A stretch of DNA of 62,492 nucleotides from a virus (lineage: Duplodnaviria; Caudoviricetes). The position numbers were made by a program, and so were the translations under genes. Of this stretch, positions 1 to 62,492 are shown one piece after another. How positions within the stretch are numbered: position 1 is the stretch's first letter; each line of letters opens with the position of its first letter. The stretch is taken from IMG/VR virus record IMGVR_UViG_3300047477_000250, positions 1 through 62,492 of that record; one strand, 5' to 3'. Below the pieces are notes generated by a model, which was not told the origin of the DNA, made no database searches, and saw nothing but the letters and a program-made list of their open reading frames with translations.

Positions 1-44
1 ACTTTAGATGATGTTACTAACATTATTAGTAAACTTTTTAATAC

Positions 45-119
45 GGAACATTAACTCAGCGGTAGAGTAGCGTCTTGATAAGGCGTTGGTCGGTGGTTCA
101 AATCCACCATGTTCCACCA
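45..119 (+). tRNA. tRNA-Ile(GAT)
   Basis: Acceptor GGAACAT/ATGTTCC+ACCA; anticodon loop TTGATAA; T-loop TTCAAAT. Confidence 0.95.
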
Positions 120-123
120 TTTT

Positions 124-165
124 GGCTTATTAGCTTAGTCTGGCTCAAAGCGCTACCCTGTCACG
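124..165 (+). pseudogene. 5' half of an interrupted tRNA-Asp(GTC)
   Basis: GGCTTAT acceptor strand, D arm and CTACC-CTGTCAC-G anticodon arm, then an abrupt switch to AT-rich sequence; pairs with 742-769. Confidence 0.85.
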
Positions 166-231
166 TTATTTAATGTTGAAAATTTTCTTTAGTCTTATTG
201 CTATTTGTCAATAATAATTTAAGGAAAATTA

Positions 232-762
232 ATGCAAACTAAAATATGTACAGACTGTAAATTAAATTTAGATATTTCTAATTTTTATATTCATAATAAA
301 AAGAAAAAAGATGGTACAATTTTATCTACTTATCAAAATCTTTGTAAAAAATGTTCTTCTAATAGAAGAAAAAAATATTATGTTAATAATATAGATACCG
401 AAAAAGCTTTGAAAAAAGAACGAGTTGAAAATATTAAAGAATGGTTTATTAATTTAAAGAAAACATATAAATGTTCTAAATGTGAAGATCCCCGTTGGTA
501 TGTTTTAGATTTCCATCATATAGATAATAATAAAGAACATAACCTAGGAGATCTTTCTTGTGGTAAATATAGTAAGAAAAAGATTTTAGAAGAATTTTCT
601 AAATGTATTCCTTTATGTTCAAATTGTCATAGAGAATTACACTATTTAGAAAAAAATGCAGCTGTAGCTCAATCGGGAGAGCGCAACACTGTCACTGTTG
701 AGGTAGTGGGATCGAAACCCATCAGCTGCGCCATAATTTCAGACGGTTCGAATCCGTCATAA
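232..762 (+). CDS. HNH endonuclease (tRNA-associated); ORF reads through tRNA-Asp
   Basis: CxxC pairs, DFHH...K and CIPLCSNCHRELH HNH motif. Confidence 0.85.
   Translation: MQTKICTDCKLNLDISNFYIHNKKKKDGTILSTYQNLCKKCSSNRRKKYYVNNIDTEKALKKERVENIKEWFINLKKTYKCSKCEDPRWYVLDFHHIDNNKEHNLGDLSCGKYSKKKILEEFSKCIPLCSNCHRELHYLEKNAAVAQSGERNTVTVEVVGSKPISCAIISDGSNPS
658..733 (+). tRNA. tRNA-Asp(GTC), intact replacement copy
   Basis: GCAGCTG/CAGCTGC+GCCA; CAACA-CTGTCAC-TGTTG anticodon arm. Confidence 0.93.
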
Positions 763-769
763 GTCGCCA
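742..769 (+). pseudogene. 3' half (T arm + acceptor + CCA) of the interrupted tRNA-Asp
   Basis: GACGG-TTCGAAT-CCGTC-ATAAGTC-GCCA; ATAAGTC pairs with GGCTTAT at 124. Confidence 0.85.
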
Positions 770-875
770 ATTTAAAAGGAAAGTATCATGGCAATGATAG
801 GTGGTCTAGCAGACCCTGATTATGAGACAGTTCTTCCTGAAAAAACTCCAAAAGAAATTGATAAACGTGTATGAT

Positions 876-970
876 GGGCGAAGCCTTACACTTAATATAG
901 AGAAATATGGAATTAAAATATCTATAGATGCATATAAAGACCCTTAGAGTGTTTGGCGTAATTGCACACT
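876..970 (+). ncRNA. Structured repeat A, copy 1 (candidate 5'-UTR element)
   Basis: 95 nt; homologous to 3956-4050 with a covarying internal stem. Confidence 0.6.
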
Positions 971-997
971 GTTTATTAATTTAATACGGTAATAAAA

Positions 998-1459
998 ATG
1001 AAAACAGAAATTAAATTTCCTGGTCTTTATACTCCTAAATTAGATAATTATAATGATAATGGTTACTATGATGGTTGTGTTGATTATCAAGTAAATGATC
1101 GTAAAGGTAAATTATTATTTTGGTTATTATTTGAAGAAGAAGATTATTTTACTATACCATTAAGAGATGAAGTTTATAAATCATGTACTCCATTTATTTA
1201 TATAGAAAGAACTTCCACTAATCATTTCTTTTTTGAAAATGATAAAGATGTTGAAGACATGTTAAAATATCCTCATACTATTAGTACTATTGGTTGTGAT
1301 GATGGACATAAAGGTTGGAGATTTGAAACTAAAGAGCAATTAGAAGCTTGGGTTATGAATTTCATACAAGATGCTCTTAATATTAATAAAAAGAACTCTT
1401 TTGAATATCCTTCTGAATTTTTAGATTATTATGAAGAAAACCAAGTTTGGAGAAACTAA
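998..1459 (+). CDS. hypothetical protein
   Basis: ORF track. Confidence 0.7.
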   Translation: MKTEIKFPGLYTPKLDNYNDNGYYDGCVDYQVNDRKGKLLFWLLFEEEDYFTIPLRDEVYKSCTPFIYIERTSTNHFFFENDKDVEDMLKYPHTISTIGCDDGHKGWRFETKEQLEAWVMNFIQDALNINKKNSFEYPSEFLDYYEENQVWRN

Positions 1460-1869
1460 TGTCTGATATTCCATTATATTTAGTTCGAATTGGTATTAAA
1501 GATATCCCTAGTGAAGATCATTTAGGATATCCAGCATCAGGACTCATTGGTGAAGAAACTAATGTCTTTGATGTGAATAATGAAATGATTCATGTTGGAG
1601 ATATAGTTAAAGTAACTAAAGAAAATGGTTGGTGGACAGGTTTAATTATATACCATGATAGTTATAAATATGGTGAATACTATACTATAACTGGAATGGC
1701 TTCTTCTCCTTTAAAAGAATTAAGTAAGACGCATAAAATTGAAAGAGTCGTACCTTATACTCATTTAAATCAAGAGTATAGAAGACATATTCACTATATT
1801 GCATTATCAGAAAAATATTTAGATACATCTTACAATTTTGTGAATGGTGTATGGACTAAAATAAAATAA
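1447..1869 (+). CDS. hypothetical protein
   Basis: ORF track; likely start ATG 1459 overlapping the upstream stop. Confidence 0.65.
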   Translation: MEKLMSDIPLYLVRIGIKDIPSEDHLGYPASGLIGEETNVFDVNNEMIHVGDIVKVTKENGWWTGLIIYHDSYKYGEYYTITGMASSPLKELSKTHKIERVVPYTHLNQEYRRHIHYIALSEKYLDTSYNFVNGVWTKIK

Positions 1870-1880
1870 TAGGTAAACTA

Positions 1881-2048
1881 ATGAAACAATGGTTAAAAGA
1901 TTTTACACATAATTGTATTGTTCATCCAATGATGATGTTTATACCTAAAAAATGGGCTAACCAGCTCCATGATCGACATGCTGGTTGGTGTTGGGGAAAA
2001 GAAAATCATGTTGACGAATTAACTTTAGAAGGTTTTCGTGAAAAATGA
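1881..2048 (+). CDS. small hypothetical protein (55 aa, MKQWLKDFTHNCIVHP...)
   Basis: Read manually; AGGT RBS; below the ORF-track cutoff. Confidence 0.6.
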   Translation: MKQWLKDFTHNCIVHPMMMFIPKKWANQLHDRHAGWCWGKENHVDELTLEGFREK

Positions 2049-2212
2049 ATTTAAACATTTTTTAATACTATTAAAGGTACAGTACTAAATGTACTAAGTA
2101 CTTATAAAGAAAAAATTAATCGATTAGATCAAAAACCTAAAACATTAATTAATGTTTTAATGGAACGTTTTGAAAATCAGACAAAAACTAATTTAGAAAG
2201 CTGTAGGCATAC

Positions 2213-2654
2213 AGGTGTTCTTAAGTTACAGTTGGGCTACTTACCTAACAACGTGCTTGTATGAGCATGATTTGCAATCCTTTCTATCTCTCCTCATACT
2301 TCCCATGTGTAAACACATGTTCTAGTCAGGAGAAACCCCTCCGTGCATTTGTCTAACGGAGGCTAAAAATGGTGACGTTAGTCCACGATCCACGTAGCAC
2401 CTGATCCTTGGTCACTCCGTAAAGGAGGAGTAAAGGGTAGTATGGCAGTGGCATACATTCCCTATGGGACATGGAGAATTGTTCAATTACCTGAGACCAT
2501 GTAAAATCCGCAGGAAGTTGAGAAATTTAATCTATTAGTTGCTTATGTAAATATGATTCTAGAAAACATTACATATTCGAACATCTATCTGTTAAAAGAA
2601 GTGGTGCAGTTGGTATCTCGGGTACACGAGTCTCAAAGTACATACGGAGCACCT
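2213..2654 (+). ncRNA. Large GC-enriched structured ncRNA candidate
   Basis: No ORF; closing stem AGGTGTTC/GAGCACCT; many internal hairpins. Confidence 0.55.
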
Positions 2655-2694
2655 TAATGTTGAATTCTAAAGATAGATTAAAACAAATTTAATT

Positions 2695-2939
2695 AACACA
2701 CATAACCGTAAGAAGTTCCATCCAAATATCTACTTGTATCTTTAGATTGTATTTGAGATGTTCTGTGACGGATTTATTAGTAGAAATAAAGAGAAGTGGA
2801 TAGTAACCTACGATTGCTTATCAACAGCTTAGGCTTCGATTTGCCGTATACGGTATACAAAACAGATGACCCCTTAGTTTAAGAATTCGTTCTTATTCTG
2901 TATGAGCTAAATCAGTCTTACGCCTTCTTTATGTGTGTT
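2695..2939 (+). ncRNA. Structured repeat B, copy 1 (~250 nt)
   Basis: Homologous to 4469-4735 with compensatory changes. Confidence 0.7.
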
Positions 2940-2940
2940 T

Positions 2941-3116
2941 AGTTATCTTAGACCTGGGTTGTCCTATCCAGGTGTAGTACCCATTGTTAATCATTTGAAT
3001 CAGAATATAGACGTATGTTTAAAGTTTGAATGGTCGCTAGAAAATCCATGGTCCTAGTGTATAAAATAAGGTGGAATTGTAGGTTCGAATCCTCGCAATT
3101 CAGGTCTAAGATAATT
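2941..3116 (+). ncRNA. RNA with a T-loop-like hairpin inside a long closing stem
   Basis: AGTTATCTTAGACCTG/CAGGTCTAAGATAATT stem; AGG-TTCGAAT-CCT. Confidence 0.5.
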
Positions 3117-3142
3117 AGGAAGTTGGCCTCAAAGTAGCTGAT

Positions 3143-3676
3143 TTATTCGTCAGCGTGTTCTTTTCGATGACAATTCGCACATAAAACTATACACTTATCT
3201 AACTCAGATTTAATACTATTAAAAGTCTTAGTAGTCTTAGATATTGAAAAATCTTTTTGTAAAGGATCTGTATGATGAAAATCATAAATTTGTGGGTAAT
3301 CTTTATCTACTAATTTACATCTATTACATATCCATCCTAAATACTCTAAAGCTTGAATTTTTATATTTCTTCGTCTTTGTGAAGATTGAATTGACCTACA
3401 AGGTTTACAAACGGAATCATAATATTCCCATACTCTTTCATTTTCCTTTTGGACTTGTTTATAAAATTCAGTTGTAGATTTTTCTAGTTTACAATCTAAA
3501 CAGATTTTTTCTTTTTTATCTATTGCTCTATCTACTACTTTTTCTGCTTTCTTTATTTTCAAGTTATGTGTTTTTGCAAATAAATAAATTGTAGATTTTG
3601 ATTTATTAGTTTTTTCTACTAAATCAGAAATTGTTAAATCTTGTTTGATTAGTTCAATTATTTGTTGGGTATTCAT
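3143..3676 (-). CDS. HNH endonuclease, paralog of 232-762
   Basis: DFHH, CIVLCANCHRKEH. Confidence 0.85.
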   Translation of the reverse strand: MNTQQIIELIKQDLTISDLVEKTNKSKSTIYLFAKTHNLKIKKAEKVVDRAIDKKEKICLDCKLEKSTTEFYKQVQKENERVWEYYDSVCKPCRSIQSSQRRRNIKIQALEYLGWICNRCKLVDKDYPQIYDFHHTDPLQKDFSISKTTKTFNSIKSELDKCIVLCANCHRKEHADE

Positions 3677-3751
3677 TGTAATTACTCATATTTTAATTTA
3701 TTATATATGTTGTTCAACTCTTTATAATTTTGTTTTTAAAGAGCTAAACGT

Positions 3752-3780
3752 ATTATAATTATTATGTAAAGTTTTGTCAA
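3752..3780 (-). promoter_or_regulatory. Consensus sigma70 promoter for the HNH gene
   Basis: TTGACA-17 nt-TATAAT on the minus strand. Confidence 0.85.
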
Positions 3781-3955
3781 TCTTTTAAAGAGTCACAAGA
3801 ACGATCCGTAGTGCAGCATACCCAGTCCCAGGGAGAGCTGACGTAAAAGTTCAGGGGAAGAATTAGTACAGTTTTATATATAATGTAGAAGGTAATATGG
3901 GCGGTATATGTTGTGATGACTATATCTCTAGAAGTTATGCTGGAACTATGTTTAA

Positions 3956-4050
3956 GGGCGAAGCCTTAGACTTAATCTGATGAAAGTAAGGGATAGGATA
4001 ATCAGAGATGTATATAAAGACCCTCAGAGTGTTTGGTTTAACAACACACT
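3956..4050 (+). ncRNA. Structured repeat A, copy 2
   Basis: See 876-970. Confidence 0.6.
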
Positions 4051-4081
4051 ATTTATCAATTAATATTCAAGGTAATTTAAT

Positions 4082-4333
4082 ATGGAAGAAAGAATCTTAG
4101 AAACATTAAAAATTTCTATGTATAAACTAGCATATTATAATTACAATGCTACCTATGGTCGGTATCAGTATGAGCAGGAGATTCTTGCTTATAAGTACCA
4201 TATAGGAACTCTCGTAGATTTGTGTATCTTAGAAGGAATTAGTATAGCTAATCTTTCTGAGTCGTATGATGGTTATACTGTCGATGAAGAGGATTTAATC
4301 TCTTTTGTCGAACTAGTTAAATATTTTAATTAA
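4082..4333 (+). CDS. hypothetical protein (only ORF found with an apparently triplet-read in-frame CGG, at 4160)
   Basis: ORF track. Confidence 0.55.
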   Translation: MEERILETLKISMYKLAYYNYNATYGRYQYEQEILAYKYHIGTLVDLCILEGISIANLSESYDGYTVDEEDLISFVELVKYFN

Positions 4334-4468
4334 TCCCCCTTAAATAGTTGGGAAGGAGTTTGCAATTAAAAGATAGGTTGACTTCCTATCTCTGTACAGC
4401 TTAGACAAACAGAAGTTATCTTTAAATGCCCCGAGGAAAGAAGCGGAATAGGCGTCTGTTTTAGTGTT

Positions 4469-4735
4469 TTACATAACCACAAGAAGCTCCATCCAAGTAT
4501 CTACATTAGCTTGCATTTGACCACTGATTATCATGCCGATGCGATAAGCACATTATTTGAGATGTTCTATGGTGGCTCTATTGGTAGTGATAGAGAGAAG
4601 TGGAGATTAATAAATATTGAGTTGGACTGATTTTTGTTTACCCAATCTATTTATTATGAAGTGATGACCCCTTAGAGATATGTATTCGTACATACTCCGT
4701 ATGAGCTAAATTGTCCTTACGCCTTCTTTATGTAA
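4469..4735 (+). ncRNA. Structured repeat B, copy 2
   Basis: See 2695-2939. Confidence 0.7.
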
Positions 4736-5105
4736 CCATTCATAAAATAAATGAATTAAAAAGAGAATTTTAATGTTTGAATATGATAAATTGTCAAAAG
4801 AAAAATAGGCGATTGTTCTTCAAGTTATGTTTAGTAATTACTTTCCTTTTACCACGCTCCAATTTTAATTAATATTTAGAAATAATTTATATCCACAACA
4901 AGTAATCGACGGACGCACTTAATTACGTAAGTATGACAGTACCGTATCAAATGTATGTTGATACCAGCAAAAGAGACAGAAAGTTATTATAAATTATTTC
5001 ATAAATATTAATTATTAAGTTTTAATCACGACAAATGTTTAATGTTTAAAAGTTCTCAAATAAAATTAATCTTTTAAAATTATAGAAACTGTATAGGTAT
5101 TTAAT

Positions 5106-5348
5106 ATGAATATTACTAATGGTGAAGTTGAAGAGATTAGAACATGGTCTCATTTTAATAATAAAGTTATTAAATTTCAAAATACAGTTAACTCTGAAAT
5201 ATTTAAACAATTATTTAATGATGATTGGAAACGATTACGTATTCATTTTATTGAAGATTGTAATCGTGACCTTAATAAATTTAGAACATATTTAACTAAC
5301 AATCAAAATAATGATGTATTAACATATATAGTAAGAATTAGTTTATGA
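5106..5348 (+). CDS. hypothetical protein
   Basis: ORF track with RBS. Confidence 0.6.
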   Translation: MNITNGEVEEIRTWSHFNNKVIKFQNTVNSEIFKQLFNDDWKRLRIHFIEDCNRDLNKFRTYLTNNQNNDVLTYIVRISL

Positions 5349-5573
5349 TGTATGTTATATTAATTAACTTATTTGCATACGAGGAATTGCGTAGCATTGG
5401 AGAAACCGTTGATAACTGAGTAATAAAAGCTTTGGATAAAGTTATTACGAGGTTTGATAGAATGTAGGTATCGAGGCCTACTGTGAATAAGTTAATTAAT
5501 ATAATGATGTGTTAATATATATATATATATATGTAGTTAGAATTAAGTCATAGTATAATTAGGAGTCACATTA

Positions 5574-5981
5574 GTGAGTAGTGATGTATTATTAAATGAA
5601 GCTAAAGCTATTATACATACTTATGGTTTAGCTACTAGTGCTAGTGTATTTGCTCAAAAAGTAATAAACTACATAGAAGAGTCAGAAGGAATTAAAATTA
5701 ATTCAAGTGTATTAGAGTATTTAAATGATTACTTTCCTGCTCCTTTTTATTTAAAAACAAATAAATATGAAGTAGGTACTGTTTTGTATACTGCTAAACC
5801 TTATATTCGTACTAATGCAACTATTGTAAATATTAAAGGTAATACTTTTATTATATTAACAGATATTGGTAATCTAATAGAAGTAGATGTTAAAACTTTA
5901 GAATCAAATTATTTACCACCTGTTTGTAAAAGAGCAAGGAGTGTACCTGATTTAGAGGAAGAGTATTTTACCTTATTATAA
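5574..5981 (+). CDS. hypothetical protein
   Basis: ORF track, AGGAG RBS. Confidence 0.65.
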   Translation: MSSDVLLNEAKAIIHTYGLATSASVFAQKVINYIEESEGIKINSSVLEYLNDYFPAPFYLKTNKYEVGTVLYTAKPYIRTNATIVNIKGNTFIILTDIGNLIEVDVKTLESNYLPPVCKRARSVPDLEEEYFTLL

Positions 5982-6024
5982 TTAAAATTGAAATTATTAT
6001 ATATTATTATCAGGAACTTAAATA

Positions 6025-6726
6025 ATGAGTTATATTCAAAATAAAATCCAATATAGTAGGTTACATAAAAATGAAAGGCAAGTATTAGAATACTTATTTT
6101 GTACGCTTGGTAATGGAATTGATTTAAATTTAAAAGGTCATATTGAAAGTTATTACGATGCTGAATTTATTATTACAGAACCAGTATTACCTTTATCTTA
6201 TATTTATCCAATTCATACATTTAGTAGTCGTGGTTCACGTTTAGCTGGATGTTCTAATAAAGGATTTAAAGAAGCAGTTCAATATTTAATTGATTGTATT
6301 ATGGTTACTCCTGATACTGTTTCTAATGTTAAAGATTGGAAAGATAATATTCATATTCTTGAAAAATTAAGAGATCATCCGCCTATAAAAGATCAATATA
6401 GTGATAAAGAATTAGGTGAAGAGAATTTTCTTAAAGAATTAATGAAATCGACTTCGACTACTGCAAGTCATTGTAATCTTCAAGGTATTCCAGATAATTC
6501 TGTTCGAAAAATTCAATATTTTGATGTTCAATGGTCTGACACTCCTGAATTTGTTTTAGAAGAAGTTAAACAATTATGGTTAGATTATACGTTAGGTAAT
6601 GATAAATATATCTATAAAACTAATTTAGATGATGAATTATTTGCAAGTTATCCTCGTATTTATTTTTGGCTTAAACATAAAAATGTTAAAGAAAACGAAG
6701 AAGTAATTGTTCATTGGTGGTGGTAG
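6025..6726 (+). CDS. hypothetical protein
   Basis: ORF track. Confidence 0.7.
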   Translation: MSYIQNKIQYSRLHKNERQVLEYLFCTLGNGIDLNLKGHIESYYDAEFIITEPVLPLSYIYPIHTFSSRGSRLAGCSNKGFKEAVQYLIDCIMVTPDTVSNVKDWKDNIHILEKLRDHPPIKDQYSDKELGEENFLKELMKSTSTTASHCNLQGIPDNSVRKIQYFDVQWSDTPEFVLEEVKQLWLDYTLGNDKYIYKTNLDDELFASYPRIYFWLKHKNVKENEEVIVHWWW

Positions 6727-7218
6727 TAATATGAAACGTAAAGAGACTCAAGAAGAAATTGATAAACGTGTAGCTAAAAGAGAAGAAAAACTTCGTCAAA
6801 AATTAGCAGAAATTGCACAAAGAGAACGTCATTTCCAAGAAGCACATGACTATAGAGAACGTATGGGTATTTGCCATTTGGCTCAAGGTATGTATGGTTG
6901 GGATTAATGTTATCAGATTTTTAAAAGACTTTGGAATAGCAACTATTAAATGAAAGAATTAAAACCAAAATTTATATTTCAATATAGTCAAGCTGATATA
7001 TTTTTAGCTAATATTGATAATACACTTTCTTTATTTGAAAATATTAATACTTTATATTCTCTTTTAAACTTTAACCAATTAATTCTTTGGATGAGATTAC
7101 ATAAGATACTTCGCCATTATTTTAATCAGTTTATTTATGATGTAGCAAGAGATGGTAGTTGGATAATGATTAATAATGAAAAATATTTATTTGATAGTAT
7201 CAACAGTGTAGTAGAAAA

Positions 7219-7605
7219 ATGAGTCAAGAAAATTATTTAAAATTGTACATTGCTGTGCTGGAAGATTGTCCCGATTTTATAGTTCCAACTCTTGTAGCTC
7301 ATAGTATGTTAGGTGCTCATTTAATGTTTGAAGCTACATCTGGACATTTAATTAACGGAGGACTAACTAAAGTTTATGATTTAACTTATAAACATTGGTT
7401 AACAGAATCTTTCCGTAAATGTGTAATACGTGTTAATCGTAAGGAATTTGAAAAGATTAAACAACTAGATAAAGTATATTTAGGACATGAAAATACTACA
7501 TTAGGTGGTGAAAAATCTTGTGCAGTAGTGTATCCAGTATGGAGTAATAATTTACCCAATGTATTAAAATTCGCACAACTTTGGTCTCCAAAATGTCAAA
7601 ACTAG
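7219..7605 (+). CDS. Pth2-like peptidyl-tRNA hydrolase domain protein
   Basis: KLYIAV...AH...W...FRKCVIRV pattern resembling the PTH2 fold. Confidence 0.55.
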   Translation: MSQENYLKLYIAVLEDCPDFIVPTLVAHSMLGAHLMFEATSGHLINGGLTKVYDLTYKHWLTESFRKCVIRVNRKEFEKIKQLDKVYLGHENTTLGGEKSCAVVYPVWSNNLPNVLKFAQLWSPKCQN

Positions 7606-8059
7606 GTTACAATTATGGAAATAATGAAAATATTAGTAATTGGTAAATCAATTTTACCAAAGATTATAAATACAATACCAAAAGAATATTTAATACGACA
7701 AGTAAAATCACCTTATATTCAATATATTTATAATATTGAAAATACAGAAATTATTGTAAGATGCTATAATACATTAAATAATAATTCTTTAAGAGGACAA
7801 TCTTTTGATATAATATATTGCCATCCAACTGAATATTTAGATTATGTAGAATTTTTAATACCTTTATATTTTAGTAATCCAAAATTAGAAATTCGATTGA
7901 TAACTAAATCACGATTAAAATAATTGTACAGTTGGTTGTCAAAATAAATAGAGATGGGTTAGATTCCTTAACTATGTTTAGACTCTCGAAATCGTACGTT
8001 TTATTGATTGATATTTATTTGATTGTAGTTTTTAGTGAATTTATATTAAGTAGAACATT

Positions 8060-8407
8060 ATGAAATACTTTTTAAAATTAACAAACAGTTTTAAGTATAT
8101 TTTATTTTCATATGTTACTAGTTTGTTATTAGCTTCAATATTATTTTCTTATATAGAAAATCATTCCTTTATAGATTCTTTATACTGGGCTTGTGTTACT
8201 TCTTTAACTATAGGTTATGGTGATTTATCACCTGTTACTACTATAGGTAAAATCATAGCTATTGTATTTGGACATTTTTGGATTTTTCTAATTATTCCAT
8301 CTATTATTAGTTTGATTGTTACAAATATTATTCAAGATAAAAATGAATTTACTCATCTTGAACAAGAAGAAATCAAATCAATGTTAAAAGAACTATTAAA
8401 TAAATAA
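8060..8407 (+). CDS. Potassium channel family protein (2TM, Kcv/KcsA-like)
   Basis: Selectivity filter TSLTIGYGD between two hydrophobic helices. Confidence 0.9.
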   Translation: MKYFLKLTNSFKYILFSYVTSLLLASILFSYIENHSFIDSLYWACVTSLTIGYGDLSPVTTIGKIIAIVFGHFWIFLIIPSIISLIVTNIIQDKNEFTHLEQEEIKSMLKELLNK

Positions 8408-8723
8408 AATATTCGATTTTGTTTCTTTTAAAATAAAAAGAAAGAAATTAATCCAAGCTTTAAAATTATTTTAAAGAATTTCTCTTCTAACCAAAGAGAA
8501 GAAGTTAGTATATTCTTCAAAAATATACCAGAGCTAGACTGTAAAATAGATCCTTTGTCATTGTAAGGTAAATGACCTTGTATTTATGAATAGTACAAAG
8601 AACCTATTCGTAACAACCTGACGAAATAGGTTGGATGACTCTAACATTAAAAATAGATTAGTGATGACAAACTAAGCTTATAATATATTATAAGTAAAGG
8701 GAGTGGTACTTCCAGTCAATTTA

Positions 8724-8803
8724 AGGCATGTGGTGAAGTGGCTCAACACACTGGGTTTTGATCCCAGCATATATCGTTAGTTCGAATCTAACCATGCCTT
8801 CCA
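8724..8803 (+). tRNA. tRNA-Gln(TTG)
   Basis: AGGCATG/CATGCCT+TCCA; CTGGG-TTTTGAT-CCCAG. Confidence 0.9.
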
Positions 8804-8909
8804 TATTTTATCTTATTTTCTATCGCAAATTTTAAACTAATTTTTGGATTAGGAAATATGTCTTTATCCTCTATACTTGACTATAACATTTAGTCATCCC
8901 TTATTTTAA

Positions 8910-8976
8910 ACATTACTAACAGCAACTTTCCTAAAACAACAAACTTTTAATTTGTCCTCGTTCAAGATAGTAATGT
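8910..8976 (+). repeat. ACAGCAA hairpin element, copy 1
   Basis: ACATTACTA/TAGTAATGT stem; AACAGCAA; internal ACAAA-CTTTTAA-TTTGT. Confidence 0.7.
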
Positions 8977-9237
8977 GTCTATATTTTTTTAGTTAAATTC
9001 AGCTAATATTAATTTAAATATTTGCGGATAACTAACTTTTAAGCGTTGTCGTATGTAGATCTGAAACTCTACCCAAATTGGATTATTTGAGATACCTTCG
9101 ATATTAGAAGGCGAAATATTATTTAATATTAGACTAAATTTAATTATATTAAGAATCTTCTTATTCGTTTATTACATGTACTTCCAGTCACAGAATTCTT
9201 AAAAACTAATTTTAAAAGTTTTTTAAACTAATTTTAA

Positions 9238-9343
9238 AAGCTACGAACCGCAAATTCTTACAAAACTACTTTTAATCAAACTATCGAAAGCACTTATACT
9301 GTCTGTTCACATCAGACCTGTATATTTTAAATTGTAGTAGCTT
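9238..9343 (+). repeat. ACAGCAA hairpin element, copy 2 (ACCGCAA variant)
   Basis: AAGCTAC/GTAGCTT stem; internal GTCTG-TTCACAT-CAGAC. Confidence 0.6.
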
Positions 9344-9454
9344 GTTTTACAGCCCTTTTATATAATTCTCTTCGGAGAGTTTATAAAGCATATGTGATGA
9401 CTGTTAGGAAAGACTAACAACTAATATATCTAAAGAAATTCAAGGAGAGTTACT

Positions 9455-9877
9455 ATGACTCAATTAGTACAACTTGCTAAAGTTATGTCTGAAACTTTTC
9501 ATTCAAATCAAAAATATGGAATTGAAGATTACTTTAAATACCATATAGAAGGTGTTGTTAATTCTTTAAAACTTCATAATTTTTGTGAAGACTATGTGAT
9601 AGTGGGATATTTACATGATCTTGCTGAGGATACTTCAATTTCTTTAGATACTATTTACAATCTTTTTGGTAAGACTATTGGTGATGCTGTAAAAGCTATT
9701 ACTAAAGTTAAAGATGAACCAAGAATAAATTATTTATCTCGTTGCGCTTCAAATCCTATTGCTCGTATGGTTAAGTTACATGATGCACTATTTAATGCAA
9801 CTAATTGCCATAAAAACAAAAATAAGACTAAAGTTAATTATTATTTAGATACTATTAATTCTTTAAAAGTAATGTAG
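9455..9877 (+). CDS. HD-domain hydrolase, small RelA/SpoT (Mesh1-like) type
   Basis: HxxQ...YxxH, LHDxxEDT, VKLxD...N motifs. Confidence 0.8.
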   Translation: MTQLVQLAKVMSETFHSNQKYGIEDYFKYHIEGVVNSLKLHNFCEDYVIVGYLHDLAEDTSISLDTIYNLFGKTIGDAVKAITKVKDEPRINYLSRCASNPIARMVKLHDALFNATNCHKNKNKTKVNYYLDTINSLKVM

Positions 9878-10260
9878 TAATGAAAGGTAATAGTGTAGCT
9901 AGGTGTATGAACATTGTTAATCGTAATAGTGTTCATAAAAATCTTAAAGATGAATTAGAGAAAGATAATAAGTTTTGGATAGGTGAAGAATTTAAAGAAA
10001 TTGATTATTCATTTTTAAATGATGACTCAATATGTAATTTATTTGAGTCTACTTTAGAAACTCAAATAAAAATGGAAGATTAATAATGATTACTTTAATA
10101 GTAAATATTCTTATGTTTGTAAGAAACAGATTAAGAATTACAACTATGAAATAAATGTACTCGTAAATATGTTGTGTATTAGTAATAGAGGTATTACTTG
10201 TTTACAGATGTTTATCGCTGTATTGAATGTGAAGAACTTATTAAAAATTAAGGCTTATGA

Positions 10261-10653
10261 ATGAATTTTATAAAAAATATACTAGAAGACAAACAGTTCC
10301 AAGAACTAGCTAAAACTTGTACTCAAATCTTAGAGAGAGTACAAGAAAATCTAAGTACAGAATCTAAAATGAAATCTGATTCTAATACTAAAGCTAATAC
10401 TTCTAATCCAGAACCTAAAGCAAAAGATTCTTCTCTTTTACAACATTTGATTTCTCTGTATGAGAATCTAATTGGTGCTAAATTTCAGCATCGTCGTAAA
10501 GGAACAACTTATATCTTAAATGAAATCTTAAATACACAAAGTGATGATTTTGAAAAAACACCTGTAATGGTTACATATTATGATATAAATAAAAAGACAA
10601 AATGGTGTAGGCCATTGACTGAATTTCATTCGAATTTTAGTTTAATTACCTAA
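10261..10653 (+). CDS. hypothetical protein, DUF1653-like C-terminus
   Basis: FQHxxKGxxY...VxY...WCRPxxEF. Confidence 0.55.
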   Translation: MNFIKNILEDKQFQELAKTCTQILERVQENLSTESKMKSDSNTKANTSNPEPKAKDSSLLQHLISLYENLIGAKFQHRRKGTTYILNEILNTQSDDFEKTPVMVTYYDINKKTKWCRPLTEFHSNFSLIT

Positions 10654-10659
10654 TTTTAA

Positions 10660-10716
10660 AGACTACTAACAGCAACTTAAAAAATTGTTTATTGGAAAAC
10701 TAAAAATAGTAGTCTG
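10660..10716 (+). repeat. ACAGCAA hairpin element, copy 3
   Basis: AGACTACTA/TAGTAGTCT stem. Confidence 0.7.
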
Positions 10717-10743
10717 AATTTAATTCATTAAAGGTATAACAAC

Positions 10744-10992
10744 ATGTTAACTAAAGAACAATTGCAAAAACTTATTGGTATAGAGATATTTGTAAATAAT
10801 AATAGTTTTAAATTTACTATCTTTAGTGTTGAAGACGAATTAATGAAAGTCAGATGGGATAATAGTGCTATTGATTCAGACATGTATATTTTAAATTTTA
10901 ACAAAAATATGTTACCTAAAATATTCATGTATGCTTCTGATGAAACAGATGACCTTATATCAGTAAAAGATTTTATTGAAATTATTGATTAA
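10744..10992 (+). CDS. hypothetical protein
   Basis: ORF track. Confidence 0.6.
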   Translation: MLTKEQLQKLIGIEIFVNNNSFKFTIFSVEDELMKVRWDNSAIDSDMYILNFNKNMLPKIFMYASDETDDLISVKDFIEIID

Positions 10993-11037
10993 TACTATTT
11001 TAAACTATTTTATGTCTTTACTAAAAGTAATACTACC

Positions 11038-11457
11038 ATGAACTTATTTGAACAAATTAAACAACAACGAGATATTGCTCGTAAAGAACGTAATCAAGTT
11101 ACTTTAACATTACTTAGTACACTAATTGGTGAAATTGAAACTAAACATCGTTCTAATGATAAAAACTATTCAGATTTAATACAAGCTTCTCAAAAAGTTA
11201 TTAAACAAACAATTGATTCTTGTAAAGAAATGTACGAATTAAAGAAAGATGATAAATTCTTAAATGAAATTTCAGTGTTAGAAAAATTACTTCCTAAGTC
11301 ATTAGAAGATGATGAAATTAAAGTTATTATTAACGATATTAAAGAAAAGATTTTAGATATTAAAATTCTAACAAAAGAAGTTATGTCATATTTAAAAACT
11401 AATTATTTTGGTAGATATGATAGTACAAAAGTTCTTCAATTTATAAAGGAAATTTAA
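11038..11457 (+). CDS. GatB/YqeY domain protein
   Basis: A+K+R...L..L..EI, EI.VLE.LLP..L, VM.YLK....GRYD pattern. Confidence 0.75.
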   Translation: MNLFEQIKQQRDIARKERNQVTLTLLSTLIGEIETKHRSNDKNYSDLIQASQKVIKQTIDSCKEMYELKKDDKFLNEISVLEKLLPKSLEDDEIKVIINDIKEKILDIKILTKEVMSYLKTNYFGRYDSTKVLQFIKEI

Positions 11458-11459
11458 TT

Positions 11460-11885
11460 ATGGCATTTAACCACTTAGCTTATTTTTCTGAAGATGTTCG
11501 TCGACTTTTTGTAAGAACTGATGTAGAACCTTATTTTGAAGCAATTGCTAAGCATTTAGAAGATAACTTTCAGTATAGTAGACTTTGTAGAGTTGAACGT
11601 AACTCAGAATACAAAATTAATTTAAATACCATTAGATATAATTCTTCTGGATATTTTTCAATTATGAGTAATACTGCATTTAGTGATATTAATTTTAATG
11701 ATATTACCATAGATAATTATTTTAAAATGGCTTTAAAAGTAGGTCTAATAACATTTGAGAGAATGTCTTTAGATATTCAAAATTCATTACACTATTATGC
11801 TTGTTTTTTAACTTATTGTTTGATTGAAGAGATACGTAATCAACTTCCTAATAATAACCACATACCTTGGAATTCTACTAGATGA
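11460..11885 (+). CDS. hypothetical protein
   Basis: ORF track. Confidence 0.65.
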   Translation: MAFNHLAYFSEDVRRLFVRTDVEPYFEAIAKHLEDNFQYSRLCRVERNSEYKINLNTIRYNSSGYFSIMSNTAFSDINFNDITIDNYFKMALKVGLITFERMSLDIQNSLHYYACFLTYCLIEEIRNQLPNNNHIPWNSTR

Positions 11886-12436
11886 CATTTAAAGTTTCGA
11901 TCTTAGATCAATTAATTAAACATAATCAAGCTATTATACCCACTCCTATTGAGAGTAGCATTGATATTTCAGGGGCAGCAGTTGCTGTTTCAGATTTAAA
12001 AGTCTTTTTAAAATCACGAGTTCCATCAGACAATGTTGCTCTTTTTACTAACATGTGTCAAGAAATCGTATTGCCTGGAAATCCAGAACCAAGGACTGCA
12101 ACTGCTCTATTAGAGGAAGAAGTTCCTCGTCCTAGAGGTATATGGGATCAAATTCTTCAAGCACAGCAAAATATAAACACGCAATATACAATTGAACGAA
12201 ATGGCGTTGCTGAACTTCCTACAGAACACCTTAGTGAGTCTCTAGCTCGTGGCCCTGTAACTCCACGATTTACAGCAAGAGCTGCACCTAGTTATCAAGA
12301 TATTGCACCTCCAGTCACTGATCGAGTAATTCCATTAGAAACTGAAGAACCTGTTATTCCACAAACTACTCCTTCTACTCCTGCTCCTCTTGAAGTTAGA
12401 ACATTATTTGGTGGTCAAGTTGTACTTCCAACTTGA
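11882..12436 (+). CDS. hypothetical Pro/Thr-rich protein
   Basis: ORF track. Confidence 0.65.
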   Translation: MTFKVSILDQLIKHNQAIIPTPIESSIDISGAAVAVSDLKVFLKSRVPSDNVALFTNMCQEIVLPGNPEPRTATALLEEEVPRPRGIWDQILQAQQNINTQYTIERNGVAELPTEHLSESLARGPVTPRFTARAAPSYQDIAPPVTDRVIPLETEEPVIPQTTPSTPAPLEVRTLFGGQVVLPT

Positions 12437-12657
12437 ATACAGAAATAAACTATTTTATGAATTTTATTAGTAATCTAATTTACTAATAATTTAATTTTTG
12501 TATAATAATATTAATAAGAATCTATACTGCTGGTTATTCAGAGAAAACATAAGTTACTATAAGATTGTTTATTAAGTTATTATACTAAATATACCGTTGA
12601 AATTTCAACAAATCAATTAACGACCACAAGGTCAAACCCCTTATAAGGAAAAGAAAT

Positions 12658-12861
12658 ATGTCAAATTTATTGTTAGATGCCGTTGGTACTTATCGTGTTC
12701 AATATCCACAAGCTGGTTTAGATTTAACCATTGCTGGTTATTCTCCTAATCAAATTAAGTCTGAGTTGGCTTCTCAGTACCGTGAATTAGCAACTGCTAC
12801 TGTTCAAGTAGCTGGTAACGTTGTTACTTTTGCTTTGCCATCTGGTCAAAAGAACGGATAA
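12658..12861 (+). CDS. Prokaryotic ubiquitin-like protein (PRTRC protein C-like)
   Basis: 67 aa; Y.ELATA.V...VTF....G.K.G ending in Gly; strong RBS; upstream of E2/JAB/E1-like genes. Confidence 0.75.
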   Translation: MSNLLLDAVGTYRVQYPQAGLDLTIAGYSPNQIKSELASQYRELATATVQVAGNVVTFALPSGQKNG

Positions 12862-12877
12862 TTTCGTTTTTTAAATT

Positions 12878-12916
12878 TAGGTACTAGTGTTTTATTTCAC
12901 TAGTACCTATTTTATT
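12878..12916 (+). terminator. Rho-independent terminator after the Ubl gene
   Basis: TAGGTACTAGTG/CACTAGTACCTA followed by a T tract. Confidence 0.7.
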
Positions 12917-13456
12917 CTATACTATTTATGGATCTATATGCATAATTTTTTATTAATTATATGGTCAATGTTCTTACCTTCTCGCACAACTTCAAGTGTT
13001 AGCTCAGTTGTTAATACTTATTCTAGAAAAGTAAGTGCTGAAATGACATCAAAAACCGCAGAACTTGGAAAAGAACAATATATTAATTTTCTTTATTATT
13101 TTATCACTGTAATTTTTAATAATGTAGGTAGTTCGAGCCATAAAGAATGGGTAGCATTTGAACTAAAAAGTAGAGAAGATTTTATCTTTAATACATTTAT
13201 TCTACAAAGAGGTATGATGCCTTTTAATTCATTTTTAGCTAGATCGATTCTTAGTAGATTAGCTTTTAAGATTAAAGATTTTTCTGGCACAACTTCTTAT
13301 GTACTTTTATCTATAGTAAGAGGAACAGCTAAGCTAACTGAAGATGAATTTACAGATTATCAGAATACTTTAGTAGAAAAATTAATTACTATAGATACTT
13401 CTTATGATGAAAATGTTACAGGTTTATTGAGAGGCATTGGTTCAAATGTACAATGA
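12887..13456 (+). CDS. hypothetical protein (true start probably downstream, ATG 12938 or later)
   Basis: ORF track. Confidence 0.55.
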   Translation: MFYFTSTYFILYYLWIYMHNFLLIIWSMFLPSRTTSSVSSVVNTYSRKVSAEMTSKTAELGKEQYINFLYYFITVIFNNVGSSSHKEWVAFELKSREDFIFNTFILQRGMMPFNSFLARSILSRLAFKIKDFSGTTSYVLLSIVRGTAKLTEDEFTDYQNTLVEKLITIDTSYDENVTGLLRGIGSNVQ

Positions 13457-13709
13457 TATTTTAAAAGGTTTAACTACAATAGAAGGCAATGCTAATGCTT
13501 TTGATTTAGTAAAACTTGGTAAAAATGAAATAACTGAAGAAATAATTAATTTTATTCAAGAAAATAGTATCATAAATAGTATACGAATGTATCGACAACA
13601 CATTGACTCTAGTAAAGCTGGTGCTTTAAAATTCTCCTTACCTCTTTTTTTAAATTTAAAAAATAATTTAAAAAATTGTCCTCCTGCACAAACTACAAAG
13701 TATATTTAA

Positions 13710-14549
13710 ATGAATCTTAACATTAGTATTAAAAAAGATGCTTCTGTTGCAACAGTAACAACAGAAGAAGAAGGTAAGTATGTTAATAAGACAGTTCCTT
13801 TGGAAAGTTTAATTAAATTATTTACTACCCTTAATGGAACAAAAAGAGATACAGGTTATTTAGCTTCTAACTTATTACGAGAAGATGTTGGTAATGTATC
13901 AAATCGAGCTTATTACTTTAAAAACTTTATTGCAGATTGCAGAGTGTCAGTATCTGGTAGTCTAAGAAATGTGTTAAAAACAGATAATCCTTACGGTATT
14001 AGTATTGACGAAAACGCTATTGTAATTAAAGATATGAATTACAGAGATATTGTAGGTGTTATCTCTAACAGTAATACAGATGTTTTTAATGTTAGTTATT
14101 ATAAAATTTATAATGCAGTCGTACCTCTATCTGGTGTTATTAATGATAGTACAAGACTAGTTCAAATCTTTCCTAATCAATTCGGAAATAGAGTATGCTG
14201 GCCTGATGGTTTGGATCAATCCTTTTTAAGTAAAAAGGATTTTAGTACTCAATCCACATTTGTAACTCGTTACTTATGCTCTAAATTTAATAATGATTTA
14301 TATCGTAATAGTCTCGCTACTTCTCATCTATCTTCACAAGATAAACAAGAGTATATTAACTTCTTATTAGAAATTTTTAATATTGAACGTGAAGATATAA
14401 TAAATACAATTAATGGTTATTCAGTAGCTTTACAATGTTTCTTAATATATTTCTTTTTATCTAATATTAAAAAGATTAATCCAGCAACTGTTGCTCGTAG
14501 TGAATCTGAATCAACATTAGGTGCATTCTTTTCTAATAGTGATAGATAA
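13710..14549 (+). CDS. Prokaryotic E2-like protein (PRTRC protein B-like)
   Basis: PN...VCW and SKFNNDL motifs; operon context. Confidence 0.55.
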   Translation: MNLNISIKKDASVATVTTEEEGKYVNKTVPLESLIKLFTTLNGTKRDTGYLASNLLREDVGNVSNRAYYFKNFIADCRVSVSGSLRNVLKTDNPYGISIDENAIVIKDMNYRDIVGVISNSNTDVFNVSYYKIYNAVVPLSGVINDSTRLVQIFPNQFGNRVCWPDGLDQSFLSKKDFSTQSTFVTRYLCSKFNNDLYRNSLATSHLSSQDKQEYINFLLEIFNIEREDIINTINGYSVALQCFLIYFFLSNIKKINPATVARSESESTLGAFFSNSDR

Positions 14550-14568
14550 TAATATTTTTGAGTAAGTT

Positions 14569-15458
14569 ATGATCAATAAATCTATTATAATTAAGAAGTT
14601 TAAATCTTTTGATGAAAGGTTAAAAGATTTCTCTGATAGATATAGTGTACCTCTTTATACTAATAGTATATCTTTTAATTTTAAAACTAATTTATATTAT
14701 ATTCGGTAACTTTAATATATTTAGTAGACCTTTACATTACTGTACTGAAGCTACTAAAGGTGCAAAGATAAAAATTCAAATGGGTTGTTATATTCATGGA
14801 TTATTTCTTTCATCTCCTGGTAATTATTTAAGTAGTTACTCAGGTTGTCCCGAATGTTCAAAATCTTTAATAAAGAAACCTAGAATAAAATCAAAAGAAA
14901 TAATAAAATTATTTAATGTTATACATAATAATTATTACACTTATATAGATTTACCTACTTACTCTGATAAACCTATTAATATAGTTTGCCCTACTCATGG
15001 TTCTTTCTCTATGACACCTCACCATCATAAACAAGGTAGAGGTTGTAAAGAATGTAAGAAGAATAAGAAACAAGAAAATGGAGGTTGGCGGTTACTCTGA
15101 TTGGACTAATGCTGCAATAAATTCTAAAAGTTTTGAATCATTTAAAGTCTATATAATTAGATGTTATAATGATAACGAAGAATTTATAAAGATTGGCAGA
15201 ACGTTTAGTAAATTAAATAAAAGATTTGAAGGTACATCTAAGTTACCTTATTCTTATGAAATAATTTACATTAAAGAATTTAGTAACCAACAAACTATAA
15301 CTAATAACAGTATTGAATGTTGTGAATTTGAAAAGAATTTACATAAAAAATTAAAAAGTTTTAAATATAATCCCTTATTGAAATTTAATGGATACACAGA
15401 ATGTTTCAATAAGGACTCCTTAGAATTAATCAAAGAAGATCAATTATGTCTTTTTTAA
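14569..15458 (+). CDS. Zn-finger-repeat/GIY-YIG-like homing endonuclease, recoded at CGGT 14704 and 15089 (295 aa)
   Basis: CxxHG/CPxC repeats plus KVYII...FIKIGRT...ECF; three frames join exactly at CGGN. Confidence 0.8.
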
Positions 15459-18400
15459 GTCAATTATCAACTTTTGGATTAGAAGCTTTCTCTACTGATT
15501 CCACAAAGAAATATCGTAATGCATTATTCGCTAATGGCCTATGGCAAATACGTGATGAACCAGTTGGTGAGTTTACATTAAAAGTACAAGATTTTGATGG
15601 TAAGAAATATGGATTAACTAAAGATTGTCAATTTAGTTATACACCAAAATTACCTAAGATCCCTCACACTATCTTTAATAATATTTTACAGTATTATAAA
15701 GATATTTATGCAACGCTTAAATCAGAAGTATATACTAGCATTTGCTGGGATATTGCAAAGCAAGATTATTTTATTTATGTACCAAAACAAGTAGTTTCTG
15801 GTGCAGCTGTAACGTTTGAAAATAACGCAGCGATTATGAATGATCCTAATATTGTAATTGTATGCGATGTGCATTAATTTGAGTGCCTTTATGTAGTAAT
15901 ACATATCGAATAATTGGGTGAACCTGTGTAGGAAACAGGGTGTGAGAGGAAACTCTTGCTAACGGTGAAACTTCAGAAGAAGAACAATACCGTGCTAAGT
16001 CTATCGAATAAGAAATCAATTAAATCAATTGATAGTAGATAGGAAAGTGTAACGACTAATGGGTGAAGATCTTTACTAATAATCCCGACACGAGTGCCCA
16101 ACACCCTCAATTAAGAGGGTGATGAGATAGTCTTATCTTGACATTTTTCTTCAATGAAAGAAATGAATCTTTCATATTTACGATTTAAGTGTATTTCAGA
16201 ATTATCATACATAGAAAACATAAGTAATATATTATCTTTAGCACCGTATAGACAGTCCAGAAATATTAGCTGAGTGATTAAAATAATAAGAAGTAATTCC
16301 GAAAACTTTTATATAATCCTTTAGAAAATCCTCTGTTCCTCTTATACTTATATAATAATGACCTTTTGGTTTAGAAGCGGGAACTGTTTTGAATATAGAT
16401 CCATCTCCATCAAAGTATCCTCTTAAGAAGGCTTTTCTGAATTCTTTAGGTATATTGTGTATTATAGATGGCATAGTTAATGATTTATTGGATTCTATTC
16501 CTAAATCATTTAAAGCTTTAATATGTTCTTTTCTACTTATAACGAAACGAACATGATCCTTTTTAGTTAATTGTTTAACTTCATGATCGCAACCAATATC
16601 TTCTTTTAAAGAATCAAGTATGATTCTATCTTTAGAGTGTATTGTTATTGTTAAAGATGTACTTGTTTTAGTTTTTACTAAAGCACCATCAGCTGCAATA
16701 AAGCCAACAAAATAAGCTTTTTTATCTGTGTTAATATTTCTAAAATATTCTAAATTTCCAGGATTTAGGGTGAATTTACTATCAGGTCTGTACTTTTTAA
16801 TTAAGTTGGACACACTCTGATGATATTCATTCAACTCTTCAGCTAATGATTTTATAGATCTACCTTTATCAATTTCGGATAAAATGTAATCTTTATGTTT
16901 TTCAAGTTTTAATTTCATGTATTACTCCTTACTTTTCTAGTGATGAATTAAGCCACTAGATTGTGAGTAATATTACATTTAAATTATTTGAATGTCAAGT
17001 AGATTAGTAATTAAAAAACTAATTGTAAAAAATGTCACATAATGTAATGAGTGCGTTGACCTAAGCGCACTAGATATAGTAATATATCTAAAGAAAACAA
17101 GGTGAACCTGTTTAGAAGACAGGGTGTTGTAAGAGTACTAATATATTAATGTCAAGAAAAATAACATTTAATAATACAGTGTTTCAAGAACGAGCTAATC
17201 TAATACATAAACGGCAGATATTTATACTTACATGAGTGTAATGGTTATAATACGAAAGTAACTATAACTTGTAAAATTCATGGAGAATTTATTCAATCCG
17301 TTAAACATCATTTATCTGGTAGCGGTTGTCGTAAATGTGATAACCAAAACAGAACACTAACTAATGAAGAATTCTTAAAAAGATCAAACAAAGTACACAA
17401 TAATTTATATACTTATTTAACTGAGTATATTGACTATTATACACCTATTGAAATAGTTTGTTCTTTACATGGAAAATTCTTTCAAAAACCTGCCAATCAT
17501 ATGAGAGGTTCAGGTTGTTATGAATGTGTTTCTAGTAAGATTAGTAAAGGTAACTTGAAAGATAATGAAAAATTCTTAGAAGAAATTCCTATTAGTCATA
17601 AGGATAAATATACTTATCCTGAAAAATATATAGGTGCACATACTCGCATAAATATAAACTGTAAAATACATGGTTTATTTTTATGTTCTCCTAATAATCA
17701 CGTAAGGGGAAAAGGTTGTCCTAAATGTTCTAAGTTAAGTCCTAATCGTAATGGTTGGTCTTATTCTAAATGGGATAGTGTAAGTAAAAATTCTAAGCAA
17801 TTTAATAGTTATCAGGTGTATGTTATTAAATGTTCTAATAAAGAAACAGATGAAAATTTTATAAAAATAGGTAGGACATTTACAACTATAGAAACTCGTT
17901 TTAGTGGTTCTAAAGTAATGCCTTATGATTATGAAATTTTAAATGTTACTAAATTTAATGATGCTCTTTCTTGTTGTTTAAAAGAAGAAGAGTTACATTC
18001 TAAATTTAAAAAGTATAAATATAAACCTTTAATTAAATTTAGAGGTGTATGTGAATGCTATGACTTAAATATATTAAATGAATTACAGCTAACGGTGGAA
18101 GTTTGATAGACGACATCCGTGCTAAGCATATCTTATGTAAAGACAAAGAGATATGAAAGTGTAGAGACTAGGTATTGAGTAACATAACAATATATACCCA
18201 CGAGCGCCTTGCTCCTTTAGAAATAAAGGATGATGAGATAGTCCGATCATTTACAGATCAACTAATTTTTAGTGTAGTAAATGAAGCATTGAAATTAAAA
18301 AGAATGCGATAACAAAATATGTTTGGTCAGCTGCTGATAAAGCAGATCAAAAAAGCAGTAGATTATTTGGTGTCATTGGTAAAATTTTAGATCCAACACC

Positions 18401-19202
18401 AGCAACATTATTTACTGCTGGTAGTAATCAACAAGAAGTTGTACTACAGTTGTCTGATGTATTTGATTATGAAAAAGACAAACTTCATGAAACTTCTAAT
18501 TATTCGTTACCAGAAGATGCATTTACAAATGTAACAACTCGTGCACCTACTGTTACTAAGACTACTTATGGTGGAGGAGCTACTAAAGGTAATCCTTATA
18601 AATATAATGGTTATAATGCTAATAGTATTTATAATTACGATTACTATGATGATTATAGCCCTCGTACAAGTGGAAGTAGTGTTAATACTGGTTATGCTGA
18701 AGTATATAGAGCTAAAGCTAAACTCATATCTTCTATTAATACTTTTAATTTATTATACACTATTGATGAAGTTAAATTATTTGATTTGGTTGAAACTTTC
18801 TGTGAATATATAGAAACTGAAACTAAAGCTTTTAATATTCCAACTAATTATGATTGTAATAAATTAGAAGACTCTTTAACTGCTTGTCTCAATGCATTCC
18901 AGTTGACATGTGATAGTATTGCACAAGATATAATTGAATATGAAGAAGATGATGGTGTTACAGTATCTAGTACAGTTTTAACATTGCCTAGTCCTGAAAT
19001 TAAAGAAATTAATTTTAAAACTCTTGATATGAATACATTAAATTCTGAACAAAATTTAGCATTTAATGATGGTCAAGATAGTGCCCAATTAGGTCTACAT
19101 ATTGATGAAGCCTTACGTTGGTATTCATTTACTAATGACCTAATTCCTTATTTTAAAGCTGGATATAACGAAGCTACAAGTCGTTTATCTACAACACCTT
19201 AA
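15446..19202 (+). CDS. JAB/MPN+ deubiquitinase-like peptidase; exons 15446-15874, 17035-17056, 18322-19202 (443 aa)
   Basis: Spliced product gives E...DVH-SH-NVMSAFWSAADKAD...LFGVIG, an intact HxH-x7-S-x2-D JAMM motif. Confidence 0.88.
16111..16918 (-). CDS. LAGLIDADG homing endonuclease antisense within intron 1, recoded at CGGT (16246-16243) (268 aa)
   Basis: FVGFIAADG and FLRGYFDGDG; the quadruplet restores a typical ...HLNRKYERF C-terminus. Confidence 0.85.
16970..16998 (-). promoter_or_regulatory. sigma70-type promoter for the antisense LAGLIDADG gene
   Basis: TTGACA-17-TAATAT on the minus strand; AAGGAG RBS. Confidence 0.65.
17057..18321 (+). mobile_element. Group I intron 2 in the JAB gene
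   Basis: P1 GTGCGT/GCGCAC; GTGTAGAGACTA / GAGATAGTCC core; ends AACAAAATATG. Confidence 0.9.
17149..18106 (+). CDS. Intron-encoded Zn-finger/GIY-YIG-like homing endonuclease, recoded at CGGC 17212 (318 aa)
   Basis: ATG 17149 frame joins the 17501 ORF at CGGC. Confidence 0.8.
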
Positions 19203-19216
19203 TGGTATAATAAACA

Positions 19217-21447
19217 ATGACAAATACGTTTACAGATACTACTTCAAATGATTCTACTGTGAATGGGGAGGATACTGTTGCTACGGCTTCAGTATCTTCA
19301 CCTGAAGTTCAAGAAGAATTAAAGACGAAGGAACCTCCAAAGATTCCTAATAATATTTATTTACAGCAACCTAATGAAGCTGAACGTACAGTTTTGCTTA
19401 ATGAAAATTTTAATATTTTTCAAATTAGTGGTATGGTAAATACTTTAAAAAGTGCTGTTAATCCTTTACATCATATGTTAAAACAAAAGAGTAAAGTGTT
19501 TATCTTTGGTGCTGGTGGTACTACCTCGTGGTTTTTACCTAAATTATTGAAGATCTATAATGATGCATTTCATAAAGTACCTAGTTTACGTTATGATTTA
19601 CAAATTGTATTAATAGATGCAGATCAGGTTTAACTCTATATAATTCCAAGTTATGTAGAATTACAAATTTAAATTTGTTTGGACCTGAATAAACCCTTTC
19701 TGATCGACTAGGAACTCCATACTAAGGACAATTAGGCGCAAGCATACCATACTGTATTAACTACAGTAGAATCGGTAGGGCAGCGTGAACGCAGTAAGCG
19801 ATAGGGAGAATAATGTAGTGATTATATTATTCTATGCAGTACTCTGATCTACAAATATATAGTAGTTTAATTAAATAGTAATAGCATAGTTTGCTAGTAG
19901 TCTAATTGGATAGGCAACGGATTTCTACTCCGTCAATATGCAGGTTCGAATCCTGTCTAGCAAACTATGCTATTATCTCCGAGTAGTTCAGTGATAGAAT
20001 GCAGGCTTTGGGAGCTTGTGGTCGAAGGTTTGAGTCCTTCCTCGGAGACCATAATTTAATTAAATAAAATTGTAGACTAAGACAGAAATGATCTTGGAAA
20101 GTAAAACTAAATGGAAGTAATGGGAGAATTAGCTGATCCCGTCGGACTGTAACTCCGATGACCACCATATCATGTACGTGCAATTCGTACTACTTCCACC
20201 ATATTTATTATTAAAGTTTATTCTTATTGCTCTCGCATAGCTCAGTTGGTAGAGCGACGGACTGTTAATCCGCAGGTCCCTGGTTCGATCCCAGGTGTGA
20301 GAGCAATAAGAATAAATGTTATATTTTAGGAAGATCAACCCAAAAGCTGGCGATGGGAACTGTCTTGAAAACAGTCGAGTGCTTTGCGCCTTGAGAGTTC
20401 GACCCTCTCATCTTCCGCCATATTAAAGAGAGTAAACCATCAAGGGATGTGCTCCACCTGCTAAGTGGATGGACCGTTATAGGTTGAGCTTCGATTGCTC
20501 TACTCTCTGCCATTAATATGTAAGATACATAATAATATAAAGTTTTATTTTTAACAAAATTGGAAACTAAAAATTTAATTCGTCAGAACTTCATTAGTCC
20601 TGATGTGAATCGTAATAAAGCAGAAGTATTATCAGAAAGATATGATGCGTTATATCCTAATATTTCTGTTACATATGTACCAAAATATGCTACATATGCT
20701 AACTTTGATACTAAGTATCTTCCTAATAATAAGTATCCAGAGGAACATTTTGTATGTTTAAACCAATTAGGTATTAATAAAAAAGATATACTTATTAACT
20801 TAGTTGATAATGAAGGTTTCAAGAAGAAGTTGGATTTCTTTATAGCTCGTTATAAGAATCCTATGTTTGCTGCTGGTGTTAATTTATTTAATGGTCAAGT
20901 TTATTATAGTAATAATAAGCATACAAATGGTTACGTTTACGATCACCCTGACTTATTAGATATCTTTGATGAAGTATCTATTCATGCCTGTGCTGATCAT
21001 GATGCTAACGGTACTGATGACAATCCTGAACAATTGTTCAATGGTAATGATGTAGCTGCTTCTTTATTAGCTAACTTGTATCAAACTGTACTTACTTCTA
21101 TTCCTTTATACAAACGTATTAACTTTGTATCTGGTGATAATATGAATGTAAGTGTTGGTGAACGTAATTACTCTGTTTTATTTGAGCATATTAAGAACTA
21201 TACAAAGAATCATAATGAAGAGCTTACTAAAGCTAGAAATTATTTTGAACGTTATGGTTACTTACCTACTAAGACATCTGTTAGATACTTTGAACTTTTA
21301 AAACAGAATCATAAATTTTTAAATTTTAAATCTATTTATGAGACTGGAGAAATTTTAGAAGAACCTACTGTTTCAGAGCTTACTAAAGAAAGTACAGTAA
21401 GTACTGCTCAAGAGACTATTAGAATAGAACAAGAAGTTGTAGCATAA
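19217..21447 (+). CDS. ThiF/E1-like adenylyltransferase; exons 19217-19630 and 20563-21447 (432 aa)
   Basis: GAGGT nucleotide-binding loop; splicing restores DADQV|ETKNLIRQNF; NKAEVL; VDN. Confidence 0.9.
19891..19964 (+). tRNA. tRNA-Arg(TCT), no encoded CCA, extended acceptor stem
   Basis: ACGGA-TTTCTAC-TCCGT anticodon arm; TTCGAAT. Confidence 0.85.
19977..20051 (+). tRNA. tRNA-Pro(TGG)
   Basis: CTCCGAG/CTCGGAG+ACCA; loop TTTGGGA. Confidence 0.92.
20113..20201 (+). tRNA. tRNA-Tyr(GTA)
   Basis: GGAAGTA/TACTTCC+ACCA; TCGGA-CTGTAAC-TCCGA; long variable arm; atypical T loop. Confidence 0.85.
20231..20303 (+). tRNA. tRNA-Asn(GTT), no encoded CCA, extended acceptor stem
   Basis: Canonical D/T arms; loop CTGTTAA. 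Confidence 0.9.
20329..20420 (+). tRNA. tRNA-Ser(TGA)
   Basis: GGAAGAT/ATCTTCC+GCCA; loop CTTGAAA; long variable arm. Confidence 0.92.
20427..20512 (+). tRNA. tRNA-Ser(GCT)
   Basis: AGAGAGT/ACTCTCT+GCCA; TCCAC-CTGCTAA-GTGGA. Confidence 0.85.
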
Positions 21448-21459
21448 GGTAGTACTATA

Positions 21460-21627
21460 ATGATAGTTTGTATTTGTAATCCAACATCAGATACAGAGAT
21501 TATTAATGCTTGTAAAAGAGTTAGTAGTGAAGCTGAATTAAAGGATGTATTAAATATTTGTCAGTGTTGTAAAAGCTGTACAGAAGAAATACATTCCTTA
21601 TACAAACACAATAAAAATAAAAAATAA
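21460..21627 (+). CDS. BFD-like [2Fe-2S] ferredoxin
   Basis: MIVCICN...CQCCKSC (read manually, 55 aa). Confidence 0.75.
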   Translation: MIVCICNPTSDTEIINACKRVSSEAELKDVLNICQCCKSCTEEIHSLYKHNKNKK

Positions 21628-22257
21628 TTGAGTTGCAGACAATAGGATGTCAATACATAATTAATGTAGCTAGAAAGCAATTTCTAAAGTTTCGAGACTT
21701 AACTCAATTTATTTACTTAAGGTTTTACCTTTATGAATGAAAAATCGCAAGTGATTAGAATAACTTTATCTGAATTTTTATATAGAGTTAGTGTTTTAAA
21801 ATCCCTAGATATACTAGGCTTATTATTTATTTCTTTTTTATTTTATTATTTTATTCCAATTATATTTATAAATTTAACATTTAATTATAGTAATTATTTA
21901 ATATTCTTTAGTTTACTTGCAATCTTTATTCAATGGTATAACAATAGTACGAAAGTATTTTTTGTTATACCTTCTTTTCATTACTTTATAATTTTACTAG
22001 TGTCTTCTTATTATTTATGACTATTGAACAAACTATACATACTTTTAATACTTTATCTGATTTAGTTAGAGTAGTTTCTAAATTAAAGAAAGCATATCCT
22101 GATATTCCTGTGATTTGCATGAGTCAGTATACTAATCTTAATAAATTAACTTTAGGTTATACTAATGATAGTTTAGAGATTAAGGATGAAAATATTTTAA
22201 CAATAAAAGAATATGAAAGTTTAGAAAATAAAGAAAATTATAAACTCGTTATGGTAC

Positions 22258-22653
22258 TTGGTTAATATGTTAATTACAATTATATTTATATTATTCGTTC
22301 ATTTTATTGCTGATTTTTTAATGCAAAATTCATGGCTGGCTCAAAATAAAAGTAAAAATAATATTCCTTTATTTACACATGTAGTTGTTTATTCTTTAAT
22401 TCTCTTAATTCCCTCCTTCTGTATATTTAAGTCTCCTGAACTAGCTTGGTATTTTGCAATCCTTAATGGTGTTTTACATTATTGCGTTGATTATATAACA
22501 AGTAGGTTATCATCTTACATGTATAAAACTAATCAAACGGGCACAAACTTTTTACCTAATATAAGTTTCTGGTCTATTATTGGTTTTGATCAATTCTTAC
22601 ATTCCCTTATGTTACTCTTTACTCTGTTTTATTTTATGGGATGGCCTTATTAA
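22258..22653 (+). CDS. DUF3307 family membrane protein
   Basis: HFIADF.MQ, H...Y, HY..D, GFDQ.LH. Confidence 0.8.
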   Translation: MVNMLITIIFILFVHFIADFLMQNSWLAQNKSKNNIPLFTHVVVYSLILLIPSFCIFKSPELAWYFAILNGVLHYCVDYITSRLSSYMYKTNQTGTNFLPNISFWSIIGFDQFLHSLMLLFTLFYFMGWPY

Positions 22654-23462
22654 TGTCTTCAACTAACAAATTAAAAATCTTATTACATTCAGATACCCAT
22701 TTAAATAACGAATCAGAAGTAGATGATTTTTTAACTTCTCTTCCTCCTGAAGATACATATGACATTTCTGTTTTTGCAGGTGACATAACTAATGGTAAAG
22801 TGCACTTAATTAAATATTTAATATCTAAATTAAGTAAACCTGCTTATTTAGTTTGTGGTAATCATGACTACTATAATAATAACATTATGGATGTTAATAA
22901 ATATTTATTAGACGCTGGTCTTAATCTTCTTAAAGAAGGTGTAAGTTATACATACAACCATAATGGTGTTGAATATACATTAGTTGGTGGTACGACATGG
23001 ACTTCTTTTTTATCGGATGGGCGTAAAGCTAGACATGCTGCAAGAAAAGCTGCGTTTAATTCTATTGCAGATTTCCATTGTATTAAATATGGTGAATCTA
23101 AATTATCTTTAGACTTAATGGAATATCTACATTTAAAAGATTGGAATTGGATAGCTAAGTTTAATAATAAACCTAATACAATAATCGTGACTCATTTTCC
23201 ATGTTCTCTAAGTGCTCAAAATGAACGTTGGAAAGGTAATATTTTAAATCCTTATTTCATTAATGCTAAAATTACAACAGGCTTTAATTTATTTCTTAGT
23301 GGTCATACGCACGATGGTTGTGATGTAATAGATAAGTTTGGTTGTAGACATGTAATTAATCCTTTAGGTTATAAAAATGAGTTTTTAAGAATCAAGTTTC
23401 CAAACGATCAAGCTATTGCTGGTTTTAATAGATATCATTCTCATAAAATTATTGAATATTGA
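22641..23462 (+). CDS. Metallophosphoesterase (calcineurin-like)
   Basis: SDTH, GD, GNHD, TH, GHTH. Confidence 0.9.
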   Translation: MALLMSSTNKLKILLHSDTHLNNESEVDDFLTSLPPEDTYDISVFAGDITNGKVHLIKYLISKLSKPAYLVCGNHDYYNNNIMDVNKYLLDAGLNLLKEGVSYTYNHNGVEYTLVGGTTWTSFLSDGRKARHAARKAAFNSIADFHCIKYGESKLSLDLMEYLHLKDWNWIAKFNNKPNTIIVTHFPCSLSAQNERWKGNILNPYFINAKITTGFNLFLSGHTHDGCDVIDKFGCRHVINPLGYKNEFLRIKFPNDQAIAGFNRYHSHKIIEY

Positions 23463-24832
23463 TTATGTCTAAAGATCCTTTACTTTTATATGATGTTAGA
23501 ATAAATCTTAATGAACAGATTGTAGGTTCGCATCATAATATTGCTTTTAATAACTTAGACTGGTACATAAGAGATTATGAAGCTCATTTAGATTTCTATA
23601 ATGAAGATTTTTTAACAATACCTTCTTTTTTATTTATGCTTTGTGATTTTCCTCAAATTTTAAAACCTACAGCAGACTTTACTTCTTACAGTCTGAAACA
23701 ATTCTTAGGCTCTCCCACTATAGTGAATTACAATATAATGACAAGCTTACAAAATAAAAATACTGGTAGTAATACGAATTCTATTTATTTCTCTTCGTTT
23801 AAAGATCAATTTATTTATAACTATCACAAGACTGTATTTGATAATAAATTAACAGCTTTCTCTGGTTCTTCTAATAACTTAATTTTAAAACAAACATTTG
23901 ATGAACTTTTAAGTTTCTCAGAAGTAAAATATCACAGTAATATTGATGATCCTACTAGTGATGTTTATGAATGTTTTATTAATGAGCATACACATTATAG
24001 AATAACTCATCTTAAAGATAAAAATCAATATCGTTTAAATCTGTTTTTTACTTATGATGACGAGCTTAAAGAGTATTTTAAAAACATTAGTTACTTAAAA
24101 ACACCACCTACTATCTCATGGGTAACTGGGGTAAATAGCAATGGCGAATTAATTATTGATTATATTCCTGTTGAATGTCCTGATTTTATTCATGATTCTT
24201 TTTACCCTTGGTTAGGTGTTAAAGAAGATGGTACTCCTTTAAATCTTGATGAATACATTGATTCATTTATAAATAGTAATGAGTCAGTATTATTACTTTA
24301 CGGTGAGAAAGGTCAAGGTAAGAGTACACTATTAAAATATCTTCTCCATAAATCAGGAAATAATGCAATGATTACCTATCAAGATAATATTGCAGATTTA
24401 GATATTCTCTTTTCTAGTTTTATGAATAGTGAAGATAAAATCTTAATTATTGAAGATGCAGAAACTTTCTTAACTAAGAGAGAATCTGGTAATAGTAGTA
24501 TGAGACGTTTATTAAATATTGCTGATGGTTTAACATCACGTAAAGATAAGAAAGTAGTATTTACGACTAACTTGTCTTCACTGAGTCGTATTGATGACGC
24601 CTTACTTCGTGACGGTAGATGTTATGATGCAGTTAAGTTTGAAGTCTTCACTAAAGAAGAATCTAGAGCTATTGCAACTATTTTAAATATTGATCATAAC
24701 CTATTAACTAAAGATGAATATATTTTAGCTGAGTTATTTGCTATTAGTAATAATAAACTTAAACGTAAAAAGTTAAGAGCTGGTAACGTTGTACAAGTTG
24801 AAAGAAGTCATACTGGAATTGGTTTTGGATGA
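23459..24832 (+). CDS. AAA+ ATPase
   Basis: GEKGQGKS, IIEDAE, TTN, D.ALLR.GR. Confidence 0.88.
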   Translation: MIMSKDPLLLYDVRINLNEQIVGSHHNIAFNNLDWYIRDYEAHLDFYNEDFLTIPSFLFMLCDFPQILKPTADFTSYSLKQFLGSPTIVNYNIMTSLQNKNTGSNTNSIYFSSFKDQFIYNYHKTVFDNKLTAFSGSSNNLILKQTFDELLSFSEVKYHSNIDDPTSDVYECFINEHTHYRITHLKDKNQYRLNLFFTYDDELKEYFKNISYLKTPPTISWVTGVNSNGELIIDYIPVECPDFIHDSFYPWLGVKEDGTPLNLDEYIDSFINSNESVLLLYGEKGQGKSTLLKYLLHKSGNNAMITYQDNIADLDILFSSFMNSEDKILIIEDAETFLTKRESGNSSMRRLLNIADGLTSRKDKKVVFTTNLSSLSRIDDALLRDGRCYDAVKFEVFTKEESRAIATILNIDHNLLTKDEYILAELFAISNNKLKRKKLRAGNVVQVERSHTGIGFG

Positions 24833-25961
24833 TTAAATTAACTCATGAAGATAATATTAAACAAAGTATAGCAATACATAAACGGTAAAACTATACTTTG
24901 CATTCCTTCTAAAAAAGTACCTTCTTCTCTTGTTAATTTTTGTTTTATTTCAACTAATGTGTACTATAAATATAGTAGGTATTATTATCCAAAGATAGTA
25001 CCTAAATCTACTAAAGATTATACTTACATTGGTTGTTATGCTCATGGTCTATTTAAATGTACTATGAGTAATCATAAACAAGGCAGAGGATGTCCTAAGT
25101 GTGCTGTAGAGTTAAGAAAGAAATTATGTACTATTACTTTTGATGAATATTTGAATATCTTTAAACAAATACATCGGTAATACATATAAGTATATCGAGA
25201 CTACTAAGAGAGAATCAGATAAATTTACTGTAGTGTGTAAAATACATGGTAAATTTAAAATTACTCCTAAGCACCATAGAAGAGGGCAAGGTTGTCCTAA
25301 GTGCGGATTAATAAAATCTTCAAAGAGTTTAATTATATCTCAAGAACAAAATTTAAAAGTATTTAAAAATAAACATAGTTACAATTCTATTATAAACTAT
25401 AAATTGATATCTAAACAGAAATCAAACTATAAATTGTTAACTTACATTGGTTATAATAATTATAATTGCATAAATAAGTATCAATATCTTTCTAATAATT
25501 ATAAAAATACAAGTAAAATAAAAATAGTATGTAGTGTACACGGAGTATTTAAACGAAGTGTTAAATTACATAAAGAAGGTTCTGGGTGTCCTCGTTGTAA
25601 TCAACTTAACTTAAAAGGTGGTTGGTCTTATAAAGAATGGATGAACAAAGCAAGTACTTCTAAGAATTTTGATGGTTATAAAGTATACATATTACTTATT
25701 AATAACAATGATTCTAATGAAGAACAATTTATTAAAATTGGAAGAACTTATACTTCCGTACATAAACGTTTTCAAAACAAATTAAATTATTCTTATACTA
25801 TTATAAAAGAAATAAGTTTTGAAGATGCAAAAGAGTGTTGTGATTATGAATCTTATTTATTAAGTTCATTAAAGCAATATTCACATAAACCTTTAAAACA
25901 TTTCTCAGGAAAATCCGAATGTTTTAATTTAGAAGGTTTAAAAATATTAAGATTAAATTAG
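24829..25961 (+). CDS. Zn-finger/GIY-YIG-like homing endonuclease, recoded at CGGT 24883 and 25175 (376 aa)
   Basis: Frames join exactly at two CGGT sites. Confidence 0.8.
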
Positions 25962-25970
25962 GTATAACTA

Positions 25971-26327
25971 ATGTCTGAACAAAATACTAACACGTTTGAA
26001 GCTGCTTTTGAAGAACAACGTAGACAAAATGAAGAAACATTATTTAAAATTGGAGAAGAGCTTAAAGGTATTTTTTCTGACGAAAAACAATGTGAAGTTG
26101 TAACAGAACTATATCGTCAAGTATTCAAAGTATCTTTTGATATTGAAGAACTAAATAGACAAAGTATCTTTTTAAGTTCTTTTATTGATGGTCTTCAAGA
26201 ACACTTAGTAGGCGAAGGTAAAACTATCCCAGAAGAAGCTTATATTGACTCGTGTCAAAAAGCTTTCCAAGCTAGTGTTGATGAAATCAATAAAGCTTTT
26301 GCTGAAATGACAAAAGAAACTGAATAA
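25971..26327 (+). CDS. hypothetical protein
   Basis: ORF track. Confidence 0.65.
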   Translation: MSEQNTNTFEAAFEEQRRQNEETLFKIGEELKGIFSDEKQCEVVTELYRQVFKVSFDIEELNRQSIFLSSFIDGLQEHLVGEGKTIPEEAYIDSCQKAFQASVDEINKAFAEMTKETE

Positions 26328-26435
26328 TATTACTTTTAAGTATTAGTGAATGTTTATTATAAATATATTATTTCAAAAAGTAACCCTCTATACAATTACT
26401 GAAAATTTAAAAATAAGGAAAAATGGTGGAACCGT

Positions 26436-26909
26436 ATGAAAAAATTATTTATATATATTTTCTCAATATTAAGTATTATACTTATTAATACTAATCGAAT
26501 TGCTTTAGCTGATGATAATACTTCATTAGCTAATGTCAATGCACAAAATGAAATTAGTTGCCTTGCTAGAGCAATCTATTTCGAATCTAAGGGTGGTTTA
26601 GAACGAGACATGAAAGATGTTGGTCATGTAGTTCTTAATAGAGCTAATAGCCCTAAATTCCCCTCAGATGTATGTTCAGTTGTTTATCAAAGAACACCTA
26701 GAGTATGTCAATTCTCATGGGTCTGTACTCCTCATAGAGTAAAAGAATATAGAGAATATAACAAATCTATGGAATATGCTCAAGAATTATTGCGTCAAGA
26801 AAAAGTAGGTAATCGTAGAGATACTACTAATGGTGCTTTATTCTTCAGAGTAACAAATAAACGCACAACCGCATGTCATGTTAATAATCAACATGCATTC
26901 TTTAAATAA
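26436..26909 (+). CDS. Cell wall hydrolase (SleB/Hydrolase_2)
   Basis: CLARAIYFESKG, V.LNR, P..VC.VVYQ, QFSW; signal peptide. Confidence 0.9.
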   Translation: MKKLFIYIFSILSIILINTNRIALADDNTSLANVNAQNEISCLARAIYFESKGGLERDMKDVGHVVLNRANSPKFPSDVCSVVYQRTPRVCQFSWVCTPHRVKEYREYNKSMEYAQELLRQEKVGNRRDTTNGALFFRVTNKRTTACHVNNQHAFFK

Positions 26910-26927
26910 TATCTTATTTTAATAAAC

Positions 26928-27290
26928 GTGATGAATTTACAAAATATTTTAAAAGTAATTAATACCTCTATTAAGAGTCCTGTCGTCAGTAATGGTGGGT
27001 ACTCTTTAGATGTATTTGCACCAACAGAATTATATTTAATTCCTAATGCACATATTTCGATAAAATCAGGTTTTTCTTTAAATTTACCTGAACCTTTAGT
27101 TGGCTTATTAGCTACTAAAGTTAATTTACGAGACCAGTTTATGGTTACTACTGGTCAGTTAATTTATCCAAATGATGATGTAGAATTAACTATTAATCTT
27201 AAATATATTGGATTAAATACTATATATGTTAGAAAAGACGATCCTTTATTTCAAATAACTATTTTAACAGGAAATAAATTAAATGACTAA
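26928..27290 (+). CDS. Degenerate trimeric dUTPase-like protein
   Basis: G..LD.FAP, I.SGF...LP, I.V.K.D...Q pattern; catalytic motifs eroded. Confidence 0.5.
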   Translation: MMNLQNILKVINTSIKSPVVSNGGYSLDVFAPTELYLIPNAHISIKSGFSLNLPEPLVGLLATKVNLRDQFMVTTGQLIYPNDDVELTINLKYIGLNTIYVRKDDPLFQITILTGNKLND

Positions 27291-27871
27291 TGCTATTTTA
27301 ATTGCATCTTCAGGTCAACGGAACTGGTAAAAGTTATCTATCTAGACATTTAGTTGAAATAGGTCTTGCTCAAGAACACACTGGATTCGCTATACCAATT
27401 AAACGACTAGTCTATGCTTTATATAAATCTTTTAATAATAAAGATTTACTTTCATATGAAGAATTTGCACAAGATAGAAAAAATGATCCTATCTTTTATA
27501 ATGGATTATCTCCTAGAGATTTCGTATGTGCTTATTCTGATATGATACAGCAATTTTATAGTCCTAATATCTGGAGTGAAACTACATATTCTTTTATTAC
27601 AAAAGGATCTACAGTAGTCATTGATGATTGGCGTAGACTTATAGAATCTGATTATTTAAAAAATCAAAAAGATATAAATGTAATTACTCTTTATTTAGAC
27701 ATAGAAAAGACTAGTACTACTACAGATAATACTCCTTCTAAAGGCTCAGCTCATTATGAAGGTGGAATAAAACCCGAAGATTGTGATTTATACTTTAAAT
27801 ATAAATCAGATTATTCTAACTTTAACGAATTGATTCAGTTACTAACTAATCATCTTAATACTCTAAAATAA
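27283..27871 (+). CDS. dNMP kinase, recoded at CGGA 27319 (195 aa)
   Basis: MTNAILIASSGQ[G]TGKS P-loop; FA..IK; IDDWR. Confidence 0.8.
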
Positions 27872-28127
27872 ATATGTTAAAAAATATTAATAATACACTC
27901 TCTATTGGAAATCATTTTAATGGCTAAATCAGTGATTGGTGGTTTTCAGAAAATTCCTAAAAAGAATAAGTACAGAGAAGATGAGTGGGTTTCAGAGAAA
28001 TCTAAAAAGAATAAAACAAAAAGAACTAGATCCGCTAATGAAGAGCATGTAGATAAATCTCTAGATAGCTTTTATGAAGAAGATTACGAACAAAAAGAAA
28101 ATTATAATTAATAAAAGAGATTAATGA

Positions 28128-28628
28128 ATGCAATTAATGCAAGATTTAACAGCTAATTTTATGAAGACTTTTGGTCAATGGGATGGATTAACTTATCTAT
28201 CGATACCTAAACCTAAAGATGAAGCAGAATTAAGTATATATAAATTACGTCTTAAGCTATGTGTGGAAGAAACATTTGAATTATTCGAAGCTATGTTAAC
28301 TACAGATGCATATCAGCCTTTCGATAAAATGTTATCTGATATTAATAGCTATATCGAACAAATTACCTTAGAACAACTTAATATTGATCCTGTAAGTATA
28401 TATGATTCTTTATTGGATCAAGAGGTTGTAAATCATGGTTTTGCTAATTTACTTGGCTTAGACATGAACGAAGGTATGAAAGAAGTTTATAGATCAAATA
28501 TGTCGAAGCTTGGAAAAGATGGTAAACCTATTTATAGAGAAGATGGAAAGGTAATGAAATCAGAACTTTATTCACCTCCAGATTTACTAAGTATTTATAA
28601 TAAAACTAAATATACTTTTACAGGGTAA
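28128..28628 (+). CDS. MazG-like/PRA-PH NTP pyrophosphohydrolase
   Basis: EE..E, SNMSK, YREDGKV.K. Confidence 0.85.
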   Translation: MQLMQDLTANFMKTFGQWDGLTYLSIPKPKDEAELSIYKLRLKLCVEETFELFEAMLTTDAYQPFDKMLSDINSYIEQITLEQLNIDPVSIYDSLLDQEVVNHGFANLLGLDMNEGMKEVYRSNMSKLGKDGKPIYREDGKVMKSELYSPPDLLSIYNKTKYTFTG

Positions 28629-28849
28629 GTAATGAACATTCATATTCAAAATATTGCGAAAGTGATTAATAGTGTATACATAGCTTGGGGCTTAGTAGTT
28701 AATTCTTTAATAGCTCTTTTATATAGTTTTTATAGTAGTATATACAACTGGGAATTTTATTTTTATTTAGTTACTTTTATTTTATTTCTTCCTACTTTAG
28801 TTCAGCACCATGTATTGAAAACTGTAGATGAGTGGGGTAATAAAAATAA

Positions 28850-29734
28850 ATGAATTTAGAAGAACAACAAGTAATAAATATTTTTCAAGAATTATTAGAT
28901 AAATATGATAAACAAGGTGCTAGAGAAGTTAGAGATGGTCATTCTCGTGTTTCTCTTTTTGGGAAGCAATTACGTTTTGATCTTAGTAAATCTTTTCCTC
29001 TTTTAACTCATAGGCAGTTTTTTGTTAGAGGTATCTTTCATGAATTGATGTGGATGCTTCGTGGACAAACAGATAATAAAATTCTAGAAGATGAAAAAGT
29101 ATATATTTGGTCTCCTTGGAATGGTATTATTAACCCAAGCTATAAAACTGAAATGGGTAAAATATACGGCCACATGTGGCGTAATTTTGGTCATTTAGAA
29201 TTAGATCATATTACGAGACCTTATACTACAGAGTTTTTAGAATCTAAGGGTTTTGACCAAATTGAATGGTTAATAAATGAGATTAAAACAAACCCATACA
29301 GTAGTAGGTTAATATTAACTGGTTGGGATCCTCATATCAGTACTCAAACTCCTAAACAGGCAGTTTTACCTTGTTGTCACACCTTATTCCAATTCTTTGT
29401 AGAAGATGGAAAGTTATCTGGTCAACTCTATATGCGTTCACATGATGTAAGCCTTGCTGGTGGATTTAATCTTGCACAGTATGCCTTGCTTATTATAATC
29501 TTTGCACAGCAGTGCTCTTTGGACGTAGGAGAGCTAGTAATGACTTATGGTGACATACATGCATATGGTAATCAAATCGATGATATACGTGAAATGGTGA
29601 AGCGTGAGACCCATCCATTTCCTCAGATTAAGCTTAATAAAGCTAAAGATCTATATTCTTACGAATGGTCTGATATTGAAATAATTGATTATAAACATTC
29701 TGGTAAGATGGAAAATCTTAAAGTAGCAGTATAG
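28850..29734 (+). CDS. thyA: Thymidylate synthase
   Basis: FPLLT, ELMW, LPCCH, YMRSHD, FN.AQY, GDIH.Y. Confidence 0.95.
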   Translation: MNLEEQQVINIFQELLDKYDKQGAREVRDGHSRVSLFGKQLRFDLSKSFPLLTHRQFFVRGIFHELMWMLRGQTDNKILEDEKVYIWSPWNGIINPSYKTEMGKIYGHMWRNFGHLELDHITRPYTTEFLESKGFDQIEWLINEIKTNPYSSRLILTGWDPHISTQTPKQAVLPCCHTLFQFFVEDGKLSGQLYMRSHDVSLAGGFNLAQYALLIIIFAQQCSLDVGELVMTYGDIHAYGNQIDDIREMVKRETHPFPQIKLNKAKDLYSYEWSDIEIIDYKHSGKMENLKVAV

Positions 29735-29772
29735 CTTTAATGTAAGTTGTTAATAATATTCTTGGAATAATA

Positions 29773-30375
29773 ATGGATTTAGATAAGAACAAAGACTTAT
29801 TTACTAGCGGTACATATCATGGTTATGAAGTAAATGATAACTACTACAAAAGTAAAAGAAACATGAAAGAAATATTAAAAACATTGATATATTGTAGAGA
29901 TAACATAGATAGACCTTTAGCTAATCGTTTCTCCTTATCACTTAATAATGATCATAGTTTTGATATAAAACAACTAACAAGAAAGATCAAAGAATACTTT
30001 AATGAAGATTATGGATTTATATATAGTTTTGAATATGCAGAAAGAAAAGGATTACATTTAGAGATTATGATCATAACAGATCAATCTAAGTACAGTCCTA
30101 AAACAGTATACAGCATGTTGAAGAAGATATGTTTTAATCTGAAAGGTGTAAAAGTAACTGAAAAAGAATATGAAGATGATATAGTCCGTGATGTTGTAGC
30201 TTTAGGATACTTACCAGTTAAAGATAAGTATTTAGAAACAGGAAATAAGTCAGGTCATAACCTTAAAAATCCTATACATTTTAAAGCATGTGTTAGAAGA
30301 GCTTCCTACTTATCAAAGAAAAATGATAAAGAACAAGTACAATACAGAAAAAAGTTTAATACAATAATAGGATAA
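29773..30375 (+). CDS. hypothetical protein (possible HUH-like, HLE motif)
   Basis: ORF track; weak motif only. Confidence 0.45.
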   Translation: MDLDKNKDLFTSGTYHGYEVNDNYYKSKRNMKEILKTLIYCRDNIDRPLANRFSLSLNNDHSFDIKQLTRKIKEYFNEDYGFIYSFEYAERKGLHLEIMIITDQSKYSPKTVYSMLKKICFNLKGVKVTEKEYEDDIVRDVVALGYLPVKDKYLETGNKSGHNLKNPIHFKACVRRASYLSKKNDKEQVQYRKKFNTIIG

Positions 30376-40452: not shown

Positions 40453-41468
40453 ATGCCTAAAGCTAAGACATACGAAGAAAATATAATAGATTTTTATAAG
40501 ATTCATTCTGAAGAAGATCTTATTTTTCCTTATGCTACTACTTCAGCTCGTGAAACATTCATAGCTGTTTGTACGTATCATCGGAGAGTTTAGTACTACT
40601 CCTGACAGATTAAAAGCTAATAAAGGTTGCCCTACTTGTGGTAAATTAAAAAGAAAATCTAAATTAACTAGTACTCATGAAAAGACTATAAAAGATATTG
40701 AAGAAATATTTCCAAATAAGTTTGAGTACATAGAAGAATTTAGTAATTATGATACTTATGTTAATGTTTATTGTAAAATAGATAATCATGGTATATTCTG
40801 CACTTGTCCTAGGAATCTTAAAAAGAAAATAGATTGTCCTAAATGTAGAGATTTAAAACCTAGTAAACGTACATTATCATTTGAAGATAATATACTAGCT
40901 TTTAAAGTAGTACATAAAGATAAGTACGCTTACCCTGAAAATACAATAAATATTAGTAAGAAGATTAGAATTATATGTAAGCTTCATCGGTGATTTCTTT
41001 ATGACACCGCATAATCATAAACAAGGTCAAGGTTGCCCTAAGTGTGGTAATTCTAAAAAGAATAATAATTGGAATTACTCTAGTTGGGAAAAATCTGCTT
41101 TATCTTCTAAATCTTTTGATTCATTTAAAATATATTTTATTGAATGTTATGATGATTCAGAAAGATTTATTAAAGTAGGTAAAACTTATACTACTCTTGA
41201 AAGAAGATTTAATAAGAATAACTTACCTTATGATTATAAAATAATAAAAGAAATAATATTTAAAAATAGTAAACAGTGTTCTGAATACGAACACATGCTT
41301 CACAAGAAGCTCAAGCAGCTTAAATATAATCCTCTAAAGAAATTTAATGGTTATAATGAGTGCTTTCAGATGTTAATTCATTTAACATCACTTAACTACA
41401 ATTTAGTAGTTATCCCCTTTTTACCTGACACAGGATACAAATATGATCCCACGCACTCACAAAAATAA
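40453..41468 (+). CDS. Zn-finger/GIY-YIG-like homing endonuclease, recoded at 40582 (CGGA) and 40988 (CGGT) (337 aa)
   Basis: Both sites fall at CxxH[G] motifs. Confidence 0.8.
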
Positions 41469-41991
41469 ACTACTTTTAGTTAGTGGTTTAGATGATACTT
41501 TCTTTAGCACTAACTCACGTCGTCATTTAATTCATGGAATTGAATTAGGTAATAAACTTGTAAATCATATTGAAAATAAAAAAGATCAGTATTACGGTAT
41601 TATTAATTTATCTATTCCTACAGCTTATTGGAAAGATATTACTCCTTTTGAAAATGTTAATCCTAATCGTTTAATTAATGTTGTTTTAAATTCTAACTCT
41701 CTTTTAAACATTAGTAATGAAGTTTCTTTAAAAAACCAAGAAAATGAAACTATGTTGTTCAATGGCAATGATTTAGATTTCTTACTTCCTTCTCAAGATT
41801 ACGAGATACATATATCAGGTGTTGATATTAATGGTTGTTATAAACAAATTATTCAAGAACTTTTAGATAAAGGTTATAAAGTTTATTTATATTCAGACAT
41901 GATTAAACGTTTTAAAGATAGCGAACCTTTCTTTAGATCTATTCGTAATCGTAACTTTGAATATTGTTCTTCTGCTTCTGCTTTAGTTTAA
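41443..41991 (+). CDS. hypothetical protein, isochorismatase-like fold (degenerate)
   Basis: F.G.DL..LL, I.ISGVD...C, GYKV...D. Confidence 0.45.
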   Translation: MIPRTHKNKLLLVSGLDDTFFSTNSRRHLIHGIELGNKLVNHIENKKDQYYGIINLSIPTAYWKDITPFENVNPNRLINVVLNSNSLLNISNEVSLKNQENETMLFNGNDLDFLLPSQDYEIHISGVDINGCYKQIIQELLDKGYKVYLYSDMIKRFKDSEPFFRSIRNRNFEYCSSASALV

Positions 41992-41998
41992 TAATATA

Positions 41999-42957
41999 AT
42001 GAAGAAATACCTAACTCATGAAATGCAAGTATTAAAGATAGAAGAAGTGCATCCTCGGTAAATTTGAATTTCCTAATTGTTTTTTAAATAATCATGAGAA
42101 AGTTAATGTATGGTGTAAGAGTTGCAAAGCTTTCTTTTTAATCTCACCTGAAAAATTAAAATCAGGTAGACGGTTGTCGTATATGTGGTATTAAAAGAAG
42201 AAGTAAACTTAAAGCTTATACTCATGATCAACATTTAGAAATATTAAATACGATTCATTCTAAAGAAGATATATTATTTAAAAATCCTCTTAAACGTTCT
42301 AAAGATAAATATCAAGCTTGGTGTGTTCATCATAATAAGTTTTTTAATACGACTATAGATCGTTTGAAGAGAGGTCAAGGATGTCCTCTATGTGGCATTG
42401 TAAGGTCCACAGAGGCCCAAACAATGTCTTATGATATGAATGTAGCTATGTTTAATAAAGTTCATTCTGAGGGCTTCTATAGCTATCCTAATAGTACTAA
42501 AACTAATTATATTCATTTTGATGTATATTGTAATCGTTGTGAATCTTTATTTTCTATTACCCCAGCTAATCACAAGCAAGGTCATGGTTGTCCTAGATGT
42601 GCTTATCGCGATTTACCTGGAGGTTGGACTAATAAAGATTGGGAATTAATGGCTTTAAATTCTAATCATTTTGATTCTTTTAAAGTATATATTGTTAATT
42701 GTTTTAATGAGAATAAATCTGAATCTTTTATTAAAATTGGTAAGACGTTTAGAAGTACTAAAATAAGATTTAAAACAATTCCATACGAATATGAAATAGT
42801 TAAAGAATTTATTTTTAATCAAGCTGAAGATGCTACTGAATTTGAAAGTAAATTAAAAGAAAGATTAAGTGAGTTTAGGTACGAACCTAAAATAAAATTT
42901 AACGGAAGAAATGAATGCTTCTCTAACGAAGCTTTAGAGAAAATTTTAAATGAATAA
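41999..42957 (+). CDS. Zn-finger/GIY-YIG-like homing endonuclease, recoded at CGGT 42056 and 42171 (318 aa)
   Basis: HP[G]KFEF and GR[G]CRIC restored. Confidence 0.8.
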
Positions 42958-43426
42958 AAATATTGAATATTTTGCTATTGTAGCTTTAGATTTAAATCAA
43001 GGTATTGGTTATAAAGATCAAATACTTTTCCATAATAAAATGGATTTAAATATATTTAAACAGTATAGTACTTATATTCAAAATTGTATTGTAGGAAGGG
43101 TTACATATAATACTCTTCCTAAAGTTCTAGGTAAAACTAGAAAATTTCATATCATCACTAGAACAGAACAAATATTTGATAATGACTCTGTATGTATAAC
43201 TGATAAAGTTAATTTAGATCAAAATAAATATGTTATTGTTGGTGGTAATGAAATATATAAAATGTTTTCACAGGATGTTAAAGTATGGGTTATTACAATT
43301 CATAAGAAACATGCTAATCTTATTGATACTTACTTTGATAATAAAATGTATGAGAAAATAATCTCACATAATCAAAGTATCGAATTATATGAAGATGAAG
43401 ATATTTTAGTAAAAATTTATTTTTAA
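42950..43426 (+). CDS. folA: Dihydrofolate reductase
   Basis: IVA...GIG, D...FK, GR.T...LP, GG.EIY, DTYF. Confidence 0.88.
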   Translation: MNKNIEYFAIVALDLNQGIGYKDQILFHNKMDLNIFKQYSTYIQNCIVGRVTYNTLPKVLGKTRKFHIITRTEQIFDNDSVCITDKVNLDQNKYVIVGGNEIYKMFSQDVKVWVITIHKKHANLIDTYFDNKMYEKIISHNQSIELYEDEDILVKIYF

Positions 43427-43478
43427 ATAAATTTAGATATAATTATAAGATTTAACTTTAGATATAAGAGATATAAAT

Positions 43479-43910
43479 ATGACAAATCAAACTAATGCAA
43501 CACCTAATGTAGATACTTTTCTAACAGCTGGAATGTCTAGAATCGGTTTTGGTACAATTATTAAAGGCTGGCGTGGTAGTAAAGGTATCGACTATATAGT
43601 TGTTGGGATCAATACGACTCGCAAAGAAATTTATGCAATTAAACATAATTGTATTAATGAAGATGGTAGCGTACATGCCGCTGTTACTACGCATAAGCGT
43701 GTATTTAAATACACGCTTACCCCTACTGGTCGTGTAGCTATTGTAAAAGGTATTACCTCGGTTATGGGTCAAAAGCGTAATCTAGTTGTTCCAAAAATTA
43801 GAGCCTTTAACGCTCGTGTCAATACAGCTGTAAATATTACTCCTTTTACTGGAGTTTCTTTATATGCAGCGCCACTTGTAGATAGACGTAATACTATTAT
43901 TTATGAGTAA
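43479..43910 (+). CDS. hypothetical basic protein
   Basis: ORF track. Confidence 0.7.
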   Translation: MTNQTNATPNVDTFLTAGMSRIGFGTIIKGWRGSKGIDYIVVGINTTRKEIYAIKHNCINEDGSVHAAVTTHKRVFKYTLTPTGRVAIVKGITSVMGQKRNLVVPKIRAFNARVNTAVNITPFTGVSLYAAPLVDRRNTIIYE

Positions 43911-43949
43911 TTGATAGATAATACTATCTATTAATGCTATGGAAGTAAA

Positions 43950-44361
43950 ATGAAAGAAATAAAAATACCTCAACTAGTTTATTATAGTAATAAAAGCGCA
44001 TTAAGATTTACCTTAGTGCCTAGTGAACGGTTATAAAATAGGTTCTGTCTATCTCGATATTGCTGCTCTAAAGGAAGTTAAATCAGATAGACATAACATA
44101 TACGATTGGGATAATAAAATGACAATTGAACTAAAAGTAGAAGATTTAGATTTTCTATGTACTACTAGTTCAAATGTAAATTATTTAACTCGTAATAAAA
44201 AGTTTAATGGTTATAATTTAGTCATAGAAAAAAGATGTAATTTTAATTTGGTTCGAAGATCAGATGGTGTTACTTTATCTCATATATTATCTAATGAATC
44301 TCTTGAAGGATTGATAGATTTATTAAAGCAAGCTCGTATTAAAATACAAGGATGGAATTAA
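43950..44361 (+). CDS. hypothetical protein, recoded at CGGT 44028 (136 aa)
   Basis: ATG 43950 frame joins the 44023 ORF. Confidence 0.65.
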
Positions 44362-45018
44362 ATGAATAATAATATTTATGTTGTTTATGATTCTGAAAAA
44401 GAAACTAAAGAATCTCTTGATAATTTTAAACAAGTTATGATTAAAGCAGAATATCCTTCTGATAAGATCATTGCTTTAAGTACAACTGAATTTGATGAGT
44501 ATATTGAGCGTAAAGAAATACTATCTTTTGTTCTTTGTTTAAATACTACTTTTAAAGATTATTGTATAAAATATAGTGACATTTTAGAAGTCCCTGTATT
44601 TGAATTTTTTAGTAAGGATTATCATGATACTTCTAAAAATATACATATTGCTGGTATTCTCTTAGATGTTAAAGATATCTTTCAGGTATCTTATAAACGA
44701 TATGCATGGAAAGTATTAACTGAGTTTTATAAATATTATAAACAAGCAGTGCTAGATAAACAAGTAGTACTAGACATGCAAGAGGATATTTCGACAGTTG
44801 ACGATACTGTCAAAGAATGTAGTCTTGAAGAAGTAGTTGTTTTTTCTGAAGTTAAAGAAGTAGAAATGGTTGAAGAAACTATATCCTCTTCTGAAGAGAT
44901 AACAGATGAAGTAGATTTAAAAGCTTTTTATCTAAATGTTAAAAATTTAATGAGTCAAATGAATATAGTACAAGCACAAATTAAATACTTAGATAAGCAA
45001 TTCAATAATGAGAAATAA
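44362..45018 (+). CDS. hypothetical protein
   Basis: ORF track. Confidence 0.7.
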   Translation: MNNNIYVVYDSEKETKESLDNFKQVMIKAEYPSDKIIALSTTEFDEYIERKEILSFVLCLNTTFKDYCIKYSDILEVPVFEFFSKDYHDTSKNIHIAGILLDVKDIFQVSYKRYAWKVLTEFYKYYKQAVLDKQVVLDMQEDISTVDDTVKECSLEEVVVFSEVKEVEMVEETISSSEEITDEVDLKAFYLNVKNLMSQMNIVQAQIKYLDKQFNNEK

Positions 45019-45351
45019 TTTCAGACCATCTCTACGGTAATCAACTTAACATTAAATTAATTTTACTTAAAACAGCTTTAAATTTTTATTCTAGAAAAGT
45101 AGTATATCGGTTTTGATTCTAATTTGAATTATGGTTTTGTTGATACTTTTAATACTTCTGTACGATGCAAATCTTGTAAATTATTAAATAGTTTTTCTTT
45201 TGATAGTAAACAAAATAAATGCATTCGTTGTAATAGTAGATTAAAAGAAGAATCAATTAAGTTAACCATGACTTATAAAGAGAATTTATTTAATCAATCA
45301 AAAAATCAAACTTACGGAAGTGAATGGAATAATAATGACAATAAACACTGA
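45008..45351 (+). CDS. Zn-ribbon protein, recoded at CGGT 45035 and 45108 (113 aa)
   Basis: Two quadruplets link ATG 45008 to the CxxC..CxxC ORF. Confidence 0.6.
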
Positions 45352-45623
45352 AGAAGTAATAGCTACTGTTTCTTATATAAAAGATAATTGTTTTGAAGGA
45401 TTAAATGATTTAGAACAATTATTAGTTCTTAGTAATTTATTATTATTAAAGTCTATTAATTTTTTACCTAATGATTTGAAAGAAGATCATATAAATCTAC
45501 TTAGTAATGGTAAAAGAGTTCTTTATGAAATGTCTACTTATAACAATAACTTAGGATTGGATTTAGCTTTAAAAGCTCATTTAATAATTCAAGCAGTTAA
45601 TGAATTAGAAGGTAAATATTAAT

Positions 45624-46133
45624 ATGACTAATAATCTTAATATAACTATTAATGAAGAATTATTTGAAGACTCTATTGAATATGAATCTTGGTTAATTAA
45701 CGTAGAAGCGTCTATTACATTTAATGGTAAAAGTTTATCTGCTTGGACAGAAGAATTAAGTATACCTACTATATCTATTACTAGAGAACTCAGTGTTAAC
45801 GAATTAGAATTATTAAATCAAAGAATGATTAATGTTGTTGAAATTGTAATGTCTAGTTTAGGCTCTGCAAATAATGCATTTGCTTCTTCTAAAATGGCAT
45901 ATGAATTAAATTGTGCTAATGAACGAAGAGTAATAACTGAAACTCTTTTAGAGAATGGTAAAAGAATACCTACTAAAGAAACGTTAGATGCTCTTGTATT
46001 AACTGCATGTGAAACTACTTATCGTAAAATGAGTAGAAGCTCCTTAATATATGATTATTGGAACAACCAAAGTTATAAACTACATAGGCTGGAAGGTTAT
46101 ATGAAAAGTTTAAACATAGCTAAACGTACTTAG
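45624..46133 (+). CDS. hypothetical coiled-coil protein (possible recombination mediator)
   Basis: ORF track; near recA. Confidence 0.5.
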   Translation: MTNNLNITINEELFEDSIEYESWLINVEASITFNGKSLSAWTEELSIPTISITRELSVNELELLNQRMINVVEIVMSSLGSANNAFASSKMAYELNCANERRVITETLLENGKRIPTKETLDALVLTACETTYRKMSRSSLIYDYWNNQSYKLHRLEGYMKSLNIAKRT

Positions 46134-46143
46134 TAGTCTATAA

Positions 46144-46899
46144 TTGAAGAAGCTTACAAATAATCAACAAATAGAAGCTATCAATAGAGTACATGGAAAA
46201 GATGCTTTTATCTTTATAGAAGAATTCGAAGGTAATCAAACTGATACTAAAGTTCAGTGTAAAGATCATGGTATTTTTATAACTAGGGCTAATAGATTAA
46301 AGAATGGGGGTGGTTGCCCTATATGTTCAAAAGAGAGGGTTTCTAAAAAGAAATTATTATCTTTTAACGAACAAATAAAAGCAATAGAATTATTGCATCC
46401 TAATAAGTTTGAATTTCATGAAGTCTTTATAAATAATAAAACTATTGTAAATGTTTGGTGTAAAACCTGTAAAATTTATTTTAAGTCATCTCCTGATAGA
46501 TTAAAGCAAGGTAATGGTTGTCCTGAATGCTCTTTCTATTTGAAAGGTTGGAATCATACTTCTTGGAAAAATCAAGGATTAGTCTCTACTTCTTTCGATT
46601 GTTTTAAAGTGTACGTAATAAAAGCTTTTAATGAGAATGAAGTATTTTATAAAATAGGTAAAACTTTTAGAAAAATTGAAGAACGCTTTACTTCTAATAA
46701 CTTCCCTTATAAATATGAAATTATTAAAGAGTTCTTATTCTTAAAAGATCAAAGTAAACAATGCTGTGATTTAGAAGTACAATTACAAAAAATGTTTAAA
46801 GAATATAAATACACCCCATTACTTGATTTTAAAGGTAAAGGTGAATGTTTTAATCCCCTAGACATACAACATATTGAAAATATTATTGAGAATAATTAA
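46144..46899 (+). CDS. Zn-finger/GIY-YIG-like homing endonuclease (no CGGN)
   Basis: Same family as 14569 and its paralogs. Confidence 0.85.
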   Translation: MKKLTNNQQIEAINRVHGKDAFIFIEEFEGNQTDTKVQCKDHGIFITRANRLKNGGGCPICSKERVSKKKLLSFNEQIKAIELLHPNKFEFHEVFINNKTIVNVWCKTCKIYFKSSPDRLKQGNGCPECSFYLKGWNHTSWKNQGLVSTSFDCFKVYVIKAFNENEVFYKIGKTFRKIEERFTSNNFPYKYEIIKEFLFLKDQSKQCCDLEVQLQKMFKEYKYTPLLDFKGKGECFNPLDIQHIENIIENN

Positions 46900-47967
46900 T
46901 GTCAAAACAAAATGGCTTATCTGCACAAGATAGAAAGAAAGCTTTTGAAGTTCTAAAAGCCAACGTAAAGAAGAAATGGCGGAAATGAAGTAATCATTGA
47001 TTCTGAGAACGTTCCAGATTACGATGTAATTCCATTTGGAAGCTATAAAATAGATTCAGCATCTAATGTAGGCGGACTTGTTAGAGGTCGTTTATCAGTA
47101 ATTATAGGTGAATCTGGGAGCTGTAAAAGTACTACTGCTATCTTACTAATGGCTAGTGCTCAGAAGACTTATCCTGATCAAATGGTTGCATTTATTGATA
47201 TCGAATTTGCATTTGATATAGAGTATGCACAAAAATTAGGTTTAGATACCTCTGAAGAAAGATTCTTATTAGTTCAACCTGATTCTGCTAATCAAGCATT
47301 AGATCTCCTATTAAAATTTACTGAATCTTCGTTATTTAGTTTAGTAGTACTAGATTCTATTCCTGCTTTAGTTCCAGAACAGAATTTAAATTCTGATGTA
47401 GGTGATATGCAAGTTGCATCACTTGCTCGTTTATTAAGTAATGAATTAAGAAGAGTAATGATTGAAGCTAATAAAACTAGTACCTCTGTATTATTGATTA
47501 ATCAATGGAGAGCAGGTATTGGTTTCACTACTGGTGATAAAGTAATGCCAGGTGGTTCAGCAATAAAATATTACCCATCAACTATTATTGAGTTAAAACG
47601 TAAAGAATTACTTCGTAAAGGTGATAATATTATAGGCCTTGAGATACAAGCTAATTTTACAAAAAATAGATTTGGTTCTCCTTATAGAAAGGCCCATTAC
47701 AAACTTTACTTTGGTGAAGGTATTCGAAAATCTGACGAAGCTGTAGAAGTTGCTAAAGACTTGGGAATTATCTCAGGTAAAGGTTGGTATATATATCCTA
47801 TCAGTCCAACTGAAACTGGTAAACTACAAGGACTTGAAAGTGTCATTAATTGGTACAAAGATAATCCTGAAGCTTTTGCTTATTTAGAATCTTTAGTTGT
47901 TGATTCGTTTAAGAAATCAAAAACTACTGTAGTAGAATCTGAAGATGAAGAGATTGAAGAGATTTGA
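46899..47967 (+). CDS. recA: RecA recombinase, recoded at CGGA 46980 (355 aa)
   Basis: KKW[G]NE, Walker A GESGSCKST, FIDIE, LDS+.AL.P, INQ.R, PGG.A.K. Confidence 0.92.
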
Positions 47968-48039
47968 TTTAAAGAATTTATTTCTTCTTTTAATTTTGAT
48001 TGTTTTACAATTAAACCTACTTGGCTAAATGGTAAAGAG

Positions 48040-48384
48040 TTGGATATTTATATCCCTGATTTAAATTTAGCTATAGAGATTAATGGTTCTATATATCATC
48101 ATTCTACTAGCTGTACTAATTCTTTTCTAGATAGCTTCTGTAAATATTCTAATTATCATTTAGATAAATATTTAAAATGTAAAGAAAATCATATTAATTT
48201 AATTCATATTTTTGAATTTGAAAATCTAGATAAATGGAAAGAAATTTTAATAAAATATATTAATAATAAAAATAAATATTCAATATCTTTTACTAATTTA
48301 CATAGAAATATAAAAACTAATAACATGGTCTTAGATTACTATGGTAAGAGTGAGATAAATCTTAATGAAAAAACAAATACCTAG
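48040..48384 (+). CDS. Endonuclease fragment (Vsr/DUF559-like)
   Basis: LDIYIP..LAIE.NG...H; probably an N-terminally truncated remnant. Confidence 0.55.
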   Translation: MDIYIPDLNLAIEINGSIYHHSTSCTNSFLDSFCKYSNYHLDKYLKCKENHINLIHIFEFENLDKWKEILIKYINNKNKYSISFTNLHRNIKTNNMVLDYYGKSEINLNEKTNT

Positions 48385-49367
48385 TTCATTCGACACTATC
48401 GTAATAGATGGTGATTGGTTAGCTTACTATGCTAGTTTTGTTACACAATCTAAAAGAGTATTTATAAAAGATAAGAATGGTGTGCATATTACAGATAAAC
48501 CATCTCTTACATCTTGTAAAGCTGAATTAGAAAAACTTAGTATTGAAATAACTGATTGTTTAGTTTCAACTGAAGTTACTGTTCATAAGAATTGGGAATT
48601 AATAGCTCGTAAAATTATAAATAAAAAAGTAGAAGAGTTAAAAACTAGGCTTAATGCTAATAATGTTATAATCGTTTTTGGGCGGGGAAACTAATTTTAG
48701 AGATAGGCTTGATTTACTTTATTGTGCCTATAAATCTGATAGAGACCCTGCTAAAAAACCTATTAAACTTTCTGAAATTAAAGAATTAATTAAAAAGATG
48801 TATTACTGTGAGATTGCTGAAGATGAAGAAGCAGATGACATTATATCAAGGTATCAATATCTTAGCAGTAAAGAAGTAGGTAAATATATTGTTATTAGTC
48901 CAGATAAGGATTGCAAGCAAACCCCAGGTTTTGTATATAATCCTCAAAAAGATGAAATAAGAAATTGTTCTGGTTTTGGTTATATTGAACTAGTAGTTAA
49001 GAAATCTGCTTCTGGTAGTAATTCTTACAAGATTGATGGTGTAGGTCGTTGCTTCTTTTATTATCAGTTAATTGTAGGAGATCCAGTAGATTCGTACTCT
49101 CCTTTTAAACCTACTAAAACCCCTTATAGATTTTATCAAGAATTTAAAGATATAAAAAACGATAAAGAAGCTTGGCAATATGTATACAATTCATATAAAG
49201 CATACTTTGGTGATATTGAAGAATGGACTAAATGGGATGGAAAAGTTGTAAAAGGTGATATTATAGATCTTATTCAAGTATATGCGAATGTTGTACACAT
49301 GATTAGATGGAATGAAGATTCTATTAATGTTAGAGATGTACTTAAAAAGATGGAAGTAATATTATAA
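48365..49367 (+). CDS. 5'-3' exonuclease (FEN/T7 gp6-like), recoded at CGGG 48683 (333 aa)
   Basis: IDGD, FG[G]ETNFR, YK..R, EADD, DKD, GD..D. Confidence 0.88.
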
Positions 49368-50277
49368 TGAATTCTGAGCAACTAGAAGAGACTTTAGTTA
49401 TTTTAAAAGAAATGAATTTAGAGTATGTATCTGATAAAGGTCCTTGTAAAATAATTGTTAAAAATAAATATGGCTATTGTTCTGTTCATTTAAATAGTTT
49501 AAGAAAACGAAGTTACCTTACTATACAATCTTCTATAGATAAAAACTCTTATTTTATTAATCGTGCTAAAGAAGTTCATGGTGACAAGTACGACTATTCA
49601 TTAGTTAATTATATATCACATAATACTAAAATATGTATTATTTGTCCTACACATCGGTAAAATTTATCCAATACCTATATGTCATCTTAGAGGTGATAAT
49701 TGTTATAAGTGTACAGGCAGAGGTCTTTCAGATGAAGAGAAAATTGAAAAATTTAGATTAGTGCATGGAGATAAATATCAATATATTTTACCATTACCTA
49801 GAAGATCTAAAGATTTGATGAAAATAATCTGTAAGGATCATCGGAGAATTTAGTCAAAGTCTTGATGCTCATTTAGTTGGTAAAGGCTGTATTAAATGTG
49901 GACATATCTTAACTTCTATTAATAATAAAAGAACAGGTTGGAAACATTCCGACTGGCAAAAATCTGCTGAAAATTCGAAATATTTTGATTCATTTAAAGT
50001 GTACATTATTGAATGTTTTAATGAAAATGAAAAGTTTATTAAAATAGGCAAGACTTACAGAACCTTATATCAAAGATTTCGTAGTAATTTTCTACCTTAC
50101 AAGTATAACAGTATTAAAATTTTTAATTTTGAAGATGCTAAAAGTTGCTCTAAATTTGAAACGAATTTACATAACGAATTTAAAGAATTCAAATATAATC
50201 CATTAATTAAATTTGGTGGAGATATGGAATGTTTTTCTATAGAAGTTTTAGATCAATTAAAAGAACACTTAATATAA
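49367..50277 (+). CDS. Zn-finger/GIY-YIG-like homing endonuclease, recoded at 49655 (CGGT) and 49842 (CGGA) (302 aa)
   Basis: CPTH[G] and CKDH[G] restored. Confidence 0.8.
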
Positions 50278-50613
50278 TAAAGATAAACTTATGAATAATA
50301 AATTAATAGACTTAATAATTAAGTACAATGAATTAACTCCAAAAGAAAAGGAATTATTTTCAGAGGTTATAGGAATTAAAATTATAGAAATTCCTACTAT
50401 TACTCCAAGATCTATTGAAGATATAACAAAATCATTACCACCTAACACGACTTATCCTGATCCATATAAGCCTTACAGTATCCCTAAACCGTACCAAAGG
50501 TATAACGGTATTCCTGATATTAGGTCTAGTTATGATAAAGTTCAATTTATAGGTAATACATTATATAGTACTCCTGATAAGGATATTAGATATTGAATTA
50601 CTATGACGATCAA

Positions 50614-51831
50614 ATGTTATATCAAACATTAGAACAATATTGGCGGGTATGACTCCTTTAAAGGTAAACAAGAAACTTGTATAAATCATATTTTAGAGCG
50701 GTAAAGATTCTTTTTTTTTAGCTCCAACTTCTTTAGGAAAAAGTGTAGTTTTTCAATTATCAGCTACGCTGATGGAAGGAACTACGATCATAATAAGCCC
50801 TTTATTAAGTTTACAAGCGGACCAAACTAGTGATTTAACTAGACGACGGTATTAAAGCTGCTTGTCTTAATGGTAGTACTGGTAAGAAAGAAACTAAAAT
50901 AATTGTAGAAGCTTTGAAAGATAAGTCTTTAAAGTTATTATATATTGCTCCTGAAACATTACTTCGTACTAATGATTATGATGAATTATGGTTTTTAGAT
51001 TTTTTAAAAACTGAATGCTCTATTAATCATATTGCGTTAGATGAATGTCATGCAGTTGTTCAATCTTCTCAAGACTTTAGGCCTAAGTATAGACAACTAG
51101 GAATATTAAAAGAATACTTTGAAGATATTCCTTTTACATGTTTAACTGCTACAGCTACTAAAGATAATATTCAAGAGATTACTTCTTTATTAGGTATGAC
51201 TGATTACACTGTATTTGATCATCATTTATATCGACCTAATTTACATCAAAATGTTATTAGAAAGATAGATGAAATGTATCAATTAATGAGTTTATTAAGA
51301 CAGTATACTAAGACTACTACTGGTTTAATATATTGTAATACTAGAGAGAAGTGTAAAGAGATTTCTGATTATTTAAATAAAAATGGTTATAATACTGCTT
51401 ACTTTTATTCTACTATTGGTAAAAAAGAAAAGAAAAGAATTCTTGATGGTTTTATTGATGGAAGTATTTCCAAAATTATTTGTACAAGTGCCTTTGGTAC
51501 TGGGATTAATAAAGATAATGTAAGATTTGTTATTAATTTAGATGTGCCTGCTTCTTTAAATGATTATGTTCAACAGGCAGGTAGAAGTGGTAGGGATGGA
51601 TTGGTTTCTAATATCTATACTTTCTACCACCCTTCTGATATTACTAAATTAAAATATATACTTAGAATGAGTACAACTTCTCCTATTAGGCTTAGAAAGT
51701 CCTATGAAGTTTTAGATGAAGTAGTTAATTATTGTTTAAATACTAAACAGTGTAGAAATCAACTATTATTACAAGCTTATAATCAAACTTTAGAAAAAGA
51801 TTGTGGTACTTGTGATAATTGTAAAAATTGA
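50614..51831 (+). CDS. recQ: RecQ helicase, recoded at 50644, 50699 and 50847 (404 aa; alternative TTG start 50593)
   Basis: W[G]YDSF, LE[G]KD, PT..GKS, SPL.SL..DQ, R[G]IKA, DECH, TAT, QQAGRSGRDG, C-terminal Zn motif. Confidence 0.92.
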
Positions 51832-51864
51832 CAAGATGTTTTTTGATTGGAGATATTGAAATTA

Positions 51865-52412
51865 ATGACGAATGAAACAATTATTATAAACTTATTAGGT
51901 TCATCAGGTTCACGGGAAATCAACAACCGCACTTGGTTTAACTTATGAGTTAAAAAAACTTGGATACAAGTGTGAATGTGTTAATGAATGGATTAAAGAA
52001 GAAATCTTCTCTGGTAACTTTAACATTACACAAGATCAAATATATATCTTTGCTAAGCAGCATAGAAAACAATTTATTTTAAGAGATAAAGGTTTAGATT
52101 TTATCATCACAGACTCGCCTTTAGTACTATCTTCGTTCTATCGGAGAGAAATATAGTACAACAAGTCCTGTGTTAAATCAATTGATATTTCAAGAGTTTT
52201 ATAAATTCAATAATATTAACTTTCTCTTAAAAAGAACTGTTCCCTTTGATACACTCGGAAGAGTAGAGTCAGAGGAACAATCAGATCAAGACTATAAAAA
52301 TCTTATTAGTTTTTTAAATAAAAATAATGTAAGATATAATGATATTCTTGAAGCTGAAAAAACTAATCAAATTATAAAAATATTAACTAATTTAGGATGT
52401 ATAAATGTCTGA
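51865..52412 (+). CDS. NadR/Ttd14-like AAA P-loop kinase, recoded at 51913 (CGGG) and 52142 (CGGA) (181 aa)
   Basis: INLLGSSGS[G]KST; ITDSP; GR. Confidence 0.8.
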
Positions 52413-52704
52413 AGTTCAAAATACTTTACTTTCAACTCTCGTAGCTCGTGTAGCAGAAGAATTACAATTAACTCAAAAAGCTGTTAAAGATGTAGCAGAT
52501 GCATTGTTTGCAAATGTTATTCAATCAGTTGTAGCTGGCGAAACAGTCCGTATTTCAGGTTTTGGTACGTTAGAAGCTGCTGATACAGAAGCTCGTACTG
52601 GTCGTAATCCAACAACTGGCGAACCTCTTCAAATTGCTGCTTCTAAGCGTGTAAGCTTTAAAGCTTCTAAGCCTTTTAAAGATGCTGTAAAAGCTACAGT
52701 ATAA
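52405..52704 (+). CDS. hup: HU histone-like DNA-binding protein
   Basis: GFGT, ARTGRNP.TGE, FKAS. Confidence 0.93.
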   Translation: MSEVQNTLLSTLVARVAEELQLTQKAVKDVADALFANVIQSVVAGETVRISGFGTLEAADTEARTGRNPTTGEPLQIAASKRVSFKASKPFKDAVKATV

Positions 52705-52775
52705 TAAGTTTAAACAACTAAGAGTACATCTTCGGGTGTACTCGAATCAATACAACTTTTATAGGGATTATTCAA

Positions 52776-62492: not shown

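Follow-up and report, generated by a model that had tools for sequence, protein, structure and literature searches.

The window, meaning the whole stretch of DNA that was analyzed, comprises 62,492 nt (positions 1 to 62,492 of the IMG/VR record IMGVR_UViG_3300047477_000250) and belongs to an uncultured large phage of the Caudoviricetes. Near its beginning, a tRNA-Asp gene is present in two separated parts, which flank a gene for an HNH endonuclease as well as a second, complete tRNA-Asp gene with the same anticodon. The features of this locus, each with the evidence on which it was placed, are the following.

45-119, plus strand: tRNA-Ile(GAT), the array neighbor, 4 nt upstream of the outer tRNA-Asp (ARAGORN; Rfam tRNA, 67 bits)
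124-165, plus strand: 5′ part of the outer tRNA-Asp (sequence, half-tRNA detector, match to the intact genes of contigs L238 and L101)
166-231, plus strand: AT-rich leader of the insert, with the ribosome-binding site AAGGA 7 nt 5′ of the HNH start codon (sequence)
232-762, plus strand: HNH endonuclease ORF of 176 aa (ORF list, PHROGs, homologs)
658-733, plus strand: complete inner tRNA-Asp(GTC) (ARAGORN; Rfam, 62.9 bits)
734-741, plus strand: 8-nt spacer between the inner tRNA and the outer 3′ part (sequence)
742-769, plus strand: 3′ part of the outer tRNA-Asp, containing the stop codon of the ORF at 760-762 (sequence, half-tRNA detector)

The 5′ part of the outer tRNA-Asp consists of the acceptor strand GGCTTAT, followed by TA, the D arm (GCTT/AAGC), a G, the stem strand CTACC, the loop CTGTCAC with the anticodon GTC and a final G, which represents the first stem nucleotide 3′ of the anticodon loop. 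The 3′ part contains the T arm (GACGG-TTCGAAT-CCGTC), the acceptor strand ATAAGTC, G73 and CCA. Both acceptor strands are paired at 7 of 7 positions, one of them being a G-T pair. An earlier, sequence-only reading had described two halves of a tRNA-Asp(GTC) with complementary acceptors, and all of these elements are found at 124-165 and 742-769. Its description of the break, however, has to be refined: the outer gene is not merely cut, but approximately 9 nt of it are absent, corresponding to the remaining 3′ anticodon-stem strand and the variable loop.

The two halves were recovered by a strict half-tRNA pair detector, which requires perfect acceptor pairing and therefore selects well-preserved cases. 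In the window it reported two pairs on the plus strand and none on the minus strand, the second plus-strand pair (13305/14618) being weak and probably spurious. No pair was obtained in 40 random 62-kb sequences generated by a first-order Markov model.

The insert was said to hold an HNH gene together with a complete, divergent tRNA of identical anticodon, and this is confirmed by the ARAGORN and Rfam calls for the tRNA and by a match of the ORF to phrog_2255. The inner tRNA-Asp carries G73 and an encoded CCA and is presumably the working copy. With tRNA-Asp genes of Acinetobacter phages it shares 86-93% identity; among these phages, Bestia and AB1I1M-1 possess a similar tRNA-Asp which no HNH gene adjoins. 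For the inner anticodon arm together with the variable loop, no exact match was present in IMG/VR or in 185,579 species genomes, and no scan returned the same cassette at another genomic site. The leader at 166-231 shows no Rfam family at E≤1, is too short for a ribozyme and gave no convincing match to a promoter on the plus strand. When the ends of the cassette were inspected for pairing, only an unconvincing 5-bp AT-rich match was seen.

Outer and inner tRNA-Asp are of different ancestry. The outer 5′ half is identical at 38 of 42 positions to the intact tRNA-Asp genes of L238 (a JGI contig) and L101 (from IMG/VR), and the 3′ half at 20 of 28 (L238) and 22 of 28 positions (L101), in comparison to 26 of 42 (5′) and 15 of 28 (3′) for the inner tRNA. 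The outer halves are thus closer to intact genes elsewhere than to their neighbor, which indicates a broken resident gene and not a local duplicate. Furthermore, the G2-T71 wobble is common to all three outer-type genes (window, L238 and L101), and the acceptor pairs 4-69, 5-68, 6-67 and 7-66 show compensatory changes among them. This identifies the halves as the two strands of one former gene. Around the anticodon loop, outer and inner tRNA share a stretch of 16 nt with 14 matches. The inner copy differs from the resident gene precisely in the 3′ anticodon-stem strand and the variable loop, a difference by which the inner gene may escape as a substrate of the nuclease.

As had been noticed before, the HNH ORF crosses the inner tRNA and ends with a TAA (760-762) in the acceptor strand of the outer 3′ half. 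Here, residues 1-142 (nt 232-657) represent the portion common to the homologs. The 34 aa beyond them derive from the sequence of the inner tRNA, of the spacer and of the outer 3′ half. P0001, the nearest homolog (85% identity, located on a 135-kb contig), terminates with EKMQL*. The same end is encoded in a neighboring frame of the window, with its stop codon inside the GTAGCTC of the tRNA, and the frame of these HNH genes usually ends within the first bases of the downstream tRNA. The most plausible cause of the read-through is an additional A in the run at 650-656 relative to P0001, with which the ORF would run on for 34 codons. With such a C-terminal extension, the enzyme may already be inactive in this genome.

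The HNH ORF matches the HNH families phrog_2255 (E 1.6e-24) and phrog_3106 (E 2.6e-18) of PHROGs, and none of the Pfam HNH models at E≤0.1. A profile search of the PDB sequences retrieved only McrA (6ghc) with an E-value of 1e-4 over 24 residues. In total, 69 homologs were collected at E≤1e-8. The motifs CxxC, DFHH and CxNCHR..H are invariant, and alignments of 14 and 38 homologs revealed C81, C84, D93, H95, H96, C129, N131, C132, H133 and H137 as invariant residues. We take these to form a His-His general-base site with a conserved Asn and a second His, flanked by CxxC zinc ligands. The AlphaFold2 model (pLDDT 93.7) predicts a strand at 92-96, a strand at 125-129 and a helix at 130-141. Structural matches to this model are weak, with a best Foldseek E-value of 0.38 and a VIA-align Z-score of 3.6 to the Gme HNH endonuclease (4h9d); a Z-score of 6.3 was obtained with the zinc-ribbon part of Hpy99I (3fc3). 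The window contains a second phrog_2255 HNH gene and many further ORFs resembling homing endonucleases, which marks it as a heavily invaded genome; besides the HNH ORF of the insert, at least 10 endonuclease-like ORFs are present.

Whether such units recur was analyzed in 81 IMG/VR loci with homologs of the HNH protein. A nested layout with a complete inner tRNA is present in two of them (L002 and L038), in the order 5′ half, complete tRNA, HNH, 3′ half. Here, the tRNA precedes the HNH gene and the break lies 3′ of the D arm. Since gene order and break differ from the window, this represents a recurring design and not one identical element. The nested units in tRNAs of the same anticodon, which the sequence-only reading had suggested to look for, were found in part, with the nesting seen in L002 and L038. 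When the outer halves were typed by their nearest neighbors, L002 was supported as Phe and the result for L038 was ambiguous. At least five further loci (L016, L030, L032, L046 and L071) harbor the HNH ORF alone inside a split tRNA. In L002, L038, L016 and L046 the insert cleanly replaces the anticodon arm, and the remaining tRNA body is preserved.

There is a strong association of the HNH family with tRNA arrays. In 8 of the 81 loci, an orphan 3′ tRNA part is located between -30 and +250 nt of the HNH stop codon, in four of them within 7 nt, and orphan motifs of T arm plus acceptor are found 83 times on the strand of the HNH gene vs. 19 times on the opposite strand. For many of these 3′ parts, no 5′ partner could be detected. 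In 11 of the 81 loci, the next tRNA contains the stop codon of the HNH gene, and in 17 the tRNA starts at most 30 nt away. In five of the 81 loci, tRNAs for the same amino acid are present on both sides of the HNH gene, with the anticodon shared in L012 and L085. A relaxed 5′-half detector yielded 51 pairs vs. a mean of 24.6 in shuffled-locus controls, is too noisy for counting and served only to choose cases for inspection by eye.

Contigs assembled from other sequencing runs contain the same junctions. A contig of 2786 nt from run X7 (wastewater, another study) spans 95-860 with four differences, and contigs of run X2 tile 85-2500 without any difference. Strain variants are present as well. 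In contigs of X2 and X5, position 59 of the window is joined to 495 via 109 other letters. In this variant, the 5′ half of the outer tRNA is missing together with the initial 263 nt of the HNH gene. In X6 and X7, contigs diverge from the window at 860 and rejoin it at 2193 via another tRNA-like piece.

An empty site, visible as a joint of approximately 165 to approximately 742, was not found in the contigs of four runs, a thin sampling. Exact patterns of the whole 5′ half and of the whole 3′ half had no match in IMG/VR, and the D-arm pattern matched there only unrelated tRNA-Lys and tRNA-His genes. Scans with the predicted intact anticodon arm returned first more than 119 and subsequently 37 tRNA-Asp genes; that of L101 was the best match. 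L101 is not a sister genome, and a tblastx comparison of its locus with the window gave no match. The intact tRNA-Asp of L238, found in the one scan of JGI metagenome data, lies on an unrelated contig of 791 kb. Thus, the uninterrupted outer-type tRNA-Asp does exist, in L238 and L101, but a close relative with it was not found in the four runs or in the pattern scans of IMG/VR and JGI data.

Taken together, we consider it probable that the HNH gene, encoding a free-standing homing endonuclease, and its tightly linked tRNA-Asp(GTC) are a mobile unit, which was copied into a resident tRNA-Asp, broke the old gene and supplied the replacement. Such a homing cassette had already been proposed for the locus. 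This proposal is supported in part, namely by the discrete HNH/tRNA unit, the separate lineage of the outer gene, the recurring layout and the tie of the HNH family to tRNA arrays.

The entry point of the cassette would be the resident tRNA-Asp of the phage tRNA array, between the anticodon loop and the T arm. In this interval, the HNH enzyme would cut or nick the intact tRNA-Asp, as characterized homing endonucleases do with their targets. The break would then be resected, with the loss of approximately 9 nt in this case, and a donor genome with the cassette would provide the template from which it is repaired. Of the old gene, the 5′ and 3′ parts would persist as dead flanks, usable as short homology arms in the next round of homing. 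The phage would retain a tRNA-Asp because the cassette brings one. We infer the cleavage, the target site, the immunity of the inner copy and the order of events by analogy to known homing systems. An incipient decay of the nuclease, with the tRNA being kept, is suggested by the extra A together with the strain variant in which the HNH gene lacks its 5′ part.

The split could also be a recombination scar, independent of the activity of this HNH protein. Diverged tRNA arrays would have exchanged sequence by illegitimate or short-homology recombination, perhaps initiated by one of the many other nucleases of the genome, and a foreign HNH/tRNA segment would thereby have come to lie in the resident tRNA-Asp, with the HNH gene as a passenger. 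The mosaic region among the relatives (leaving at 860 and rejoining at 2193 in X6 and X7) and the other endonuclease-like ORFs of the window would fit to this, as would the 14 of 16 nt shared by both tRNAs around the anticodon loop; microhomology between tRNA and neighboring sequence is used in SegB-driven rearrangements (PMC13096335). Nevertheless, nested units with HNH homologs are found repeatedly, in unrelated contigs and with different tRNA identities, which is hard to reconcile with an irrelevant HNH gene. Moreover, the breaks fall repeatedly into the interval from D arm to variable loop, and in four of the 81 loci the HNH gene lies within 7 nt of a 3′ tRNA part. Such a scar is regarded as unlikely.

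Alternatively, the outer halves might be kept for a role as RNA. Here, the module of acceptor and T arm would clamp the HNH mRNA and the inner tRNA, direct RNase P and 3′ processing and set the stability of the message or its dosage, in the manner of a natural tRNA scaffold. Acceptor pairing, D arm, T arm, G73 and CCA of the outer tRNA are indeed all intact, the tRNA body is likewise kept around the replaced anticodon arm in L002, L038, L016 and L046, and in the minimum free energy fold of the 646-nt unit positions 1-7 pair with 636-642 and the T arm forms. The expression of SegB is also thought to be limited by tRNA-type processing of its transcript, which its authors proposed as a control of the homing endonuclease (PMC2330249). 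However, a long-range fold of an AT-rich RNA is weak support, the 5′ half is lost in the strain variant and many orphan 3′ parts occur without a 5′ partner. The preservation perhaps only reflects a recent insertion, and the detector favors preserved cases. Overall, such a role is doubtful.

A combined version, with a self-propagating homing unit free of introns in which the dead halves serve as homology arms and in addition as a tRNA-like clamp of the transcript seen by RNase P and the 3′ enzymes, so that message and spare tRNA are released, stabilized or throttled, appears rather improbable. If true, nature would have its own equivalent of the tRNA scaffolds known from engineering, and selfish nucleases would have, in addition to introns and inteins, a third way of residing inside a useful gene.

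That the insert is a group I or other intron, which is spliced out and leaves a functional outer tRNA-Asp, is suggested by related loci. Some of the HNH relatives lie in tRNA genes which ARAGORN reads as intron-bearing (25 candidates in the 81 loci), L045 and L056 contain Rfam group I introns in tRNA-Arg (74-76 bits), and tRNA “introns”, one of them possibly encoding a tRNA, have been reported for the Lak megaphages (PMC6784885). In the window, however, exact removal of 166-741 would leave neither the 3′ anticodon-stem strand nor the variable loop. ARAGORN detected no intron-bearing tRNA at this locus with introns of up to 700 nt allowed, and Rfam gave no intron match at E≤1 in positions 1-3000, including RF00028, the model that detects the introns of L045 and L056. 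The non-coding part of the insert amounts to just 66 + 8 nt (74 nt). With no Rfam intron and so little non-coding sequence, the HNH ORF resides in no self-splicing intron or intein, and the intron reading, already contradicted by the sequence, is very improbable.

A chance resemblance or an assembly chimera can hardly be maintained: metagenome assemblies may join repeats like tRNA genes and the detector found a second, weak pair in the window, but identical junctions are present in contigs of other runs and studies, the random trials yielded no pair, and the halves match intact tRNA-Asp genes elsewhere.

Among the known systems, SegB of phages T4 and T6 is close to the proposed homing cassette. 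[quoted passage not shown] As in the window, the nuclease gene lies among phage tRNA genes and not in an intron (PMC2330249, PMC13096335), its target is inside a tRNA gene of nuclease-less genomes, and flanking tRNA genes are carried along. In contrast to the HNH protein, SegB is a GIY-YIG enzyme, recognizes a T-loop motif and is encoded between whole tRNA genes. In the cited passages on SegB, no split target with a nested copy of the same anticodon is described (PMC2330249, PMC13096335).

HNH genes are also known from the tRNA regions of T5, namely F-TflI, II and IV (cited in PMC2330249). The HNH proteins of tRNA regions in T5-like and Felix O1-like phages belong to the same family (34-38% identity in tblastn) and share the habitat, and the stop codon of their genes abuts the next tRNA. 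The Felix O1 homolog (ORF47) ends 1 nt before a tRNA-Thr; unlike in the window, its neighbors are complete tRNAs for other amino acids (Gly and Thr). An unannotated orphan 3′ tRNA part abuts the HNH gene of the T5-like phage LVR16A.

A comparable logic is present in the mORFs of fungal mitochondria, which have been described with a foreign C-terminal gene segment in atp6 of Allomyces and in atp6, atp9, cox2 and nad3 of Glomus (PMC3630166). There, an endonuclease ORF is combined with a divergent replacement of the displaced gene and the native remnant is left behind, unexpressed and downstream, so that one copy is broken and a spare is brought along (PMC3630166). These elements differ from the window in that they concern protein-coding genes, encode LAGLIDADG or GIY-YIG enzymes and replace only the 3′ segment, which results in an in-frame hybrid (PMC3630166). 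In the window a whole self-contained tRNA is brought, both old ends remain and the native 5′ part is unused.

The “enigmatic” tRNA introns of the Lak megaphages are similar in that the anticodon region of a phage tRNA gene contains a nested tRNA-like sequence, and alleles with and without the insert exist (PMC6784885). Here, the cited passages mention no nuclease in the insert, and in contrast to the window the outer tRNA is complete after its removal (PMC6784885). A complete outer tRNA after removal is also seen in other loci, for example L037 (3187-3323) and L026 (2005-2164), and not in the window with its approximately 9 missing nt. Finally, group I introns with homing endonuclease ORFs also insert in or next to the anticodon loop of bacterial and phage tRNAs and carry the endonuclease ORF inside (PMC3984707). 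Relatives of the HNH gene are located near such introns. The window differs from them, as far as they are outlined in that source, since there is no ribozyme, the exons cannot be joined, and the cost is covered by a spare gene and not by splicing. A split tRNA with a nuclease and a spare tRNA was not described in the literature searched, a search that did not reach subscription journals and supplements; it yielded only the analogs SegB, mORFs and the nested tRNAs of Lak phages.

Homing endonucleases are thought to persist in useful genes by means of self-splicing introns and inteins, or to settle between genes. In the proposed cassette, the cost of breaking the target is met differently, namely by an element that carries a whole replacement gene. 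For annotation this is a warning, since “introns” in phage tRNA genes and orphan tRNA halves may be scars of such cassettes. If the nuclease indeed cleaves the old allele but not the new one, the element would drive the replacement of tRNAs and a horizontal flow of tRNA genes between phages. This would also account for the many tRNA fragments and same-anticodon duplicates in phage arrays, and such cassettes would be a source of site-specific nucleases, whose targets can be read from the broken gene.

The tRNA-Asp(GTC) gene near the start of the window is split, and an HNH ORF together with a second, complete tRNA-Asp lies between its two parts. The locus is composed as follows:

45-119: tRNA-Ile(GAT), directly upstream of the outer 5' piece
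124-165: 5' piece of the outer tRNA-Asp, 42 nt, recognized by its sequence features (7-nt acceptor strand, T8-A9, 4-bp D arm, 5-nt stem strand, loop CTGTCAC with the anticodon GTC, then G)
Between outer 5' piece and ORF: leader of the insert, 66 nt, with a ribosome-binding site
232-762: HNH ORF, overlapping the entire inner tRNA; stop codon 760-762, within the old 3' acceptor strand
658-733: complete inner tRNA-Asp(GTC) (ARAGORN; Rfam 62.9 bits)
Between inner tRNA and outer 3' piece: 8-nt spacer
742-769: 3' piece of the outer tRNA-Asp (canonical T arm, 7-nt acceptor strand, G73, CCA)

The acceptor strands of the two outer pieces pair with six Watson-Crick pairs and one G-T. Applied to 40 random sequences with matched first-order composition, a strict detector for separated tRNA halves gave no pair; in the window it returned 124-165/742-769 plus one weak pair, which is probably spurious. 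Each element described by the sequence-only reading, a tRNA-Asp split around an HNH ORF and a complete tRNA of the same anticodon, was confirmed by sequence, ARAGORN and Rfam, as was the reading of the ORF through the inner tRNA into the old 3' half.

An exact search of IMG/VR for either outer half gave no match; anticodon-arm searches of IMG/VR and JGI returned many viral tRNA-Asp genes. Intact genes of the outer type are present in two contigs, L101 (IMG/VR, 261 kb) and L238 (JGI, 791 kb). The outer 5' piece agrees with each of them at 38 of 42 positions, the L238 gene being identical from position 8 through the last base of the piece, and the 3' piece agrees at 22/28 (L101) and 20/28 (L238). 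An unusual G2-T71 wobble is common to all three genes, and acceptor-strand differences among them occur on both strands with pairing kept. Because of these matches, the common wobble and the pairing-preserving changes, the comparison indicates that 124-165 and 742-769 are the two ends of one former tRNA-Asp gene of the L101/L238 type. When it is aligned to the intact genes, about 9 nt prove to be absent: four from the 3' strand of the anticodon stem and the five of the variable loop.

The inner tRNA belongs to a separate lineage: it matches the outer pieces at 26/42 (5') and 15/28 (3') positions, and Acinetobacter phages have tRNA-Asp genes 86-93% identical to it. The 3' stem strand and the variable loop are exactly where inner and outer-type tRNAs differ. 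The uninterrupted gene sought in relatives exists as a type in L101 and L238, but these are not sister genomes of the window, and no empty site in a close relative was found in contigs of four runs or in pattern scans of IMG/VR and JGI. In L238, moreover, 39 tRNA genes are packed very densely into 8.7 kb (5000-13750) with many same-anticodon duplicates, among them Phe (four), Tyr (three) and Pro(TGG) (four), which suggests repeated duplication or cassette gain.

Residues 1-142 of the ORF product match phage HNH families (phrog_2255, E 1.6e-24). Database searching gave 69 homologs of them at E<=1e-8, mostly of 130-160 aa; two CxxC pairs, DFHH and CxNCHR..H are invariant in the alignments. No Pfam model matched at E<=0.1, and the AlphaFold2 model (pLDDT 93.7) gave weak structural matches to HNH nucleases, so the assignment as a predicted HNH endonuclease rests on sequence. 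Using tblastn, relatives were detected in 245 phage records, including Felix O1-like, T5-like, crAss-like and Pseudomonas phages; the Felix O1 homolog is flanked by tRNA-Gly and tRNA-Thr and stops 1 nt short of tRNA-Thr.

The window, a fragment from an IMG/VR virus record, has an estimated completeness of 27%, is AT-rich and holds eight tRNA genes (ARAGORN), T4-like replication and nucleotide-metabolism genes (UvsX-like recombinase, RIIA, DNA ligase, thymidylate synthase) and numerous endonuclease-like ORFs. Further ORFs of the latter type are located at 3143-3676 (-), 14645-15458, 16238-16918 (-), 17501-18106, 25233-25961, 36093-36734, 41001-41468, 42364-42957, 46144-46899 and 48040-48384; they include a second phrog_2255 HNH (minus strand), at least eight phrog_681 'endonuclease' ORFs and one phrog_4645. 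A homing-endonuclease fragment directly follows the UvsX-like ORF 47149-47967 (partial profile coverage), and an exonuclease is broken into two ORFs (48365-49367).

The stretch was found in public freshwater, wastewater and sediment metagenome runs. The sole cultured relative detectable is the jumbo Acinetobacter phage ME3, with one protein at 36% identity and one 107-nt non-coding match of 85%. This match, the only one of the window to a cultured phage at nucleotide level, joins 864-970 to ME3 161979-162088 (non-coding there too); it has no Rfam family and may be a small RNA or regulatory element. Long stretches without ORFs of at least 100 aa (1870-3140, 3680-5570) have no Rfam family at gathering score. 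Related contigs from further runs preserve them, with many substitutions (2193-2457), and they may represent non-coding RNA or small genes.

The closest homolog of the HNH protein, P0001 (85% identical), ends in LEKMQL. In the window, LEK is followed in the neighbouring frame by ATG CAG CTG TAG (656-667; M, Q, L, stop), and this TAG sits in GTAGCTC of the inner tRNA. The A run at 650-656 has seven A and six would restore the P0001 ending; the usual design is therefore an HNH stop within the opening nucleotides of the tRNA that follows. The window allele is best explained by a slip of one A, after which it runs on for 34 codons. Such stops are common in the family: among 81 IMG/VR loci with HNH homologs, the HNH gene terminates within the following tRNA in 11, and a tRNA starts within 30 nt in 17. 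Several homologs carry C-terminal tails such as GSVAD that resemble translated tRNA 5' ends. With no indel reported at this place in aligned contigs of public runs, the extra A is probably genuine.

A second form of the locus was found in the public runs X2 and X5, where a contig links position 59 to 495 through 109 nt of other sequence. Missing from this form are the bulk of tRNA-Ile, the outer 5' piece and nt 1-263 of the HNH gene; the remainder, including the inner tRNA, is retained (99% identical over 495-2367), and in X2 both forms are present. Homing endonuclease genes usually decay once they have spread, and this deletion and the frameshifted end fit such a fate.

Within the 81 loci, tRNAs occur on the HNH strand in 51, and orphan T-arm-plus-acceptor motifs number 83 on this strand versus 19 on the other. 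An orphan 3' part lies -30 to +250 nt from the HNH stop in eight loci, within 7 nt in four; the T5-like Salmonella phage LVR16A is among the loci with such a part after the stop. In five loci the HNH gene has whole tRNAs for one and the same amino acid on either side, and in L012 and L085 these also share their anticodon. Two loci showed the nested design around a complete inner tRNA, and in others the ORF stands alone:

L002: 5' part 2821-2846, tRNA-Phe 2867-2942, HNH 3001-3446, 3' part 3447-3477
L038: 5' part 2352-2377, tRNA-Val 2398-2475, HNH to 2860, 3' part 2867-2894
L016, L030, L046, L032, L071: HNH ORF alone between two tRNA parts

In both nested loci the tRNA precedes the HNH gene; the break in the old gene begins after the D arm, and its sequence picks up again in the variable loop. 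Nesting in a tRNA of the same identity was recovered in part: L002 has outer pieces that most resemble tRNA-Phe genes, the identity of its inner tRNA, but the outer typing of L038 is ambiguous. Taken from these counts, the family shows a series of arrangements: between unrelated tRNAs, with a tRNA-X beside an intact tRNA-X, with a tRNA-X in a broken tRNA-X, and alone in a broken tRNA.

Large structured RNAs are also found next to phage tRNA arrays near HNH genes, namely a full-length ROOL RNA (L021 3573-4164, 312.6 bits) and a partial OLE match (L002 2412-2567, 85.8 bits, model positions 437-594). The window itself contains at 40260-40393 a tRNA-like element uncalled by ARAGORN and Rfam, with pairing acceptor strands GCGGGTA/TACCCGC, an AT-rich stretch of ~65 nt preceding a canonical T arm, discriminator T and CCA. 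Broken phrog_681 endonuclease ORFs (40453-41468) lie 3' of it. The element is possibly a further tRNA remnant linked to a nuclease.

A recombination scar with the HNH gene as a passenger would also leave two tRNA ends around foreign DNA; set beside the recurring layout, this is unlikely. That the halves were preserved as a tRNA-like clamp or processing signal at the RNA level is in line with their paired acceptor strands, and is improbable given the variant that has lost the 5' piece. Complete phage tRNA genes with 58-125 nt inserts in the anticodon loop do occur (L037 745-884, 1381-1577 and 3187-3323; L026 2005-2164, the same as L055 2792-2951). These inserts are tRNA-like, with 7-bp acceptor stem, T arm, discriminator and CCA or CAA and without anticodon arm, and Rfam calls two of them as tRNA (L037 779-840, 3222-3279). 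They seem to sit inside the anticodon, e.g., loop CTTT|insert|TAA. One idea is that RNase P and 3' tRNA processing enzymes excise them and that an RNA ligase could join the 3'-OH and 5'-phosphate. They may be the same as the tRNA 'intron' of Lak megaphages that, according to an excerpt of PMC6784885, may itself encode a tRNA.

A spliced intron at 166-741 is very improbable: its removal cannot yield a tRNA, the non-coding part of the insert is only 74 nt, Rfam (E<=1) found no intron family in the locus, and ARAGORN with introns allowed found no intron-bearing tRNA there. Elsewhere, L045 and L056 carry at 2863-3147 (- strand) a tRNA-Arg(TCT) whose anticodon loop holds a 209-nt group I intron (Rfam 74-76 bits), adjoining an HNH homolog on the opposite strand, and ARAGORN gave intron candidates of 241 and 211 nt in L068 tRNA-Leu and L072 tRNA-Lys. 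An artefact is negligibly probable and the junctions are not an assembly accident, since a 2786-nt contig of run X7, a wastewater sample from a separate study, covers 95-860 with four differences and contigs from a second freshwater sample tile the locus with none.

Homing endonucleases in phage tRNA clusters are already known, as for SegB and, as cited in PMC2330249, the T5 F-Tfl enzymes, and Felix O1 is a further case. Our literature search found no published case in which an HNH gene and a complete same-anticodon tRNA together interrupt a tRNA gene of a phage. A similar logic is known from elements of fungal mitochondria (Allomyces atp6; Glomus atp6, atp9, cox2 and nad3), in which, according to an extract of PMC3630166, an endonuclease ORF likewise brings a foreign replacement for the displaced gene part.

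The interpretation as a homing cassette that breaks its target and supplies an immune isoacceptor is partly supported, by the discrete HNH-plus-tRNA unit, the separate outer lineage, the recurring layout and the strong tie of this HNH family to tRNA arrays. SegB cuts inside tRNA-Asn of segB-lacking phages and drives the inheritance of its tRNA region (PMC2330249, in part). By analogy, the HNH enzyme would cut or nick an intact outer-type tRNA-Asp between anticodon loop and T arm, and break repair from the carrier genome would copy HNH gene and tRNA into it. The leftover halves may then serve as homology for later homing events, and the spare tRNA would render the insertion harmless without splicing.

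Follow-up and report, generated by a model that had tools for sequence, protein, structure and literature searches.

What are the two related stretches of approximately 250 nt that lie beside the tRNA genes of this phage sequence, and does their likeness reflect a function exerted as RNA? The window analysed here spans an entire IMG/VR virus record, 62,492 bases long, with completeness put at 27% and a GC content of approximately 25%. It contains 8 tRNA genes, all on the + strand (ARAGORN), and numerous homing-endonuclease ORFs, and it also encodes rIIA, DNA ligase, thymidylate synthase, DHFR and RecA- and RecQ-like pieces. The nearest isolate found was Acinetobacter phage ME3 (235 kb); a 233-aa protein at 6025-6726 shares 57% identity with an ME3 protein, and the order of this protein relative to a conserved RNA is the same in ME3. 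The source is an uncultured low-GC giant phage whose kinship to ME3 is distant, and positions 2000-5200 were present in runs from 12 studies that sequenced freshwater or wastewater. The two stretches, termed copies A and B (Table 1), have as neighbours an HNH endonuclease, an ORF of 83 aa and further RNA modules. The locus is a tRNA/stable-RNA island in which homing endonucleases abound, among them two HNH cassettes, one of which separates A from B.

Table 1. Positions of copies A and B, their predicted parts and neighbouring features in the window.
Feature	Position	Strand	Remarks
Copy A	2695-2939	+	closing stem to closing stem; 294.5 bits with covariance model R1
Copy B	4469-4735	+	322.6 bits with covariance model R1
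P1	A 2699-2705/2929-2935, extendable to 2695/2939; B 4470-4476/4728-4734	+	7 pairs
P2	A 2706-2709 (CCGT)/2768-2771 (ACGG); B 4477-4480/4572-4575 (CCAC/GTGG)	+	4 pairs
Arm I	A 2711-2764; B 4482-4568	+	long irregular hairpin with V1 as its tip
Arm I helices in A	2711-2714/2761-2764; 2719-2722/2757-2760; 2723-2728/2750-2755	+	three, stacked under V1
V1	A 2729-2749 (21 nt); B 4500-4553 (54 nt)	+	A and B do not align
P3 hairpin	A 2773-2778/2785-2790 (2773-2790); B 4577-4594	+	conserved GTAG in loop
Invariant block GAGAAGTGGA	A 2791-2800; B 4595-4604	+	from MAFFT alignment
V2	A 2801-2864 (64 nt); B 4605-4662 (58 nt)	+	A and B do not align
Invariant block GATGACCCCTTAG	A 2865-2877; B 4663-4675	+	from MAFFT alignment
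P5 hairpin	A 2880-2885/2890-2895 (2880-2895); B 4679-4694	+	6 pairs; UUCG loop
Invariant 3' block GTATGAGCTAAAT	A 2900-2912; B 4699-4711	+	from MAFFT alignment
Invariant 3' block CTTACGCCTTCTTTATGT	A 2917-2934; B 4716-4733	+	from MAFFT alignment
tRNAs beside A and B	45-119; 658-733; 8724-8803	same as A and B	ARAGORN
RNA Y, split in the window	3115-3138 and 3780-4065	same as A and B	ORF-less; conserved in phages
HNH cassette splitting Y	3139-3779 (641 nt)	HNH gene on opposite strand	perfect TTGACA-17-TATAAT promoter

Self-blastn of positions 1-5600 against the window aligned 2750-2934 with 4554-4733 (70.7% over 188 nt, E 3.4e-13) and 2700-2733 with 4471-4504 (88% over 34 nt, E 1.3e-5), and a repeat search returned the same three blocks (D4, D5 and D11). 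The MAFFT alignment of A and B extends over 318 columns with a mean column identity of 78%, and within it diverged stems and two segments, V1 and V2, are interspersed among invariant blocks 9-18 nt long. A preliminary description of this DNA had proposed two copies that share a series of invariant blocks and differ in two unrelated internal segments. The copies were borne out by self-blastn, the repeat search and MAFFT, all of the blocks were present in the alignment, and V1 and V2 are the segments that failed to align. No third copy was found in the window by self-blastn or by a scan with R1, a covariance model built from A and B, and neither MAFFT nor self-blastn yielded alignable sequence in the flanks of the two copies. 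A repeat that lies far above chance (E 3e-13) between unrelated flanks argues for selection on the unit and against a recent segmental copy.

No ORF of at least 40 aa was present inside A or B on either strand. An in-frame ATG ORF of approximately 22 codons occurs in both copies, in the conserved GAGATGTTCT block, and was rejected as a small coding sequence because about 8 of 10 codon differences alter the residue and a ribosome-binding site is absent upstream of the ATG. Searches of Rfam 15 (4227 models) by cmscan over the whole window at the gathering threshold returned 6 tRNA matches and nothing else; relaxation to E<=10 over 1800-5600 gave 5 weak matches, none of which overlapped A or B. 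ARAGORN detected no tRNA, tRNA-like or tmRNA sequence in A or B and no tmRNA in the window.

The hand-set structure comprises 43 pairs in seven helices, of which helix 135-140/268-273, mis-registered and with 2 unpaired positions, is not claimed here. The six helices retained were chosen as well defined and either local or closing; they make up P1, P2, arm I, P3 and P5 and together hold 37 pairs. Between A and B, both sides differ in 6 of these pairs, 2 have become G-U and 0 are broken. Changes on both sides affect 1 of the 7 pairs of P1 (C-G to U-A), 2 of the 4 in P2 and 2 of the 6 in P5. P3 has 6 pairs, one changed on both sides and one altered from U-A to U-G, and arm I has 13 of its 14 pairs invariant, the other passing from A-U to G-U. 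Three covarying stems had been put forward beforehand. For ACACATAA/TTATGTGT in A versus TTACATAA/TTATGTAA in B, compensatory changes were recovered in both the alignment and the hand-set structure; CCGT/ACGG versus CCAC/GTGG and AAGAA-TTCG-TTCTT versus ATGTA-TTCG-TACAT owe theirs to the paired changes of P2 and P5, respectively. A fourth covarying hairpin, TTTATT/AATAAA versus TCTATT/GATAGA, can be added to these. A third version of P5, CAGAGA-UUCG-UCUCUG, was read from a related phage at a loose contig end of RNA library X18, just before 4699; its loop and flanks are as in A, and it carries 4 further compensatory changes relative to A. The same contig end reads CCCATTGG where A and B read CCCCTTAG.

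Several controls define how far these changes can be taken. When the 3' partners were slid by 1-3 columns, 0-1 pairs were changed on both sides. In a shuffle control, 11 of 500 shuffles reached the observed compensatory count, close to the minimum attainable with two sequences. RNAalifold predicted 58 pairs for A and B, 10 of them kept via changes on both sides. Folding energies were unremarkable for A (z = -1.69, with 12 of 200 shuffles folding as well) and for B (z = +0.20, 106 of 200). The covariation statistics are weak, being drawn from two full sequences and fragments of one phage lineage. The matching base changes support a predicted fold common to A and B, and the two G-U changes and the UUCG loop are consistent with the + strand, on which all 8 tRNAs lie as well. 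Candidate pairing partners of GAGAAGTGGA are CTTCTT near the 3' end and CCCCTT of the following block, both of them invariant, so that covariation selects neither. For the 3' blocks, the data are compatible with two candidate pairings, one of GTATGAG with CTTACGC and one of GAGCT with AGYTC (2714-2718). For GAGAAGUGGA, GAUGACCCCUUAG, GUAUGAGCUAAAU and CUUACGCCUUCUU, every candidate pairing is invariant and covariation is therefore silent as to the partner.

Other RNA modules of the island are packed closely against the copies. Copy A ends at 2939, and a 186-nt stretch that folds as a module closed by a 23-bp stem (z = -3.9) begins at 2940 with zero spacer; this module in turn abuts RNA Y. Beside A and B, no promoter-like site, sigma-70-like promoters included, and no terminator-like site was found. 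RNA Y is present in at least 7 phages of differing GC content, shows covariation in 26 of 56 pairs across six phages, and is contiguous in ME3 and RSP15. In the window it is split by an HNH cassette. In contigs from RNA libraries X15 and X18, position 3138 is followed by a single C and then by 3780, which is the exact ME3-type sequence; the window reads CA and not C before 3780. These contigs were taken as alleles that would lack the cassette, not as spliced RNA. Homing endonucleases break and replace RNA genes of this island, namely a tRNA-Asp and the conserved Y RNA, and the disruption by HNH elements suggests a route by which RNA genes may be duplicated and exchanged among phages.

Given this proximity, A and B might be diverged paralogs of the widely conserved RNA Y. 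The three share the island and strand, are ORF-less and covariation-supported, and have two short motifs in common, with GAAGTT...CCATC towards the 5' end and GACCC(C)TTAG towards the 3' end. The likeness does not extend to the level of profiles: an HMM of six Y sequences (nhmmer --max, E<=100) found Y, a partial copy and a 5' stub, but not A or B, and an HMM of A and B matched 0 of 7 Y sequences. The architecture of Y is also unlike that of A and B, which were found only in the source lineage. Common descent from Y is therefore extremely improbable.

Contigs from RNA libraries X15, X16 and X18, from three studies, and from DNA run X5 were placed on 2000-5200 at 85% likeness; RNA runs X17, X19 and X20 contributed small shares and were left out. 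Copy A was covered by RNA-library contigs of X15 (2683-2755), X16 (2193-3116) and X18 (2700-2989), and copy B by those of X15 (4480-4741). The records are assembled contigs that report presence only, without strand, ends or level, and DNA may contaminate such RNA libraries, in which one contig reached 5.5 kb; the contigs over both copies are accordingly weak evidence of transcription. X15, X16 and X18 placed zero contigs on 2000-2106, 3177-3711 and 4782-5200, all 30 bins being filled by DNA run X5. These gaps are not evidence of silence, since the flanks of the relatives differ and the relatives are without the HNH cassette. The description of A and B as an unrecognised multi-stem ncRNA in two copies is upheld by the lack of an Rfam match and of an ORF of at least 40 aa, by the compensatory changes and by these contigs.

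The contigs further revealed rearranged versions of the unit. Joint 4715>2917 places a B-type 3' end upstream of 2917, and joint 2800>4654 fuses an A-type 5' half to a B-type 3' half; these joints show that copies of the family swap parts in relatives. One X15 contig follows B as far as 4609 and then runs into other sequence, a sign of a further V2 insert in a relative. Another X15 contig (215 nt, depth 5.5) runs over 4580-4741, continues through six letters and resumes from 4463 onward ('goes back 279'), so that one full unit is joined end to start. Such a contig could arise from a self-processing or circular RNA, in which the unit, acting as its own catalyst or with the help of RNA repair enzymes, is excised and ligated to a circle of approximately 285 nt, and the fold is complex for an RNA of this size. 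However, the six junction letters are identical to the flank that precedes B in the DNA of X5, and this flank is similar to the spacer downstream of B in the window. The match to the X5 flank leads us to read the contig as tandem copies in the DNA of a relative, and a tandem pair explains it at least as well as a circle. It is moreover a single contig of low depth from an assembly graph that branches at shared blocks. Self-cleaving ribozyme models in Rfam (hammerhead, twister, pistol, hatchet, HDV-like and others) gave no match in 1800-5600 at E<=10. A circular or self-processing RNA is consequently very unlikely.

Exchange between copies might equally be the mark of a repeat that acts as DNA and has no RNA function of its own, for instance a small element with inverted ends, mobile or prone to recombination, that the intense traffic of homing endonucleases in this region would have spread and homogenised. 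The ends of the unit are indeed inverted repeats of 8-11 bp, and the island has two HNH cassettes, one of them between the copies. Random divergence would be expected of such an element, whereas compensatory change in four stems, conserved loops and the replacement of whole internal segments were seen. The HNH-2 cassette lies inside a different RNA gene, and the cassette-less allele (joint 3138>3780) keeps the A-side arrangement. No target-site duplication was evident. We regard a DNA-level repeat as decidedly unlikely.

The preliminary description had taken the conserved scaffold with swappable inserts to suggest a ribozyme or guide-like RNA. The alternation of blocks and inserts stood, and the further insert and the recombinant copies in relatives are in keeping with it; the guide-like role did not fare as well. 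In such a modular RNA, the scaffold would bind an effector, and V1 and/or V2, or a variable 3' flank, would pair with a target, a different one for each paralog. A search of the variable segments for complementarity to phage or host sequences had been proposed; the best found for V1 and V2 in the 62-kb window was 10-13 nt, which is within the null (means of 10.6 for 21-nt segments and approximately 12 for 58-65-nt segments). The inserts are long (21-64 nt) and self-folding in MFE models. No effector-type gene, whether for a nuclease, recombinase or reverse transcriptase, accompanies A or B or stands elsewhere in the window, and IS110, TnpB, IscB, Cas and reverse-transcriptase domains were absent from the 97 window ORFs (Pfam, PHROGs). 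On this evidence from the window, a guide is unlikely. We likewise give little credence to a broader proposal, in which A and B belong to a new modular class of phage RNA with an invariant core and two exchangeable specificity arms, arranged in tandem arrays, shuffled by recombination and perhaps forming a circle of approximately 285 nt. If true, this would amount to a kind of RNA system, programmable or self-processing, for which giant phages offer no known counterpart.

The distribution of the family was assessed with R1 and with pattern scans, six of viral contigs (built on pairs of invariant blocks or on the 5' block), one of metagenomes and two of genome contigs, in which every match was put down to chance. 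R1 matched neither of the two records of ME3 and RSP15 and none of four whole viral records. In six loci around Y RNA it gave one match of 7.6 bits (E 2.4), which fell in the variable-insert region and was dismissed. Four of the six viral contig scans were without a match; one returned 10 matches, all GC-rich unrelated sequence by reading, and another returned 2, both an unrelated stretch. The metagenome scan produced 8 matches, all unrelated, and the genome contig scans produced 0 matches and 1 Rhodococcus match, the latter R1-negative. R1 was negative throughout the 11 loci with pattern matches (0 of 8, 0 of 2 and 0 of 1). By blastn (word 11), 2000-5200 matched 6 of 50,697 phage records, with 0 matches within A or B, and a search for related loci with the neighbouring 233-aa protein found none. 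The collection of homologs, which had been proposed as a means of widening the alignment, thus yielded none outside close kin with either R1 or the pattern scans. PMC10690425 presents 8,495 candidate structured RNAs from IMG/VR, and two invariant blocks were absent from 6 of its supplementary files. Full-text literature searches turned up no described counterpart of A and B. As far as searched, in collections from which near relatives may be missing, the family appears confined to the source phage and its close kin.

On balance, A and B are probably members of a lineage-restricted family of structured stable RNAs housed in the tRNA/stable-RNA island. This reading builds on the observed duplication, the pattern of blocks and inserts, the compensatory changes, the lack of ORFs and of matches to known families, the presence in RNA-library contigs and the recombinant copies in relatives; from these we infer the strand, the processing, the binding of a partner and any role in infection. 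A and B would be paralogous genes for a trans-acting stable RNA of approximately 245-270 nt, read from the + strand. The terminal stem P1 would close the RNA, and the predicted arms of the junction are P2 with arm I and its tip V1, P3, an arm bearing V2 and the UUCG hairpin P5. The invariant stretches GAGAAGUGGA, GAUGACCCCUUAG, GUAUGAGCUAAAU and CUUACGCCUUCUU would sit mostly between helices and may constitute the functional core, whose tertiary fold would bind either a protein or a further RNA. V1 and V2 could be exposed, replaceable arms that tune each paralog. Since no spacer follows A and no promoter or terminator stands beside either copy, both may be cut from longer precursors of the tRNA type. 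The fold of the core probably serves binding or catalysis, and the two arms would be replaceable; our leading guess for the role in infection is that of a decoy or scaffold. No partner protein was evident in the 62-kb window, which represents approximately 27% of the genome.

Several known systems share features with this family. To our knowledge, few RNAs of at least 250 nt combine a multi-helix junction with long invariant joining strands, and those known to do so are mostly ribozymes, riboswitches or RNP cores. Group I introns of T4-type phages resemble A and B in size class, in their multi-helix fold and in their occurrence in phages with homing endonucleases. Unlike these introns, A and B gave no match to the group I intron core RF00028 (at the gathering threshold, or at E<=10 in 1800-5600), and their 5' and 3' ends pair together. 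Their flanks appear to be unrelated non-coding sequence, not exons, with no recognisable split gene, and none of the contig joints listed for the four runs removes A or B. Bridge RNAs of IS110 and the omega RNAs of TnpB and IscB also combine an invariant folded scaffold with variable segments. They adjoin the gene of their own recombinase or nuclease and their variable parts match the target, whereas A and B are without an adjacent effector gene and show no target match above the null in the window.

GOLLD and ROOL are orphan RNAs of complex fold that are often found in phages or prophages beside tRNA genes. A and B, in an IMG/VR virus record with tRNA genes nearby, are similarly placed. GOLLD and ROOL measure roughly 600-800 nt, in contrast to the 245-267 nt of A and B, which were found in one phage lineage within the searches made; the models RF01998 and RF03087, which we take to be those of GOLLD and ROOL, had no match at E<=10 in 1800-5600. 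RNAC and RNAD of T4, presumably encoded in the T4 tRNA region, are likewise phage-encoded, stable, ORF-less RNAs beside tRNA genes whose function is not known. Compared with them, A and B are approximately twice as long, are paralogous and have had internal segments replaced. A passage of PMC9697503 refers to the T4 pair as 'RNAs of yet unknown functions'. None of the blastn matches to the 50,697 phage records, which may or may not include T4, lay over A or B. The narrow distribution and a host that is not in culture limit the reach of these findings. A and B nevertheless enlarge the small set of orphan phage RNAs formed by T4 RNAC and RNAD, GOLLD and ROOL, to which they add at least two paralogs with replaceable arms, encoded by a giant phage close to its tRNA genes.

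The gene for Y, the conserved phage RNA neighbouring the two paralogous structured ncRNAs (copies A and B), is interrupted in the window by an HNH cassette, the ORF of which has a perfect promoter (TTGACA-17-TATAAT, 3780-3752). A cassette-free Y allele was present on contigs from two RNA-library runs, the junction being a single C.

Coordinates of the RNA modules, cassettes and mobile-element-like ORFs (window positions unless a locus is named)
Feature	Coordinates	Remarks
tRNA-Asp-like gene remnants, HNH ORF and intact tRNA-Asp(GTC)	123-168, 232-762, 658-733, 741-773	
Partial second copy of Y 3' domain	864-986	downstream of first HNH cassette
Non-coding module, GC-richer	2193-2454	z = -2.2
Structured module	2940-3125	23-bp closing stem; T-loop-like GGTTCGAATCC
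Y RNA	3115-3138 + 3780-4065	conserved phage RNA; about 220-320 nt
HNH endonuclease cassette	3139-3779	interrupts Y RNA gene
HNH ORF of Y cassette	3143-3676	- strand
Homing-endonuclease-like and possibly split ORFs	15078-15458, 16238-16918(-), 33275-34087(-), 41001-41468, 42364-42957, 49999-50277; 47149-47967; 50914-51831	
Y RNA in other phage loci	L006 3976-4296; L007 3976-4267	also L019, L020, L021, L023

The structured module directly bridges copy A and Y. Its minimum free energy was -53.1 kcal/mol (z = -3.9), a stability equalled by none of 200 shuffled sequences, and neither ARAGORN nor Rfam returned a tRNA call for it. The GC-richer module ends at a sharp boundary (2454), beyond which the sequence differs in relatives. 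It is included in the deepest contig among those mapped from RNA-library run X15, and in that run was found fused directly to position 2683, immediately upstream of copy A. A perfect palindrome of 22 nt (2138-2159) lies in the AT-rich spacer upstream of the RNA island.

Near the start of the window, an HNH endonuclease ORF, with an intact tRNA-Asp(GTC) after it, appears to have broken a tRNA-Asp-like gene into two pieces. Scripted joining of the remnants yielded an ARAGORN tRNA call in 52 of the 308 joins tested, the type called varying with the cut point between Asp(GTC), Thr(TGT) and undetermined. The locus looks like a homing cassette carrying its own replacement tRNA.

Homing-endonuclease-like ORFs are numerous in the window, comprising four of T5orf172 type, one LAGLIDADG and one GIY-YIG (weak). 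The match of the RecA ORF is restricted to profile positions 74-261, and in the RecQ-like ORF all but the end of the DEAD domain is missing; both ORFs may be genes broken by mobile insertions.

The partial second copy of Y matched the Y of Acinetobacter phage ME3 at 85% over 110 nt, as against 78% over 112 nt for the window's own Y. This greater proximity to the ME3 sequence suggests exchange between phages.

Y RNA is carried by at least seven phages of varied GC content, and 26 of the 56 pairs of its fold were retained through two-sided changes in an RNAalifold analysis of six Y sequences. Searches of Rfam with Y from the ME3 and RSP15 loci, where it is contiguous, gave no matches at E ≤ 5. 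In both of these phages, tRNA genes adjoin Y.

Follow-up and report, generated by a model that had tools for sequence, protein, structure and literature searches.

A phage ThiF/E1-like gene split by a probable group I intron, predicted to self-splice, with six tRNA genes in two peripheral loops

In the window, which is the whole 62,492-nt stretch of viral DNA analyzed in the present study, a gene for a ThiF/E1-like protein is split exactly by a segment assigned as a group I intron.

19217..19630, + strand: exon 1 of the ThiF/E1-like (PRTRC-type) gene; 138 codons ending ...LIDADQV, aligning to ME3_130 up to the junction
19631..20562, + strand: group I intron; 932 nt, in-frame TAA at the start and G20562 at the end, assigned on the exact junction, the core model match and the helices
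20563..21447, + strand: exon 2 of the ThiF/E1-like gene; 294 codons plus stop, assigned on Pfam ThiF and alignments

The open reading frame at 19217-19633 (138 aa) ends in ...LIDADQV with the stop codon TAA at 19631-33, and this frame and the one from 20563 (ETKNLIRQNF...) are two halves of one ThiF-family gene. The uninterrupted homologue of Acinetobacter phage ME3, ME3_130, spans the junction as ...MDHDEV|ETKNIIRQNF..., and in this alignment the two halves in the window meet without gap or overlap, with zero residues lost, gained or duplicated. The fusion DADQV|ETKNLIRQNF, which the earlier note had predicted upon removal of 19631-20562, was thus confirmed to the residue, and the insertion point is within the nucleotide-binding motif DxDxV|ExxNLxRQ. 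The Pfam ThiF profile (PF00899) matches residues 1-124 of the C-terminal half with profile positions 56-161 of 238 (E 3.9e-9; 36.5 bits against a cut-off of 28.1); because the match starts at profile position 56, the first part of the profile is absent from this half. Identity to ME3 'ThiF' is 49.5%, and the ORF at 15446-15877 encodes a protein with 42.9% identity to ME3 'PRTRC system protein A', both names being those in the ME3 record. The ThiF-family domain and the PRTRC protein A neighbourhood of a ThiF/E1-like (PRTRC-type) enzyme are therefore both present.

The earlier note had also proposed a comparison with intron-less alleles, and such alleles were found to span the site, in ME3 and in nine uninterrupted members of a set of 23 aligned homologues picked from 43 matches. 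Another nine of the 23 begin exactly at M+E(T/P)KN, three start five residues later, one has a read-in N-terminus and one starts far downstream. Two sequences, P0002 and P0004, are nearly identical, so that an intron-less allele lies very close to an intron-bearing one. The exon 2 frame is intact in all five intron-bearing alleles, with pairwise dN/dS values of 0.32-0.57 at dS 0.5-1.4. When the protein of the C-terminal half was used as the query, only ME3 was found among GenBank phages (two records of the same phage), and a scan of viral contigs with this protein alone revealed no relatives; blastn with the 2.5-kb region returned nothing beyond tRNA matches and the ME3 ThiF match.

The ribozyme core (P1, P3-P8) lies within the first ~220 nt of the intron, and further helices and a conserved tail were assigned downstream.

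19624..19688, + strand: P1; exon UCAGGUU (19624-30) with guide GACCUGA (19682-88), 7/7 paired
19677..19680, + strand: P10 guide GUUU, pairing with exon 2 AAAC (20564-67), 4/4
19690..19846, + strand: catalytic core; model R1 match at 19690-19828, pairs checked
19694-700/19800-06, + strand: P3, with one U.U mismatch
19708-11/19732-35, + strand: P4
19716-18/19726-28, + strand: P5
19736-39/19783-86, + strand: P6
19743-79, + strand: P6a/b
19790-96/19840-46, + strand: P7, atypical
19807-17/19823-33, + strand: P8
19848-54/20070-76, + strand: P9, TCTACAA/TTGTAGA, 7/7 paired, enclosing tRNA-Arg and tRNA-Pro
19865-76/20054-65, + strand: P9a, an extension of P9, 12 bp
20077..20097, + strand: P9.1 hairpin CUAAGA/UCUUGG with loop CAGAAAUGA, 6/6 paired
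20098-108/20541-51, + strand: P9.2, AAAGTAAAACT/AGTTTTATTTT, 11/11 paired with one G.U, enclosing tRNA-Tyr, tRNA-Asn and two tRNA-Ser
20552..20562, + strand: 3' tail UAACAAAAUUG, ending in the terminal G20562

The U.G pair in P1 and the terminal G named in the earlier note both stand: the pair U19630.G19682 lies at the 5' splice site in the fully paired P1, and G20562 closes a tail that is kept as TAACA(A/T)AATTG in the relatives L004-L006 and as TAACAAATGG in the relative L003. L1 comprises 51 nt with hairpins of its own. The minimum free energy fold of the whole intron (z = -6.5 against 20 shuffles) recovers P1, P5, P8, P9a and the cloverleaves. A homologous intron with its core is present at the same site, in the same codon, of L003, and these are the only two full-length copies of the ThiF intron that were compared. 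At the corresponding positions, L003 has the P1 pairing AUAUCGUU/GACGAUAU and the P10 pairing of UGUU with exon AACA; as these pairings differ where its exon differs, the guide tracks the exon. Compensatory changes between the window and L003 were observed in P1, P10, P3, P4, P6a, P8 and P9.2. The conserved P3-P8 core with the P3/P7 pseudoknot and J8/7 is present and was aligned to L003 and to another phage intron, L038. The core has no P2 and no P7.1/P7.2 helices, and the J4/5-P5-J5/4 motif GGAACUCC..UAAGGACAA is common to the window intron and to introns scoring 70-95 bits on the Rfam group I model RF00028. P7, which contains the guanosine-binding site, reads GCAGUA/UACUCUG in the window as against GACUA/UAGUCUG in L003, L038 and the inspected RF00028-positive introns, with the G-C pair kept, an extra C after it and one pair flipped.

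A covariance model, R1, built from 39 compact phage introns with the window and L003 left out, matches the window at 19690-19828 with 47.5 bits (E 3.2e-9, R1 E-values being rough), the next match in 62 kb having an E-value of 1.6. The L003 intron scores 70.9 bits, and both scores carry a selection bias, in that the R1 source loci were fished with L003/L038 motifs and L003 and L038 had themselves been found with a window motif. The structure of R1 is a group I core (P3, P4, P5, P6, P6a and P8) in which 18 of 24 pairs are changed on both sides. RF00028 gave no match in the 3-kb region at E up to 1, and a search limited to the 296 nt containing the core, which form the 5' part upstream of the tRNAs, also yielded nothing at E up to 10. 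The ThiF intron of L003 is also missed by RF00028, and because the model fails as well on L038 and on 17 compact-class copies in 10 loci, its silence reflects the reach of the model; it also means that no curated family vouches for the compact class. This class comprises at least 120 loci in IMG/VR, and its cultured-phage members, in four records, are in no case annotated as introns. An initial motif scan with 33 loci was left uncounted, many of these being by eye chance matches in coding sequence.

The six tRNA genes lie on the strand of the intron in its two 3' peripheral loops, two in L9 and four in L9.2.

19891..19965, + strand: tRNA-Arg (UCU); ARAGORN, Rfam tRNA 55.1 bits
19977..20051, + strand: tRNA-Pro (UGG); ARAGORN, Rfam tRNA 59.2 bits
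20113..20201, + strand: tRNA-Tyr (GUA) with a long variable arm; ARAGORN, Rfam tRNA 27.4 bits, slightly below the 29-bit cut-off
20231..20304, + strand: tRNA-Asn (GUU); ARAGORN, Rfam tRNA 66 bits
20329..20420, + strand: tRNA-Ser (UGA); ARAGORN, in Rfam a sub-threshold tRNA-Sec only (33.5 bits against a 47-bit cut-off)
about 20427..20513, + strand: tRNA-Ser (GCU)-like gene with an encoded GCCA end and the flanking duplex CAUAUUAA/UUAAUAUG

ARAGORN calls five of the six, and three of the six score above the Rfam tRNA cut-off. The sixth, Ser-GCU, is called in the window by neither ARAGORN nor Rfam; its homologue is called by ARAGORN at L004:31-116, it is kept in three further relatives (L004-L006), and among the four homologous sequences 7 of 32 predicted cloverleaf pairs are changed on both sides with pairing kept. 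These results sustain the count of six given in the earlier note. The acceptor stem of tRNA-Arg extends into a leader-trailer duplex with full arms at 19879-97/19957-75 (19 nt, 100% complementary), and that of tRNA-Asn is counted into a similar duplex with arms at 20212-37/20296-321 (26 nt, 88% complementary). In codon usage, AGA accounts for 54% of Arg codons, and Asn and Tyr codons make up 8.0% and 5.7% of 14,199 counted. Since the tRNAs read codons of high frequency in this genome (27% G+C), they are probably a useful payload and not debris.

The stem TCTACAA/TTGTAGA had been described in the earlier note as closing a loop around tRNA-Arg and tRNA-Pro; the pairing holds in full, and the stem is P9 itself, not that of an anonymous loop. 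The corresponding P9 of L003 and of the compact class is a plain hairpin. A fold with tRNA-Arg and tRNA-Pro in P6 and UACC/GGUA as P4 was rejected on the RF00028-positive introns and the class alignment, which show P9 and P6a. The P9.1-like hairpin and the long stem around the Tyr-Asn-Ser-Ser group, both pointed out earlier, were likewise recovered, each completely paired. In L003, a hairpin UCAACC/GGUUGA lies at the P9.1 place and P9.2 is GUUUGAAAU/GUUUCAAAU, with three changes on both sides relative to the window in a hand alignment; the P9.2 3' strand, GUUUUAUUU, is invariant in L004-L006. Because the AT-rich 1-kb region contains 50 inverted-repeat pairs of at least 7 nt, long-range stems alone are unconvincing, and it is their place after the core and the comparison with L003 that support them. 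The P9.2 loop of L003 is filled by a LAGLIDADG ORF (Pfam E 7.6e-11), in the loop corresponding to the one with four tRNAs in the window, consistent with the earlier description of a tRNA cluster 'instead of an endonuclease'. No endonuclease gene was found in the window intron, where the only ORFs of at least 40 aa wholly inside are three antisense to tRNAs. Free-standing LAGLIDADG and T5orf172 ORFs were observed 1.5-4.5 kb upstream. The pieces of L004-L006 keep tRNA-Ser(GCU), the P9.2 3' strand and the 3' tail ahead of exon 2. Elsewhere, ARAGORN found 14 tRNAs at 160 loci, none of them on the same strand between -400 and +1500 nt from the P7 3'-strand motif, so that tRNAs are not a general cargo of such introns; the L004-L006 pieces were examined without a core and lie outside the reach of this P7-motif test.

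Evidence on RNA was obtained from metatranscriptome assemblies. The joint 19630->20563, which unambiguously skips 932 nt, was observed in one contig of 1376 nt in run X18 and one of 246 nt in run X19, two metatranscriptome runs from one study. In X15 and X16, which are probably DNA, the joint is absent, and contigs of these runs cross both intron borders. X18 also contains an unspliced contig, 19603-19828, starting 28 nt ahead of the branch point. The joined contigs represent a related strain, with 4 differences from the window among 262 bases of exon 1 and 37 among 938 of exon 2. RNA libraries can contain DNA, and uncovered parts of the intron in the RNA runs weigh nothing. Given the related strain, the nearby intron-less alleles and possible DNA in the RNA libraries, the joint is not proof of splicing, and the joined contigs could come from an intron-less allele of the related strain. 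The exact joint in two metatranscriptomes is a candidate for the spliced junction in RNA that is named in the earlier note.

Herein, we propose that a group I intron, predicted to be self-splicing, occupies the phage ThiF/E1-like gene and carries six tRNAs in L9 and L9.2, a reading to which we give a probability of about 0.85. The group I assignment of the earlier note is upheld by the exact insertion, by P1, P10 and the terminal G, by the core model match and the compensatory changes relative to L003, and further by the intact exon 2 frames and the exact-junction contigs in two RNA libraries. The gene and the tRNAs would be transcribed as one precursor, the intron would excise itself through the usual guanosine-initiated two-step reaction to yield E1 mRNA, and host RNase P and 3'-end enzymes would cut the tRNAs from the precursor or from the excised intron. 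Each tRNA group would hang from a closing helix, P9/P9a or P9.2, to which the leader-trailer duplexes around Arg, Asn and Ser-GCU would add, and for this reason tRNA excision need not dismantle the ribozyme. The cut pieces could remain base-paired, so that either order of splicing and tRNA cutting may be tolerated. The suggestion in the earlier note that tRNA release and E1 mRNA splicing are coupled or compete may be correct and is kept here as an idea.

If the intron splices and the tRNAs are transcribed from their own promoters within it, splicing and tRNA supply would be independent. We consider this unlikely: promoter-like hexamers occur at 20297-20325 and 20507-20536, and also at 19534-19561 directly upstream of the intron, but in a scan of sigma-70-type sites such sequences are rarer than in shuffled sequence (9 found against 16.1 +/- 3.7), the + strand of the intron contains no terminator-like site, promoters and terminators nowhere exceed the shuffled expectation, and the neighbouring genes all run in one direction. 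It is still less probable that the element, an intron by origin, has lost splicing through its altered P7 and is now a tRNA cluster with fossil flanks, ThiF being a decaying pseudogene or made as two polypeptides. The extra C in P7 and the U.U mismatch in P3 could be read in this manner, as could the silence of RF00028, joined contigs stemming from an intron-less allele, and TTG at 20560 as a possible start for exon 2. However, the P1 and P10 guides fit the exons of this phage and differ from those of L003, which argues for continuing selection for splicing; both exons are intact, exon 2 in all five intron-bearing alleles and with the dN/dS values given above; a split inside DxDxV|ExxNLxRQ is an unlikely spot for a viable two-piece enzyme; and the unspliced and joined contigs of X18 agree over the last 28 nt of exon 1. 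That the segment is a mobile tRNA island in the gene, its stems and U.G pair being chance in AT-rich DNA, is very improbable despite the many inverted repeats and the lack of an Rfam match, given the core model match at E 3e-9 with nothing below E 1 in the rest of the window, the homologous core with an endonuclease in place of tRNAs in the same codon of L003, the compensatory changes in seven helices and the junction without residue loss or duplication.

A further, tentative extension of the self-splicing reading, which we regard as doubtful at present, is that the intron acts as a carrier of tRNA genes with its peripheral loops as exchangeable cargo bays, tRNA excision creating natural trans-splicing. 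The cargo varies among relatives: one has a LAGLIDADG gene, others have tRNA sets of different composition, and in one strain the tRNA-Pro slot may have been swapped. Excision of the tRNAs by host RNase P and 3' nucleases would take place while the ribozyme still works, a three-piece RNA with P9/P9a, P9.2 and the leader-trailer duplexes as its only connections would ligate the exons, and the yield of E1 mRNA would depend on the pace of tRNA maturation. If this were true, the payload would make a mutualist of a selfish intron, and tRNA sets would spread by homing with endonucleases encoded elsewhere as drivers.

Phage group I introns are usually viewed as selfish elements with a homing endonuclease as the sole cargo. 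The T4 introns in td, nrdB and nrdD/sunY belong to subgroup IA2, and T4 intron ORFs lie in P6 or P9-region loops. Like the window intron, T4-type and RF00028-positive phage introns (L015, L031, L030 and L026) split a functional motif of a conserved protein gene and have a stop codon shortly after the intron start, a U.G pair in P1, a terminal G and cargo in a peripheral loop, and the RF00028-positive introns also have the J4/5-P5-J5/4 motif and the J6/7-P7 and J8/7 sequences. The window intron differs from T4-type introns in its six tRNA genes in two loops without an endonuclease gene, its core without P2 and P7.1/P7.2, the silence of RF00028 and the extra P7 nucleotide. No description of tRNA genes in the outer loops of a phage group I intron was found in the literature, the supplementary intron lists of PMC11878797 and PMC7886860 being outside the scope of the search.

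Among known systems, the hexacoral mitochondrial ND5-717 intron comes nearest as a precedent. According to the available text of Chi et al. 2019 (PMC6545197), a P8 insertion in corallimorpharian ND5-717 contains 12 OxPhos genes together with two rRNA genes and one tRNA gene, and maturation of these nested genes would cleave the precursor ahead of conventional splicing. In both introns a peripheral loop holds host genes and not a homing endonuclease gene; ND5-717, as described there, is mitochondrial, has its mostly protein-coding cargo in P8 and ends in A, whereas the window has a 932-nt phage intron with tRNA-only cargo in L9 and L9.2. In T4, the homing endonuclease SegB is encoded within a tRNA gene cluster (PMC2330249, as far as its available text goes), so that there, too, phage tRNA genes in a cluster and a homing-type mobile element are physically linked, a link that could explain the spread of tRNA sets between related phages. 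The endonuclease gene of T4 lies free among tRNA genes without an intron, whereas in the window the tRNAs lie inside an intron that lacks an endonuclease (same source for T4). The cyanobacterial tRNA-Leu and tRNA-fMet genes carry group I introns (cited in PMC3984707), and thus also combine a group I ribozyme and a tRNA in one transcript, but the nesting is reversed, with the intron in the tRNA anticodon loop. The available text of PMC3984707 places every phage intron seen up to 2014 in a protein-coding gene, even though phage tRNA genes are numerous, and makes no mention of tRNAs inside introns.

An intron with tRNAs for the commonest codons of its phage would plainly be earning its keep, and it suggests a possible route by which tRNA clusters move between phages. 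As tRNA excision cuts the same RNA that must fold as a ribozyme, the arrangement offers a natural test of a group I intron working as base-paired fragments, and of whether splicing and tRNA maturation follow a set order, are coupled or compete. There is also a gap in annotation, RF00028 having found none of 18 tested copies of the compact class, and genes split by such introns are probably mis-annotated in many phage genomes. RF00028 does find another intron in the window, at 15865-16154, with 51.4 bits.

The window is an AT-rich (27.4% G+C) fragment of a virus record in which nearly all genes run in the same direction. The ORF list places two halves of one ThiF/E1-like gene on either side of a 932-nt gap.

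Open reading frames flanking the gap
19217-19633, + strand, first half, 138 aa, 5' side
20560-21447, + strand, second half, 3' side

The ThiF-family match in the second ORF begins at protein residue 1, equivalent to Pfam profile position 56, and the front of the domain is therefore absent from this ORF. Among GenBank phages the sole relative was Acinetobacter phage ME3, whose 'ThiF' gene ME3_130 is uninterrupted. Upon alignment, the halves abut on ME3_130 with no residue lost or duplicated (...IDADQV | ETKNLIRQNF... versus ...MDHDEV ETKNIIRQNF...), as expected from the claim of the earlier note that removal of 19631-20562 fuses the gene.

A search with the C-half protein revealed 43 homologues in two length classes, and 23 of these, hand-picked over the score range, were aligned. 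Nine start exactly at M+E(T/P)KN (P0003, P0004, P0006, P0007, P0009, P0014, P0015, P0016 and P0022), three start five residues further on (P0023, P0037 and P0038), one has a short read-in N-terminus (P0012) and one a far-downstream start (P0043); the other nine are full length and uninterrupted through the site (P0002, P0005, P0008, P0010, P0019, P0024, P0026, P0030 and P0033). The comparison with intron-less relatives that the earlier note had suggested is provided by P0002 (uninterrupted) and P0004 (split), which are nearly identical across exon 2; thus, the insertion is polymorphic among very close alleles. The exon 2 frame is intact in all five intron-bearing alleles (the window and the relatives L003, L004, L005 and L006), with pairwise dN/dS of 0.32-0.57 at dS of 0.5-1.4. 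Splicing most simply explains such constraint on a gene split within its nucleotide-binding motif.

DNA was obtained for five relatives (L003-L007). In L003, taken from a 229-kb viral contig, the ThiF gene is interrupted at this very codon (...VDGDIV, stop, ~1.3 kb, EQKNLLRQNF); the first ~190 nt of the insert align to the window insert, and the remainder holds a 337-codon ORF with LAGLIDADG domains. Of the insert, the short metagenome contigs L004-L006 retain the 3' portion alone, in the order tRNA-Ser(GCU), ~50 AT-rich nt, then ...GTTTTATTTAGTAACA(A/T)AATTG | GAAAC..., and L007 begins within exon 2 and so contains no insert sequence.

The Rfam group I intron model RF00028 gave no match on the ThiF insert; it does match a second intron in the window (15865-16154, 51.4 bits). 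The layout was derived by reading the window against RF00028-positive phage introns (70-95 bits), with which it shares the motif GGAACUCC..UAAGGACAA, corresponding to J4/5-P5-J5/4. A second motif scan (J6/7-P7 ... J8/7-P7', pattern from L003 and another intron locus, L038) revealed at least 120 viral loci. From the 88 distinct contiguous cores extracted, thinned to 40 at <88% similarity, the longest (L048) was removed and the other 39 were aligned. RNAalifold recovered P3, P4, P5, P6, P6a and P8, and in 18 of 24 pairs both sides had changed with the pair kept in at least one sequence. The alignment, from which both the window and L003 are absent, was turned into a covariance model; run with filters off, the model gave a single window match at 19690-19828 (47.5 bits, E 3.2e-9; next window match E 1.6; E-values rough by the tool's own statement) and scored 70.9 bits on the L003 insert. 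The source loci were picked by motifs tracing back to the window, and the window itself fails the second pattern.

Helix pairing was checked by script.

Helices of the ThiF insert
P1: 19624-30 / 19682-88, 7/7, U19630.G19682 at the splice site
P10: 19677-80 / 20564-67, 4/4
P3: 19694-700 / 19800-06, 6/7, one U.U
P4: 19708-11 / 19732-35, 4/4
P5: 19716-18 / 19726-28, 3/3
P6: 19736-39 / 19783-86, 4/4
P6a: 19743-48 / 19774-79, 5/6
P6b: 19750-56 / 19762-68, 7/7
P8: 19807-17 / 19823-33, 11/11
P9: 19848-54 / 20070-76, 7/7
P9a: 19865-76 / 20054-65, 12/12
P9.1: 20077-82 / 20092-97, 6/6
P9.2: 20098-108 / 20541-51, 11/11

The 3' tail is UAACAAAAUUG and the final intron base is G20562, so that the U.G pair in P1 and the terminal G noticed earlier are both confirmed. 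Compared with L003, the changes are compensatory in P1 (UCAGGUU/GACCUGA in the window versus AUAUCGUU/GACGAUAU), in P10 (GUUU with exon AAAC versus UGUU with exon AACA) and in P3, P4, P6a and P8, and by hand alignment P9.2 has both-side changes at three positions. Because the guide sequences track the own exon sequence of each phage, these comparisons argue that selection for splicing has acted in both lineages. The weak point of the group I reading is P7, which is GCAGUA/UACUCUG in the window versus GACUA/UAGUCUG in L003, L038 and the RF00028-positive introns compared, with one compensatorily flipped pair and an extra C after the G in the pair presumed to bind guanosine; the loci from the second scan were selected by a pattern containing GACUA/UAGUCUG and thus provide no independent check. 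The core model match, the helices and the compensatory changes against L003 support the proposal of a group I intron, here one carrying tRNAs. The last bases of exon 1 (AGAUCAG) can also pair with CUGAUCU, a stretch running from the 3' strand of P7 into P9 (19613-19627 / 19844-19858, 15-nt arms, 80% complementary), and this could be an alternative pairing in competition with P1.

Four of the 20 public runs containing part of the stretch were examined. In one contig each of two metatranscriptome runs from one study, 19630 is joined straight to 20563, an unambiguous joint that skips 932 nt with flanks of 255 and 67 nt. The joint is absent from two probably-DNA runs of another study, where contigs read continuously across both the exon 1-intron and the intron-exon 2 borders. 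A further contig, in one of the RNA runs, covers 19603-19828 and begins 28 nt before the splice site; we infer that this start is about as expected of an assembly-graph branch sharing the end of exon 1 with the joined contig. The joined contigs are what splicing would give, short of proof because they differ from the window (4 mismatches over 262 nt of exon 1 and 37 over 938 nt of exon 2), close relatives include intron-less alleles, and RNA libraries can contain DNA. Overall, we put the probability that the intron splices in vivo at roughly 0.85.

Within the gap, ARAGORN called five + strand tRNA genes; three exceeded the cut-off of the Rfam tRNA model, with Tyr just under. The sixth, Ser-GCU, was called in the window by neither tool. 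Its homologue in L004 was called by ARAGORN, and across four homologues 7 of 32 cloverleaf pairs are kept via both-side changes, bringing the number to the six first described. The genes for tRNA-Arg(UCU) and tRNA-Pro(UGG) lie in the loop closed by P9 and the 12-bp P9a, and those for tRNA-Tyr, Asn, Ser(UGA) and Ser(GCU) in the loop closed by P9.2, 3' of the P9.1 hairpin. The 19848/20070 stem that the earlier note drew around Arg and Pro pairs at 7 of 7 positions; it is P9 and not the closing stem of an anonymous loop. In L003, L9 is a plain 38-nt loop and the P9.2 loop holds the LAGLIDADG ORF, so that the wording of the earlier note, 'instead of an endonuclease', is apt. The intron tRNAs match phage codon usage (AGA 54% of Arg codons; Asn 8.0% and Tyr 5.7% of codons counted). 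In three of them, leader-trailer duplexes extend the acceptor stem.

Leader-trailer duplexes
tRNA-Arg: 19879-19975, 19-nt perfect arms
tRNA-Asn: 20212-20321, 26-nt arms, 88% complementary
tRNA-Ser-GCU: 8 bp, kept in relatives

The other three tRNAs of the window (Ile, Asp, Gln) have no such duplex longer than 4 bp. Possible roles of the Arg and Asn duplexes are as clamps, as insulators of folding or as sites for RNase III. For tRNA-Arg, neither a discriminator nor a CCA remains unpaired.

The cargo also varies among relatives. Upstream of tRNA-Ser(GCU), L006 (1-207) carries a different cargo, tRNA-Met (131-207), together with what by eye appears to be the start of an antisense ORF that runs off the contig end; L005 (1-70; Rfam tRNA 43.9 bits) and L004 (1-24) hold the end of another tRNA-like gene. 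In the probably-DNA run X15, a contig passes from 19975 to 20064 through unknown letters, and that strain may have a replacement in the tRNA-Pro slot. The metatranscriptome run X18 includes a 171-nt contig that matches 20047-20095 only, with unlike sequence at both ends. Both contigs hint at cargo turnover among strains.

Herein, we propose a model in which gene and tRNAs would share one transcript; no internal promoter or terminator signals stand out in the insert. The core, complete in the first ~220 nt, would fold and allow a guanosine-initiated first step, and the 3' splice site would be transcribed ~700 nt after it. Host RNase P and 3'-end enzymes would free the tRNAs from the precursor or the excised intron. 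Each tRNA group would be sealed by helices (P9 and P9a, 19 bp; P9.2, 11 bp) plus the leader-trailer duplexes, and cuts inside the loops could leave the ribozyme as base-paired pieces. Since these pieces could stay paired, splicing need neither await nor come before tRNA processing. The point of interest is this interplay of tRNA excision with splicing.

Neither full-text literature searches, with most subscription journals and supplements outside their scope, nor passages of PMC3984707, PMC7886860, PMC12386605 and PMC11878797 yielded an account of tRNA genes located within a group I intron of a phage or bacterium. According to PMC3984707, every phage intron known in 2014 lay in a protein gene, even though phages have many tRNA genes. 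The closest parallel is the hexacoral ND5-717 intron, whose P8 insertion in corallimorpharians embeds 16 genes, one of them a tRNA gene (PMC6545197); its authors raise the same processing/splicing conflict and report back-splicing as the solution. Back-splicing there needs a circular genome, a route unavailable to the window intron. The T4 tRNA cluster differs in having a free-standing homing endonuclease, SegB (PMC2330249).

The introns of the second scan form a P2-less compact class of group I introns with at least 120 viral loci (L041-L160, IMG/VR), some with 2-3 copies within ~1.5 kb (three each in L050 and L056). At E up to 1, RF00028 found none of 17 copies in the 10 loci tested, and it also missed L038. 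Only four GenBank phage records match a member of the class by blastn, none annotated as an intron. By eye, P1 with U.G is present in L120, L145 and L038.

ORF 15446-15877 is a full-length homologue of the 'PRTRC system protein A' of ME3, 42.9% identical over residues 5-144 of 144. The second intron (+ strand; RF00028 cut-off 50) begins at its stop codon and therefore lies at or just past the gene end, outside the gene. Its L003 counterpart is an RF00028-like element (389-664, 48.8 bits); a further one in L003 (2358-2582, 43.3 bits, below the cut-off) lies ~1.1 kb upstream of ThiF exon 1. An antisense LAGLIDADG ORF (16238-16918, - strand, Pfam E 9.3e-12) lies 3' of the second intron. A ~30-nt motif, GGTGAACCTGT..AG.A.ACAGGGTGT, occurs twice in the window, in the P2 region of the second intron (15917-15945) and 1.2 kb downstream, past the antisense ORF (17100-17130), a possible sign that part of an intron was duplicated or split. 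T5orf172 domains are present in ORFs 15078-15455 and 17501-18103 (Pfam E 8.5e-7 and 5.9e-4), and ORF 14645-15097 is zinc-finger-like; together with the introns, these ORFs form a cluster of genes probably belonging to mobile elements, a short distance upstream of ThiF.
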